Positions 1 through 64,000 of a stretch of DNA of 64,000 nucleotides are shown here, piece by piece (the stretch's first letter is position 1; each line of letters opens with the position of its first letter). A program made the translations under genes and the position numbers. The notes beneath the pieces were generated by a model, which saw only the letters and a program-made list of their open reading frames with translations, searched no databases and was not told where the DNA came from. This DNA is from Okamejei kenojei (taxonomy: Eukaryota). The stretch lies in assembly GCA_035221665.1 (NCBI GenBank), contig CM069149.1:43400001-43464000 (forward strand). Direction: 5' to 3'.

Positions 1-619
1 CACTCTGTATCACTTTATGAAGGATTTTTTTTTTAAAACAATCTGACTAGAACTTCTTCTTGGCATGTTCTCTTTAGTATAAATCTAACTTTAAGCTTCA
101 CTTTCCATGTCTAAGGGAAATTATTGAAAAATGCAAAAAACAAGAATATCTGGTATGTATCCCAAAGGGATGATATTGTTAAATCTTCGAATCATGCTAT
201 TGTACGAGTGCATACTGGGCTGGCAGTATGAATCACTTCCAATAAAAGAAACCTAATCTATTTGAAGGTTTGGGAGCTAAATTTGATAGCTGCTGAAAGC
301 AGCTGTGGGGATTATATTGCATTGGTTCTGAAGCAGGCAGCATACCGACTTAGTGTTGCTCATTTCAAATGATTCAAGCAATCACCCGCAGTGTTGATTT
401 GCTGTACACATCAGGTGAGGACCAATTTTGTGAGCAGTTAGCTCATGCTAGTGCCTGTCTTCAAGTATCAGTCAGCTTTTTCGCTTTAAGCAAGGTGCAC
501 TGTGGCGAAGCTGTCCTTAACCACAATGCACTGAATGACAATGTGGGAGAGTACAGGTTTTAAGTGTATTGTATTGCATTTGTACAAAAGGGTTGTGTAT
601 TAGAGGTGTACTATATTTG

Positions 620-1800
620 CAGGGGACAATTTGGCCCTCCGCACACGCAGAAGAAGGATGCACTCACTGAACTTGATAATGGGAGCAGCTATCCTCAAAG
701 GTAAATTCCACACAATTGGAATCAAATCTTGAAAGAAGTCCAACGAACTCACACGAGTGATCAAGTTCAGTGAATGCATCCTTAATTGCCACATCCTACT
801 AATTCCATCACTGAACCAAACACTCAGTTGTGAGCCTTTGCCTATCCAAACAGCAATGCTATTTTCATTCTATTGTTGATATTTCTTGCAAGCAATATAG
901 TAAAAAGTGAAGACAATTTTTGTTTGTGCATCTTCCTGGGAGATATTTGACTTTTTTTTTGTAAAACATCTCTGGTTTTGAAGTACATTCAACTGTACAG
1001 ATCTGTAGCCCATCATGAACGACTTGCTGCGGCCTTGAACTTTCATCAACATGGATCTTACCTCCCATGTTGCAGGAGTTGTCAACATGTTGATATTTAA
1101 TAGAAACAGTGACATCACCTTTGGCAAGATATTCAATTCCACAGAGTGCTAAGACAAAGACTTTATATACTAGTATTTCCATGTAACATGTTTTGTTTTT
1201 GTTTGCACTTCCAGACCCTTTCATTTTTCTTACTTTTGGAGACAAACACCATCCTGAACCTGAGGTAGTTTTAAGTCAAATGAAAATGTCTTAATTATTT
1301 TTTTAAGTTTAGCCAAAGTATTTGAACTTTGGTATGGTTTTCCGAGTATAGTCATCAATGCTTCATTTGGGAAGCACCTGTGACCTGACCAATAATGTGT
1401 ATTTTCTTCAATTTTGTGGTGAAGCAATATTTATTGTATGGCTGAGATAATCTATCAGTACAAAAGTATAGATTGGTTTCATCATGCTCTCCAAAAGGCT
1501 CCATTGTCAAATTAAAGTATTATTCTGATGAGATATGGCAGATATTTGATTATGTAGGTTACATACCCCTTCTGTCTGACTTCCTATTAGTTGTATTGCT
1601 GAAAGCATGTCAGAGGAGAAGGGATAAGAATATGCCAAACAATATTATAACAAGTGCAAAACCTTGTTTTACTCCACTTTGTAACTTGAAGGAACTTGAT
1701 GATGATACCATAACATTACCAAATGTTGTAAATTTTTGTGGAGGAAATTGATAATAGTCAAATGTCTCAGGGGGAAAGTGATTGTGGGGGAGGGGAGAAT
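620..1800 (-). mobile_element. Possible ancient, internally deleted piggyBac-like transposon remnant
   Basis: Minus-strand peptides HYWS...LGKPY...LKKIIKTFSFDLK (1230-1427) and GRCTNK.../ACKKY (870-960) resemble piggyBac WS..GRP..RFxxIxRFLRFD and the Cys-rich C-terminus. A GGGGACAATTTGGCCC subterminal-type motif lies at about 622-637. No clear TTAA/TIR ends; boundaries are guessed. Confidence 0.3.
654..783. mobile_element. Small MITE-like inverted repeat (possibly PIF/Harbinger-like)
   Basis: aaggatgcactcactgaacttgat (654-677) is the reverse complement of 760-783 with one mismatch; 82-bp spacer; TAA follows the right arm. Confidence 0.55.
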
Positions 1801-2844
1801 AAGAATTCCTTTTCGATATCTTTGTTATGCTGATTTAAATTAAATACACTATTTTTAATTCTATACATTTCTCCTTCAATGGTCTGATGGTGAATATTTT
1901 GTCTCTGGTAAATTTTTGCTCAAAAACCAGACTGGGCTTGGATGTACTCACTTTGCCTGTGTTCATGCTTTATTCAATACCACTCTGGCAATTAATTTAC
2001 CCAGGATGTTATGCAGAAAGACTCTGCAGCAGTTGCAATTACAGCACTCTTTATTTTTGCAAAGTGTTATAGTCATTTTACAGCTCTTGAGTCACTGAGA
2101 CTGTATTCTTGGATAGAAGCAATAAGTCATGGAGTCAATGCAGAAGCACCCCGTTTCCATATTTGATCATTTGGCTGAAGTATCATCTACGCTTTGTTAT
2201 CTCCATGGGTACTCAGACCTTCATAAAGTAACTGCTGGGTTCAGAGTCCAGGTCATCACTCAGACACTTCCTAATGGCATCTAGCTCTATGCCAGTGAGA
2301 GCAATCTATTTAGTATCTAACTCCAGCTAATGTTCTAGTCAGCAATCCAAATGTTTATATTAGTCTGTGATAATTTCACCTAATTTCTTTGGTTTCTCAT
2401 ATCAATGTAACATTACTCTAATATTTGGCAGGTCTTGGCAAAAACGCACATCATATCACTCTGGCATAGAGGCATTAATCTAACCAAAATATTTTCCTTA
2501 GCCAAAATGACAATTTGCGTTAAGGCTAAATAAATTAAGAATGAAAAATTTGGTTCCCACCCAGTTAAGGTCTATTGTAGTGCACTGGAGCTGGAGACAT
2601 AGAGAACTATTTCCCATAACATTGCACATTATGGAAATGTTTGCAAACACGAGATCAAAATCTGAAACATACATGTATTTATCCATATGATAATTATGAA
2701 CAAGTTAAAAAGTTACATGCAATGTATCTGCTTGAGTTGTATCCATAGTTTATTGCATGTGTGATGAAACTGCTCTACAACCTGTGCATTAGAAAGGCAG
2801 GCCCTAGGTAGATCCTATACCATCCCACTAAACGTACTTACAAC

Positions 2845-3970
2845 CTATACAAGAAATGGGAGCTGGATAAAGCTATATGGTCTCTCAAACCCATTATGCC
2901 ATTCATTAAGATCAAGGCTCAGATTTACTTCTCAATCTGTTGGGCATTGAATATATTCAATAATTCAGCATGTAACGGTTCTCTGCTTAGAGCAGCGTTT
3001 CTCAACCTTCTTACCCTTGCAGAACCCTTGAAAGAATTTTCATGTCCCAGGGAACCCCTACATAAAATTATTATATATCTTTATGAATCTCTTTCTTTCT
3101 CTTTCATAAACTTAAAGTTCATAAGGCAAACATAATATATTTTTCTGATAACTGGTTTAAGCAAAAAACATGTTTTTCTCAAGTTTATTGACAATGCAAA
3201 AACAAAAACTGAAATCAAACATCTTGTTCAAAACTGAAGCAAATAAAGAATTAATACTGGAAGAGAGAGATAGAGAGAGAAAGAGAGAGAAAACACATAA
3301 ACTTTTCATAAACTAGCAAAAACATACATAAATAAACTTTTGGTAAACTAACCAAACTAAACATAAACATACTTATGTTTAAAACAATTCATATAACATC
3401 TCTAAATGATGGGTAAAAATGACTAAATAACGTGGGTGAATGAGGGACTGTACCTGCCCGCCAGGAAGCACAGACAGGACTGATGGAGACCGTGCATGCG
3501 TCTGTACTCGAGTGAGTCACTTGATGATATACAAATCGGTCACGTACAGCTCCTGTCCACTGATCACTAAAGGCCGTTTCACACTGGCGCCGTATAGACG
3601 TCGCTAAATATGATGTCACTAAATAGACGTCGCTAAATATGCCGTTCGTGTATAATAAAATTACGAATATGAAATTAAACCCAAAAATGACTCAAAAATT
3701 TATTTACATATGATTAGCTTATTTATCACTATTTCTCCTGTTCGACCTCTCGTGGAACCCTAACATTCTGGGGAACCCCGTTTGAGAAACGCTAGCTTAG
3801 AGAGTTCCAAAGACCTGTTAAGCTCCAAGAGAATAAATTCCTACTCATCCCCACCTGAATTAAATAATGGTTTAGCTCCAGATTCTCCCATGAAGGAGAA
3901 CATCATTTATAGCAAGAGCAGGAGCAAGCCAACTGATATCTCAAAATTATTCATGGCTGATTCAATCACA
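2845..3970 (-). mobile_element. Old degraded CR1 3' fragments, interrupted by the hAT element
   Basis: Antisense CR1 3'UTR-like words (ccattcattaagatcaaggctca; attcatggctgatt; ttgaatatattcaa) on both sides of the hAT insertion. Confidence 0.5.
2993..3794. mobile_element. Non-autonomous hAT DNA transposon (802 bp)
   Basis: TIRs CAGCGTTTCTCAA / TTGAGAAACGCTA; perfect 8-bp TSD GCTTAGAG at 2985-2992 and 3795-3802; subterminal GGAACCC repeats; no transposase ORF. Confidence 0.9.
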
Positions 3971-3972
3971 TC

Positions 3973-4696
3973 CAGAACAGAGGACAGAAAGGGATCGGGT
4001 GGCCAATAGCCAGCAAAGCAGTAGGCAGGTAGTGCAGGAGTCCCCTGCGGTCATCTCCCTCCTAAACAAGTATACCATTTTGGATACTGTTGAGGGAGAT
4101 GGCTCACCAGGGGAATGCAGCAGCAGCCAAGTTAATGGCACCATGGATGGCTCTGCAGCACATGAGGGGGGGAAAAAAGAGGGGAATGGCAATAGTAATA
4201 GGGGATTCAATTGTCAGGGGAATAGATAGGCGTTTCTGCGGCCGCAAACGAGACTCCAGGATGGTATATTGCCTCCCTGGTGCAAGGGTCAGGGATGTCA
4301 CTGAACAGCTGCAGAACATTCTGGAGGGGGAGGGTGAACAGCCAGTTGTCGTGGTGCATATTGGCACCAACGATATAGGTAAAAAAAAGGAATGAGGTCC
4401 TACAAGGTGAATTGAGGGAGCTAGGAGATAAACTTAAAAGTAGGACCTCAAAGGTAATAATCTCTGGATTATTACCAGTCCCACGGGCCAGTCAGAGTAG
4501 AAATAGGAGGATATTGCAGATGAATACGTGGCTTGAAAAATGGTGCAAGGGGGAGGGATTAAAATTTTTAGGGCACTGGAACCATTTCTGGGGGAGGTGG
4601 GACTAGTACAAACAGGACGGTCTGTACCTGGGCTGGAATGGAACCAATGTCCTTGAGGGAGTGTTTGCTAGTGCTGTCGGGGAGGATTTAAACTAA
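3973..4696 (+). pseudogene. CR1 ORF1, SGNH/GDSL esterase domain (disrupted)
   Basis: Motifs IVIGDSIVRG, CLPGARVRDV, VVVHIGTNDI and DGLYL (normally DGLHL). Frameshifts at the homopolymer runs near 4170 and 4385, premature TAG at 4604-4606, terminal TAA at 4694-4696. Confidence 0.85.
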
Positions 4697-7672
4697 TGTG
4701 GCAGGGGGATGCGTACAAGAGCAGAGAGGCAGTTGGGTGTAAAACGAGGGTAGAAGCAATAGGGAGCAAGGTGAAAAGTAAAAGTGGCAGGCAAACAAAA
4801 CCAGGGCAAAAATCAAAAAGGGCCACTTTTCAACATAATTGTATAAGGGGTAAGAGCATTGTAAAAACAAGCCTGAAGGCTTTGTGTCTCAATGCAAGGA
4901 GTATTCGTAATAAGGTGGATGAGTTGAACGTGCAGATAGCTATTAATGATTATGATATAGTTGGGATCATGGAGACATGGCTCCAGGGTGACCAAGGCTG
5001 GGAGCTGAATATCCAGGGATATTCAATATTCAGGAGGGATAGAGAGAAAGGAAAAGGAGGTGGGGTAGCGTTGCTGGTTAGAGAGGAGATTAACGCAATG
5101 GAAAGGAAGGACATTAGCTTGGAGGATGTTGGAATCGGTATGGGTAGAGCTGCGAAACACTAAAGAGCAGAAAACTCTGGTGGGTGTTGTGTACAGGCCA
5201 CCTAACAGTAGTAGTGAAGTTGGGGATGGTATCAAACAGGAAATTAGTAATGCGTGCGACAAAGGCAAAACAGTTATAATGGGCGACTTCAATCTACATA
5301 TAGATTGGGTGAATCAAATCGGCAGGGGCACTAAGGAAGAGGATTTTTTGGAATGTATGCGGGATAGTTATCTAAATCAACATGTAGAGGAACCAACGAG
5401 AGAGCAGGTTATTTTAGATTGGGTATTGAGTAATGAGGAAGGGGTAGTTAGCAGTCTTGTTGTACGTGCCCCCTTGGGCAAGAGTGACCATAATATGGTC
5501 GAGTTCTTCATTAGGATGGAGAGTGACATTGTTAATTCAGAAACAATGGTTCTGAACTTAAAGAAAGGTAACTTTGAGGGTATGAGATGTGAATTGGCCA
5601 AGATTGACTGGCAATCAATTCTAAAAGAGTTGACGGTGGATACGCAATGGAAGACATTTAAAGACTGCATGGTTGAACTACAAAAATTGTTCATCCCAGT
5701 TTGGCAAAAGAATAAATCAGGGAAGGTAGTGCATCCGTGGATAACAAGGGAAATCAGGGATAGTATCAAAGCAAAGGATGATGCATACAAAGTAGCTAGA
5801 AAAAGAAGCATACCAGAGGACTGGGAGAAATTCAGAGACCAGCAGAGCAGGACAAAGGGCTTAATTAGGAAAGGAAAAATAGATGATGAAAAACTGGCAG
5901 GGAACATAAAAACTGACTGCAAATGTTTTTATAGATATGTGAAGAGAAAGAGATTAGTTAAAACAAATGTAGGTCTCTTGCAGTCAGAAACAGGTGAGTT
6001 GATCATGGGGAACAAGGATATGGCGAACCAATTGAATAACTACTTTGGTTCCGTCTTCACAAAGGAAGACATAAATAATCTGCCGGAAATAGGAGGGGAC
6101 CGCGGGTCAAAGGAGGAATTGAGTGAAATCCAGGTTAGTCGGGAAGTGGTGTTGGGTAAATTGAATGGATTAAAGGCCGATAAATCCCCAGGGCCAGATA
6201 GGCTGCATCCCAGAGTACTTAAGGAAGTAGCTCCGGAAATGGTGGATGCATTAGTGATAATCTTTCAAAACTCTTTAGATTCTGGAGTAGTTCCTGAGGA
6301 TTGGCGGGTAGCAAACGTAACTCCTCTTTTTAAGAAGGGAGAGAGGGAGAAAACAGGGAATTACAGACCAGTTAGTCTAACATTGGTAGTGGGGAAACTG
6401 CTAGAGTCAGTTATTAAAGATGGGATAGCAGCACATTTGGAAAGTGGTGAAATCATTGGACAAAGTCAGCATGGATTTACGAAAGGTAAATCATGTCTGA
6501 CGAATCTTGTGGAATTTTTCGAGGATGTAACCAGTAGCGTGGATAGGGGAGAACCAATAGATGTGGTGTACCTGGACTTCCAGAAGGCTTTCGACAAGGT
6601 CCCACATAAGAGATTAGTATACAAACTTAAAGCATACGGCATTGGGGGTTCAGTATTGATGTGGATAGAGAACTGGCTGGCAAACAGGAAGCAAAGAGTA
6701 GGAGTAAACGGGTCCTTTTCACAATGGCAGGCAGTGACTAGTGGGGTACCACAAGGGTCCGTGCTGGGACCCCAGTTATTTACAATATACATTGATGATC
6801 TGGATGAGGGAATTGAAGGCAATATCTCCAAGTTTGCGGATGACACTAAGCTGGGGGGCAATGTTAGCTGTGAGGAGGATGCTAGGAGACTGCAAGGTGA
6901 CTTAGATAGGCTGGGTGAGTGGGCAAATGTTTGGCAGATGCAGTATAATGTGGATAAATGTGAGGTTATCCACTTTGGTGGCAAAAACAGGAAAGCAGAC
7001 TATTATCTAAATGGTGGCCGATTAAGAAAAGGGGCGATGCAGCGCGACCTGGGTGTCATGGTACACCAGTCATTGAAAGTAGGCATGCAGGTGCAGCAGG
7101 CAGTGAAGAAAGCGAATGGTATGTTAGCTTTCATAGCAAAAGGATTTGAGTGTAGGAGCAGGGAGGTTCTACTTCAGTTGCATAGGGTCTTAGTGAGACC
7201 ACACCTGGAGTATTCCGTACAGTTCTGGTCCCCAAATCTGAGGAAGGACATTATTGCCATAGAGGGAGTGCAGAGAAGGTTCACCAGACTGATTCCTGGG
7301 ATGTCAGGACTGTCTTATGAAGAAAGACTGGATAGACTCGGTTTATACACTCTAGAATTTAGGAGCTTGAGAGGGGATCTTATAGAAACTGACAAAATTC
7401 TTAAGGGGTTGGACAGGCAAGATGCAGGAAGATTGTTCCCGATGTTGGGGAGGTCCAGGACAAGGGGTCACCCCTTAAGGATAAGGGGGAAATCCTTTAG
7501 GACCGAGATGAGAAGGACTTTTTTCACGCAGAGAGTGGTGGGTCTCTGGAACTCTTTGCCACAGAGGGTAGTGGAGGCCAGTTCATTGGCTATATTTAAG
7601 AGGGAGTTAGATGTGGCCCTTATGGCTAGGGGGATCAGAGGGTATGGAGAGAAGGCAGGTAAGAGACACTGA
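4696..7672 (+). pseudogene. CR1 ORF2, apurinic endonuclease plus reverse transcriptase, one frameshift near 5130
   Basis: APE motifs (CLNARSIRNK, ETWL, GGGVALLV, GVVYRPP, MGDFN, SDHN) and RT motifs (NYRPVSLT, LDFQKAFDKV, GVPQGSVLGP, FADD). The 155-aa and 848-aa ORFs join if one T is removed from gatgttggaatcg. Confidence 0.92.
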
Positions 7673-7760
7673 GTTGGATGATCACCCATGATCATATTGA
7701 ATGGCGGTGCAGGCTCGAAGGGCCGAATGGCCTACTCCTGCACCTGATTTCTATGTTTCT

Positions 7761-8700
7761 GCTCCCCATGAATCTTCATTTCCCTGAAACGCAATTGACT
7801 GGTTAATCATGGTCTTGAATATATTCGATTCCTGTCTCACAGCTCTTGGGGATAGAGAATTCTGCAGATTCACAACCCTTTGGAAGAATAAATTCCTCAT
7901 CATGTTCATCTTACATTGGTCCTGAAGTTCGAGATAACTCCAGTAGGCAAAACATAATCACATCTCTCAGAATCTCAGAAACACATTTCAATCAGCTCAG
8001 GTCTTGTTGCTCTGAACTCCAATAAACAGAGGGCCAACTTGCTCAGATTTTCCATTTATCAACTCCTCTATGCCAGAAATCAACTCAGCACACTCCTTTC
8101 AGAGTAAATATATTATTCTTTAAATATGGGGACTACAACTGTACCCAGTACGTCAGGTATGCCTCACCAGTACTCTGTAGAATTGCATCAAAACTTCCCT
8201 ACTTCTATAATTCATTTTCCTCGCAGTAATGTGACTTTCCAGTCCTTTGACTTCTCTCCAGGATTCAAGGAATTTTGGTACAACCTGCACATTCTATCTC
8301 TGCAGCCACTTCCTTTATGATACAATGCCATGAGTTATACCTAGTGCAGTAACCTTTTATATTGAATGCTTTCTGGAAAACTAAAAATACTTATCCACTG
8401 GCTCTCCATTATTCCCCACACTTGGTACATTCTCAAAAAACTCTAGTAAATTTGTCAAACCCGATTTCCCTTTCATAAAACCACGCTGACTCCACTTGAC
8501 TGCATTATGATGTTCTCAACGTCTAGCATTTTCCCCAATGACAGATGTCAGGCTGACTGCCTATAGTTTCCTGCTTCCTGTCTCCCTCACTTCTCAATTA
8601 GATGGTTACATTTACAGTTTTCCAGTCTGCTGGCACCTGTCCAAAATCAAGGGAATTTTGGAAGATCACAACCAATGCATTCACCATCTCGTCAGCCATT
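7761..8700 (-). mobile_element. Older degraded CR1 (3' end and RT pieces) that hosts the young CR1
   Basis: Antisense RT words: gaatgctttctggaaa (DFQKAF), ccctttcataaaaccacgctgact (SQHGFMKG), gtcaggctgactgcctatagtt (NYRPVSLT-like). Confidence 0.7.
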
Positions 8701-9029
8701 TTCAAAAACGCTGCCCACATTAAATAGCAATCTAAACGACATGTAGAAATGCCTCCAGAAATAAAAGATCAAGCCAAATCACCACACAACAATAATTGCT
8801 GCATTCCATCATCGGGACAGGAAAGTTAAATGCAACCCGGCAGTGACCTTTTGCAGCAAATGCTACAATATGAATCCTATTTATGAGCAAAGTTGGACTG
8901 CACATTAAATTTCCACTAGTACTTGAAGATGGTAACCAGCATGATGTAAAAAAGGCTCTCGATCTGGCTTCCTCTACATTGGTTACACCAAGAGAAGACA
9001 AGGTGACCACTTTGCGAATACGTGAGCTG

Positions 9030-9141
9030 TCCACGGGGCATCGTGGAGCTTACGGTTGCTGGATGATCAGCCATGATCACAGTGCATGGTGGTGCTGGCT
9101 CAAAGGGCCGAATGGCCTGCTCCTGCACCTATTGTCTATTG
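9030..9141 (+). mobile_element. Short CR1 3' tail
   Basis: gatgatcagccatgatcac...ggccgaatggcctgctcctgcacctattgtctattg. Confidence 0.8.
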
Positions 9142-9149
9142 ACATTTTG

Positions 9150-9620
9150 ATTTCCCTTCCTATTCCCAAACCAACCTATCTGTCCTTGGCTTCCTCCATT
9201 GGTAGCTTGAGGCCATTAACAGACTGGAAGAATAGCACGTCGTAGTCCATTTGAGAAGCCTTAAACCCAATGGCAAGAATATTGAATTCTCCAACTTTAA
9301 GTAATCCCCCCCCCCGACCGCCTCTTCCTCTACACTGTTCTTCCCCAATATCCCACTCATACTTATTTCCTGCTTTCCACTCCTCCATCCGTCACCCACT
9401 TCCATCTGCTCATCTTCCAGCCCTCCTTACTCCGGGTTCCTTATTTTTGTTCCTCCCCCTGGTGTTACATTACACTCCATCTTCCATCTTTATCAGATTT
9501 TACCTGAACCTCGTTGCCTTCTCCACTTTTCGCCTCAAGTCTTGGTTACTATCTCACTCATTTCCCTCCCACCCGACTCATCTGCTAATCAGCCACTCAT
9601 CATCATCATCATCCACCTCA
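9150..9620 (+). mobile_element. Penelope-like element fragment (GIY-YIG C-terminus and pyrimidine-rich 3' region)
   Basis: Decayed reading VLGFLH...RLEE*HV..HLRSLKPNGKNIEFSNF, matching the PLE C-terminal motif RxLEEQHLIFRLGxLxPxGMNIEFSNF. Confidence 0.7.
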
Positions 9621-9718
9621 CTCTTGCTCGTTCTTGCCACACCTCTTACAATTTGTAGCATCATGGTGACAGAATGAACACTCGGCAAATTCTTTAAAAT
9701 AGGTATCATAAACAGCTT

Positions 9719-9875
9719 GATAAACAGCTTGACGTTTCGGGTCTGAAGAAGGGTCTCAACCCGAAACGTCGCCTATCTCCTTCGCTCCTTAGATGCTGCT
9801 GCACCCGCTGAGTTTCTCCAGCTTTTTGTGTACCCTCGATTCTCCAGCATCTGCAGTTCCTTCTTTAAAAAAAAA
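9719..9875 (+). mobile_element. Short Penelope-tail-derived retroelement with hammerhead motif, oligo(A) end and 14-bp TSD
   Basis: TSD atcataaacagctt at 9705-9718 and 9876-9889; A-run at 9867-9876; near-identical inverted copy at 44945-45068. Confidence 0.8.
9743..9770 (+). ncRNA. Minimal type I hammerhead ribozyme motif
   Basis: CUGAAGA-A-GGGU(CUCA)ACCC-GAAAC-GUC; helix I GGGU/GCCU; palindromic ACGU helix III. Confidence 0.7.
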
Positions 9876-10175
9876 ATCATAAACAGCTTATTCCCCTCTA
9901 TTATAAGGCTTTTGAACAGTTCTTCCATCAGCGAGGAAACTGTCCGATTCACCTCCACCTCATTGTGGAGAGTGTTTTGTCTATGGAATGCTCCAATGGG
10001 TGCTACAATGCTGAGAACTATATTCTGCACTCTGTGTCTTCCCCTTTTCTCTATCTAACGTATTTTATTTTGACTTGATTGTATTTGTGTATGGTATATA
10101 TGCATGCTGTTTGGATGCAATAGCATGCAAAACAAGGATTTTTAGTATACCTATACATGTGGCAATAAACCTATA
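9876..10175 (+). mobile_element. Rex1/Babar-type 3' fragment
   Basis: NSLFPSIIRLLN C-terminus, then a conserved tail ending acatgtggcaataaac. Confidence 0.6.
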
Positions 10176-11749
10176 ATTAAAATGTAAATAAAGCACTTGA
10201 ATAATTAAAAACCTTAATGCAATCTGAAAATAAGTTATACAATGTAACTTGCATTATACTTATCTCCCTTTCATGTAGCCATAAAATCTTCTTTGCAATG
10301 AATGGGCTACAGATGAATATAGAATAGGCCTACAGTAGCTTTAATCAAATGCAGTTACCAAACAGATTTCCCAGTGTTAGTAATGGAGTAACTGACAGAT
10401 TTGCTGGCTTGAATCTGTTAACAAGTTTGGAAATTCCTCATTCAGAAAGGCACATGCCAAACTCCTGAACCTGCTGGCATTTTCATGAGTGAAAATGCAA
10501 TTGCTGAGAACAAAACAAATCCATGATGGATATATACAGTTAATTGGCCAAAAATCCAAATATCCTTGCAGTAAAACAATTATAAATGGTAATTGATCAC
10601 ATTATTATTATATTGTTTGAAAACTCCCTACCGTGCATGCTTATATTGGAAGAATTACTAAATATCAAAAGTTAAAATATTAAAAGTATTGGATTTACAG
10701 TATGAGTTCCTATATAAATGCAATTCTTTATTCTCTCCTTCCACGGTTGTGTTTGAATAGTATTTGCCAAGTAGCCATTTTATGGGAGCACGTCGTCATA
10801 CAAACACGACAATCCCTGGATCCTGCAGCACAACAGACCTTCCAAACATAAATTTGCATCAAACTCTCAAGTTGATGCTTGGTACTTCCGAACGCATTGA
10901 TAAAAGGACTGCGGAACATTTTTGGCATTTATCAACCAGCAAATGAATAAACCAAGAAAACTGACGTTGTTAGACTACAAATACAGTTACACATTATAAT
11001 AAATTCACAAAGTAGTTGAAAATTCAAAGAGTACAGTTCATTAATGCGAGCAGCAAAATGCCCAGTCTCGAACAAGCCAGCAGTATTTAATGGATATTAA
11101 CTAAAATAAGCATCTGAGAGCATCGAGGAGATCGAAAATAGGCTCTGGCAACACATGACAGAATCTAGCGTGGTGAGTCAAAACAAAGGAACCATTTTTC
11201 AAAAAGAAGGGATGAGTAAGATACAGAAACCTGCACTGATTTTTGCCTGCAGCTGGAAGAATCATCAGACTACGAAACAGGTCAGGAGTCCCTTCTTCCT
11301 TGTTTGAAAGAAATTAAGTGTCAAACATTCAAACTATTTTTACATTAAAAAAAATTGCAACTTAATAATACTGAGAAACTTAATGAGAAACTCTGAATTT
11401 TGCTCAGATAGCCAAATTGCAGAAGAATATGTGCAAAAATGATTTTCTTAAACTTGTTGCTTAACAGAATGGAGGTAAATAGCTGGAAGACATGCAGAGA
11501 AGAAAGGTGTGCCATGTCTGCAGGAATCTAGGACACACAAACACGTGCATAACACACCTACTAAGATGTCCACTTCTTGGTGAACAATGCTGCCTGGAAG
11601 ATCTAGCGGTGGCAAACGAGAAGGTTGTCCACGGTACAAGAGCCTGGCCGAACATTTGAAACATAGATGATGGACACGAAAGAATAAAATAATTTTTTTG
11701 AAGTTTTTTAAAAATTACTGGGGCGGTTGTGGCAATCCCAAAGCACAGG

Positions 11750-12932
11750 AATGCAAGTGGCTGCAGAGAGAGATGGACTCAGCCCAGTCCACCATTACAT
11801 TTTTTTAAATTATAAAAATACTTTTATTCAAAAATAAATAAATAAATACACAAATTAGCATAATCAAAGACTGCCTATGTTGACAGTTTTACAAAAAAAC
11901 GATCAAATTAATATAACGCCAACTTTATCAACAAAACACTCAACCTCCCGTGCGACCAATGTTCACGGAAGGCCTCCAAAGTCCCCGTGGACACTGCATG
12001 TTCCCTCTCCAAGGACACACGGGCACGGATGTAGGCCCGGAAAAGGGGCAGGTGGTCAACCCTGGTGCGGACGCCGACTACCCGCTGCCTGGATCCATGA
12101 ATGGCCATCTTGGCCGGGCACAGGAGCAGACGGGAGATCCCCCCCCCCCCCCCCTCCCTCCCGACCTACTCTCCTCTGTACCGGGTGCCCAAATATCTGG
12201 AGTGTGGGGCTGACATGTAGCCAAAACTTGAGGAGCAGCCCCTTCAGATAGTCGAACAGGGGCTGCAACCTCTCACACTCCATGTATAAATGGAACACGG
12301 TCTCTTCCTCGCCGCAGAAATGACAGGCAGTTGGCGAGTCCGTGAACCGGCTCAAGTACCTGTTACAGGCCACAGCCATGTGCAACACTTTTCATCCCAG
12401 GTCCCCGATGTAAAGGGGGAGGACTCCCTTATAGAGAGACAAATCTATCATGGGCACACCCCTTCCCTTGCTTGAAAACAGCTACATGAGAAAGTGGCAT
12501 CTGTCATCAAGGATCCCCACCATCCATGTCATGCTGTTTTCTTGGTGCTACCGTCAGGCATCAAATACAGAAGCCTGAAGTTGCATACATCAGGTTCAGG
12601 AACAACATCTTTCCTAAAACTATCAGATTCTTGAAACAATCCACACAATCCTAATCCTACCTCTGCAAGAAACTACTGCAGATGACCTCTTGCATTATCA
12701 TGGACTCGTTTTTTTAAATCATGTTTTCTAATCTTGTTTTTCTGATAATCCCCTGTTTTTTTGCACTTTCAAAATTGTGTACTGTCTTGCAGAATTTTTA
12801 TGTGTAATGTACTGTATAAGTTATGTATAATTTAAGCTTTTATGTGTTTGTTTGAATCTATATGATGCTGTACTTTTCACTGTACTTGTACCTCACTCTC
12901 CTGGTGCATATGACAATAAAACTTAACTTGAC
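11750..12932 (+). mobile_element. Rex1/Babar LINE 3' fragment, split by a Tx1 insertion
   Basis: LQR..DSAQS (11760-11792) continues at about 12445 into KVASVIKDPHHPCHAVFLVLPSGIKYRSLK...RFRNNIFPKTIRFL; tail tgacaataaaacttaacttg. Confidence 0.75.
11798..12440 (-). mobile_element. L1/Tx1-clade LINE 3' fragment with zf-RVT zinc knuckle
   Basis: CHFCGEEETVFHLYMEC and LPLFRAYIRARVSLEREHAVSTGTLEAFREHW; AATAAA and A-rich tail on the minus strand at about 11800-11830. Confidence 0.8.
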
Positions 12933-13739
12933 TTATCAGTCGCTATCCTGCCAATGTCAGGTACTGGTCAATGCATCTGTTACTCAGCTGCCAACACATT
13001 GATCAAGATTTATTTTTAACTTCACACCTTCATGTAGTTTGCGTATGGAGTGCACTCACCTCCTCACCTGGCATGAGTGTCAGCCACATCACACAAGTAC
13101 CTTCAAGACCCTCACTAATAAAGCTCCCTCTGGCTTGCAGAACAAGGGGCATACAACTCGAAAGGGCAGCACGGGCAGCCAACCAGCAGAGCAGATGTAT
13201 CTCGACCCATGGTGGAGAAAATGCTCATTAACACCAGAGTGCCAACTACTAAATCTCATGTAAATGCCAGCAACAGCAATTATACTATCTTCATATCTAG
13301 TCCTCCGTTTTATATCCCATTTCTCCTTTATCCCATAACAAAGCACTAGTTCTTCAAGGAAAGAAATTAGTCATTCCGGCACAACCTTGGACATTTGATC
13401 TACATGGACGTGTTGGGCCAAAGGATCTGTTTCCATGCTGCATGGCTGTATGACTCAATGACTCTCTTTGCGACTCCAGACTAACATTCCAGCACATTAC
13501 AGTGAACCCTCATTATAATGGAGGACCACGGATGGAGCGGGGGGGGAGATGGGGTCTGTTATTGCTGATAGTCCATTGTAATCAAGTAAGGTATTATCAT
13601 TGAATGTAGTTGAAACAAAGAACTGCAGATGATGGTTAATCAACAACAGGACGCAAAGTACTGGAGTAACTCAGTGGGTCAGGCAGCACCACTGGAGAAC
13701 AGTCTGCTGAGTTACTCTAGCACTTTGTGTGATTTCACC

Positions 13740-14010
13740 TTAAAACTAGGCACCAATGCCGCTGGTCTGCACCAACAAGCTCTTCTTCACCCACCGCACG
13801 GTCCAGTTCACATGGAGGTTGTTGCAGCTCACGTTGTAGCCCCTGGCCAGCAGCGTTTTCTTCAGGCCGCTGCCAATGACAGGACATGCTCAGTCAGCCT
13901 GGGGCTCCCTCCCCTCTCATCAGCTGCCATTTCTTCCTGTAGGCCGTCGCTTTGTCTGCTCCCTCCTCTACCGCCGCCTCCTCCTCCTTCTCCCCCGCAG
14001 ACGCCGGCAT
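13740..14010 (-). pseudogene. Linker histone H1-like fragment (copy A)
   Basis: MPASAGEKEEEAAVEEGADKATAYRKK..., PRLTEHVLSLAA/LKKTLLARGYNVSCNNLHVNWTVRWVKKSLLVQTSGIGA, compared with the H1 globular domain [40 protein letters not shown]. Confidence 0.8.
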
Positions 14011-14089
14011 CTTCCAAGGTGGAGTATGGTGGCTACTCTGGGGGAGAAGGAGGAGGATGTGGAGGTGTGGGGGTGGGGGAAGAGTACGC

Positions 14090-14370
14090 GTGGACAGAAC
14101 TATAGGAGGAGGAGCAGGTAGTGGTGTAAAAGGGAGCAGACAAAGCAACAGCCAACAGAAAGAAGCAGCAGCTGGTGAAAGGGCAGGGATCCCCACAGTG
14201 ACCAAGCATGTCCTATCAGTGGTGGCGGCCTGAAGAAATAGCTGTCCCCTGGGGGTACAACGTGAACCGCAACAACGGCTGCGTCAACTGTACCGTGCGA
14301 TTGGGGAAGAAGGGGGTAATGTTGGAAGCCGGGGCTGTAAGCTTCCAGGGAGCTGGTGCGAACCGGAGGA
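14090..14370 (+). pseudogene. Linker histone H1-like fragment (copy B, inverted)
   Basis: EEEQVVV*KGADKATANRKKQQ..., PTVTKHVLSVVAA/LKK*LSPG.YNVNRNNGCVNCTVRLGKKG...ELVRTGG; same GCGGCC|TGAAG deletion junction as copy A. Confidence 0.75.
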
Positions 14371-15224
14371 GGTGTCCGCTATAACTGAAATCTGTTATAA
14401 AGGGTCCGTTAAAACTATGGTTTACTGTATTTTGTTTCCATCTAACTATTCTCTGAAAAAGTTGAAGGGCAATTAGAAATTACTGATAAATGACGGGTTT
14501 GCGAGTGATGGCCACATCTAGTGAATACATAAAATGTGACTTTTAGCAAAGGTGGAAAAAAAAGTTATTGTGGTCGCCAGCTTGCACATATTCACTGACA
14601 AGATGCTACTAAAGACTCTGATGGGAACAACAGAAAACTGATGAATTTGCAATGATAAAATGCTATTGAATTGCCACGGCTGCCTGAAAGTCTGTGTGCA
14701 ATGCCAAGTAAAACGGAGAAATCCTCACTAAACTTTACACTGGGTTTTGAGCAGAAGCTGGAGTCCATTCTTCCTGGAATGAAGGTAATCCAGAAACTAC
14801 ATGGGCACAGTTGCAGAGGTAAACATTACACACCATTTGAGCACTGGAGTTTCAATTTCCATTGCAACACACCTCTGGATACTACAGGTTAATCTTGGAT
14901 CTCTGCTATCATTACAATGGACATATATTAAAAATGTTATGCTTTTGCTTGCTTGGGAAAAGAGGTATTTGACAATCATGAACTCAAACCAAGCATGGGA
15001 ATCTGCGGCAGGAAAAGTGAAAAACATCCGCTCCGATGCCAAGATCATCAGCACCGAGGCTCTAATTGCACTGAATCAGCACTGAAGGGGAGGCCTCATT
15101 TTTTTGCATGGCCAACACCAGACTCTAAAAACATTCAATTTCAGGCTTCACGCAGCAAGATAATATCAGGTGGATAATGATGAGCATAATTCATAAACAT
15201 ATGCAAGAGCCCTCTTGAGAAAAC

Positions 15225-16260
15225 AATGTGAGTGTAGCTCTAAGAAAATGCAAGTCTGGGAATTAACAATTGATAACAAGAAGATAGCAGATAAATTAAA
15301 CAGTTACTTTGCATCAGTGTTCACTGTAGAGGACACAAGTAATATACCAGCAATAGCTATATATCAGAAATTGGAAGAGTGGAAAAGCATCACCAGAGCA
15401 GATAATGAACAAAGCAATGCCAAAAGAATATACAAACGAGTAAGTCAATGTGCTCCTTGAACTTGTTCTGCCATTAGATCATTGCTGGACCAACTCTGGC
15501 TTCAACGTTAATTTCCTGTTCGCATAACCATCAACTACTTTGTAGTTTACTTAACTCTCAACTACCATCTAGAATAAATTCAATGACTGTCTCTGCAACT
15601 CTGTGGTAGAGAACTTTGAAAAATCATAGGTAGACACAAAATGCTGGAGTAACTCAGTGGGTCAGACAGCGTCTCTGGAGAGAAGGAATGAGTAACATTT
15701 CGGGTCGAGACCTTCAGACTTTTGAAAAATCATGACCTTCTGAGAAAAGAAATACTTCTTCATTTCTGTCTTAATTGGGCAATACCTTAAATTATTCTGA
15801 AATTATCTTCTCAGAGTCAATCCCTCTCAGAAGTTCATACAATCACTTCACTTACTGTACTTTTAAATTCCATTGAGTATAGACCCTACCTGCTCTTTGT
15901 TCAACCCTTAAACTCCAGGAATCAAATTATTGATTTTTTTTCTGCACTGCCACCGATCTTAGTTAAATTAAAGAGACCACAACTGAACAGTGTATTGCAA
16001 GTACAGTCTCCCTACTTCCCTGTAAGGTTGCATTAACATTTCCCTTCTTTGATGCATTGCAATAAATGTCAATGTTCCATTAGCCTTCCTATTTGCTTAT
16101 TTGCATTCAAGTTTTCGTGTAATTTGCATAATAATTTGCTTTCCATTTTTCCTTCCGCATAGCATTCTTTAATGTTTCTGACCATATTCCACCTACCAAC
16201 TTCTTGTCCACCTACCAACTTCTTGTCCACTTACTAAAACTACCTAGCTCAGTTTGCTTG
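15225..16260. mobile_element. Degraded CR1 fragments (sense piece 15225-15370; antisense piece about 15450-16260)
   Basis: ELTIDNKKIADKLNSYFASVFTVEDTSNIP (CR1 ORF2 linker), then antisense 3' CR1 words. Confidence 0.6.
15628..15720 (-). mobile_element. Penelope-tail short element with 13-bp TSD
   Basis: TSD tttgaaaaatcat at 15615-15627 and 15721-15733; degenerate hammerhead motif (tttcgggtcgagaccttcagac). Confidence 0.75.
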
Positions 16261-16669
16261 TTTTGTGTTCACCTTACAACCTACAACTTAGCAAGTTGGC
16301 AAATGTCTCCAGGCTAAAAGGTGCCATGAATGTGCCCAAAGGAACATATTCTCTGTGGACAATGACATAGTGTATATTTTTATCAAAAAGAAAACAAATG
16401 GAAACATTATTTGCCAAAGTGTATCAAATCATACTCATCAAAAGATCCCAGATTCAAATTTGAAGGTTCACTTAGTTAACTGATCTAAACTAAAGAACTA
16501 GCTAAAATTCTGCAACTAAACTCTGCACATCCGCAGAGGGAAAGTCAAAATATTAATCCTAAAAATAACACATGCTAAAAATAACACAAATAAAAGGATA
16601 GAAGAAAGCAGAACCAAACCCAAAAATGATATTCTTTGTTCTCTCACTATGAGTAGATATAGCTTTAGG

Positions 16670-16905
16670 GGAGAGAGTTAAATATAGCACTTTGGGCTAA
16701 CGGAATCAAGGGATATGGGGAGAAAGCAGAAATGGGGTACTGATTTTGGATGATCAGCCATGATCACATTGAATGGCGGTGCTGGCTCGAAAGGCTGAAT
16801 AGCCTCCTCCTGCACCTATTTTCTATGTTTCTATGAATGGCAGTGCTGGCTTGAAGGGCCAAATGACCTACTCCTGCACCTATTTTCTATGCTTCTATGT
16901 TTCTA
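16670..16905 (+). mobile_element. CR1 3' fragment with tandemly doubled 3' terminus
   Basis: The unit tgaatggc(g/a)gtgctggct...cctgcacctattttctatg occurs twice in tandem (about 16770-16834 and 16834-16905). Confidence 0.8.
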
Positions 16906-18829
16906 TCCCAATATTTAATAATTTCCATCAAATTCCCGTGTCTTGAGAGTCAAAAATGAGATATTGACAGTTAGAATTGAGTAAATACTTATAAAATTGT
17001 CAAATATAGTTTAATGTTGACTGCATGAGCAAATAAAGTAGGTTACAAATTAGTATAATGGCATACTTGGGGCAAGTTTCCACTCCGTACCATCAAAGTA
17101 TAAAAATAAGACTTACAATTTTATTTTTCTTACTCTGCCTAATAAAAGAGGTGAATAATCTCAAAGATTGTGAACAAAGGGGAATGTGTTTGATGTTGAG
17201 AAGTTGTTCATCAAAAATTGAAATAGTTACGTGTAGAGCTTCGCAAAGATTTACTTAAAATGTATGTAAAATGTGTCTGCTTAAAGTGAAAGTTTTTTTT
17301 GTGCGAGGTATATTTTAATGATGATTTATATGATGTTCTCCATTTCAAAAGAATTCGTATTTAATGATGCCTTTATCACAAAACTTGTAAATAGTCGCAT
17401 CTGCAGACACTGTCACATGGAAGGTTCTTGCAATTTCTGTAACAGCTTGTTGGAGTCATTGAAGACAGTATTTGACCAACAGAGCGTAATTTTGCAGCTG
17501 TTTCATTCCAAATGCTGGCACCAATCCAATATAGGAAGCTTTGTCCAAAGAACAAGGGATCTCCACTTTTATTTAAAATCAGGGTAAAGTGCAAAGCTCT
17601 AATAAAAACGATTACTTGCATCCCTGACTGAATCCCAATCATGTTCCAAGTGACTGTCTGTCCATCGCATTCAAGGTGCACACAATTCAGCCCAAATATC
17701 CATTCAATTATTATACCGGCATTTTTCAAATACACAACTCAAAGCTAAAGAGCTGAAGATGACAGTGTAGATTATATTATTACATCATGGACTGGTCCAA
17801 GGGGAAAGCTGATCTTGCAAATTTCACTAATGTACCTTTTCTTCACAATGGCAGAAGGGACTAGCAAGACATACCCACTACTCCTTGTATGCATGTCAAT
17901 GATTACCAAATTCACTGAAGGATAAAGGAAGTTAGTTTACTTAGCCTTAGCCATATGAGAATGCAAGTGGGGCATAAGTTTTTCGCACAACATTGTATAT
18001 CAAACTGAGGGGCAAAATGTTTCATTCCATCCCCCCAATAAAAATGTCATTCTAAGAGATGAATGAAAATTATTTTTCAAATAGTATGCATGAGTATGTG
18101 AATAGTTTGGGATGGACAATGAGTGTAACATCCTTACTTCAGGAATTAATAAATGAAAACAAATTTGTTTCTACATCATAAGTAACATTCAATGAAGGCA
18201 GCAAGAAACGCACGGACCACAGATTATTCAAAGTCTCAAGAATAGGTGACATTAATTACATAATACTAAAGGAAGCAAGTGAGAGGATTTTATAAGATAC
18301 TGACAGGCAAATTGAGAAAGTTATTGAATATAGAAAATCTTACTAAAATTGAAACAAAACAGTAAGGTAATAAAAAAAACTGGCAAGAGGTAAAAATGTA
18401 ATTTGACATGACAACCAGAAAGATAATGGAATTGAATGTTAATAGAGGTCCAAGAGTTAGTCTTAGGTTCATTATCATTTTAATTTTATGAATGGTCAGC
18501 ATTTTATACGAATAATAACAACATGAAATCTACAGGTGTACAATATTTCACAGTGTTGTAAAAATCAGAAAATGCTGGAGAAACACCGAATAGATTTGGG
18601 TTACCTCATGAAAAAAACGTCAATGTTTCAGATTGAAGACCCTTCATCTTTGACCTGGAATTAAAAGCCAATTTCACTTTCTGCGGGTAGTGTGTGACAT
18701 GCTGAGTGTTTTCAGCATTTTCTGGTTTTATGTCAGATTTCCAGCGTCTACACTATTTTGATTTTCATTCGTAGTGTACTCAATTATAGCAAAAAAAAAG
18801 ATTACAGACTTTGTGATGGCTGAGAAAAT

Positions 18830-19870
18830 GGTGAAGTAGATGGAATTACCGAAATGGAGTCCAATATGTGGAAGGGCGAGAAAGTAAACTTCTAGACTAA
18901 TCTGATTTTCTATAAATTACACAATTAAAAAAATATGAATGAGAAGAGAGATCATATTATCCATAAATGCTAAAAAAGTAGCAGGGTAAGTTGAAAAGAT
19001 GGTTTTAAAAGCATGCCATTTACTTGGCATTACATCAGGTCAATAGAATATGAAGCAAAGTGATAAAGCTGAAAGCATTTCAATTTATGACTGAGTTCAA
19101 CGTAATACTTGAGGGGGAAAACGGGAAGCACCAAATAAAATTCTGGATTTGGTTAAGATCAACTTTAACTAGATAAGAAAGGAAAGGGAAAAAACAGAGA
19201 ATTGTGGACCAGTTAGTCTAACATCTGTTGCCAGGAAATTACCTGTTTGTGTTTAAAGATAGAGTGTCAGGACATTGGAAATGTTTTAACTGGTCTGAGG
19301 TAGTTAGCATGAGTTCTTAAAATAAGTCATGCTTGACAAACCTGATTGAATTTGTTGAAGAGCCTAAAGTGGACAGACAGCAAATGCTATTTATATGGGC
19401 TTACAGAAAGCATTTGATGAAGTCCCTCGGGGGAGATTGTTGGCTAGAGCTGAAACTCGTGGAATTGAAGGTAAATTATTGATTGGCTTATGAAACTGGT
19501 AGAGAGTCAGGAAAAAGCAGTAGAAAAAAAAAGATCAAGAACGCTAATTGGCAAGAATTTGCAGGTAATGCCCCAAGAGTATTCACGGCATTTATAAAGG
19601 ACTTAGATGATGGGATAAAAGACCTCATATCTAAGACGGCTAATTACACAAAAATAAGCAACAGTGTAAGCAGTGAAGATGAAAACTTTAAATAAAAGAG
19701 AATATTAATGGATACTGCACTAATTGGATGGTCAGCGAAGTGGCAAATGGCATTTGTTCTGGAAAAAGTGGTTTAGCCGAGGCCAAACATGGTAAGGAAA
19801 TTTCCAATAAATGTTTGGATACTAGAAAGCTAAGAGGAATAATAGGATCTTGATGTGCATGTCCACAGAT
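18830..19870 (+). mobile_element. Highly degraded CR1 RT fragments
   Basis: ccagttagtctaac (PVSLT), tcatgcttgacaaacctgattgaattt (SCLTNLIEF), cagaaagcatttgat (QKAFD), IKDLDDGI. Confidence 0.7.
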
Positions 19871-20519
19871 CCACAAAACAATGCTTCACTTATTTTCTGT
19901 CAGTCTAAATGTTCACTACTGTCACTTAATTTACATTAATAGTAATTGAACTATTTTCTGTTTAAATCTATTCTGAACAAGACTACAAACATGTTTGGTG
20001 TACAGTGTCAGTCAATTGTATTAAAGCACTCCTGATAATACAACATTAAAAAACTTGCAAACTATCAGAAATAGCAGAACATGCGTATTATAAAGATAAC
20101 TTAAGACATTAGAACATTTTTTACCCTCATGTATATTTTGTGAAATTATAATTTTAGCCATATCTGAACCCACCTGCACTATTATCCACTTCATCTGAGA
20201 GTTTAATGGTGTAGTGCAAACCCAATGTTCAGCCTAATCAGGTTCCTACCTCACGGTTTAGTTTAACATGACTTCCTTTATATTTTCCAATCAGATCATA
20301 TTCCAACAAAAGTGGCAACATTTGAAGTTGGAGTTCCTGTGAATTACTGATAACTGTCAAGTCAATTTTGGTAACCAGGCCCTTGTTTGGCTCCGAGTGC
20401 CAGCATGAGATAATATGTCCCCATGCAAACCACCTCCTCAATGATGCAGCTTGCAGCTCTAAAGATCTGAGATTAAGTTAGACACAGAAGCTTCCAAATA
20501 CTTTGATCCCCGATCTTCA

Positions 20520-20680
20520 GGAGTTAGATAGAGCTCTGGGAGTTAGCGGAATCAGGGATATGGGGAGAAGGCAGGCATGGGTTACTGATTGTGGGTGATA
20601 AGCCATGATCACAGTGAATGTCGGTGCAGGCTCGAAGGGTCAAATGGCCTCCTCCTGCACCTATTTCCTATGTTTCTATT
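20520..20680 (+). mobile_element. Short CR1 3' fragment
   Basis: gagttagatagagctct...ggatatggggagaaggcagg...cctcctgcacctatttcctatgtttct. Confidence 0.85.
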
Positions 20681-21257
20681 ACATTTTACTTTCCCAAAGT
20701 GCCACACCTTTATCCTCTCCAAATGAAAACTGACAGACATAAATTGTTATTTTAGAAATTGCTGCTAGAAGACAAGGGAGTACAATAACACAAGTAGAAT
20801 TTGGCCTTTTGAGAGGAACATCTGAGAGGAACATCTGAGAGGAACATTTCAATCATATCTGATCTTTTCAATCAGATATTCAGTTATTCATATCATTACA
20901 CTAAAGGTTTAATTTAAATGAAATTTGTGCCTTGAATATGGCCTGCGGAGAATCTTTGCATAAGTTTGGCCCTTTGCCATTCACTGAGACCATGGCTTAT
21001 CTGAGGTCTCAGGCCTGTACGAAAGGCAGCTCAGACCCTAAAGTTCTACAATGGTACAAATTATCTGTGTCAATTATTAGCTCATGGAAATTCTCATCTA
21101 TCATGCAGATCAAGTGGTTAATGAGAGAAACATTCTTATAAAGTCCAAAAATAAACGTTAACAATATCTGCAGATCAATATTTAAACAGAACAGAAATTC
21201 ATATTTAATCATTTACACAAAATGCATGCAAATGTGTTAACCATCTGTTATTCTCAC

Positions 21258-21361
21258 CTCCACACCTAGTTTGCCAGTAGCAACTGAATATAAATTCCTG
21301 CCCCAAGTTCTGCAGGTCAGTCTCCTAGTTCATCACATAGCAAAATCATCACAAAAAGATC
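21258..21361 (-). ncRNA. Candidate non-coding exon
   Basis: Acceptor ttactggattttctcag and donor GAG|gtgaga; stops in all three frames. Confidence 0.35.
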
Positions 21362-23207
21362 CTGAGAAAATCCAGTAAAATATCTGAGAAGTCCATACTT
21401 GAGCCGTTTGTAGGAATATTATACTTATTTTAAATGCAACAATATGCCAGAAGAACTCCAAATGTCGCTTTGGGTTGGTGGGTGGGGACAGGATCTGTCT
21501 GTCATTCCTTGTCAAACACAGATCACATGTTTGTTTCCAAACTTTTGCCAGCTTCACTGCTGGCCAAAATGATGTGATACAAGCAGTCCAAAAAAATGTT
21601 TTAACCTGCAAATGAAGTAACACCACTTCCTTATTGTACAATGCATAATTTGAACTGTAATAGGTATTTGCCTGCCCTCTGTAAATGTTGTCATAATATA
21701 AGCAAATCATTAGCATTGAGGCCTTGCTTTTTTATAGCATTGCCATCTGCTGGAAGCCACATTTCACTACAAATTCTTTTCAATATAACATTCATAAATA
21801 AATCACTTCCCGCTCAGAGCATGAAACTAAATCTGATTTCTCATCTTCTGAATCGAGTTACATGCCTTTTCACTTCCAGGTCAGTCATTTCAACAAGCAC
21901 AGAGAAGGCGTGGCCAGCAATCACAGATTTTGCTGCATTGAAATCAATCGTGATTTTAAAACCATTTTAAAATCCAAACAATTGTGCAGTTACATTACAA
22001 ATTAAATTTATAAACATTATAAAGTCTCACCGTCAATAAGCAGGAAATAATATGATCGTATATTAAACATTCTAAAATGCAACTAAAGAAACAAATTCAC
22101 TGTACATAAAATAAGAACACGTCAATTTTGAACCAGGTAAATGTATTAAAAAAGATAAATGCTAAACCGTAACCACCCAGAGTCTATTTAAATAATCTGT
22201 TAATCGTTTAATTCTTTACTGTCTAGTCCACAACATTTCCCTCAAAAAAATGATTTAGTTAGACTTTTTTCCTGCCTGTGCCAGTATCAGTACAGATTTT
22301 TTCTTCCTTAATTACCAAAAGGAATACTTTCCATCTCTATCAGTTTCATTATAATATTCTAGAAACCTGGTGCATTGGGGAAATTGCATATTTTAATTTG
22401 TTTTTGCACTTCAGCATTTCCCTCTTTCTTTTTATTTTTCCTTCAAAATTAAAAAAAACTGCCATCTCTTATGCTCTTCCAGGCTGCTCCCATCCATCCC
22501 TAATCAACTTTAAAAAGGGTATCATGCCAAAAGGTTATCTGTCCATTTCCCTCCACAGATGCTGCTCGACCTGCTGGATTGCTTCAACAGATTGTGTTTG
22601 TTCAAGCTTACATCATCTGCAGTATCTTGTTTCTTAATTACTTTCTTCACTGGGAAAGTATCCACATTGTCAGCATAGCATTGAGAAGGAAATACAACTA
22701 ATCACAATTTCCATGATGTTGAACTCAGTTCTGTCACTTCACAGTTCCCAGCTACATGTTCATGTTTTTCATGCTTTTAATGTTCATTTTCATGCATTTA
22801 ATCTTTCTTTATATTTCTACAAACTGCCACATTGTTTCTTCTCTCTTTGCTAATTTTCATCACTTCTTTTCATATTTCCCGTGTCCCTATTTCCCTACTT
22901 CTTCAATACTCAAACTGATTTCTCCCAAAACTACTGGGAAGTAGTAAGGAAGGGAGAAGGGACAAGAGACACAGCTCCAAACATTGATCTTTACTCAGAG
23001 TCTTGTGTAAGAGTGCTTATCAAAAGCTTTCTCAATGCCCATGCAAATATACAAATGTCTTTATTTATCAAGTTCTTTCAAATTAAAAAAAAAAATCATT
23101 ACACATTTGTCAGACACACTTTACTTCTTACAAATCCATGCATTTTCTTCTCATGAGTATCTGCCTACCAAAATGTTCAGTCATTCTATAATAACTTGGA
23201 ATCTAAA

Positions 23208-23420
23208 ACACTTTTTCACACAGAGAGTTGTGAGTCTGTGGAATTCTCTGCCTCGGAGGCTGGCTAGAAAAGGCTCTTAAAGATAGCGGAGTCAGGGGAT
23301 ATGGGGAGAAGGCAGGAACAGGGTACTGATTGGGGATGATTAGCCATGATCACATTGAATGGCGGTGCTGGCTCGAAGGACCAAATGGCCTACTCCTGCA
23401 CCTATTGTCTATTGTCTATC
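23208..23420 (+). mobile_element. CR1 3' fragment
   Basis: FFTQRVVSLWNSLP, then the CR1 3'UTR and an (attgtct)n tail. Confidence 0.85.
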
Positions 23421-24950
23421 TATCTTTACATACTCTTCGACAAAGAAGAACTGGTGCTATATCAGTTGCTATCCAAAGCAAAAGGCTGCCAAGCTGCAAA
23501 TGGAGAATCACCTGTATTAATCACATACACTGTATATGTTTTGAACTCTTATCTTATACTTAACATTGTCACCTCTAAATATTGATGCACTAAAAGTTAT
23601 AAATCAACATAATACAAAGATAATGATGGATAATGCTATTTGGGAGATTAAAACTACATTTCAATTAGTGATCTACACAAAGGTTAGAACAATTCATAGT
23701 TTATTACATAATATAATAATACCATATCTAGCTTTATTTTGTGTCAAAGCTGATGTTATTTGCTGTTATGCTCTGGCATACACTATTCAATTCCTCACCC
23801 ACCTTGGATTTATGAACTGCAGAAAATGCAATTTAATCACAGAGGAAAAACATTATCTTCAAGTCCACTAAATACAGATAAATAAAGCAAATGGAGACAT
23901 TTGGAAACAAAAGAACAAATTTCCATCCATCAGTTTTGTTTACTTTAAATATTACATTCTCATTAATCACTCTGTTATTCTGGAATGTAAAGATGCTGAG
24001 ATTTGACAAGTCTCTTGTATGATTTCTCCAAGGTAATCACTGGAGTTGAAAAAGTGAAAAACTTGAAATATACACATTTAAATTGTCTCCTATTATCAGT
24101 TGGAGTGAACAGTTTCATCAATGGCACTTCAGTCTTATACTGAATATTGCAATTAGCCCTCCTTGCTGGACATGGCAGGAAAGCTTGTTACAATATAATC
24201 TACAGGTATTGTCGTAACAAAATAGTTGCCTACCAAAGAAACCTCGTATTAGAGAAGCAATTGAGTCAATGAGGAAAAGGAGTTAGGGGTCAGACAATTT
24301 CAGACTTGCAATAACAAAAATTGTTTTTTCTGCAGAATTCTCAAAAATAGGGGCCTTTTTAATACCTATAAGTTTATTTTTGTTACTGGGAGTGAAAAAC
24401 ACTAAAGCTGTACATTACATTGTTCCACAGCATTTCATTGTACAAGTATCAATAAAAGCATGTGTATGAAAGAACTATAGACACTGGTTTAAATCGAAGG
24501 TAGACACAAAATGCTCTGAAGAAGGGTCTTAACCCAAAACATCACCCATTCCTTCTCTCCAGAGATGCTGCCTGTCCACTGAGTTACTCCAGCAGTTTGT
24601 ATCAATCAAAGCAAATACTTGTGAATCTCTCTGGCCCGCTACGGTGAAACTGACAGACTGTGTTCTTAAGAAACAATGCCGTTTGATTACTGTGGGGAGT
24701 TTACATGGAAACATATTTTTCCCAGGACTGTATTTTTGCAAAACTGCTTTTTATTCTGCTCGTCAATTTCCAGATTTACTTGAGTGGTTCTCTAGTTCCG
24801 GATCAAAATCAGGCTACAACCAATACAGCAGGCATAATACAAATAGTATTCCCCAATTCATCAAACATGTCATATCAAATTTGCATTATGGAAACATACG
24901 TTGTTGAAGAATTACCTGTACTTCCGAAAATCCTTTACCTTTAGGATAAC

Positions 24951-26198
24951 CTAGACTAAGCGGGACCCGTTGGGTCCCAACATCACACAGGAAGGCTGGT
25001 CCCCCAACGCAATATCCCACCCCTCCACCAATTCCAATATTGGTGGTCAGTGGGGGGGGGGGGGGGGGGGGGGGGGGAGCTTTCTGGAGCGCTAGTATGG
25101 GTGTTGTGGGCTGAAGGGACTGGTTTCCAGAGGGCTAGTATGCACATTGTGGGCCGAGTGGATTCTTGGGCTGGCGGCTCACACTCAAGCGCTGTTGTGC
25201 TGGGAGCTCACTCACTCACGGCTGGTGGGCTGGCAGTTGACTCACGGCTATTTCTTGAAATTCCATTTCACGCAGGGTGCAAGGACACCAAATTAAAGTG
25301 CAGTTTCTTACCACTTCAAGCAGGGTGCAAGGCCACCAAATTCAAGTGCAGTTTCATACCATTTCAAGCAGGGTGCAAGGCCACTAAAGACAGCGAGTCG
25401 TGACCTCTCCCTCCTCCATCTTGCAGCGTCTGAGCCATGCCGACACTTCTGGGTTTTATAATCCCTCCCCCTCCCACCAGAATGGGGGTGGCCTTCATGG
25501 CGTGATTGACAGGAGAGAGAATCTAAATATTTTTTAAAACACTAATAACTCTTATTTTTCATTGATGCAGAAAAATCCTCAGCACCTGATGAGCGGAGGG
25601 GGACTCTCAGTAAGATGGCCAAATATCACAGCCGTATGTGGTAGCGTTTTTTCTAAAATCAATATAAAGTGCAATCAGGAAATGGTCAAGATTAGATTTT
25701 TAATTATATAGAAGGCAAGGCAACTTTAATTAGGCAAGGCAACTTTAATTAGGCAACACAGCTTTAGCATTTCCAAATCAACGGCAACACAGCTTTAGCA
25801 TTTCCAAACTATATTTTCAAACCACATTAAGGGTACTGAGAGGTCAGTAAAACCACTCACAGTTTAGTAGACATGTGTTCATTGTTATTCACAGCTCAGA
25901 CTAAGAGACGTGACCCTCTTGCTCCCCCATCTTGCAGAGACTGACTGAGGCACTCAACACTTCCGGGTTTTATAGTCCCTCTGGAAGGGGCGTGTCCTTC
26001 AGGGGAGAGAATCTCAACATTTTTTGAACACTAATAACTTTTATTTTTCATCGATGGGAAAAATCCTCTTGTGCTGCGCAGCGGAGGGGGACTCCGAGTA
26101 AGATGGCCAAAAATCACAGCCGTAAGTGGCAGAATTTTTCTAAAATCAATATACAGAACAACAGGAAGTGGTCAAGATCAGACTTTTAGTAATATAGA
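24951..26198 (-). mobile_element. Non-autonomous Helitron (about 1.25 kb) with duplicated 5' end and internal minisatellites
   Basis: Minus strand begins A|TCTATATTACTAAAAG and ends with hairpin GGGACCC-AAC-GGGTCCC, 7 nt, then CTAG; no TSD. A second TCTATATAATTAAAA 5' end lies at 25712; about 25400-25712 resembles about 25905-26198. Confidence 0.8.
25260..25390 (+). repeat. 45-bp minisatellite (about 3 copies) within the Helitron; further short tandem repeats at 25713-25810; G-run at 25052-25078
   Basis: Repeated ccatttcaagcagggtgcaaggccaccaaattcaagtgcagtttcata-like unit; aggcaaggcaactttaatt and ggcaacacagctttagcatttccaaa units. Confidence 0.85.
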
Positions 26199-26505
26199 TG
26201 TCTGCTTCTGTTTAACCCAATGTAGTATCATTTTTGTTTTAAAAGCATTCAGATACCCAGCAAGGTGCCTGGTCTTGCTTGGTGCTTTTCTCTTTAACCC
26301 ATACTTTTTGGTTACTTTTAGCTTAACAACAAGCATTCTGGAACTATTTTAGTAAAATATAATGAATTTTATACATTGGTGAAATGTTTCCTTTCAGTTC
26401 CAAAAAAAATGAAACTACTAAGAAAATAAACTTTCTTCAAAATCCTCTAAAAACATTTCTTCTCCAAAAAGAAAAAATGAAAAATCAAAATGATTGTGTT
26501 CTCAC

Positions 26506-26639
26506 TTTTCCTTCTCCATGACATTTCTCCTTAATGGTTTGACTCCACTTGCAAAATAATTAATGATTGAAGCAATTCTGGTTAGTACCCAATGGCTGGG
26601 CAGTCCGGCAGAAGGAAGGTGGTCTGTCAATGATGAGCC
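26506..26639 (-). other. Candidate exon (134 nt; one open frame GSSLTDHLPSAGLPSHWVLTRIASIINYFASGVKPLRRNVMEKE, not recognised)
   Basis: Acceptor ttaatttttgtgccttgttag and donor AAA|gtgaga; more GC-rich than its flanks. Confidence 0.45.
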
Positions 26640-26779
26640 CTAACAAGGCACAAAAATTAATAATACATGCTTCCTGTTTTGGTGCTCTTCCCACTGCATA
26701 ATACAATCTTCAACATAGCTTGATGTTGTTTGTATACTTACAGAATCTGTCGACTTAAATGTCTATCATAATATTTTCA

Positions 26780-27135
26780 TAGAACATAGGACAGTACACC
26801 CCAAGAACAGGTACTTAGCCCACAATGTTTATGCCGAACATGATGGCAAGACCATCTCTGATCTGCCAGCACATAATCCATAACTCTCCATTCCCTTCAC
26901 ATCCACATACCTATGCAAAAGTCTGAAACGTTCCAGGCATTCACCACCCTCTGTGTGAAAAAGCTTGCCCCTCTTTTTTAAGCTTTGCCCCTCTCACTTT
27001 AAAGTTATGGACTCTTTTATTTGATTTTTCCACCCTGGAAAAAAAACTGTGTACTCTTCCTAAGCCTCTCATAAATTTACATATTGCTATCAGGTCTCCT
27101 TGCAACCTCTAGCATTCCAAAGAAAACAATCCAAA
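26780..27135 (-). mobile_element. CR1 3' fragment
   Basis: Antisense of the LNSLP / HRFKVRG region, with a catagaacatag tail. Confidence 0.7.
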
Positions 27136-27886
27136 TTGCAGTACATTGTTGCTGAAAGTCTGTCTTCAATTGGGTATTACTGTGACGCTATATGCGGTTA
27201 GCAACATTTTATCAGACCTTCATATTTAATATTACTTAAATGGAAGCAAGCTAACCAAATCTGTATTATATTTCACTACTGCTTTCATGGTCACTAAAAT
27301 TTAGATTTCCTGTTGAGGAAGGGGAAAAGGTCAGGATCACTGCGTTTGATCACTATAATGTTAATCATAAGGAAACAATATGACTGTTTCAGCATAATAC
27401 AGGCTTGCAAACTGACATAAAAGGCTTGGGCAATAATAATACCTTTGCTTTTAATACAATTAAGGTCTGTACATGTTTTATTGTGATGAAACCTATATGC
27501 AGTTGCATTGAATTTGTGATAGCATACAAACTTTGTTGTTGCCCGACTAGGGTTATCATGTTCAAAGTGGGTGACAGACTCACATTATTAAAGGCAGCTC
27601 CGAATGGTTTCAAATGCATCCACTAGCAAAATTGTTGGATCCGATACTTTTTCCTTTTGACAGAAGCCAATTTCTGGAGCTCAGGTCTTGGGGTCAATGC
27701 CTATAGCCATTATTTGTGAAGCTGGCACTTTTCAAAATGTTCCATGCAAAGCTGTTCCATAACTATTTAGAGTTTTCTTATGAACATCAATTACAAGTGT
27801 CCAGAACCCAAACCTAAAACATTGTCTGTCCATTTCCCTCTGCAGATGCTGCCTGGCTTTCTGAATTCCTCCAGCAGTTTGTTTTA

Positions 27887-28168
27887 AGCGCCTGTCCCAC
27901 TTACGCAACTTTTTCGGTGACTGCCGGCACCCGTCATAGGTCATTACAGGTCGCCGAAATCCAGCAGCGACCAGAACAAGGTACGACTCTTTCGGCGACT
28001 ACTCACGACCATACAGACTTCACCCTTGTTGCCAGGGAGTTGCCTGTATGGTCGTGAGTAGTCTCCTTGTCACCCAAAGAGTTGTAGCGTCTTTCTAGTC
28101 GCCACTGAATTTTCAACATGACGGGTGCCGGCAGACGTCGAAAAAGTCGCGTAAGTGGGACAGGCGCT
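27887..28168. mobile_element. Palindromic PIF/Harbinger-like MITE (282 bp) nested in a Penelope tail
   Basis: TIR AGCGCCTGTCCCACTTACGC / GCGTAAGTGGGACAGGCGCT; arms pair almost to the centre (gactactcacgaccataca / tgtatggtcgtgagtagtc); flanks TTA/ATA. Confidence 0.85.
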
Positions 28169-29034
28169 ATACATTCAGGATTCTAACATCTGCAGTCTCA
28201 CGTCTCCAGAGATTTTTTTAATATAGTCTTTGAATGTCATCTAGCATTTCATTTGTGCTTGCCCTGTAGCATTTCTCATATAGCCAGGAATACCACCAAC
28301 TCTTTAATAAGTAAAAAATATTTTTAGAGGCATTTTAAAATTGCGATTGTTCCGAGGGATGCGAAAATAGGAACAATCAATGAATTCAATTTTAAGAAAT
28401 AGAATTTTAGTTTCTCTTCTATATTAATGAGATAGTGGATTTTTCCTTGAGTTTGTTTTAACTATTAATAGGCTTGGTGAGAAGAATCATTATCTTCCAG
28501 TCACGTTGCAAAATAAATTGTAATGTGCCATCAGGCGGGAAATACAGGAATGACATCAAATTAATATACACTACTCACTAGTTGCTCAAAGCAACTATGG
28601 CAGAGACTGTAGAGACATCTATGAACATTTTCAATCAATCTTATACAAGTGCCCAGACTAAAGGGACTCAACTCCATGAAGGGGAATTGTTATAAATTAC
28701 AATGGGACAAACAGCTAACATAACAAGATTTCATTTAAATATTTAATTGGACAGCAGTAACCTTTATAAGTGTATGGGATTAGTAAGAATGGGAATTCAT
28801 GCAATATTCCATGGTTTTAACTGTATTGCTGTTTTAATTTCTGTAATATTAAAAAAATAACAATGGGTGATTAAAAGTCTGGACCTTTGCTGGACCTACA
28901 TAATTGTAGAATGTCCAGGTTTAATGAACACTAAAAAATCAATTGAAACAGAGAGACGCAAGAAAGTTAGTTTACCTAATCTCCCATTTCACCCAACAAT
29001 GTGAGAGAGTAAATTAATAAATGCAGTTAGGATC

Positions 29035-29192
29035 GTTAGATAGGGCTCTTAAAGATAGCGAAGCAGGGGATATGGGGAGAAGGCAGGAATGTGGTACTGA
29101 TTGGGGATGATCAGCCATGATTACATTGAATGGCGGGGCTGGTTCAAAGGACCAAATGGCCTACTCCTGCACCTATTGTCTATTGTCTATTG
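29035..29192 (+). mobile_element. Short CR1 3' fragment
   Basis: Same subfamily as 23270-23420, with an (attgtct)n tail. Confidence 0.85.
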
Positions 29193-29471
29193 ATGAGAAG
29201 AATGTAAATGCTCTGCTCATTTCATTTTCAATAATATTTATTTCTGTCTTATGATCGGGTTCAATTACTGTTTCAATACTCAGTTCCCATGATGATATTA
29301 TCACCATTCATTGCAAAATTACTTTTTCTCCTTTAAGTACTTTTCAGAGCCTCCTGTAAACTCAGCTCTTCAACAATATTCAAAATGTACAATTGTACAT
29401 TTCTATGTCCATACAGGTTGTAGTTTAGCTAGATTAAAGGCAAATGTTAAATATATGTTATCATGTAATAC

Positions 29472-29640
29472 CTGACCCTTTATTGATTAGCACCTGTAGA
29501 AATGGAGGTGTAGGAAGTGAATGACTGACTCCTGTATCAACTTCTGGAAGTAAGTGGAGACTCTGCCAGTGCTTCAATGCACCCAATCATTTGCTGGTCA
29601 GAACGCAGGTTGATTGGAATTGCAGCAGAACATACTTTGC
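29472..29640 (-). ncRNA. Candidate non-coding exon (169 nt)
   Basis: Acceptor tctttttaaattcatcccag and donor CAG|gtatta; stops in all three frames. Confidence 0.4.
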
Positions 29641-32498
29641 CTGGGATGAATTTAAAAAGACGTGCACACTGACAGCAAGAGATTTTTGCATCTGGGATTG
29701 GATTGTTTCTTACATTCTTTGTGGGTGAACTCAGATTGCAAGCAGCTGAATGTGAGATTTATGGTTAAGGCTTAGATTATTGTATCAGATTGTTCCAACT
29801 TGTTTAACCATTTACATACAGGACTGCGTGATGATTCAGTTAGATAACACCAGAGAGTAGTACAAATGGCTACAGATCTCCCATTGATGAAAATAATTTA
29901 ACTTACTTGCAGCAAGGCAAATGGCAAATTATGTGATGACATGCTTCAATATTAACTTCATATGTCCTTGATTTACTTAAAATTAAAAGGGTTATTTTCA
30001 AAATCTTTTGTCATGCAGAGAATGGGAATAATTGTTGTCTTTACTCCAGGAATTAGATATGTCAAACGAAGAAATAAAAACGGTAAGTACTTGAACTATC
30101 CAGCAAATCAGGCAGCATTATGTAGAACAGGAAACAGTTAACGTTTTTAGTTAATGATCTTTCATAGGAACTGGAGAAGTGAGAAAACAAAGGACTTTTA
30201 AGTTGCAGAGAGGGAGAGACAGAGTGCATGCAACAGAAATAATATGCTGAAACTGCAAAAGGCACACAGGTCCAGCATGTTCTTTTGATTTTCTTATTCT
30301 TACTTTCTCTCTCACTGCCCTCATTCACAAAGCATTGTGTCACCTGGGTAGCCATGATCCCACCCTATTAGTAACATTACTTTTGATCACCACCCATCCC
30401 CCTTTTTGCAATTTAAAACACACTTGTTTTCTCACGTAACAAAATCATTAAATGCTGGAAACACTCAGCAGGTCAGGCAGCACCTGTGGAAAGAGAAACA
30501 GATGCTGCCTAACTTGCCGAGTGAGACCTCAGTGGTAAGAAGGCTTCATGTGGCAGATCACTGAAGACACTGATAGCCTTTGCCAAGAGGAAAGGCAGGG
30601 GGCAGAGCCTCATCTCCTCAGAAAATCTGGAAGGCCTTGCAATAGATTTCAAATGTCTCCAATCTTCACATAATTTCAATAATTTTTGATTGCTTTATAT
30701 ATTTGAAAATAATAAAAATTATGAAAGCACTAAACAGTAAAAATATTGAAATAAAGTGAAAAAGTATGACATTAATGAATAACCAAATGTGTATATTCCC
30801 ATCTAATCTACAGGACCAGAATTTTCAAGAGTGGTGGATTTGCACAATTCCAGGTCTCACTTTGCTTAAAACACTCAAGCCCTGGATAGCCATTTCCTTT
30901 TGGGACTGTGTAACATTTGTACAAAGTCTTGATTGGACTCCATTCAATTTGGGCACTGACTTTCAGGAAGGTGCCATTGAATGCAGATTTCCATGTTTCA
31001 ACCAGTGTCCTCAGAATCATATGGGATGGTAGTAAAAATTAGGTTTGTGTTCCTTCAGTATAGAAATGAAGGGTCATTGAAACAAGGTGTGCAAAATCAT
31101 TCAGCTAGGTAGATGCAGAGAAGCAACTTCCACCACATATCAAAAGGACATCACCTCAAAACAATGCTTGGACCATTTGGGATTAAACAACAAAGTACAT
31201 TTTCATGTGAAGTATTTGAGTGAACAGAATCAAGCTTTCACCTGCTGCCATTTATTCTTTGCTCCCTCTGAATCTCCAAATTTAGCATTTGTGTTTGACT
31301 ATCGCCATACATTAACAATTCAAGTGCAAGTGTAAGACAAAAAAACCCCACAATTTTGAAGAAGGGTCCTGACACGAAACATCACCCATCCCTTTTCTAC
31401 AGAAATGCTGCCTGACCCGCTGAGTTACTCCAGCACTTTATGTCTATCTTCAATACAATTTGACAGATTAGTTTGGCTTGGCTGAAATGGTTTCAAGATC
31501 TAGGGGCCATCATCCACTCTGTATGGTACCAACATTATATTCCTTTAGTATAGCCTTTAGTATTGCCTGATACTTGTTATTTTAACCATAGCTTATGGGG
31601 AAAGCCACCTTACAGGTCTGCTGACAAGCAGTGATGGATATAACTACAACAAGCTAACATGTTTTACAGTTACAGAGACTGCAGATGCTGGAATCTGGAG
31701 CAAATTAACAAACTGTCAGAGGAACTTAGTGGATAAGGTGCAACTATGGAGAGAAATGAACAGTCAACGTTTTGATTAGAGACCCTTCACTTCATCATCA
31801 TCCATGTGAAGGGTCTCAACATAAAAGATTGACTGTCAGGTCCTCTCCACAAATTATCTCTAGTGGGTTCAAAGGGCTACATCACCCACCATTCCTCTAA
31901 CTGTGGTGACAAGAAACTGCAGGTGCTGGAATCTTGAGCAAAATCTGAAGTAGGGTCCCTCTATAGATGCTGCCTGACCTGCTACCTTCCTCCAACATTA
32001 TTAGACGAAGGCAGCAGGTCAGGCAGCATCTATGGAGGGACCTTACTTCAGATTGACGAAGGAAATGAAAGCTGGAAAAGAGAGGACGGAGCAAGCTAGG
32101 CGAGGTGGCAGGGGTAGATTAAATGACAAAAGCTAGAAGTGAAATGGAGTCAAACTTTGTCAGATGAGTTATGAAATGTAAAGTCCGGACAGGGATAAGA
32201 GTAGAATAGGATAAAAGGGTGGGGAAAGAGGGGAAACACAAACATATTGAAAGTCAGGATCACTGACCTTGTCACAAGTCACTGTTTTAAGCCTTAAAAA
32301 TAAATAATCTTTCATTTAAAAAAAATTCAAACAAAAGATACACAACATAATGACCATATTTTATAACCACTAACACCAGTAAGTTCCAATCCATTCGTGC
32401 AGATTAATCTGCATATGTGCAGCAACTTCCAGTGACTTTGCACAAGCAGTAACATTTGGAAAATGCTGTCTGAGATTGGATCTTCTTGATAAACTCAC

Positions 32499-32667
32499 GA
32501 ATACAGCAGCTTGCATGGAATTGGGTGAAGATGCTGTACCTTACTAATATATACACACACATAAAACACAGCGGGAAAGTTTCAGGTCTTTCACTTCATA
32601 GTAAGTGATCTTTGATGAGGTGATAAGTTTTAGTTACTGTGAATAAGTACTCTCAGCCACTGAAAAT
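32499..32667 (-). ncRNA. Candidate non-coding exon
   Basis: Acceptor taatttcttctttattccaatag (alternative at 32659); donor TTC|gtgagt (alternative TTA|gtaagg at 32545). Confidence 0.35.
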
Positions 32668-35519
32668 CTATTGGAATAAAGAAGAAATTATGCAAATTTT
32701 ACATTGGAGATTTTAAGGAATAAATAAATTATTAAACTTTTTCTCTCTCTTATCTATCTTACAATCCAGCATTTCCCTACCCCTCAAATTCACTTTCTGA
32801 ATTTGACATTAACACTGAAGACTCAGGTTCTACTCCGATGAATACGTCTTCAATCCAATTGATTTACGATGCACACAATTGCTTGCCCTGTTCACATGGA
32901 TCCCAGATGTCCAATAAAAGGGGCTGATTTTTCATTGGCTGGCAGGAATTTCAGTGCAAGAGGCAACAAAATGTTTTTTATGTATGTAGAACTGTAATGG
33001 CTTTGGACATTTGCCAGTGGCCACAAAATTAGACCAATTCTCTTTCTTTCATATTTTCTTACTCTTCCTCTGAACTAATCCCTGAGAGGGACAAGGCATC
33101 TTCTAATGTCACACCATCAAAGCCAAATGCCCCCCCTGCCCCATCCCTCTTACACTGGATGCTAATGAAAAAAGAGAGGGGGGGGGGATGAAATAATGAT
33201 AAGTGGATGGGGGATCAGAGATTGAGAGAGGGGGATTGAGAAATGGGGGAATGAGATAGGGGGAAATGAGAGGATGAGAGAGGAGCGAGGCAAGATTACT
33301 ATTTTTTTAGTCAAAGTTACTTTCTATAATTCTTCTCTTGCCTGTAAATTGACCACATTTTTTTAACATTTCTGTCTGGAACTAAATATCTTAATTTTGC
33401 CATTATTTGATAAAAAGAATTGCAGCAAAATCTGAAAAAGTTAACCACGAACTCTTACGTAATATCTACCAGAGGTTGCTCCATAATTAAAGTAGGAAAC
33501 CTAGATTAATTTTCATTGCATAGCCTCGGGGTTCCGTGGTTAGTGGGAGCACCCTAATCTTGCTTTAAAAGCTATTCGCCGTGGTTTAAACAATGAGAGT
33601 TGGAAGGATAATTCAATACAAAAGCAATCAACTTGAACCAAAATCTATTTTTACTTGCTGTCCTTGTGTATGTCTTGTTTGTTTCTTAGGATGAAAGTAA
33701 CTGAATGCTGTTCAAGAAAATAAATCCAAGATCTTTCTGATCTGCATTTGTTATGACTGCATTGGCACACTTTTCATTGAGTTATCATGACACTCCAGAA
33801 GTAAAGCAAATTCTTGCTAACGCCTTTGATTACAGGGATACATGCATCTAATTATGTTAGAGCAGAACACTGAAACGCTGCAATAAAAATCCTTGGAAGC
33901 TTCCTGCAGGTTCAATGAGAATGCACTGGAACAGTCACAAACAGCCTAAATCTGCTCCTCTGCTCATCTTACGTAATATAATTTGCTCATGTTTGCGCTG
34001 TCTGATCCCTTTTATGTATCAGCAAACTTGACTATGTTGTGTCAAGTTTACAAAGTGATTCAGATGATCAGACCAGGGGCATCCACCTCAGTACTTCCCT
34101 CATTCCCACAATTACAGCAACCTCTCTTTCAACCATTCAGCCAATTCAGACATTCTTGAGGCTTGACTATATAATTGCGCCTGACATTTTAATGTGCTAC
34201 TGAGCAAGATGCCTCTTTTGGATAAATTGATAAATGGCTTCAGATGGTTGTAAAGATTTCTCAGCCAGTCCATTGTTCCAATATTCCCCTGAGTGGGACC
34301 CCATTCACCAACACTCCTCATTCCTTCCTTGAGCTTACCTCCTCATTGGGCCAGACCGTCCTTGAGACAAGTGGCCCTGAATGGCAAAAGAATTTAGAAG
34401 AATGTAATGGCCCAGCCAAACCAAGCCCCACCCACAAAACCTCTCTCAAAACCTTTGTTAGATGGAAAATCCCCATCTCAAACAGAGAAACAATGACAGT
34501 TTTGACATTCAGGAATATTTTAAAAAAAATAGTGAGCTGAAGCTTCTTTGCAGTGGCAGGCAGTTCCCTTTGAAACTGCTATCATTCATCTATTTGTACA
34601 AAGGCAAGTCCCATATTTCCATGCATCTGCTGCAGATTCAGGACTTAGTGGTGGTGCCACTTCTGTCATTCCCCTCCACTAGAGTAATCCCCGCAGAACC
34701 CATTGACGAAGCCCAGTCTTGCTGGGTTTCACAAGCATAATGCTTGACAATTATGTCTGACAATACCAGATTAGATCCAATGCTGGACAGGCCACACCAA
34801 TTTTTTACATGGCAATTCTCATGTCAAGTGGAATAGAGGATAAATAACCAAAATAAAATAATAAAACGATTTGTTGGTGTTAACAGAAGAAATAAAGTTT
34901 AATAAAAGTTATTAAAACTATTTCACATTTTGAAAAAAAGGCTTCTTTCCAAGCTTGGCTTTTACCAAGGCTATTGGCTGGTGGTTGTGGGCTACATCTG
35001 TACATCTAAGGCTTTTGTGCCGCCAAACGCAAGGATGCAGCGGTGCACTGAGAAAGGCAGGTTGGTGGAAACCATGGGCAGCAATCCTCAATGATCACCA
35101 GGTCAAATACTCAAGAGGAAGCTGGGGAATCAGCTAGTTTTGAACCATCTTTGAATTCCATGCTAAATTCAACAAATGACAAATGCCTGCACTAATGACA
35201 AACCTCAATGTTATTAAATTATTGTCAGAGCTGAAACATAAAACAAATTGCTGGAAAGAACTCAATAGGTTAAGAAGCATCAGTGGAGGCCAAGGGATGG
35301 TTGACATTTTGGGCCAAGATCCTGCATAATTCCTGATGTAGGGCCTCATCCCAAAATAAATCGCATCACACTGCTTCCACAGATGCTACCTGATTCATCG
35401 TAATCTTCCAGCACTTTATTGTTCGCTCCAGACTCCAGCATCTGCAGTGTCTGATCTTTCCATCATCAGAACTGAGTCTGATTACATAACTCATTGAACA
35501 AGGAGAACAGTACAGCAGT

Positions 35520-35885
35520 ACACCCCGTGCATTCTAGGCACCTACTACTCTGTGTACAAAAATTAGCTTCATAAATCTCCTTTAAACTTTCCACATCTGA
35601 CTTTAAAGCTATGCCTTCTAGTATTTGACATTTCCATCCTGGGAGAAAGATTCTGACTATCTATCCTACATGCCTCTCAATTTTATAAACATTTATCAGG
35701 TCTCCCTTCGGTCTCTGATGTTTCAGAGAAAACTCTCCAAGTCTGTTCAACCTCTTCCAAAATCGAATATTCTCTAATCCAGGTAGCGTTTTGGTAAATC
35801 TCTTCTGCGCCCTCTTAAAGCATCCACATCTTTCCTACAACGGGCAGACCAAAATGACACACAATATTCCAAATGCGGCCCAACT
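35520..35885 (-). mobile_element. CR1 ORF2 3' fragment
   Basis: Antisense of LGRIWNIV.. / RRFT / RGDLI / HSFKVRxGKF. Confidence 0.7.
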
Positions 35886-37449
35886 CAACTCATTTATGTT
35901 CATGCAACGTTCTGCATCTTTGCTATGTTTGAATAATGAATACATGTTAAAAGAGGTGTTGCATTAACTTTCATGGTTGTGAATGATGTCGTATGTAAAT
36001 GAAATTTGTTCCTAACAAGATGAGGCAGGGGTTGGATGTGGACAGGAGGGCATGATCAGGGACCCATACATTAGTTAGATTAGCCTGCATAAACAATAGG
36101 GCATATGATAACTGAACGCTTGCTTAATGGCAAAACTCCCACCGCTTTTATGATAGTGCAGATGAGAGTTTGTTTTAAACACTTATGAATGGAAGTAATT
36201 GGGTGAACTTCAAACCATCAGAAAGAGCATCCCAGGTTCATTCATCCTCTGTCAGCACTAGTTTCATCCACCCCCACACCATTACCTCCACCAACCTCAC
36301 CAGCGCTCAATTTTAGATGACATTCATCAACCATGTCAAAAATTTACACTCCAATTCTACAAATCTCCCCTCTCAAAAAGTGGACTTATGACAAGGTAAC
36401 TACTGCCACAAGTCGCTCATTAAGATTCATACCACTGTCAATACAATTCCAATGTAATTACACACAGCCCAACACTGTTTTGAACACATTTAGAACAAGA
36501 CCTGGAGCAAGCATTCTTTACTGAACAATGACAGAATCAACTGTTCCAAAGTCCACATGATTCGTTCTGCAAAAGGTTGTTCTAGTAACTATGGCAGCAG
36601 ACAAGTGATGTCTGGGTCACAGAAAATTTAGGAGTGCAGACAAAACTACATAGTATGCTATCAATTTAATAGCCCATGAGCCAACACCTGCGTGAACCAA
36701 CTAAACAAACACAGGCAGGCAACAACCATATAATTCTGTAACCAGGTTTGCGCTGCATTAGCATCTATGTCAGGTCTTTTAGCTTTGTTTTTAAATGTAC
36801 AAAAGTACGAACAAAAAAAAAGATTTGAAGCAGCGAAAAATACTTTACCTCCACACAAATGAAACTATTACAAACCATTACAGATAATCAGTTTGAAATT
36901 GTCAAGTGAGCGGTGCCATTATAGATTTAGTATATTTCTGCAATCTGCGATGGACATTGCATTCTAAATAGGATTCTACATTTCAGATTTTATTGATTCA
37001 CACAAATAACTTGGTATTTTCAGCTCCTGTAAACTTGTTATAAAGATCTAGAATTGCTTTAGTTCGTTGAACTAAACTGATAAGCTTCCTGAATGTCTGT
37101 AAAATCATAACCTTTATTGTTAAGCTAGAAGATATTTGCGGTTCCATTAGGCCCATGCCTTCAATGGGAGCTTCAGTCAGAGCATTTCTATCCCATTGGC
37201 ATCACAAAATGTCCACACAAAGAACTGCATACGCTGGTTTACAAACTGCTGCTAGTTTCGAGGCAGAGTCAATTTTCTAGTCGCTAGATTATAATTCTAT
37301 CCGACATACATGTGCCAAATTCTAATGCGAATCAATGTGCTGTGATTTAAAAATAAATCTATATTTGCATTTAAAAAATCAGTTTTAATCTTGTGGGTTT
37401 GAGACAAAAATCAGGCAAGAAATTGAGAGAGTGCAGATAAGTTAGAATA

Positions 37450-37925
37450 AATAGATCATATTCTGCTTGGGTAGTAGCTTGCAACCTAATGGCATGAACA
37501 TCACATTTTCCAATATTGGGTAACTAATCCACAAACACCCTCCCTTCCACCCCCCTCCTTGCCTGTGCCCCATGTGGATTTGCACCCATTTCTCTCCTTC
37601 CCCGTTCCCTTCCACCTGTATTCCTTCCTCTGGCTTCACAAATCACACTTCTTCTGTCCTTATCTCCCATTTTTTGTATTTTCGTCTCTTGGCCTTTGTC
37701 CAACCATATTCCTCTCAAACCACCCCCCCCCCCCCCCCAACTCACCTATCACGCCAGTTTTTGTCCTGCTCCAATCTCTCTTCCTGCAGTGACGAATAAA
37801 TTTGACTTTGTCTTTTCTTTCTCCCCCACCACAGTCAGTCTGAGGAACGATCCCAATCAGAAACATCACCTATCCATGTTCTCCAGAGGTACTGCCTGAT
37901 CCGTCGAGTTATTCCAGAACATTGT
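37450..37925 (+). mobile_element. Penelope-like 3' fragment ending in a degenerate hammerhead tail
   Basis: IFCLGS.LQPNGMNITFSN, a pyrimidine-rich tract, then cagtctgaggaacgatcccaatcagaaacatcacc. Confidence 0.7.
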
Positions 37926-40414
37926 TTCATTTTTATCAGAATAAATTTGATGGATGTGTTATGACATTTCAATGCTCGAAAAGGTGAGAAATTTGTATCT
38001 TATCACAAAGTTCCATGATTGATTGGCGTAGTAGACTTGATGGGCCAAATGGCCTAATTCTGCTCTTATCTCTTATGATCCTACGAAGCCTTCAAAATAT
38101 ATTTCTATATTTCTATATATTTCTATATTTTGGAGAATGCATTACAAGAACGTTACAATATGCATAGAAATGAACCAATTGACTGTGACCAACTCTTTCC
38201 TCATAACCAGGAACTGGGAGAATCGTTTACTATTTACTCAATTACTGTTACCAGACAGTAATTTCAGAGATTTTGAATACTAATTTACTAGAGGTAGTAT
38301 TATTTGTGGAATCTGGGAATCGAGCCCAAGGGATAGCAGCTGTGCAATAGAGAGTTAACTCTAATAAAGTGCAGTCAGAAATGCAAAGCTGCCAAACTAT
38401 CCAAAGCCAGGTTAAAAGTGCTGGATGGCCAACAGAAGGAAGTATGTGCAGTGAAGCACGAGACAAAAAAACAGAACAGGAAAAGTACAGCCAAGGTCAG
38501 TTAGATGTTGCAAGTTTTGTGGATGGCAATATAACTAACTGAAAAAACATCCTTCAAATGTGAATGAGAGCACATTGAGTAGATTGGAAAATTATTTCTT
38601 CAAATAGTGCACAAAAAAGACAGATTTTAAGTGTGTTTTATACATACAGAGGCAAGGTTAGAGTATCATTTGAACACAATTTATTAGGGGCCATACAAGG
38701 CTCACTCAGTGAAAGGTACACCCACTGAATGTCATTTATAAAAATGTTAGTTAAAGCGAAATAGTGACAATTCAATTTGACTGGGAATAACCGGTAATGC
38801 TCCTGTAAAGCGATCCAATAATTTTGGGCGATGCAATTAAACTCTGTGTGCTTTGTGCTATACAGTAGATGTGCCACAAGCCTGCTACTAACTAAGCCAA
38901 TTGGGAGATTTTCTTTAAAGGTGCTAAGCTCAAAGCTTGGGTGTGGCCAATTCAATATTTCTGTGTAGTATTTGGACATTTTTTCCAAAGTGGTCTAAGC
39001 TCAGAGTATGTTCATTGGTATGTTTAGGGCATATCTTACTCTGTCACCTGAGCAGTTTTGTAGCTATGACTATCACTTAATGTGAAAATTGTGCTTTCAG
39101 TACTAACATCAGAATTTTCATCTGAATAAAACGCCTGAAGATGGGTCTCACCTATCCATATTCTCCAGAGATGCTGCATCTGCAGTCCTTGTTTCTATAT
39201 CAATAATTACCTTTTGTTTCAAGACCAGTACTCAATCATATGACCACAATGAGATAGCAAAAGTATCTTATCCCTGTATTCTTGAAGTTACAATGATTGA
39301 GGTCATCAATTTCCGGCTCTGAGTGGTAATAGCTGCTAATGATCCCAAAAGATTTCTCGTGGTCATTATGCTTGATAATTTGATGCATCACTTACAAACC
39401 TCAATGTCCTTGTTATATTGTAGTGTACCAGAGATTTGCCATTCAGACCCGTTTCCAAAGATCATGTTTCTTGTTGTGCTTTGGTCCACTTCTATTTCCT
39501 AATCTTCTCTGAGTTACTGCAGTGATGTAAGTACTGTGGTAAGTAAGAATCTGTAAGATAAACAATCTGTGTGTGTAAAAGGTACTAGAATTGTTTACGT
39601 TTTACATTGTGGTGATGTAAATGCTCAAGAAACTCAAAAATATGTCGATTTTATTTTGCTTCAACTGTGATGCCTCAGTTACATAGTTGGTGGTCAAGAC
39701 CCTGGATGATCGTGGCCATTGTGAATTAAAAGATTTTCAGTAGGGATGTGATTCTGTATTTCAACTCAGTGTAGGAATGTAGGCCCTTTACAGTGAGATA
39801 CTGTTGATTCTTCTCATCCAATCTTGCTGTACATGTGTTCAACAAACCCAGTCTCATGAAAAATTTGATTCTTGCCAACTCTGCCATAAATCATCAAATG
39901 TTTGCACTGGGATTTGTTGACTGGGAATCACTGTGTTTGCTGCTTAATCCGACTGCCTTGTCAATCTTCAATTTAGTTTATTATTATTGTCACATGTACT
40001 GAGGTACAGTGAAAACATTTAGTTGTGTGCTATCCAGTCAAAGAAGACTATAGATGATTACAATCAACAGCATTCAGAGTTTTTGCTGTTCTTTAACATG
40101 ATTCAACTGAGTGTATTATCAGCCAAAAAAACATTTCCATTGCTTCCATGAATGACTTACATACTGCATTGAACACCCCAAGGCTGATAATGTTAACTGT
40201 CTGCACTTGAGCCATCATTTTGCCCAATTTTCTTGCCCCGAGTCTCCTGTACGCTTCACCTTTTCAATAGTTGGTGTGCTTCCATGTACATTTAAATGCA
40301 GCCTACTTGTCTTTTTATTATACTACTATTATTTGCTTTCCCCTTTTCTTTTATTGATTTGGTGGTGTCTGTGCAAATATACCAACTAACTTTATACCCA
40401 GACAACTAGAGGTG

Positions 40415-40780
40415 AAGTGAGACCTGATAGAAATATAAGAGGCATAGATAGGACAGAGTCAAAAAGCTATATCCCACGATGGAAATATCAAATACCAGAG
40501 GGCATAAGGCTTAAGGTGCGAGGGACAAAGTTTAAGGGAGATGTGTGGGGCAAGTTTCGTTTACACACAGGTGTTGCATGCCTAGAGTGCACTGCCAGGA
40601 GTGGCAGCAGAGACAGATATAATAGTGCTATTTAACAGACTATTGGATAGGCGCAAGGATATGCAGGGAATGGAGGGATATGGATTACGTGCAGCCAGAT
40701 AAGAGTTAGTGTCGACGTCATGTTCAGCACAGACATTGCGGGCCAGAGGACCTGTGACTCTGCTGTACTGTTCCATGAAA
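40415..40780 (+). mobile_element. CR1 3' fragment
   Basis: RGIDR...GHRLKVRGTKFKGDVWGK followed by 3'UTR. Confidence 0.75.
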
Positions 40781-41373
40781 CAATGCAAGCCTTTGGCTAA
40801 ACCAAACTCTGATTACTTATGGCACTATGAGAGAAATATATAAAATTCCTTGGAAGTACATGAAACAGAATGACTGGTAAGGAACTTTGCAGCTGGCTGG
40901 CCTGGGATTGATGAGCGGCTGTATAGTCCAGTGAACAAGGGATACTGACTTGGTTAGGACTATCTGACCCAAAGGGTTGGAATGAGCAAAACCTACAACC
41001 CCAATGGATAAGAGACAGGTGTCAGAGGCAGCACATGAGATATGCTGGTTGGTATGACTAAATACTGGGGTACAGACATTGGAGGGATAGTCACAGAGAC
41101 TGCAGATCTATTGAGGATATTACAGACTGCAGATCTATTGAGGATATTACATCAGGTCATTTCACAAGACTTGGTGACTGTTTTAAAAAATGCAATTGTT
41201 GTCACCAATACAGAACAACATTCAAACTTGGTGTCAAGTTTAAACCAGCGAAAAAACACAACTTCTCTGCTTTTGCAACATTGTCAAGAGGTTTGCAAGA
41301 CTCAAACCAAGCATACAGCTTGGACACCAGTTACCCGAATTCTACTCTATGCTTCAGAGATTTGAACTATCTA

Positions 41374-43018
41374 CAGTACCCTCCTTAATGTTTGGGACAA
41401 AGACCCATCATTTATTTATTTGCCTCTGTACTCCACGATTTAAGATTTGGAATAGTAAAAAAATCACATGTGGTTACAGTGCACATTGTCAGATTTTAAT
41501 AAAGGCAATGTTTTTCCATTTTGGTTTCACCATGTAGAAATTACAGCAGTGTTTATACATAATTCCCCCATTTCAGGGCACCATAACGTTTGGGACACAG
41601 CAATGTCATGTAAATTAAAATTGTGGTGTTTAGTATTTTGTTGCATATCCTTTGCATGCAATGACTGCTTGAAGCCTGCGATTCATGGACATCACCAGTT
41701 GCTGGGTGCCTTCTCTGGTGATGCGCTGCCAGGCCTGTATAGCAGCCATCTTTAGCTTATGTATGTTTTGGGGGCTAGTCCCCTTCAGTTTTCATCTTCA
41801 GCATATAAAAAGGCATGCGCAATTGTGTTCAGATCAGGTGATTGACTTGGCCACTCAAGAAATGACCATTTTTTAGCTTTGAAAAACTTATTTGTTGCTT
41901 TAACATTATATTTGGGATTATTGTTTTGCTGTAGAATGAACCGCCTGCCAATGAGGTTTGAGGCATTTGTTTGAACTTGAGCAGATAGGATGTGTCTATA
42001 CACTTCAGAATTCATTATGCTACTACCATCAGCAGTTGAATCATCAATGCAGATAAGTGAGCCAGTACCTTCAGCAGCCATACATGCCCAGGCCATAATA
42101 CCCCCACCAACGTGTTTCACAGATGAGGTGGTACGCTTTGGATCTTGGGCAGTTCCTTCTCCCCTTCATTCTTTGCTCTTGCCATCATTCTGATATGTTA
42201 ATCTGCGTCTCATCTGCCCACAAGACCTTTTTCCAGAACTGTGGTTGCTCTTTTAAGTACTTCTTGGCAAACTGTAACCTGGCTATCATATTTTTGTAGC
42301 TAACCAGTGGTTTGCATCTTGCAGTGTAGCTTCTGTATTTCTGTTCATGACGTCTTCTGCAGACCGTGGTCATTGACAAATCCACACCTGAATAGTGTTT
42401 CTGATCTGCCAGACAGGTGTTTGGGTTTCTTTCTTTATTATGGAGAGAATTTTTCTGTCATCAGCTGTGGAGGTCTTCCTTGGCCTGCCAGTCCCTTTGC
42501 AATTTGTAAGTTCACCAGTTATTTTTTTCTTCTTAATGATGTTCCAAACAGTTGATTTTGGTAAGCCTAAGGTGTGGCTGATGTCTCTAACAGTTTTACT
42601 CTTATTTCTCAGTCTCATAATGACTTATTTGACTTTCGTTGGCACAACTTTGGTCCTCATGTTGATAGACAGCAATAAAAGTTTCCAAAGGTGATGGAAA
42701 GACTGGAGGAGAGACTAGGTTCTGAGAGCTCTCTTATACCTGCATTAAGGAGGCAATTATTACACATCTGAGCAAATACAAACACCTGTGAAGCCATGTG
42801 TCCCAAACATTATGGTGCCCTGAAATGGGTGGACGATGTATAAACACAACTGTAATTTCTACATGGTGAAACCAAAATGTAGAAAAATGGCCTTTATTAA
42901 AATCTGACAATGTGCACTTTAACCACGTGATTTTTTATTTTACAAATCTCAAATTGTGGAATACAGAGGCAAATAAATAAATGATGGGTCTTTGTCCCAA
43001 ACATTATGGGGGGAACTG
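41374..43018 (-). mobile_element. Full-length Tc1-family transposon of IR/DR type (1645 bp)
   Basis: TA TSD at 41372-41373 and 43019-43020; TIRs of about 225 bp starting CAGT, each with two GTTTGGGACA direct repeats. Confidence 0.95.
41630..42660 (-). pseudogene. Tc1 DD34E transposase (inactivated)
   Basis: HTH VRDISHTLGLPKSTVWNIIKK, GRPRKT, KVLWADETQIN, KHVGGGIMAW, ILQQNNNPKY (DND lost), WPSQSPDLNTIAH (E lost); stops and frameshifts. Confidence 0.93.
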
Positions 43019-44938
43019 TATAGCAGTCACCGGAGGTACCGACACCACCACTTTAAAATCATCCAAACTGATTTGCGGAGAAGTGAACCAAAATTCAGAA
43101 TTCTCTCCCAAGCTAACAGGCTCACATCAGAGCTCTCAATAACCTGGGAGGCCACAACAACTATGTGCCTTTCAATACAACCTTTCCCACCCAAAAGATC
43201 ATTCAGGCAAGCCATACTAAGAAAGACAAAAAATGTGAAAGAAAATAAATTAAAAAAGAACATTCCATGCAACATTACTATCAAAGCCCCATTTTAAAAA
43301 AAGTTGCAATATCCAAACCAATTAATTGGAGTCCGTGAACACTTGTAGGAGCATTCAGAAAAAAACACCAAGCAGCTATTCAGAAGGAGTCTTCAATGGA
43401 GTAATGGAGGGTAAGCAGAAATGGCTGAAGAAGCTTTTTAGTCTCACACAACCTTATCCCATCAGGCACCTCATGCCCCACCAGTGGAAGAGTCCATTGG
43501 TACCACATTACCCACATCAGAACCCACCCAATCGTAGTGAAACAAATCCCCCTTGACTCCAAGGAAATGTCTTATTATTGTACTGACATGCTAGAAACAA
43601 GAATGGGCAATCCCACTGAATGTATTGGTTGAAGATTGAAATATTTTATGCTTCCAGTCCTGCAATGATTAGTTTTTGTATTACGCTGCTCTCCTAATGA
43701 TATACGTTTAAGGATTCTGACTTATTACATGTACCAATAATGAAAGTCTCACACTGAAAATATCAACATGAACCAAGTTAAATATCCCAACACATTAAAT
43801 GTAACAGCTAAATCATACTGTGCCAAGAACAATCAACCACACCCAAACATTAACACCACAGACTTGCAGGATAGAAACATCAACAAATTATGCCTTATGA
43901 CTTTGCAATTAATTAACTATCCAAGAAAACTCTCTCTGCTATGCTTGGAGACCAAACACCAATGATAAATATGCAGGGTTAATTCTGGGTCTTGTTTAAT
44001 CATTGACAAAGACTTTATTTAGAGTCAAAAGCTGGTTGCAGTTTGCTGAACTGAGCAAACAAAAATTCAAACACAACTTGGGTGATCAGGCTTAGTAGAA
44101 ACATTATCAAGATTCACAGTTCACTTATGAATATACAGTACATGTCAACCTAGAAAACAAGCAATAGCTGACAACTCAATGGTGATCCTGACCATAAGCC
44201 TCCAAAAGGAAAAAAGTAGTCACAGGAGCTTTATAGTTTCAACTGTGAAATGCACACTATTCCTCATTTAAATTGGATAAATAAATATAAGTATTTGGAA
44301 GACAGGTGAAGAAATATCAATGTTGGAGATATAATATTTATTTTTGTTGGGTCCAGATGATGCAAGTGAAGGATCAAGTTAAATTAATCTGGATGGAAAG
44401 TATTAGGACTCCTTTCTTCATATGCCAAAAGCCAGAATTCAGTGGTTATAGTCATAATTTCAATATATTGGCCCCTGCTGAGAATGGAATGGTTCCAAGT
44501 AGCAACACAATTCAGGTAGAATAGTGTTGGTGGGAGAGTGTCCTGGGACACATAATCTGCTCGATGCCAAAACATTGAGTCATTATAAATGGTTTACGAT
44601 GATTGGCTGCCACTTGTAAATCACTTATAAATGTTCGGGGGTCAGAGGATCTGTAGAGGCACACCTTATTTGTTCTAGAATTTAATACGCCTACTTGATG
44701 ACCACTATTAACTGTATATTAAAAACTCAGTTTTGTGCTTCTGCGCTGTAACTCGAGTGGTCTCAATTTAGAATGACATACATTGAAGGGTGTATAATAC
44801 AAAGCACTATTGCCTTGGAGTTATATTTAATCTGTGTTTTAATATATTGTTCCCCTTCTTTTCATAGAAGTTTAACAATTTTAGGCACTTGACAAATTAT
44901 AGGCCAATAAATGAATGGTAGCAGGGATTGAATTAATA

Positions 44939-45173
44939 CGTCTTAAAGAAGGAACTGCAGATGCTGGAGAATCGAGGGAACACAAAAGGCTGGAGAAACT
45001 CAGCGGGTGCAGCAGCATCTAAGGAGCGAAGGAGATAGGCGACGTTTCGGGTCGATACCCTTCTTCAGACTGGTCAGGGATCAGGGAAACGAGAGATATA
45101 GACGGTGATGTGGAGAGATAAAGAACAATGAATGCTGCTGCACCCGCTGAGTTTCTCCAGCCTTTTGTGTACC
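44939..45173 (-). mobile_element. Young Penelope-tail element with partial inverted duplication and 12-bp TSD
   Basis: TSD attgaattaata at 44927-44938 and 45174-45185. Confidence 0.8.
45041..45068 (-). ncRNA. Minimal type I hammerhead ribozyme motif
   Basis: Minus strand CUGAAGA-A-GGGU(AUCG)ACCC-GAAAC-GUC with an intact core. Confidence 0.7.
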
Positions 45174-45236
45174 ATTGAATTAATATGGTCAAGTTCTCTG
45201 AAGAAGTAATGGAGAGTTGATTTGGGTAGTAAAAGT

Positions 45237-45420
45237 GAACTGCAGATGCTGGTTTATACCAAAGATAGATACAAAATGGTGGAGCAACTCAGCGGGTCAG
45301 GCAGCATCATGGATAGGTGACATTTCAGGTTGTGTCTGAAGAAGAGTCCCTACTGAAATGTCACCTATCCATGTTCTCCAGAGATGCTGCCGGACTCGCT
45401 GAGCTTTATGTCTATCTTTG
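45237..45420. mobile_element. Fold-back Penelope-tail element
   Basis: Inverted arms (ctcagcgggtcaggcagcatc / gatgctgccggactcgctgag) around a degenerate ctgaagaagagt...gaaatgtc core. Confidence 0.7.
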
Positions 45421-45539
45421 ATTAGTGTAGTTCATCCAGTCTGAATCTTCCAAAGGAATTTTATAAGTAGCACAATATAGTTTTGGCAGCAACATTAATG
45501 CATGAAAAATAAGAAAAAATTACAACAAGTGAACAGAAG

Positions 45540-46260
45540 ATTGATTAAGGTACCAACATTAATGATAACATTTTCTCATATTGATGGAAGATTTCAAAGG
45601 ATGTCCTCCAGGAGTTAGTAATGGGACCACGATTGTTTTTGAGGTGTAATGATGAACTGGTCTTTGATAAACAGTGCTAAATTTACAGATGAAAATTGCA
45701 AAAATGTTATTAACGATGAGGAAAACAGCATAAGTGCGATAAGGATAGCAACAAACTGCAAAATGGACAAGTTCATGGCAGATGGACATACTTGCAGGAA
45801 AATGAGAGGTGATACTTTTTGGTAGGAAGAATGAATACAAATCAAATGAACTGTTCAAATTATGGGCACAAAAGATTTGTAATGGTACCATGGATTTAAC
45901 TAAACAGTGAGAATAGAGAGGCTAAGATTGTTTTCCATAGGACAGAGAATATAAAGTGAAGATTTTGTATGTGTTTAAAAATCATGGACATTTTTAATTA
46001 GACACATAAAGATAAACAGTTTCCTGCAGCAGAAAGGCAAGTTGTTGTGATAAATTAAAAATCAGAAGCCGTATGATGACTCTTGTTTACACTGAGTAGT
46101 GGTGATCTGCAATGCTGGGTTTGAAAGGATGGTGAAGGCTTTCAAAGGAAATTGTGTAAATACTTGAATGGAAAAGTGTACGGGTTATATAGGGCCAAAA
46201 AAAAAAAGAGACCCTGTGCAGCAGTACCACAAATAATAATGGGATAAAAAGGTCCCTTTC
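45540..46260 (+). mobile_element. Highly degraded CR1 RT/3' fragment
   Basis: ggatgtcctccaggagttagtaatgggacc (GVPQGSVLGP-like); aaatttacagatga (KFADD-like). Confidence 0.55.
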
Positions 46261-47374
46261 TGCAATGCATGATTTCAAGGATAGAACATAAAATCACACA
46301 AATTGTGGGTGTTGATTAAAATTTTTTCATAATAATCATACACACATTAAGGGAGAAACTAAAAGTACTCAGTATATTGCTAAAGTAGATCCACTTGGAC
46401 AAATGTATATGTGAAATAGATTCACACACACATATACATACAGATGTTATTTCAACTTAAATGTTAAAAATTTAAAAATTGCAACTAAAATCTCCAAGTG
46501 ACCACTTCTAAATCAGAATTGTCAGCTTTGAAAGCAAATCTCTGTCCACTTCATTGTTCAGAACTGCCATAGTAAATGTGTTTTGACTTAAATAAATCAA
46601 TTGGGACATTGCAGGTTAAATATTATGGAGCACTGAGTCCCACGAGCCATACTATACGTAAACAGCAAGCTGGGCTGTAAATCAACTTAAATACATAATC
46701 AGGCCAAATTTATGCACCTGACAAGCAGTTCATTAAACACCAAGGATATCCATGATAGCTGCAAAGGCACAAGCATAGATGTTATCATTTAATGTACCGG
46801 CACTAATAAAAGTGGTAATTAGCACGTTAATAACAAAATGGCACTTCAATCAGTTGCAGTAATTTTGGGTGCCTATGACTCTTCATCTTCATCAATGTGA
46901 TTTAAATGAAGATACTTTATAGTATTGCAGAAAAAGGGTATATTCTCTTAACTGTGCTCGTATTCAAAGACCTTGAAATAAAAAGTATCAGAAGAGCTTG
47001 ATAATATGCACAATACTTTGTCACAACTGAGAGTGTAATATCAAATTACAATTAGTTGACAGCACACAATTAGCACTGAGAATTTCACACCAAGCCTTTT
47101 TACTTATTTTGTAATGATCAAAATGACTTTAAAACAATAAAATTATGAGGTGATAAACAAAGTGCAGATGTTGAACATTTCTTGGTTCAATATTCCTTAC
47201 AACCATTGCACTATTAAACACTACAACCACCAAATAAGTTCCGAACTACATAGACTTGGGGACATTATTTTTATATATACACAGAGTACAATGTTAACAT
47301 AATCTGTTGTGCTGCTACATGTACATTATTCCATTTCGGGACATATGACAATAAAACACTCTTGACTATTGAGT

Positions 47375-47470
47375 AGGTAAACTCCACACAGATAGCACCC
47401 GAGGCCAGGATCAAACTAGGGTCTCTGGTGCTGCGAGACAGCAGCTCTACCAGCTGCGTCACAGTGCCAC
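47375..47470 (-). mobile_element. tRNA-derived SINE head (V-SINE/HE1-like)
   Basis: Minus strand gtggcactgtgacgcagctggtagagctgctg (A box) and cctagtttgatcc (B box), then ggtgctatctgtgtggagttt. Confidence 0.75.
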
Positions 47471-47631
47471 TCATATTGTATGTGCAACACAATGTATTTC
47501 CTTCTCCATTATAGTCTAATAAAAAGTGTGGCAGAAAGGTTTTTCATTTGTGGATGATTTGCACTGCTGTGGAAACAAGGAAGTGGGGTTCTGACCCAAA
47601 ACGTCACTATCCATGTTTTCCAGGGATGCGG

Positions 47632-50035
47632 AGAGTGACCTTATATAAGTATATAAAATCATGAAGGACATGGATGACATGAACGGTCATTTCTTTTCAG
47701 GGTAAGGGAGTCTAAAGCCTACAGAGGACATAGATTTAAGGTGAGACGCCAAAGATTTAAAGTTCCCAAGGGGCAAGCTTTTACACAGAGAGGATGGTAG
47801 GTATGTGGATCAAGCTGATGGAGGAAGTGCTAGACATTGTTGCAATTACAACATTTAAGAGACATTTGGACAGGTGCATGGATAGGAAGGGTTTAGCAGG
47901 ATCTGGGCCAAACATAGGCAGATGGGATTAGCTCTGGTAGGCAACTTGGTCGGCATGAATGAGTCGGTGATGTATAACACAGTGACTTTATATGTGGAAA
48001 GCGAAAATATAATGGAGAACAAATTGAGGGCGGGGCATTAAATAAATTATTTTAATCTGTTAGAAGAGAAACAAACAGCTTAATAATAGCCAAGAATCAA
48101 AAGACAGCAAGGGAGTTAAAATAGTTAACATCAAAGAGAAAATGCTTAAAAGAAAAGGGGATCAATATCCAATAAAATAACTCAAAGTGGATTTTAAAGA
48201 AGTGGCACCAGAGAAAGTGAACGTTTTAAATGTGATCTTCCAAAATGTCCTAGATTCTCCCAGTTCCTGGGACTGGATGGTAGCAAGTGTCACACTATTA
48301 TTCAAGAAAAGGAGGATCATGAATACAGGGAATTATAAAACACAAATATCACGTGAGAATAAATAGACTTTTTCTACGTTGGAACCCAGGAGAAATCAGA
48401 AATCTCTCAATTCTTTACTATTTAAGTGAATCACCATGTTGAAAATAGAATGAAATGTACGCAGATATCCTGATGATCCAATGTGATCTGTGCCTAGATG
48501 CAAGTTATTTGTGAAAGGTTAATAGGAATATTAAGTAAGTGAATATAAAGTTGGCATAATGTAAAATATATGAAATTATTCAGTTTTGCTAAAAGGGAAC
48601 TCTTAAACAGTGAATAACAAGTGAAAAGTTATATTCAGGGTGGGATCTTATACATAGGAAGAAGAGGTTAACAAGCAAGTTAAATAAACAACTAGGTAAA
48701 CAAATTTTAAGTTGGCTTTCATGCGAAGGTTTGTGGATGAAAAATAAAGATTATTTAGTGGTTTGTGTAACCACACCTGGAAAACTGTGCAGGTTTCTTT
48801 CCGCCTTCTAAAGAAATATATACTGACTGAAATTCTAGCACAGAATCACTAGATTGATTCCTGGAATGAGGGAGTCGTGGTACAAGGAGAAAACAAGCAT
48901 TATTCTATAATATTCAAAGAAGAGACTGATGGATGAAGAGAAACGGGGATGTGGGGTCAGACAGGAAAGGGGACTTGTAGGACAGGATCAGCAGTAATAA
49001 TTTTGAATGACAGAATAGGGTCAAGGGGTAATATATAGGCATAGAATTATACAGGTAGAACAGGTACTCAGACCCTTCGGCCTAAAGAAAACACACAAAC
49101 GACCAAGCACACATTTATACTGGTCCAGCACTATTCATATTTTATTCTCCACATATTCCCATAAATCTCCCTTGACGCTACCATTTACCTACACACTAGG
49201 AACAACTTACAGTGACCAATTAACCTACCAACTCATACATCTTTCATGAGAGAGGAAAAGGGAACATCAATTTAAAACCCACATAGTCTCAGGCCTGTTG
49301 AAAAATGGCAGATGGCCTTTAATTCAGGAAAATGTGAGTAAAGCATTTTTGGAACAATAATGAGGCAAGGACATACGCCACAAATAAAAGGATCTCAGGG
49401 ATGAATGAGGAAAAATAAAATAATGGAGAAAAAAATCCCTAACTCTGTGAAGGTGGCTACACAGGTAGATAACATGATTAAGACAACATATTGGCTTTCA
49501 TTTGTCAAGGCAGTGAATCCAGAAATGGGGAAGTTATGCTCTAACGTTATAGAACTTTGCTGAGACCATAGGATTAGATGTGATAATGCTGGGAAGATTC
49601 ACCAGGATGTTGTGTGGAATGGAACAGTACAGTTATAAGGAGATAATACATAAGCTAGGTCTGTTCTGCCTGGAGTGCAGGAGTTAAGAGATACATGATT
49701 GAGGTATATAAAATTATGAGGAGTATGGATAGAGTAAACTGTAGAAACCTTTCCCCTCCATATTAGAGATAGATAAAATTGCTGGACATAGATTTTAGGT
49801 AAAATGAATGAGATTTAGAGCAGGCGTGAGGAAGGCCATCTTCACCCAGAGGGTGGCAAGTGGCTGAAATGCCTTGCCTGAGAGAGTGGTTAAAACCGAG
49901 TCATTCAGAGCATTGTAATCACTTAGGCATTGAAGGTTATGGACCAAGTGCTGAGGGATGGACAATACAGAAGGGTGGCGACAAGTCGGTATGGATGAGT
50001 TGGGCTGAATAGCCTGTTTCCTGCTGTATGATTCC
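47632..50035 (+). mobile_element. Cluster of degraded CR1 fragments with an antisense SINE body at about 49150-49290
   Basis: Repeated RGDLIEVYKIM / HRFKVRG / FTQRV words; SINE body ccatttacctacacactagg...ccaattaacctacca. Confidence 0.65.
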
Positions 50036-51324
50036 ATTACTTTAATAACTACAATAAAACAGCTAACCAAGGTAGCAAACCAATTGCTTGAAATTGGCAA
50101 ATTGCCCAAAAAAACAGCAGAAAGGGAAATTGAACCGAGAAGGACAGAAAATGTAAATCGTCACTTCACAGAGGTCGAAATATGGACCAGCAATAACAAG
50201 AAGACTGGCAATTTTGCAGTCCATAACAAATCGACACATTAAACTGATATAGAAATTTGAGCCATAACAAGCAACTGGTTGCAGAGACTGTTTAATTCTT
50301 CCACAAGCTCTGAATGTTTATGTCGGATCTGGAGAAAAGTATGCACTGTTGCAAATCTTAAGCTGAGTAAGGACACCTTGGATCCAAACAACTTTTTGCA
50401 AATTTCCTTGCTTTTCCACCTCCATAAACTTTGAGCTTGTTATCTTGCATTAGCTCTGTAACAGCAATTTATTAGCAATCAAGCTGGTATCCCGGTAGAC
50501 CAGATGTCAATGCTTACTCAATATACTGAATATATATTGAATCACTTCTATCAACGTTTCAGCAACATTTGATGCTGTCAATTATGGCTTAGCCTGCTGT
50601 TAAATGCTAATTTACATCACATTTAACAAAGCATGGTCAAGAAAGCACTTTCGGATTTTCTAAACATGGATGTGAAAGGTGATGCATAAATCTTTGGCTT
50701 TATAACATTTGCATTGAGAATAATTAATAAACAACTTCAGTTCTCTTCTTATCAGTTCACCAATTTCTGAACAATATTCTGGATAAGATACAAAGGAGCT
50801 CACTACACCAGAAGTTGCTGTAGAATTTCTTCCATTATAATGGCAAACTTTATAGTCTCGTGCAACTTCAGACCAATGTTTCAGGGTCAAAGTTAAAGCT
50901 AAAACCATGAATAACAATATTATTACCTCTGAAACTAACACCAATTGCGCTGCTTATTTAACTGCCATATATTTGCCTTCATTTTCGGCTTACAGCATGA
51001 ATTTTGAGGTGTAAGTCTTTGTGTGCATGCTAAATTTCTCACCAGTTACTTGAAACTGATATGGTGTGCAATGATGTGTAATTTCTTTTGATGATTACTT
51101 TTATGAATATTCCAAATAAGGCTTCACTTAACATCCAGGACAGCTTTCCTCTTTCTTGCAATTGGCTCTTTGTAAGCCAAATTAATGTCACTGAATACAT
51201 GTTTTAAAAATCCTTTCTAGACTAAAAATAAAATTTTCCGGCCCCCTTGGTTCCAGAGACTTGTCGAGTTTATCATTTTGCCGGAACAACAGATGACACA
51301 TAATAGTAATTCAATAATACACCT

Positions 51325-51600
51325 CTGGCCCACTAATTATCAGACAATTGAACCATCCTATCACCTACCAGAGAGCAGTCCTGAGCTATGATCTACCTCA
51401 TTGGAGATTCTTTGGACTATCTTTAATCAGACTTTTACTGGTCTTTATCTTGAACTAAATGTTATTCCCTTTTATCCTGTATCTGTACACTGTGGATGGC
51501 TTGATTGTAATCATGTATAGTCTTTCTGCTGACTGGATAACATGCAGCAATAAAACTTTTCACTGTACCTCAGTACATGTGACAATAAACTAGATTAAAA
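51325..51600 (+). mobile_element. Rex1-type 3' tail
   Basis: ttatcagacaattgaac ... cttttcactgtacctcagtacatgtgacaataaac. Confidence 0.65.
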
Positions 51601-52824
51601 TAAATGATACCCCTCCCGTGTCTCTAAAGTGGGACTGAAAGTTAAAACTATTAAAACGCACAGAAACACCACGGTCAACTTGTTTCAACAGTTCTACCTT
51701 GTCTTATATCACGCAATGCCATCTGTGGCCACCCAGAGAACTAGTCTCGTGGTCACAGGAATCTTGTGTGCTCTCGTAATTTTGTCTGAATTAAAGGAGG
51801 TGCTAGACTATCAGTTGCCGGAAAATCAATGGTGTGCCTGTATTATAATGGATAGCTGAATGCTTGGATATAACAAAATCAGTTTAGGTCCACTCATTAT
51901 AGACCACAAATAGCACTCACACATTGAACTATCAAGTGCTGGAGCAGGGGAAATAGAGCACTTTTATTGCATGTTTGAGGGATATTTATATCTGTTTATA
52001 AACAGGCCATTATAATCTGATTCTAAGATATACATTGTGAGATAACTTTGAATGGGTTACACAGGCAGATACCAATGTTTCATGACAAAAAGATCCGTGG
52101 AGAATCAAAGTTAAGGGAAGAAATGGTTAACTTGAAATCCTGCTACATTTACAATGTCCCTAGAAGATGAGGATTTTGGCACAATACAGAGTACTCCAAG
52201 TGCAGCCAAGAAAGACAAGAACAAAATAAGCCCAATCATGCCAAAACACAGGCTCTGTAAAGTTGAACAGAATATTTTTCTATTTTCTGGCCAACTGTCT
52301 CTCCTCCCTTCCTGAAGGTGTTCATTCTTGCAGGGTTACATTTCAATGGATATTGGGAGTCCTCCAGTCGCTCGCTCAAGTGGTCATTATTCATGTATGT
52401 GCAGTGGATCAACATAGGCAAGCCTAAACCTGTCCCCAGTAAATCAACTAAAGTAACATCGTAGCTCCATAACTCTGTGCAACTCTATAACCAATAATAT
52501 GGAAAAATAAATAAATAAGCAGTACAACAAATGAGAAGGATGGTGAACCAAAGAGAATGAATTACAAGTTAAGGAAAGACTTAACTTGTAAAGCGAGGCA
52601 GGGAAGGAAAATTACATTCTAAAATTGACATTTAAAAATGTCTGACGACAAATTAATAAATGAGGCCAAATGCGTAGTAGTTAATTTTCAGTGCCAAGGA
52701 TATGACATATATATAGCAAACATACCACAATCTTGTGCAATTCAATGCATTTAATGTAACCCTAGGACAATGTTTCCAGCAGTAACTGGGGATTTCATCA
52801 TGAATCACAGCCTCACCTGCATAA

Positions 52825-54860
52825 AACATAAAGCACAGGAACATGCTCTTCGGCCCAGGACGTCTGTGCTGCAAATTAGATGATGCCAAATTAAAGTAAT
52901 CCCTTCTGCCTGCAAATGATCTATATCCCTCCCTTGATACGCCTATTTAAAAGACACAAATCCCATTCACCCATCTGTTTCCACCATCACCCTGGCAACA
53001 AGTTCCTGGCATCTATGACTCTGTAAAAAGAGTGATAGCCTCAAATATCTCCTTCAAATTTTCCACTTGCACTTTGTGTTTTGGCATGACTGGGCTTATG
53101 CCCTCTAGTCTTTGACGTTTCCACCCTGGGGAGAAAAAAAATTCTGATTGTCTACCTTCTCTTTGCCTGGTAATTTTATCACCTTCTATCAGGTTTCCAT
53201 TTCTGCCTCTGATGTCCAGAGGAATCAATCCATGTTTGTCCAACTTCTCCTCATATCTAATGCTCTCCAATCCAGGCAACATTGTGGTAAATCTCTTTTG
53301 AACATTTTCCAAAGCCTCCACGCTATTTCTGATCATTTGATTTGCCCAGTCGATATGTAGATCGAAGTCCCTATGCTTATATATGCTGTATTACCCTTGT
53401 TACATTTCGCCTTTTTTTCCTTATTTCTACTATATTGTGCACTACCATGATTGTTTGGGACCCACACACAATTCAAATCAATGTTGTCTACCCCTTGCTG
53501 CGCTTTTTCTGCCCCTTGCAGTTTCTGAGTTCCAGCCAAACTGATTATATTTCTTGATTTTCTGAGCTCAGATCTTTCCACTCTTTAGTCTTTAATTTAT
53601 ATTTCAACAGCACCACCTGCCTGCCCCCTTTTCCTTTCCCCCCCCATCTCCCCTAAAGTACCCTGGCATATTTAATTAACTTTGCAATCACATCTCTGCA
53701 CAGACTATTACATCACATATCATTATTTCCATCTGTCAGTAATTCACACATCTTGCTATGAATGATGTATGCATTCAATTTTAACTTTTTACATTTTTTT
53801 TCCTAACTTTGAATCTAATTGAAGGAATATGCATGTGTTTGAATGCACTGCCCTTTCCTGATAGTCTCTGGTTATCATTGTCCAATTTCCTCCATAGACA
53901 CTTCTGAAATTTCCTCTCTCCAGTACTCTCACCTCAGTATTTACAGCCCTTGCTATTCAGTTCACCAGAATGCTGGCTCCAACTTAATTAAACCTCTTCC
54001 TAACATAGTCTGTCCCCAATACTCATGCACTGTACACTGCTCATGTATACTCATGAAACCATTTCTCCCAAACAAATCTTTGTATCACTTATTCAGTTCT
54101 CTGAAGAAGCCAATTTGCATCTTGCCTAGATAATAATCAATATAATTTGGCCGGTGAGGTTCTGCATTTTAATTTGGATCCCAACTGTATTGACAGCTTC
54201 AGAATATGCTTCTTTGTTCTATCCACATCACTACAGCCCACATGCAGAATGACAAATGGAATATGATAAATTGATCTGTTCAGGCCTGGTCCGTTCCCCT
54301 GCAATTCCAAGACTGTATCCACAGGTCTGGTTCCAGATAGGCAAGGAGTCACACATGCAGCTGCAGGGAACAGCGTGCATCACCCTACCTATACCCTCCA
54401 ACCCACCACTATATTCCTTTTCACTCCCCCAGCATGAATGTACCCTTATAGAAAATAGCTGTGACTTGTTATTCATTCACTCTACAGCTCTGCTCTTGTC
54501 CACTTGGAGCGTAGTACTTTTGGACAAGTTCAAAGGCTGAAGCTCCTGTTACACCGTCTTCTTGATCCACATACCATATAACCATATAACCATATAACAA
54601 TTACAGCACGGAAACAGGCCCTCTCGGCCCTTCCAGTCCGTGCCGACCATTTGTTTTCCCCTAGTCCCATCTACCTGCGCTCAGACCATACCCTCCATTC
54701 CCTTCACGTCCATATACCTATCCACTTTAGTCTTAAATGTTAAAATCGATCCTGCCTCCACCACTTCTGCTGGAAGCTCATTCCACACAGCCACCACCCT
54801 CTGAGTAAAGAAGTTCCCCCTCACGTTACCCCAAAACTTCTGTCCCTTAATTCTCATGTC
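52825..54860 (-). mobile_element. Antisense CR1 fragments (3' piece 52825-53325; old ORF1/APE piece about 53330-54570; young 3' tail 54571-54860)
   Basis: ALENVQKRFTTMLPGLESIRYEEKL; (accatata)n tail at 54571-54597. Confidence 0.7.
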
Positions 54861-56034
54861 TCACTTGTTGTCATATCAATAAATATTTGCTATGCAATAG
54901 AATTTATAGTCCACCCAGTCCTGATAATGCTAGATTAGAGCCATGGCTACTATTTTTATTCTAAATTTACACTTCAGATTTTAATGATGCTGGCAGGTCC
55001 ATCTTTATTGCCCATCCTCTATTTCCCAGGGAAGGTAGATGTGGTAGAGATTGTGTATTTTGCAACCATAGTTTCTTAGTAGCAGTTATTACTCATAGGA
55101 AGAACAAAAAATTGCGCATTGCGATTTGTGTAATCTAAACTGTTACTGCTAGAGGGACAAGTGGGACGTTGCTTTCAGATTTTTTTTTTTTACTTTTTAT
55201 AAACAAACTACAAGTTAATGCTGTAGATTTTACGAGCATACTACAGACAAATTAAATAAAAAGGCTGGAATGCCATATAATTAATATGCTAATAAGCTGT
55301 TTCCCAATACATTAATAATAATTTACTAGTTTTCTAGAAAAACCAACATATTGGAATCTTGTAGATAACATTTTCTGGCCTCCTAGTAAAAGAGGTACGG
55401 ACAGTAACTAGAATGCAGGCGAGAAAAACCAGATTTAGTCAGAACAACATTATTATGGAAAAACATCAATACGTAATCTGGATTATTAAGGCTATTTTCC
55501 AGCATTCCCAAAAATCATTACATCACTATAATCGAAACAGATAAATCTGCACAAGTGGACTCTTACAAACAAGACATACAGCCTACTCATATAAGTGATC
55601 TCATTGTAACGTGTGTGGTATTTATGGTAGTTCTTTATTTGTAAGAGGATTTTTGTGCAACTTATTTACTCCAAAAGACCAAACATAATTTGTGAAAACA
55701 TCTTCAAGTGCTGGAAATTTGTATAATATAAAGCACTTTTAAACTTTTGCTGAAATGTTTAAAATCTACTTAAACTAACTTTAAAAATAAATACATCAAC
55801 ATCTTTATCTTGAATTAAAAAATCTTTATAACAATGAAACATTCACTTATCATTTACTGATAATTTAGTTTTGCTCAAAACAAGGAGTCAGTTTTGATTA
55901 AAAGTAATTATTGACATTGTTGGCTGATTTGCCATCAACTCAGCCTAATCCTAAGCATAAGAATGAGGTCCAGAATAATATTCAACTGATAGAGATAATA
56001 ATCAAAGATTGTTGATGAATTAATAAATACTTAC

Positions 56035-56209
56035 ATGCAATTTATTGATTTGACTATATATCAGAAAGGTGCATTGTGGTGCAAAGTTAATATTTGGATT
56101 GATGCAATTTGTATCCTTCAATACTGTTGTAATGGTGAACCACTTAGACGAGAACGTTGCCAGTTTCAAGCTGTGCTAATTAATCTCAGCTGGTTTAGCA
56201 TTAATGGTG
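56035..56209 (-). ncRNA. Candidate non-coding exon (175 nt)
   Basis: Acceptor tttatatgttaacctgcag and donor CAT|gtaagt; all frames closed from this acceptor. Confidence 0.4.
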
Positions 56210-56504
56210 CTGCAGGTTAACATATAAACGTAGGCTAACCACTATCCAATGAACTCTAGTTTTAAAAAAAGATTGCATGTCTCGACAAAATTACGACTGA
56301 AACAGTATTCATGTTTGAGTTGCCAGCTGATATGTGATGTATTACTACATATGATCATTTGTGAAGTATGATAGAAATACCAGACCTGTACCACGCCTCA
56401 AAATCAGTGCTTTCGGAAAGAATTTGATGGCTATTGGAAAGTTTTGCAATGAGCGCTTTAATAAAAGGCAACCTTGCCTTTAGATGGTAACTTTAACGTT
56501 AGGC

Positions 56505-56698
56505 CAGGTGGTCCCAACCTTTCTCATCCCGTTTACCCCTGGCAACTTTAATAGCACATGACAATGTTAGCTCACTTATTTATGTACGACTAATGATGAA
56601 CAGATACCAGTATACCAGAACCAAACACAGTCAGTCAATGAGAAAAATTTGTACAAATCCTGAATCAACAAAGATTTACCCCAGGTTGGGAACCCTTG
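56505..56698. mobile_element. Small hAT-like MITE
   Basis: CAGGTGGTCCCAACC / GGTTGGGAACCCTTG termini; TTTACCCC subterminal repeats; degenerate TSD. Confidence 0.6.
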
Positions 56699-57029
56699 TG
56701 TTCAGGTATCTTAAAGTACATAACTGGTAGTTTTGTGGTTACCATTACTTGATGTCAACCAAGGATAATTCTTATTGAATTTAAGTTTGGCAGCTGCTAT
56801 GGTGAGATTTTAACATGTGTCTCGAGATAAACACGGCAGGCTGCTGTTTTTGGTAGTTTAATGTTATCTTGATCTATAGCATTTCAGGTCGAGACCTTTC
56901 CTCAGTCTAAAGAAGGGTCTCGAACCAAAACGTCACCCATTCCTTCTCTCCAGAGATGCTGTCTGTCCTGCTGACAAACATTTTGTGTCTAGCTTCGATT
57001 TAAATCAGCATCTGCAGTTCTTTCCTATA

Positions 57030-57410
57030 TGTATTGAGTGTAGAAGTTGGATGGTCATGTTACAGTTGTACAAAACATTGGTAAGGTCACATTTAGAGTA
57101 CTGCGTTCCGTTTTAGTCACCCTGTTATAGGTAAGATGTTGTTAAGCTGGACAGGGTGCAAAACAGATTTACGAGGATATTACCAGGATTCAAGAGCTTT
57201 TGCGAGATGTTGAGCAAGCTAGGACTTTGTTTCTTGGAGCGCAAGAGGGTTAGGTGTACAAGAGGTTATAGAGGTGTATAAGATCATGAGAGGAATGGAT
57301 AGGGTAAATGCACCGAGTCTTTTACCCCAAGTAGGAGAATCGTGAACCACAGAACATAGGTTTAAGGAGAGGGTGGATAGATTTAATAGGAACCTGAGGG
57401 GCAACATTTT
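57030..57410 (+). mobile_element. CR1 ORF2 3' fragment, preceded by a Penelope tail at 56880-57025
   Basis: LQLYKTLVRSHLEYCVPF..P / RVQNRFTRILPG / HRFKERVDRFNRNLRGN. Confidence 0.8.
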
Positions 57411-58419
57411 TTCATATTTAGTTTTAAATTGTGGTCAACTGAAAGTTTCTGAATACGTCATAAATATACAACATTGGCCTTGTGTTTATTACTGTTTTTT
57501 TAATGACTCGCGATTATTAAGGATAGTAAAAATACATTATCCATACCAGTAAAATAAGAGATCAAGATAAGAGCCAATAAAACATTGTGCCCTATCCTTC
57601 TCACTATCAGCAGATTTTTCATTCCATCTGCATACTTACTCATCATTTCTGCTACATTGTACAACAAACAGTAGTGGTCCCAGCAGCATTTGAAATAGTA
57701 AACTACCGGATGCAGGCTTCAATCACTAAAATCAATCCTCGACCATCACCTCCGTTATTAAGCCAATTTTGGATTCTAATATTTTGAAACATACTTCCAT
57801 GTAGGACCTTGACAAATACCTTATTGAAGTCCATGTAGATTACATCATACACGGTGCCCTCATCAATACATTATGTTACCTCTTTGTAAAATTCAATCAA
57901 ATTGGTCAGATAAGATTGCCCCTAACAAAACGTTTGATTAACCCCTGCCTTTCCAAGTGTAGGCTAATCCTGTCCCACAGATTTTTTCCAATAGCTACAG
58001 ACAGATCACAGAGCTGTAATTACATGTTTATCCCTGCTCAGGTAATAATGGAGAATTTGAAGTCCCCTGCTGTCATAACCCCTCTCACAACTTTTCATGT
58101 CCGTATTACTCTGCTGGCATACAATTCATCCGTTTTGGACTGTTTCACCATTGCTCTATAAATGGTGTAAATGAAATCAAAACCTCCCGCACCATCCCCT
58201 CAGCCATGCATTCATCCATTATATCCTCCAATTTTGGTATTTGTTAGCACATAGCACTGGGAGTAATCCTGAGACTGTAACCTCAAGAATGGTAATGGAA
58301 TGTAATCCTAATAAATGTAAGGTAATGCACTTTGCAAGGAATAATAAGGATATGACACACACCATGAATAATGGGGGCATCAAATGGCTCAGGGGGCATC
58401 AAATGGAGCTAGAGAGGCT

Positions 58420-59355
58420 CTGCATCTGTAGAGGGAGATGGATATTCACCATTTCAATTCATGACCCTATATCTGAGCTGAAATAGAGGGGTGATAGGCA
58501 GTGTAAAGAGGTGCAGGGTAGGACAAGAATAAGCAAGCAATCAGTGGATACAGATGAGAAGAAGGAGGGTTTCGGCCTGAAACGTTGCCTATCTCCTTCA
58601 CTCCTTAGATGCTGCTGCACCCGCTGAGTTTCTCCAGCTTTTTGTGTACCCCAGATAAGAAGGGGTTGATTGGCAGATGGAGTCAGCAAAAGGGGCCGAG
58701 AGGTCAATAGGTGGAGGCAACAAAAACAGGTGGGGCTGCAGATGATGAAATCTGATGGTAAAGGAAGGTGAGGTATGGATCCAGATGATGGAGGCAAGAC
58801 AGATGGGAACTATGGATTGGAGAAGGGGAGGAGGGCTGATGGGATCCAGTGAGAGGAGTGTGTGGGTGATGGAAAGATGAAATTGGTGGGAGAGGGGAAA
58901 GAAATGGGTCTTGGGGGCTGGGATTGAAAAGGAGAAAGTGCATGTGAAACAACCTAGGGAGACAGATTGGGACAGAGGGGAAGCAAGTTACCTGAAATTG
59001 GAGAATTCAATATTCATGCCATTAGGTTGTAGACTAGCCAGGTAGAATACGAGGTGCTGTTCCTCTTGTTTGCATTTTGCCTCAATTTGCAGTGAAAGAG
59101 GATGGGGAAGGTTGGTGTGGGAAAGGGAACTGCAATTAAAATAGCTTGCGGCTGGGAGCACTAGAAGGCCATGGTGGGCAGAAAGCAGGTTCCCTCAACA
59201 AAGTTGTCTTACTGCTGCAGAGGAGGCGACATCAAGGGCACTGAATGCAATAGACAAAGATGGAGGTGGTGCAAGTGATTCCCTACCTCACTGGGAAGGG
59301 TAGTTTAGGCCCCCAAATGACAGCAAGGGAGGAGGTGCAACACTTCCGACAGTTG
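58420..59355 (-). mobile_element. Penelope-like element fragment with GIY-YIG endonuclease remnant and a nested younger tail at about 58562-58651
   Basis: Minus strand CTSSLAVIWGPKLPFPVR*GITCTTSIFVYCIQCP*C... and QEEQHLVFYLASLQPNGMNIEFSNFR; the nested tail is flanked by cagat(g/a)agaag. Confidence 0.75.
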
Positions 59356-59784
59356 CAGAGGTAAGTTCCAACAAAATGGGAGTGATGTGAAAAACCATCA
59401 AGGAGAGTGTGAATCCTACAGAAGGCAGAATGGAGTAGGGAGGAGAAAATAATCAAACTCACATGCATGTTCAGTTTGTGAAGTACCATGTCTAAAATAA
59501 TGCATGACTTGAAAATGGGTTCTGTGTAAAGCAGCTTGCCTTTTTTTGTTTAAGATCTACAATTAATTATTTTAGCCATCACTGTATCCCCAGGACTATG
59601 CACCCAGCTGGCAGAGCATCCTGTGAAACATTGCCTTGAAACAAGCAGGTGAAGAGATTACACCCCCTATTAACACAGTTTGTTAATTAACATACAATGC
59701 ATCCTCTCTGTACTCATGAAATTTGCCTTGAAAACTTACTAAACACTAAAACAAAAGCAAATAATGATACTTAAGTATTCATAC

Positions 59785-59862
59785 CTGGAATTATGAATGT
59801 ATTTTGGACACAGATGCAATAGAACTATCAAATCAGAGTAACTTGCCCATTTGTATTCCCTC
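59785..59862 (-). other. Candidate 78-nt exon (one open frame REYKWASYSDLIVLLHLCPKYIHNS)
   Basis: Strong acceptor ttttgcaatttgtcttctgtctacag and donor CAG|gtatga. Confidence 0.5.
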
Positions 59863-60982
59863 CTGTAGACAGAAGACAAATTGCAAAATTAGTAAGGAAT
59901 TTAAATATTTGCGTAAGAGCAGACGATAAAGTTATTTAATCATTTAATTTGTTTTTAGTTCTTCGAGTTTCAGCACTGTCTTTCTTCCAAAACATGTATT
60001 TGGCTTCTGTCCCTTCTTTTTAGCTGTAACAAGTTGCATGCTACACGGCCTGTCTGAGGCTATCTCATCAATGTTATTCCTTCCTGTACAGTGCACTGCC
60101 TCTAACAAGGCATTGATGCAAGATGCTATATTTAATGACAAGTCGTCCTTTTCACCATAATCTGAAAATAGGGGAAAATGCTGTGAAAACAGAATAACAC
60201 CAGTCACCTCCTCTTAAAAGAACGTTATGCCCTTATGAACATACAGTTTTGTTGGAGGAAAGAGTAACTTCTCTGTCTGGGATGGACTAAACCACTGAAC
60301 CACAAAAGTATTAGTAGACTAAGCAAATGGGCAAACTGTGGCAATAGATTTTCAACATATACATATGTAGAATGGCATTTTCAAAACCAGGAAAAAAAGC
60401 TAGAAGGTTTCAAAGGTTTTTTTATTGTCACATGTACCAATTAAGGTACAGTGATATGCAAATGACCTTATAGCCATACGGAAAAAAAAGCAACACAAGA
60501 CAACAAAGCGGAAGCCAATGGTCCAAAGAAAGTGAGGTTCACAGAGACGGATCATTAAACTATTATTGGTAGGTCAAAAGAAAAATCAAAAATGGCCAAT
60601 GGAAAAGTAGCCACCACATTGAAAGGACTTGAGTACAACTGGTTACAAGTTATGTAACAGTAGTACAAGTTATAATTAAAACCCATTCAGAATACAGAGC
60701 AGTTCTGAATGGCATATCTAAGGAATGATACACAGGCTTGGAGGAAACAGGATATCTCAGTAACCAGAGATTACCCCGAAGGTTGAGATGATCTGATTCA
60801 AATTTTCAAGAGATGTCTTCATGCCCTTCTACAACATAGACAGCCTTCCTTTGGCGCTCAAAGCATTTCCTCACTCATTTCCCTGTAATCTGCCCTCTTT
60901 CACGTTACCCATGACTCCATGATTCTGGTCCTGCTCGCCTCCACTAGAGGTTATTTAAACTAGCCATTAATCTACCAATCAA

Positions 60983-61210
60983 TAGGTTAGAAACAAGGAA
61001 CTGCAGATGCTGGTTTGCACAAAGGGACGCAAAGTGCTCGAGTAATTCAGGGGTTCAGGCAACATCTACGGAAAACATGGATAGATTACGTTTTGGGTCG
61101 GGACGTCTGAAGAAGTATCTCGAACAGAAACATCACCTCTCCCCGTTCACCAGAGGATGCTGCCTGAATCCCTGGGTTACCACAGCACTCTTGTGTCCTT
61201 TCGTGTAAAC
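60983..61210. mobile_element. Fold-back Penelope-tail element with 11-bp TSD, inserted into a SINE body
   Basis: TSD ctaccaatcaa at 60972-60982 and 61211-61221; inverted arms around tctgaagaagtatctcgaacagaaacatc. Confidence 0.75.
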
Positions 61211-61899
61211 CTACCAATCAACATGCCTTGGGGAAATTTATAATTAGAACAACGTCAGTCAAAAGTAAAGTTAAGAAATTAAACGGTGATAAAAATGTGG
61301 AAGTCTGTTCCAGGTTAGCTGTTGATTTAAAACCTAAGATTGTTTAATAACATTTTAAGGAATAAATAGAAAAGTAGGAAAAATTGAGCTAAGCTCACTG
61401 AATGCTAAAAACAAATCTCGGTTAAATAGCCTCATCCTGTTCTATCCTGTAACTCGCTTTCTCATTCTGAAATATTTATCTTATTGTTCAGGTAATTTTG
61501 AAACGTTTACAGGAAATTAACGGTAGGTAGACACAACATGCTGGAGTAACTCAGCGGGACAGGCAGCGTCTCTAGAGAGAAGGAATGGGTAACGTCTCGG
61601 GTCGAGACCCTTCTTCAGACTGATGTAAATGAACGATATTTTTGCAATATTTCAAAATGCATTCGATTTGGATTAATAAAATATGGTGTATGCAGAATAA
61701 TCCCTGCTTTTAGGAGAATGTGTCCGTGTATTTTTTTAAACGTTTTAAATAAACAGCTCAAACAAAACACAGCTATTTTTAATTAAGCTATTACGTTTAC
61801 ACAACAAAAATGCATTTTTTTTTTAAATGGACCGCTTAAAATTAATTACTCTCTGCATTAAATATGCCATTTTTTCGATGTGGGTTCGGCAGTTTACAG

Positions 61900-63320
61900 A
61901 AGAATATTTCACAGCTAACCGCCGATGCATAGCCATACCTCTCTTCCGATACCTGGAAAATCCTTAGGTCCTGGATCTAACCAAGACAATTTACAATTGT
62001 TAGCATTTCTTTTCCAACTGTTTCGGAATTTTCCATACGTTAAAGCTCGTGATGACGACATACAAACCTTAAAAATAATATATATTTTGTTTCAAATGCT
62101 AATGTTTTACATACACAATTATTAGACTTGATTAAATCGAAATAACGGAATCATTTTTCAGTGACCTAAACGGTTTCCAGCACGTTAAACAAGTTCCTTT
62201 CAAACAATAAATCAACAAACGCACTTTTGAAGAGACTGGGGGGTGGGACGATAAAACAGCTCAAGGCAATAATTCAGCAAAGAAATTAGCTCCGGTCCGC
62301 TCTCTGGCAATACTCAGCTTTGTTCCATTTATTTCTCTCTCCGAAATACTTTTGTTCGCCCCGTCGCTAGCGACAATCATCACGTTTTTCTTTAAATCAC
62401 ACATAGACTCGAACACTGAAGGGAGCTCCGCCGAGAGCCCAACAAAACGCGCTGACTGGACCGAGACAAGATGCGAGGAGCTCCTGGCCTGTCTCACACG
62501 CCAGCCTCACACAGGAACAGCTAGTTACACGTTATGTGCAATGAGAACTCGCATTTGGTTCAATATCTGCCTTGTTTTGCAAAGTAAAATTAAGGCAGGC
62601 AGCAAAATACGCAGAAGGTAGATACAAGGAACTGCAGATGGTTCTATCAACACAGAATACCTCGGTTTTGTTAGCTCGATGCAAGGTTAGTTCCACAGCC
62701 CTTCTCGCCCTTTTCAACTTACTTTCAAGACACACCGTTGCCTTCTTTCAATCTATTCCATTTTCAGAGCACATCGTCGCCGTTTCCTGCTTTTAGCTCA
62801 TAGCTCATAGGATCGTGGTTGCTAAAGGTGAGTTGTCTTCAGCCAATCGCCATCCGTGTTATCCCTGAGGTTCACACCTGGCCCGTTGGTTATCTCTGAC
62901 TCTATCAAATGAACCAAGCAAGGAATGCAGACGGTAAGGAAGGAGTTATTGATCCGATCCGGTAACTGTCCCCATAACTGCATCATTCCCCGTGAATTGG
63001 AACCAGAACCTTTCATAAAGGGGGCAACCAATTTCCAATTCCCATCTGCAACTTGGTCGCTGCGGCTCTATTATTTTTTTTTTGTCAATTGGGCTTGCAA
63101 CGAATTCACTCCTCCCACAGCATTGCTCCCAATTCACACCGATGTTACAGTTCCATTATCATATACATTGGTTTCAATGTCAAATTGTGCGTTATTACTG
63201 ATTCTCCACAAAATCATATCCAGTCGGCATCTTAAATACACTAATGGATTGATTATTCTGCTTCACAATACCTCGTGGGAAAAGATAACCGACTATTTCA
63301 CAAAGATCTCAACGGGTAAA
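61900..63320. promoter_or_regulatory. CpG-rich promoter-like island
   Basis: Visible CpG enrichment over the rest of the unique DNA; NF-Y site AGCCAATCG (62841-62849); RFX half-site GTTGCTA (62818); YAACKG MYB motifs at 62143, 62735, 62883, 62963, 62975 and 63310. Confidence 0.65.
62723..62820 (-). ncRNA. Candidate first exon of a leftward transcript (TSS approximate)
   Basis: Donor AAA|gtaagt at 62722 inside the CpG island; every ATG in the segment is followed by a nearby stop. Confidence 0.4.
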
Positions 63321-63749
63321 CATAAGGACAGACCACCAATTAACGAATAACGAATTGGTTTAAGTGTGTTTTGGGGACATTGTGGAACCAATGTATGTGC
63401 AAAGACGATATTTTGAAAAGGGCTGACAAAAGTATTGCAATATGTAGTATCTTTAACAAAAAAAATAGAACTGGATTATTAAGAGTCAAATAATAGAATG
63501 GAATGGAATAGAATAGTCAAAGAATGTCAAACCAGACAAGAAAAGCTGAGAGACTATGGTGGGTAAAGGCAAGGTGTAAGACTAAATGAAGACAAAAAAT
63601 GCTGGAGACAATTAGCAGGTCAGATATTACCTGTGAAAGATAACAGAAGTAATAGATCAGATCAAAAACCCAACTACTGACTGATTCCAGCATTTTCAGT
63701 TTTTATTTCAGATTTCCAGTATTTCAGCCCCCTCTCCCCAAGTCGTAGA

Positions 63750-64000
63750 GCTATTCAACATAGAAACAGGCACTTCAGCTCACCATACTGACCAAGTTGG
63801 CATTCTGAGCACGTCCCCTTTGTCTGCATTTATCCCAAAGCCCTCTAAACTTTTGCTATCTATATATGATCAGCCATGATCTATATTGAATGGCGGTGCT
63901 GGATCAAAGGGCCGAATGGCCTATTCCTGCACCCCTTTAGCCGCTCATGCCAGATATAGACTACCCTCTGGGTCAAAAGTTTCTCTTGGGGTCTCTTGTT
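63750..64000 (-). mobile_element. CR1 3' fragment with a sense CR1 tail inserted at about 63866-63933
   Basis: Antisense 3'UTR words; sense gatcagccatgat...ggccgaatggcctattcctgcacc. Confidence 0.65.

Follow-up and report, generated by a model that had tools for sequence, protein, structure and literature searches.

Short hammerhead-bearing repeats of Okamejei kenojei as candidate end pieces of a Neptune-type Penelope-like element

In a 64,000-nucleotide stretch of Okamejei kenojei DNA (assembly GCA_035221665.1, contig CM069149.1, positions 43,400,001 to 43,464,000; hereafter the window, whose own numbering is used throughout), the short repeats that carry a minimal type I hammerhead motif appear, from their sequence, to be end pieces of a Neptune-type Penelope-like element (PLE), the Neptune assignment being made by a linker motif and not by a tree. 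Their arms commonly start at one and the same point, the 5' edge of the hammerhead. The best explanation for this, and in our estimate a probable one, is that the short repeats are direct PLE products, namely cDNAs that ran off to the 5' end of the RNA. PLE hammerheads, dispersal by truncated copies and pLTR-derived retrozymes are already published, and the finding mainly adds a host lineage; the shared start point of the arms may also reveal where the parent RNA begins.

A re-implementation of the published descriptor of minimal hammerheads (supplement file 2 of PMC4209133), applied to the 64 kb, recovered the core with helix II at exactly two places, 9743-9770 on the plus strand and 45068-45041 on the minus strand, which are the two intact cores that a first-pass annotation of this DNA had named; in 40 Markov shuffles the average number was 0.05 and the maximum 1. 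Both motifs conform to the core pattern CUGANGA(N), helix II, GAAANNUH. The order of elements is CUGAAGA, an extra A, helix II (4 bp with a 4-nt loop), GAAAC and GUC, with C17 at 9770, and the minimal type I motif, the palindromic ACGU helix III and the extra A proposed earlier were all seen in the sequence. The full descriptor, which includes a helix I of at least 3 bp, was passed in the window by the 9743 motif alone, and the 4-bp helix I of that copy is supplied, by chance, by a foreign inverted arm. The native helix I is 2 bp in all five further arms of the younger subfamilies that were tested, which places them below the 3-bp threshold, and 0 bp in two old decayed arms. The first-pass annotation had overlooked both the 2-bp native helix I and the foreign origin of the focal one. 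Among 27 Rfam matches at E<=5 there was no hammerhead family, and only hairpin-type miRNA models fell over the inverted pairs.

The focal copy, 9705..9889, is built as follows.

9705..9718, plus strand: left target-site duplication (TSD) of 14 bp, an exact match to 9876-9889 that outscores all 600 random pairs
9708..9732, plus strand: 12-bp tandem duplication over the left junction (TRF period 12, 2.1 copies, 100%)
9730..9741, minus strand: short inverted arm, the reverse complement of 9759-9770, which starts opposite C17 and buries the core by pairing
9743..9770, plus strand: minimal type I hammerhead core with CUGAAGA, extra A, 4-bp helix II, GAAA, ACGU palindrome and GUC; predicted cut after 9770
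9771..9875, plus strand: remaining pLTR end, with the optional tail of about 35 nt and a short A run
9876..9889, plus strand: right TSD

The duplication at 9708..9732 may stem from a re-primed start or from later slippage. Over 127 columns the focal arm shares 96.9% identity with a UTR-bearing arm (60 nt of UTR) at 44942-45073.

A family HMM built on 15 seed arms (nhmmer, E<=1) gave 40 matches in the window, whereas the reversed window gave a single one at E 0.7. Arms shorter than about 25 nt escape this model. All nine sites previously listed as degenerate versions proved to be family arms. At least four subfamilies can be told apart by eye; representatives of three of them are 63-73% alike to the focal one. 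An arm consists of the hammerhead motif, about 70 nt of sequence and an optional tail of about 35 nt, and the 3' ends fall mainly into two groups about 35 nt apart. Arms lie singly or as inverted pairs between TSDs, many loci having a minus arm followed by a plus arm with the tails outward.

Insertion as units with TSDs had been claimed from five flanking duplications. When 23 loci were compared with 600 random pairs, none of which scored 12 or more, five loci stood above all random pairs (9705/9876, 15615/15721, 24446/24599, 44927/45174 and 60972/61211), in agreement with that claim. Four of the duplications are exact, with 14 bp at 9705/9876, 13 bp at 15615/15721, 12 bp at 44927/45174 and 11 bp at 60972/61211. 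The one at 24446/24599 (15 bp, one mismatch) is an addition, and the previously described 58551/58652 (11 bp, one mismatch) is real, with a weaker score (p ~0.02). A significant TSD was absent at 17 of the 23 loci. The A+T content of the six TSDs is 55-92%. The principal copies besides the focal one are these.

15615..15733, minus strand: single short arm with a 13-bp TSD; its 5' end is the A of the AGT preceding the core, and the core has a deletion
24446..24613, both strands: inverted pair with the 15-bp TSD (one mismatch); the short minus arm comes from the long tail, and the plus arm begins at the core edge
31354..31454, plus strand: single degenerate short arm
44927..45185, both strands: young inverted pair with a 12-bp TSD; the minus arm has the long tail, 60 nt of UTR and, at 45068-45041, an intact core whose helix I is 2 bp
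45132-45173, plus strand: short plus arm of the young 44927 pair
45228..45424, both strands: older inverted pair; the plus arm begins at the core edge
56878..57027, both strands: inverted pair without a significant TSD; the arms meet at a TCAG-T-CTGA palindrome
58551..58662, plus strand: young short arm with an 11-bp TSD (one mismatch), nested in the UTR of an older PLE; it begins within CUGAAGA
60972..61221, both strands: inverted pair with an 11-bp TSD; long-tail minus arm and short-tail plus arm from the core edge
61517..61623, minus strand: single short arm with a GAGA change in the core; its 5' end lies a few nt upstream of the core

A further pair, at 31942-32054, is joined tail to tail (54-nt arms, 91% complementary), the reverse of the usual arrangement, and scores below the cut-offs of the miRNA hairpin models.

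The motif can be identified as the pLTR end of a PLE because at two loci (37392-37936 and 58421-59501) an ORF end runs through a UTR into the hammerhead; overall it runs on into PLE UTR in 5 of the 21 arms that reach the core. The UTR between ORF end and hammerhead is 73-76% pyrimidine. The Penelope origin put forward earlier is upheld by this continuity of ORF, UTR and motif, and so are the GIY-YIG remnants assigned to the parent class, which match the stingray PLE protein P0003 at three places: 59501-58991 on the minus strand (E 1e-20), 8945-9301 on the plus strand (E 1e-12) and 37392-37517 on the plus strand (E 0.006). The frame at 58991-59140 on the minus strand matches two stingray proteins, in keeping with a ray- or shark-like genome. 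P0003 itself has a PLE reverse transcriptase (RT) followed by a linker of the form C-x3-C-xx-C; its GIY-YIG match is weak, with an E of 8e-4 that falls short of the Pfam cut-off. The remnants in the window cover P0003 residues 265-449; the RT is observed only in this relative, and the linker is degenerate yet aligned in the window remnant. Three remnants can be distinguished.

8945..9650, plus strand: older separate PLE remnant with the endonuclease end at 8945-9301, a LINE 3' end inserted at about 8991-9139, and a UTR of 76% C+T
37392..37936, plus strand: continuous 5'-truncated PLE with ORF end, pyrimidine UTR (75% C+T), degenerate hammerhead and short tail
58421..59501, minus strand: longer old PLE remnant with linker and GIY-YIG end (59501-58991), UTR and degenerate hammerhead at 58470-58421

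A hammerhead arm was sought downstream of the 8945..9650 remnant and none was found; at 9640-9655 its UTR appears to break off roughly where other copies have the TACAAT ahead of the core, which is the same boundary met from the opposite side. The window contains neither an RT remnant upstream of P0003 residue 265 nor a full-length parent, Pfam gave no match on two of its remnants, and for P0001 there was no homologue at E<=0.01. The features of endonuclease-bearing (EN+) PLEs that are present comprise a GIY-YIG linked to the repeat, inverted pLTRs, an optional tail of 30-40 bp and TSDs. In the accessible parts of PMC8557442 a CX2-5CxxC linker marks Neptune and Nematis, and of these two it is Neptune that has been reported from fishes (PMC4209133). 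A start of the ORF within the tail found no support from arm translations, whose best listed match to the N-termini of 150 relatives had an E of 0.34.

Alignment of 35 arms showed that 14 end before the core and 21 reach it. Among the latter, 16 end no more than about 10 nt from the 5' edge of the core and 5 enter the UTR, which gives a stop rate at the edge about 12-fold above that before the core, a value inflated by the arms under about 25 nt that the HMM misses; a TSD or a partner arm defines the position of no more than 12 of these 16 edges. The stop point is common to subfamilies that are merely 63-73% alike, three of which also have UTR-bearing copies. Its sequence is (T/C)CAGT, 3 nt before CUGA, which we take to fit the Initiator consensus YYANWYY. 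The edge motif is short, and would also suit a 3' splice acceptor that follows a pyrimidine tract, an arrangement known from D. virilis (PMC4209133). In the loose-end consensus from other genomic copies AGTCTG is kept in all 12 rows listed, with A/T-rich sequence upstream, and the C at -1 is lost in 3 of those 12. Joints at 45070-72 make up 8 of the 15 among the joints listed (1597 others), a count confounded by UTR differences between the subfamilies.

In the mechanism that we favour, the PLE protein would nick both strands of AT-rich DNA and initiate cDNA synthesis internally on the RNA, at a pair of neighbouring 'tail' sites. The parent's ordinary RNA would begin at A(+1) of the Initiator-like (T/C)CA(+1)GT, and RT would run off after 100-135 nt to leave a short copy with a fixed 5' edge, so that UTR- or ORF-bearing copies would come only from read-through RNA. 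The hammerhead would then be inherited cargo, relevant, if at all, in the parent's protein-bound RNA; an RNA that starts at the A of CAGT would limit the 5' strand of helix I to 3 nt. For another PLE, the accessible text of PMC11167929 describes nicking of both strands of AT-rich DNA, internal RT starts near the 5' end of the ORF, and shorter products from 5'-shortened templates.

The same PLE could also have produced the edge through a block to RT, as it copies unspliced nuclear RNA, at a 3' splice site (pyrimidine tract and CAG) occupied by splicing factors, or through fold-back at the TCAG-T-CTGA palindrome, which we consider unlikely. The pyrimidine-rich UTR (73-76%) ends in CAG immediately before the core, two of the three remnants have a donor-like GTAACT behind the ORF end, two stingray gene models exit the PLE frame right after FSNFR, and an intron of D. 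virilis ends at helix I (PMC4209133), all of which speak for the splice-site block; for fold-back there are the palindromes at inverted junctions reported in the accessible part of PMC3846280 and the 56878/56902 arms, which join at such a palindrome. Fold-back alone is insufficient, however, since the partnerless arms at 15623, 58561 and 61517 end at the same edge, and a spliced template is not indicated, the ORF-end exon being joined to the core in none of the 16 edge arms inspected by eye.

Independently of the edge, the stingray models P0003 and P0004 leave the PLE frame right after FSNFR, at a point where the element has a donor-like CAG/GTAACT (58978-59005, minus strand), and in P0004 the PLE endonuclease end is fused to a VKOR domain. 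Going by these sequences, the PLE may lend a splice site to host genes, and its pyrimidine UTR may be an intron.

The first-pass annotation had read the repeats as a separate retrozyme- or SINE-like family, which we do not retain: no tandem array with the motif and no tRNA gene was found in the window, and the motif is continuous with the UTR and ORF of the PLE. Within the window the hammerhead motif occurs in none of 20 TRF rows, and the 40 HMM matches include no adjacent same-strand cores; there is no tRNA gene in the window, and no tRNA-, 5S- or 7SL-type Rfam family lies over any arm. The repeats in the window thus lack the tandem units of retrozymes and, as far as tRNA-gene and Rfam matches show, the Pol III head of SINEs. 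An independent SINE-like solo retrozyme, whose short masters are transcribed alone and mobilised in trans by the PLE protein, is in our judgement quite improbable. Such an origin would suit the facts that most arms are without UTR or ORF, have TSDs and are highly abundant, and accessible portions of the literature state that pLTR sequences are enough for trans mobilisation (PMC3846280) and that animal retrozymes derive from pLTRs (bioRxiv 10.64898/2026.07.22.740005). It has to contend with the short focal arm that is nearly identical to a UTR-bearing one, with a UTR that is itself abundant and longer elsewhere, and with the missing tRNA gene, and it would have the same edge arise separately in every subfamily.

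Conservation across the arms is higher in the core (190/211) than downstream of it (1540/1990; Fisher p 6e-6, subfamilies pooled), the outcome that the earlier reading had called for, and this fits selection on the source elements. All catalytic residues are retained in 5 of 12 core-spanning arms, and helix II as well in two. In 11 of 24 arms G12 has become A, a pattern of CpG decay that is also seen at C15.2, G16.2 and C17. Folding places the hammerhead form of the focal locus at -8.9 kcal/mol, 17 above the minimum free energy (MFE) of -26.0; the core there is buried in a perfect 12-bp hairpin, with a predicted pairing probability of 0.000 for helices I and II. When the RNA was simulated from 9740, with the inverted arm excluded, the probabilities rose to about 0.6 for helix II and about 0.4 for helix I. 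For 45131-45010 the hammerhead fold lies 12 kcal/mol above the MFE, and a dimer with helices II and III enforced lies 5 kcal/mol above its own MFE.

On these models the ribozyme looks inactive in place in the dispersed copies. The minimal hammerheads of PLEs are inactive as monomers and weak as dimers, and that of D. virilis likewise has a helix I of 2 bp (PMC4209133); according to the accessible parts of the sources, PLE hammerhead cleavage depends on protein (PMC11167929) and 8 of 9 Xenopus dimers were without cleavage (bioRxiv 10.64898/2026.07.22.740005). The suggestion that the family could cleave any transcript it lands in is not sustained, in view of the 2-bp helix I, the sequestered focal core, the CpG decay and the monomer-inactive or protein-dependent behaviour of published motifs; given the 2-bp helix I, the antisense arms and the CpG decay, we would not expect cleavage of host transcripts by dispersed copies. 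An active non-LTR retrozyme, with units that self-cleave, circularise and cut host transcripts on landing, is very improbable. It could appeal to the core conserved across subfamilies, to the 5 of 12 arms with every catalytic residue in place, and to rare contig joints that could be head-to-tail pairs elsewhere in the genome. It conflicts with the absence of the motif from tandem arrays and with a cut site that is internal to the unit instead of being its boundary, as well as with the 2-bp helix I, a hammerhead fold 12-17 kcal/mol above the MFE (5 in the dimer) and the frequent A at G12.

The oldest subfamily (31675-31853, 30085-30169 and 22505-22635) has a GACTG behind the cut site that is the complement of a CAGTC-like stretch ahead of the core. 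This suggests an ancestral helix I of 4-5 bp that the younger subfamilies may have lost; its copies are much decayed.

Two arms start at the predicted cut site. The inverted arm at 9730 starts exactly opposite C17, and the minus arm at 56878 (about 31 nt) starts no more than 2 nt away from the cut site and reaches the 5' edge of the core, so covering the predicted 31-nt 5' cleavage product. They are 2 of 41 arms (the 40 HMM matches and the 9730 arm found by eye), they were noticed post hoc, and the 56878 locus is without a TSD; among the rows listed for aligned contigs there is no peak of arm starts at the cut site. As a weak hint from sequence, the two arms might point to cleavage in vivo. 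It is doubtful, though conceivable, that the short copies record the ends of PLE RNA, with the edge as transcription start and the arms 9730-9741 and 56878-56908 primed on the ~31-nt 5' cleavage product. If true, this would be fossil evidence that the PLE hammerhead cuts in vivo during integration despite its 2-bp helix I, and with about 1e5 copies cut-site priming would be countable genome-wide. The function of PLE hammerheads is called unclear in the accessible text of PMC8557442; an abundant family with a sharp 5' edge and cut-site arms would let it be tested from genome sequence, and the same family would serve to examine whether short solo pLTRs arise by internal initiation of RT.

To gauge abundance, contigs of four sequencing runs (of 24 listed) were aligned to 44750-45500. 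Summed contig depth in run X5 is 1.6e7 on the core and about 28 on the unique flank, which is not a true copy number; it bears out the very high copy claimed before and indicates a family on the order of 1e5 copies. Depth over the UTR is 3-5e6, and a loose end at 45134 shows that the UTR extends further in other copies. Contigs of organisms A and B cross the left junction of the 44927 insertion. The contig match in organism C ends at 44926, immediately short of the left TSD, and 82 letters remain; under an empty-site model these would be 45174-45255, ending just within the next repeat, and judging by this contig end the 44927 site is probably empty in organism C. Contig pieces that stop at 45041 were rejected as a sign of cleavage: the base after GUC varies between subfamilies, and alignments end there. 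Exact-pattern scans of metagenome, viral and prokaryote contigs yielded 0 loci, and a search with P0003 gave 3 weak metagenome loci and 0 viral loci.

Among known systems, the minimal hammerheads of PLEs in PMC4209133, reported there from the fish elements Xena, Poseidon and Neptune, share with the present family CUGANGA with an extra nucleotide, G10.1-C11.1, the palindromic 15.2-16.2, the mostly dispersed single motifs beside truncated PLEs, and opposite-strand pairs. Unlike their descriptor, with helix I of at least 3 bp, the native helix I here is 2 bp, as in D. virilis, and helix II is 4 bp. The words 'Shark', 'Callorhinchus' and 'Leucoraja' are absent from two supplement files of that paper. 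The Neptune EN+ PLEs covered by the accessible parts of PMC8557442 and PMC3846280 resemble the family in a C-terminal GIY-YIG after the CX2-5CxxC linker, heavy 5' truncation, inverted pLTRs, an optional 30-40 bp tail, short TSDs and an Inr-like pLTR motif. The TSDs are 11-15 bp here and 8-10 bp in the rotifer PLEs of those sources, in which, as far as accessible, a single endpoint shared by most arms at the 5' edge of the hammerhead was not found described.

The Anolis Poseidon element PAc, as described in the accessible portion of PMC11167929, belongs to another clade, and its ORF begins in helix II. It is comparable in having two 3' ends that match two internal RT starts, as well as AT-rich targets, extension of both strands and a hammerhead upstream of the tail. 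That portion states that RNA reads ending at the cut site were not found and that cleavage is dispensable in vitro; a discussion of short-copy 5' edges was not found in it. With animal non-LTR retrozymes, reported from one chondrichthyan genome in the accessible parts of PMC7229834 and bioRxiv 10.64898/2026.07.22.740005, the repeats have in common a type I hammerhead, a relation to pLTRs and a non-coding nature. Retrozymes are there arranged head to tail in tandems of 150-450 bp, and the cases tested have canonical hammerheads and circular RNAs, whereas the present arms are dispersed, single or inverted, and carry minimal motifs. Among the titles and abstract openings listed in our literature search, none dealt with this family or with a fixed 5' edge; Repbase or Dfam may well contain the family, and the supplementary tables of the preprint may list it.

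A scan of 33 of the 51 long ORFs in the window brought no host exon to light. A near-intact LINE at 3894-7760 has an ORF1 fragment with a GDSL esterase, an endonuclease and an 867-aa open RT frame (5069-7672); its 3' end recurs at least nine times, and it is presumably related to CR1/L2. Long inverted repeats at 41372-43020 (arms of 143 and 90 nt, 88-89%) flank a frame without a Pfam match, which we take to resemble a Tc1-like transposase. MITE-like inverted repeats lie at 13851-14244 (141-nt arms, 78%) and 27887-28168 (51-nt arms, 92%).

Follow-up and report, generated by a model that had tools for sequence, protein, structure and literature searches.

The element at positions 13500..14427 of the window, i.e. 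the whole stretch of 64,000 nucleotides of skate DNA that was analysed, is very probably a decayed copy of a TA-flanked non-autonomous transposon family, in which a palindrome of linker histone H1 sequence was captured in a different terminal shell, deleted, folded back, swapped into the present shell and then multiplied in a burst. The element works like a multicopy Pack-TIR of the Tc1/mariner superfamily and agrees with such elements in the respects tested, i.e. its cargo is non-transposon host sequence, the parental type of this cargo was identified by orthology to the H1 protein P0011, and the same cargo is present at distinct sites. The family also has the features of Tc1/mariner non-autonomous elements (MITEs): a TA target, short terminal inverted repeats (TIRs) at many loci, and no transposase capacity.

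The ends of the element lie exactly where an earlier note on this DNA had placed them, with a TA at 13498..13499, a CAGT-starting TIR from 13500, a ...TTTACTG end at 14427 and a second TA at 14428..14429. Across the family, TA was found at 29/39 scored left ends and 38/50 scored right ends, and the non-TA ends in scored copies are mostly TG/CA. The left end of this shell (shell A; 13500..13607, + strand) comprises a TIR of ~25 bp and subterminal sequence, and is followed by a piece of a very abundant palindromic repeat (13608..13746). The long H1 arm (13747..14016, - strand) corresponds to donor codons ~7-113, up to ...SGIGA, and the short H1 arm (14017..14312, + strand), which includes a 59-bp tandem duplication (14045-14068 / 14104-14127), to donor codons ~6-106; both arms have the same deletions of ~13 nt and 34 nt. 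The fold-back centre (14011..14025) would derive from a donor micro-hairpin, CCAC-AAG-GTGG (codons N-H-K-V-E). The right end of shell A (14313..14427, + strand) consists of GC-rich filler, a subterminal repeat and the TIR.

The junction GCGGCC|TGAAG, which the earlier note had reported for both arms, is present at 13860..13870 on the - strand and at 14225..14235 on the + strand. The arms are inverted relative to each other (13782-13991 versus 14104-14312, 77-78% complementary), and the RNA fold of the element has z = -15.6 with 0/100 shuffles equally stable. The three long ORFs of the element had no Pfam hits, and tblastn with 20 transposase ORFs gave no match inside it. We conclude that the element codes for nothing.

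The absence of a significant H1-domain match had been named in the earlier note as evidence against an H1 origin, and none of the four window fragments matched in Pfam; nevertheless, H1 identity was established by other comparisons. Window positions 13752-13889 (- strand) are identical to P0011 at 29/39 residues (pairwise E 9e-16), and over 145 nt the family consensus shares 87.6% identity with a host H1 gene, L043. This gene itself has a Linker_histone match at E 4e-14, and its homologues are skate and shark H1-like proteins. The shared N-terminus proposed for the two arms was correct in part: 'GADKATA.RKK' is in the true host frame (VDKATVDGKK in P0011), but the acidic 'EEE' is a glycine run read off-frame. 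The central ATG was considered as an H1 start and rejected, as it is out of frame and lies inside the codons for E-D-V-G-D. By contrast, the proposed loss of the SKERSGVS segment was borne out, in that the deleted piece is the equivalent part of P0011, T63-A73 (TKRRRGISLAA). This junction deletion is 34 nt long, frameshifting and present in 115/115 covered arms (55/55 left and 60/60 right), while a second deletion common to both arms removes ~13 nt. A search with the element-specific off-frame reading against predicted proteins of other species gave 3873 candidates, none of them at E <= 0.01.

The best donor match is P0011 (XP_078280407.1, 'histone H1.5-like' of Rhinoraja longicauda), with 47/52 amino acids identical. 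In a 52-column tree, cargo and P0011 group as sisters (bootstrap 86), and the clade of L043 and a further host paralogue, L046, stands apart from them (41/52); moreover, P0011 matches the cargo in the N-terminal tail as well as in the globular part. Relatives of P0011 occur in sharks and rays, and the donor is an elasmobranch H1 variant of the P0011 type. The parent gene that the earlier note proposed to look for is thus known by type, and only paralogues of it were found in the host assembly.

An intact P0011 orthologue was not found in the host assembly either by a family search (26 matches, 64/64 candidates scored) or by a protein search (150 of 1303 candidates scored), and the C-terminal half of P0011 gave 0/31 candidates. 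Nor was one present in C28:1.15-2.15 Mb, which has one 500-N gap and seven H1-like loci, three of them broken; beyond this interval, only 2.586-2.593 Mb was examined. Hence, the donor gene appears gone from the assembly in the sense of not found, its loss not being proven. The H1-like loci at C28:1.19-2.59 Mb (L036, L037, L043, L046, L064, L068 and L109) form a cluster of intronless H1 variants with basic tails, among which are degraded loci (L068, L109 and one at 1.194 Mb) and L064, whose numerous 1-bp frameshifts mark either a pseudogene or an error of assembly.

The earlier suggestion that the family had amplified was upheld. In a DNA search with the element, 40/40 scored loci matched, these being taken from 3095 first-look candidates, a number inflated by the abundant internal repeat. 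Both arms were present in 29/29 other fetched copies, which had been picked for their likeness to the whole window copy. Among 29 loci picked instead by the junction pattern, 18 had both arms, 23 had shell A ends, four belonged to a related family in another shell (family D, below) and two were unassigned. The junction pattern had 145 exact matches and the shell A TIR pattern 214, with 0 in both controls, and copies of the family of the window element (family A) have unrelated flanks and TA ends. From four match lists, 189 distinct H1-carrying loci were seen on 13 chromosomes, C1-C13. Recapture against the pattern list gave 743-1147 loci on C1-C13, with 8/58 independently found arms matching the junction pattern; a recapture estimate of 162 for C1-C13 was set aside, since it is below the 189 loci seen and came from two similarity-ranked lists. 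Genome-wide, a rough figure is ~600-1,700 H1-carrying loci of families A and D together, mostly A. After six duplicates were dropped, 76 copies were projected, of which 66 are A, seven D and three unassigned. On C35:5.6-8.6 Mb, L113-L115 and L126-L128 are six near-identical copies of one family A remnant, and the C35 copies were apparently multiplied by segmental duplication; similar pairs are present on C1.

Two loci found with the donor as query, L105 and L110, keep the segment that family A has deleted, and sit in a different TA-flanked shell (shell C). Shell C copies hold part of an H1 variant of the P0011 type, namely its TATA region, 5' UTR and ATG together with ~80 codons, and the shell C consensus, built from eight single-arm loci and L133, translates nearly identically to the N terminus of P0011. 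The captured promoter and the sequence upstream of the host gene L043 have the same CCGTCCGC...ATAAAAGCG...TCCAGTTTCGGCC layout, which argues for capture from DNA and not from mRNA. The intermediates comprise the eight single-arm loci, L133, L142 and L153. In L133, a single arm that reaches SGIGA already has the junction deletion, and the deleted single-arm stage rests on this one locus. With this single deleted arm and the deletion in 115/115 covered arms, the earlier proposal of a Pack-type capture of an H1-variant piece that was deleted before its inverted duplication is supported. The accompanying idea that capture took place in the window element's own TIR shell is not: the piece was probably captured in shell C, and the palindromic core probably moved into shell A later. 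In another shell C copy, L136, a ~31-bp unit of the H1 glycine-run region has expanded into a minisatellite (1000-1270).

In a search for family D, 40 of 276 candidates were scored; 29/30 fetched loci had an arm, 20/30 had both orientations and 0/30 had shell A ends. Family D consists of shell C ends with an inverted arm and a forward arm. In its consensus, the imperfect donor hairpin (codons N-H-K-V-E), which was read from the shell C consensus of nine loci and not from donor DNA, is a perfect 20-bp palindrome that replaces the ATG, and the short arm begins directly after this palindrome. We take this change to be what is known as quasi-palindrome correction by template switching. Downstream lies the abundant repeat, between two copies of a ~13-bp target.

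When 30 loci were chosen by their shell A TIR, 14 carried H1, seven were an H1-free sister MITE (L189, L191, L192, L194, L200, L202 and L212) and nine had other interiors or insertions. The sister MITE is ~620 bp long and shares positions 1-227 (90%) and 863-1000 (82%) of the family A consensus, i.e. the two ends of shell A; its shared 1-227 stretch ends inside the repeat that it has in common with family D. This points to family A as the sister's ends around a D core. The piece of this repeat at 13608..13746 would then mark the left exchange point, and the exact breakpoint falls in a ~50-nt stretch that is missing from the window copy at 13700. Moreover, in family D the hairpin is complete and the target duplication of the repeat is present in its two copies, and in family A one copy and a 5-nt remnant of the hairpin are left, which indicates the direction D to A. 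The sister MITE interior has GC-rich short repeats of its own and a GCAGGTAAG donor-like motif, and is possibly another captured CpG-island piece. Further shell A elements, L187, L190, L269 and L286, have other interiors (555-1270 bp), and the interior of shell A seems to have been replaced repeatedly.

We propose that the family arose in five steps. The first two are seen in the copies themselves: shell C holds the H1 TATA region, 5' UTR, ATG and ~80 codons, probably captured at the DNA level, and the junction deletion is present in a single arm reaching SGIGA, the stage represented by L133. Two template switches at the CCAC-AAG-GTGG quasi-palindrome (codons 4-8), as the anatomy of the junctions suggests, would have produced the fold-back inverted duplication of family D. 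The interior of a sister MITE would next have been replaced by the D core with one breakpoint in the repeat that both share; in the simplest case, a sister copy was excised and the gap was repaired from a D template, with priming in this repeat. Finally, family A underwent a transposition burst followed by neutral decay.

Two other accounts of the origin were weighed against these data. The cargo could be a processed H1 pseudogene that entered a MITE in a single event; 16/30 of the TIR-picked loci are without H1, and the H1 genes are intronless, so that introns cannot be used against this account. The same breakpoints, however, recur in hundreds of copies, and the earliest stage has a TATA region, which is upstream of the transcript, and has neither the 3' half nor a poly(A); the promoter-bearing shell C stage refutes a processed pseudogene, and we regard it as extremely unlikely. 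That the order was reversed or reticulate, with the palindrome arising in shell A and passing to shell C, or reaching both from a third locus, is also very unlikely. Families A and D are similar in age, i.e. 13.1% non-CpG K2P from the consensus for A (n = 66) and 13.8% divergence over the left 330 bp for D (n = 30), so that ages alone give no order, and diagnostic arm sites are mixed among copies; against this, the promoter, the undeleted stage and both target-duplication copies are found only in shell C.

The order from shell C through family D to family A thus being preferred, we turn to the fate of the cargo. Divergence at the three codon positions is 0.135/0.118/0.128, arms diverge by 12-13% and shell by 10-14%, and 35% of CpG is kept; the cargo is decaying neutrally and without coding constraint. 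Each of the other organisms compared (4/4) has the insertion of the window element at the corresponding site, with the right junction bridged in 4/4 and the left in 3/4, at 1.5-4.4% difference. Given the 13.1% divergence of the copies from their consensus, the burst is several times older than those splits. In 52 copies, mismatch was 20.1% between arms within a copy and 20.5% between copies (permutation p 0.056 for mismatch and 0.09 for shared changes), so that arm-to-arm gene conversion is at most a weak, non-significant trend. Uninterrupted pairing extends over at most 19 bp in the window copy and over at most 11-29 bp in 25 copies, as against 65 bp in the consensus, the arms of which agree at 221/226 aligned sites. 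Consensus 21-mers within one mismatch number 33 for L043 and 26 for L046; for neither of these surviving paralogues, the two that were compared, is there such a 21-mer in the window copy. Rfam gave 26 matches, all generic hairpins far below the gathering score. As to what marks a small-RNA hairpin locus, the long fold is present, and maintained pairing or sequence constraint was not observed. The silencing potential that these pairings predict is real for the young family and now largely gone; a small-RNA role today has no support, given the neutral decay, the lack of significant arm homogenisation and the lack of near-perfect 21-mers in the window copy, and any small-RNA silencing of the donor could only have been ancient.

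It is conceivable, and in our judgement unlikely, that the palindromes give, or once gave, rise to dsRNA and to small RNAs directed at the donor H1 variant, and that this helped to silence the donor gene and to lose it in this lineage. Young copies would have been near-perfect donor hairpins, as the consensus arms indicate, and in family D the hairpin lay downstream of a TATA region that came from the donor itself; moreover, no intact P0011 orthologue was found in the host, Rhinoraja keeps one, and an epigenetic conflict between transposon and donor has been reported in maize (bioRxiv 10.1101/777037). However, arms of the same copy are not more alike than arms across copies, the window copy has no near-perfect 21-mer for L043 or L046, redundancy among the H1-like loci of C28 simply explains the donor's loss, and the burst may be older than the lineage in which the donor gene was kept. 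The fullest form of this scenario, to which we likewise give little credence, is that a burst of about a thousand hairpins, some behind the donor TATA, turned germline small RNAs on the donor and drove its loss, with the H1 cluster being a capture hotspot. If true, it would be a vertebrate case of gene-capture epigenetic conflict.

Irrespective of the donor's fate, its cluster was a source of captured sequence more than once. At 9/28 different loci fetched, a third shell (shell B) encloses the promoter and 5' UTR of an L043/L046-type H1 paralogue together with its N-terminal half, and in 7/9 of these H1-carrying loci a TA-flanked TIR was seen on one side or on both; the nine include L062, L063 and L067 (C4:112.65 Mb, C26:30.55 Mb and C6:47.93 Mb). 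The captures in shells C and B were independent events that involved two paralogues of a single H1-variant cluster. Both captures start just upstream of the TATA box, and this common start point suggests an accessible GC-rich germline promoter.

The shell B TIR (<=5 mismatches) adjoins a DDE_1 transposase in 11/20 fetched DDE_1 loci, with both ends in five, and shell B is thus pogo/Tigger-derived. The shell C TIR matches that of shell B at 16/20 letters, and no transposase was found inside shell C ends. The shell A TIR was present at 0/20 fetched DDE_1 loci (of 45 matches), and there was no transposase in 25 further shell A loci, an absence that is expected for an old family. The label 'Tigger-like' given to the window element in the earlier note is, hence, borne out for shell B, the only shell in which it was tested positively, extends to shell C by inference, and is at most putative for shell A, to which the window element belongs. 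In common with pogo/Tigger-derived MITEs (DDE_1, PF03184), the family has a TA target and short CAG-starting TIRs; ordinary MITEs of this kind differ in having no host coding palindrome.

Plant Pack-MULEs have 9-bp targets and long TIRs. By contrast, the skate family has a TA target and ~25-bp TIRs of the Tc1/mariner type, resides in a vertebrate host and has a cross-talk potential that is read from sequence. Its likeness to the Pack-MULE and Pack-TYPE elements of plants and to their gene-capture epigenetic conflict (Muyle et al., bioRxiv 10.1101/777037) is that non-autonomous TIR elements amplify gene fragments with potential small-RNA cross-talk with the donor. Bat Helitrons (Thomas et al. 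2014, PMC4224331) are likewise vertebrate DNA transposons reported to have amplified host promoters, UTRs and exons; they differ in being rolling-circle elements without TIRs or TA duplications, and some of their cargo is described as being under purifying selection, whereas the skate cargo is not.

Multicopy gene capture by TIR transposons is reported to be very rare in vertebrates. Tan et al. 2021 (PMC8277862) describe 370 Pack-TIRs in 100 animal genomes, four of them multicopy in reference genomes (three in frog and one in alligator), plus the fly Ssk-FB4; the frog example that they give has three copies, and the words 'shark' and 'skate' do not occur in the main text. The skate family resembles these Pack-TIRs as described there in having host sequence between TIRs, re-transposition to distant sites, GC-rich cargo and a proposed template-switch origin (FoSTeST). 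It differs from the cases given there in its hundreds to about a thousand copies, its promoter plus coding cargo, the inverted duplication and the hand-over between two TIR families, and its amplification exceeds that of the vertebrate example published there by two to three orders of magnitude. A Tc1/mariner content of 3.28% in skate genomes versus 0.14% in sharks, with three rounds of expansion, has been reported (PMC12361510), and this expansion, as reported, fits the setting of the family.

In the literature searched, there was no account of a skate transposon that had captured H1, and the shells may sit in repeat databases as unnamed consensus sequences. What is new here is the size of the family, its coding cargo in palindromic form, the series of preserved stages including the hand-over, the two captures from one cluster and the missing donor. 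Since promoter capture, deletion, micro-hairpin fold-back and hand-over are all preserved as separate steps, the template-switch model is testable on sequence alone. Moreover, with two captures and an apparently lost donor, a presence/absence comparison among skates and rays could tell whether the palindromes cost the host a gene. In practice, the H1 copies are bound to be misannotated as H1 pseudogenes and to confound the mapping of H1 reads.

Elsewhere in the window, 52 of its 76 ORFs of >=90 aa were scanned for domains, and only LINE and Tc1 domains were above the cut-offs. The LINE, at 4672-7672, has an endonuclease and an 867-aa open frame with RVT_1, and the Tc1-type element, at 41372-43020, is bounded by long terminal inverted repeats and matches HTH_Tnp_Tc3_2 at 42188-42457. 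The palindromic repeat of 13608-13746 is extremely abundant and is also present at, e.g., 31357-31449, 31942-32054 and 61525-61617; its ~13-bp target duplication in family D suggests that it was moved by the machinery of LINEs and not in the manner of a DNA transposon.
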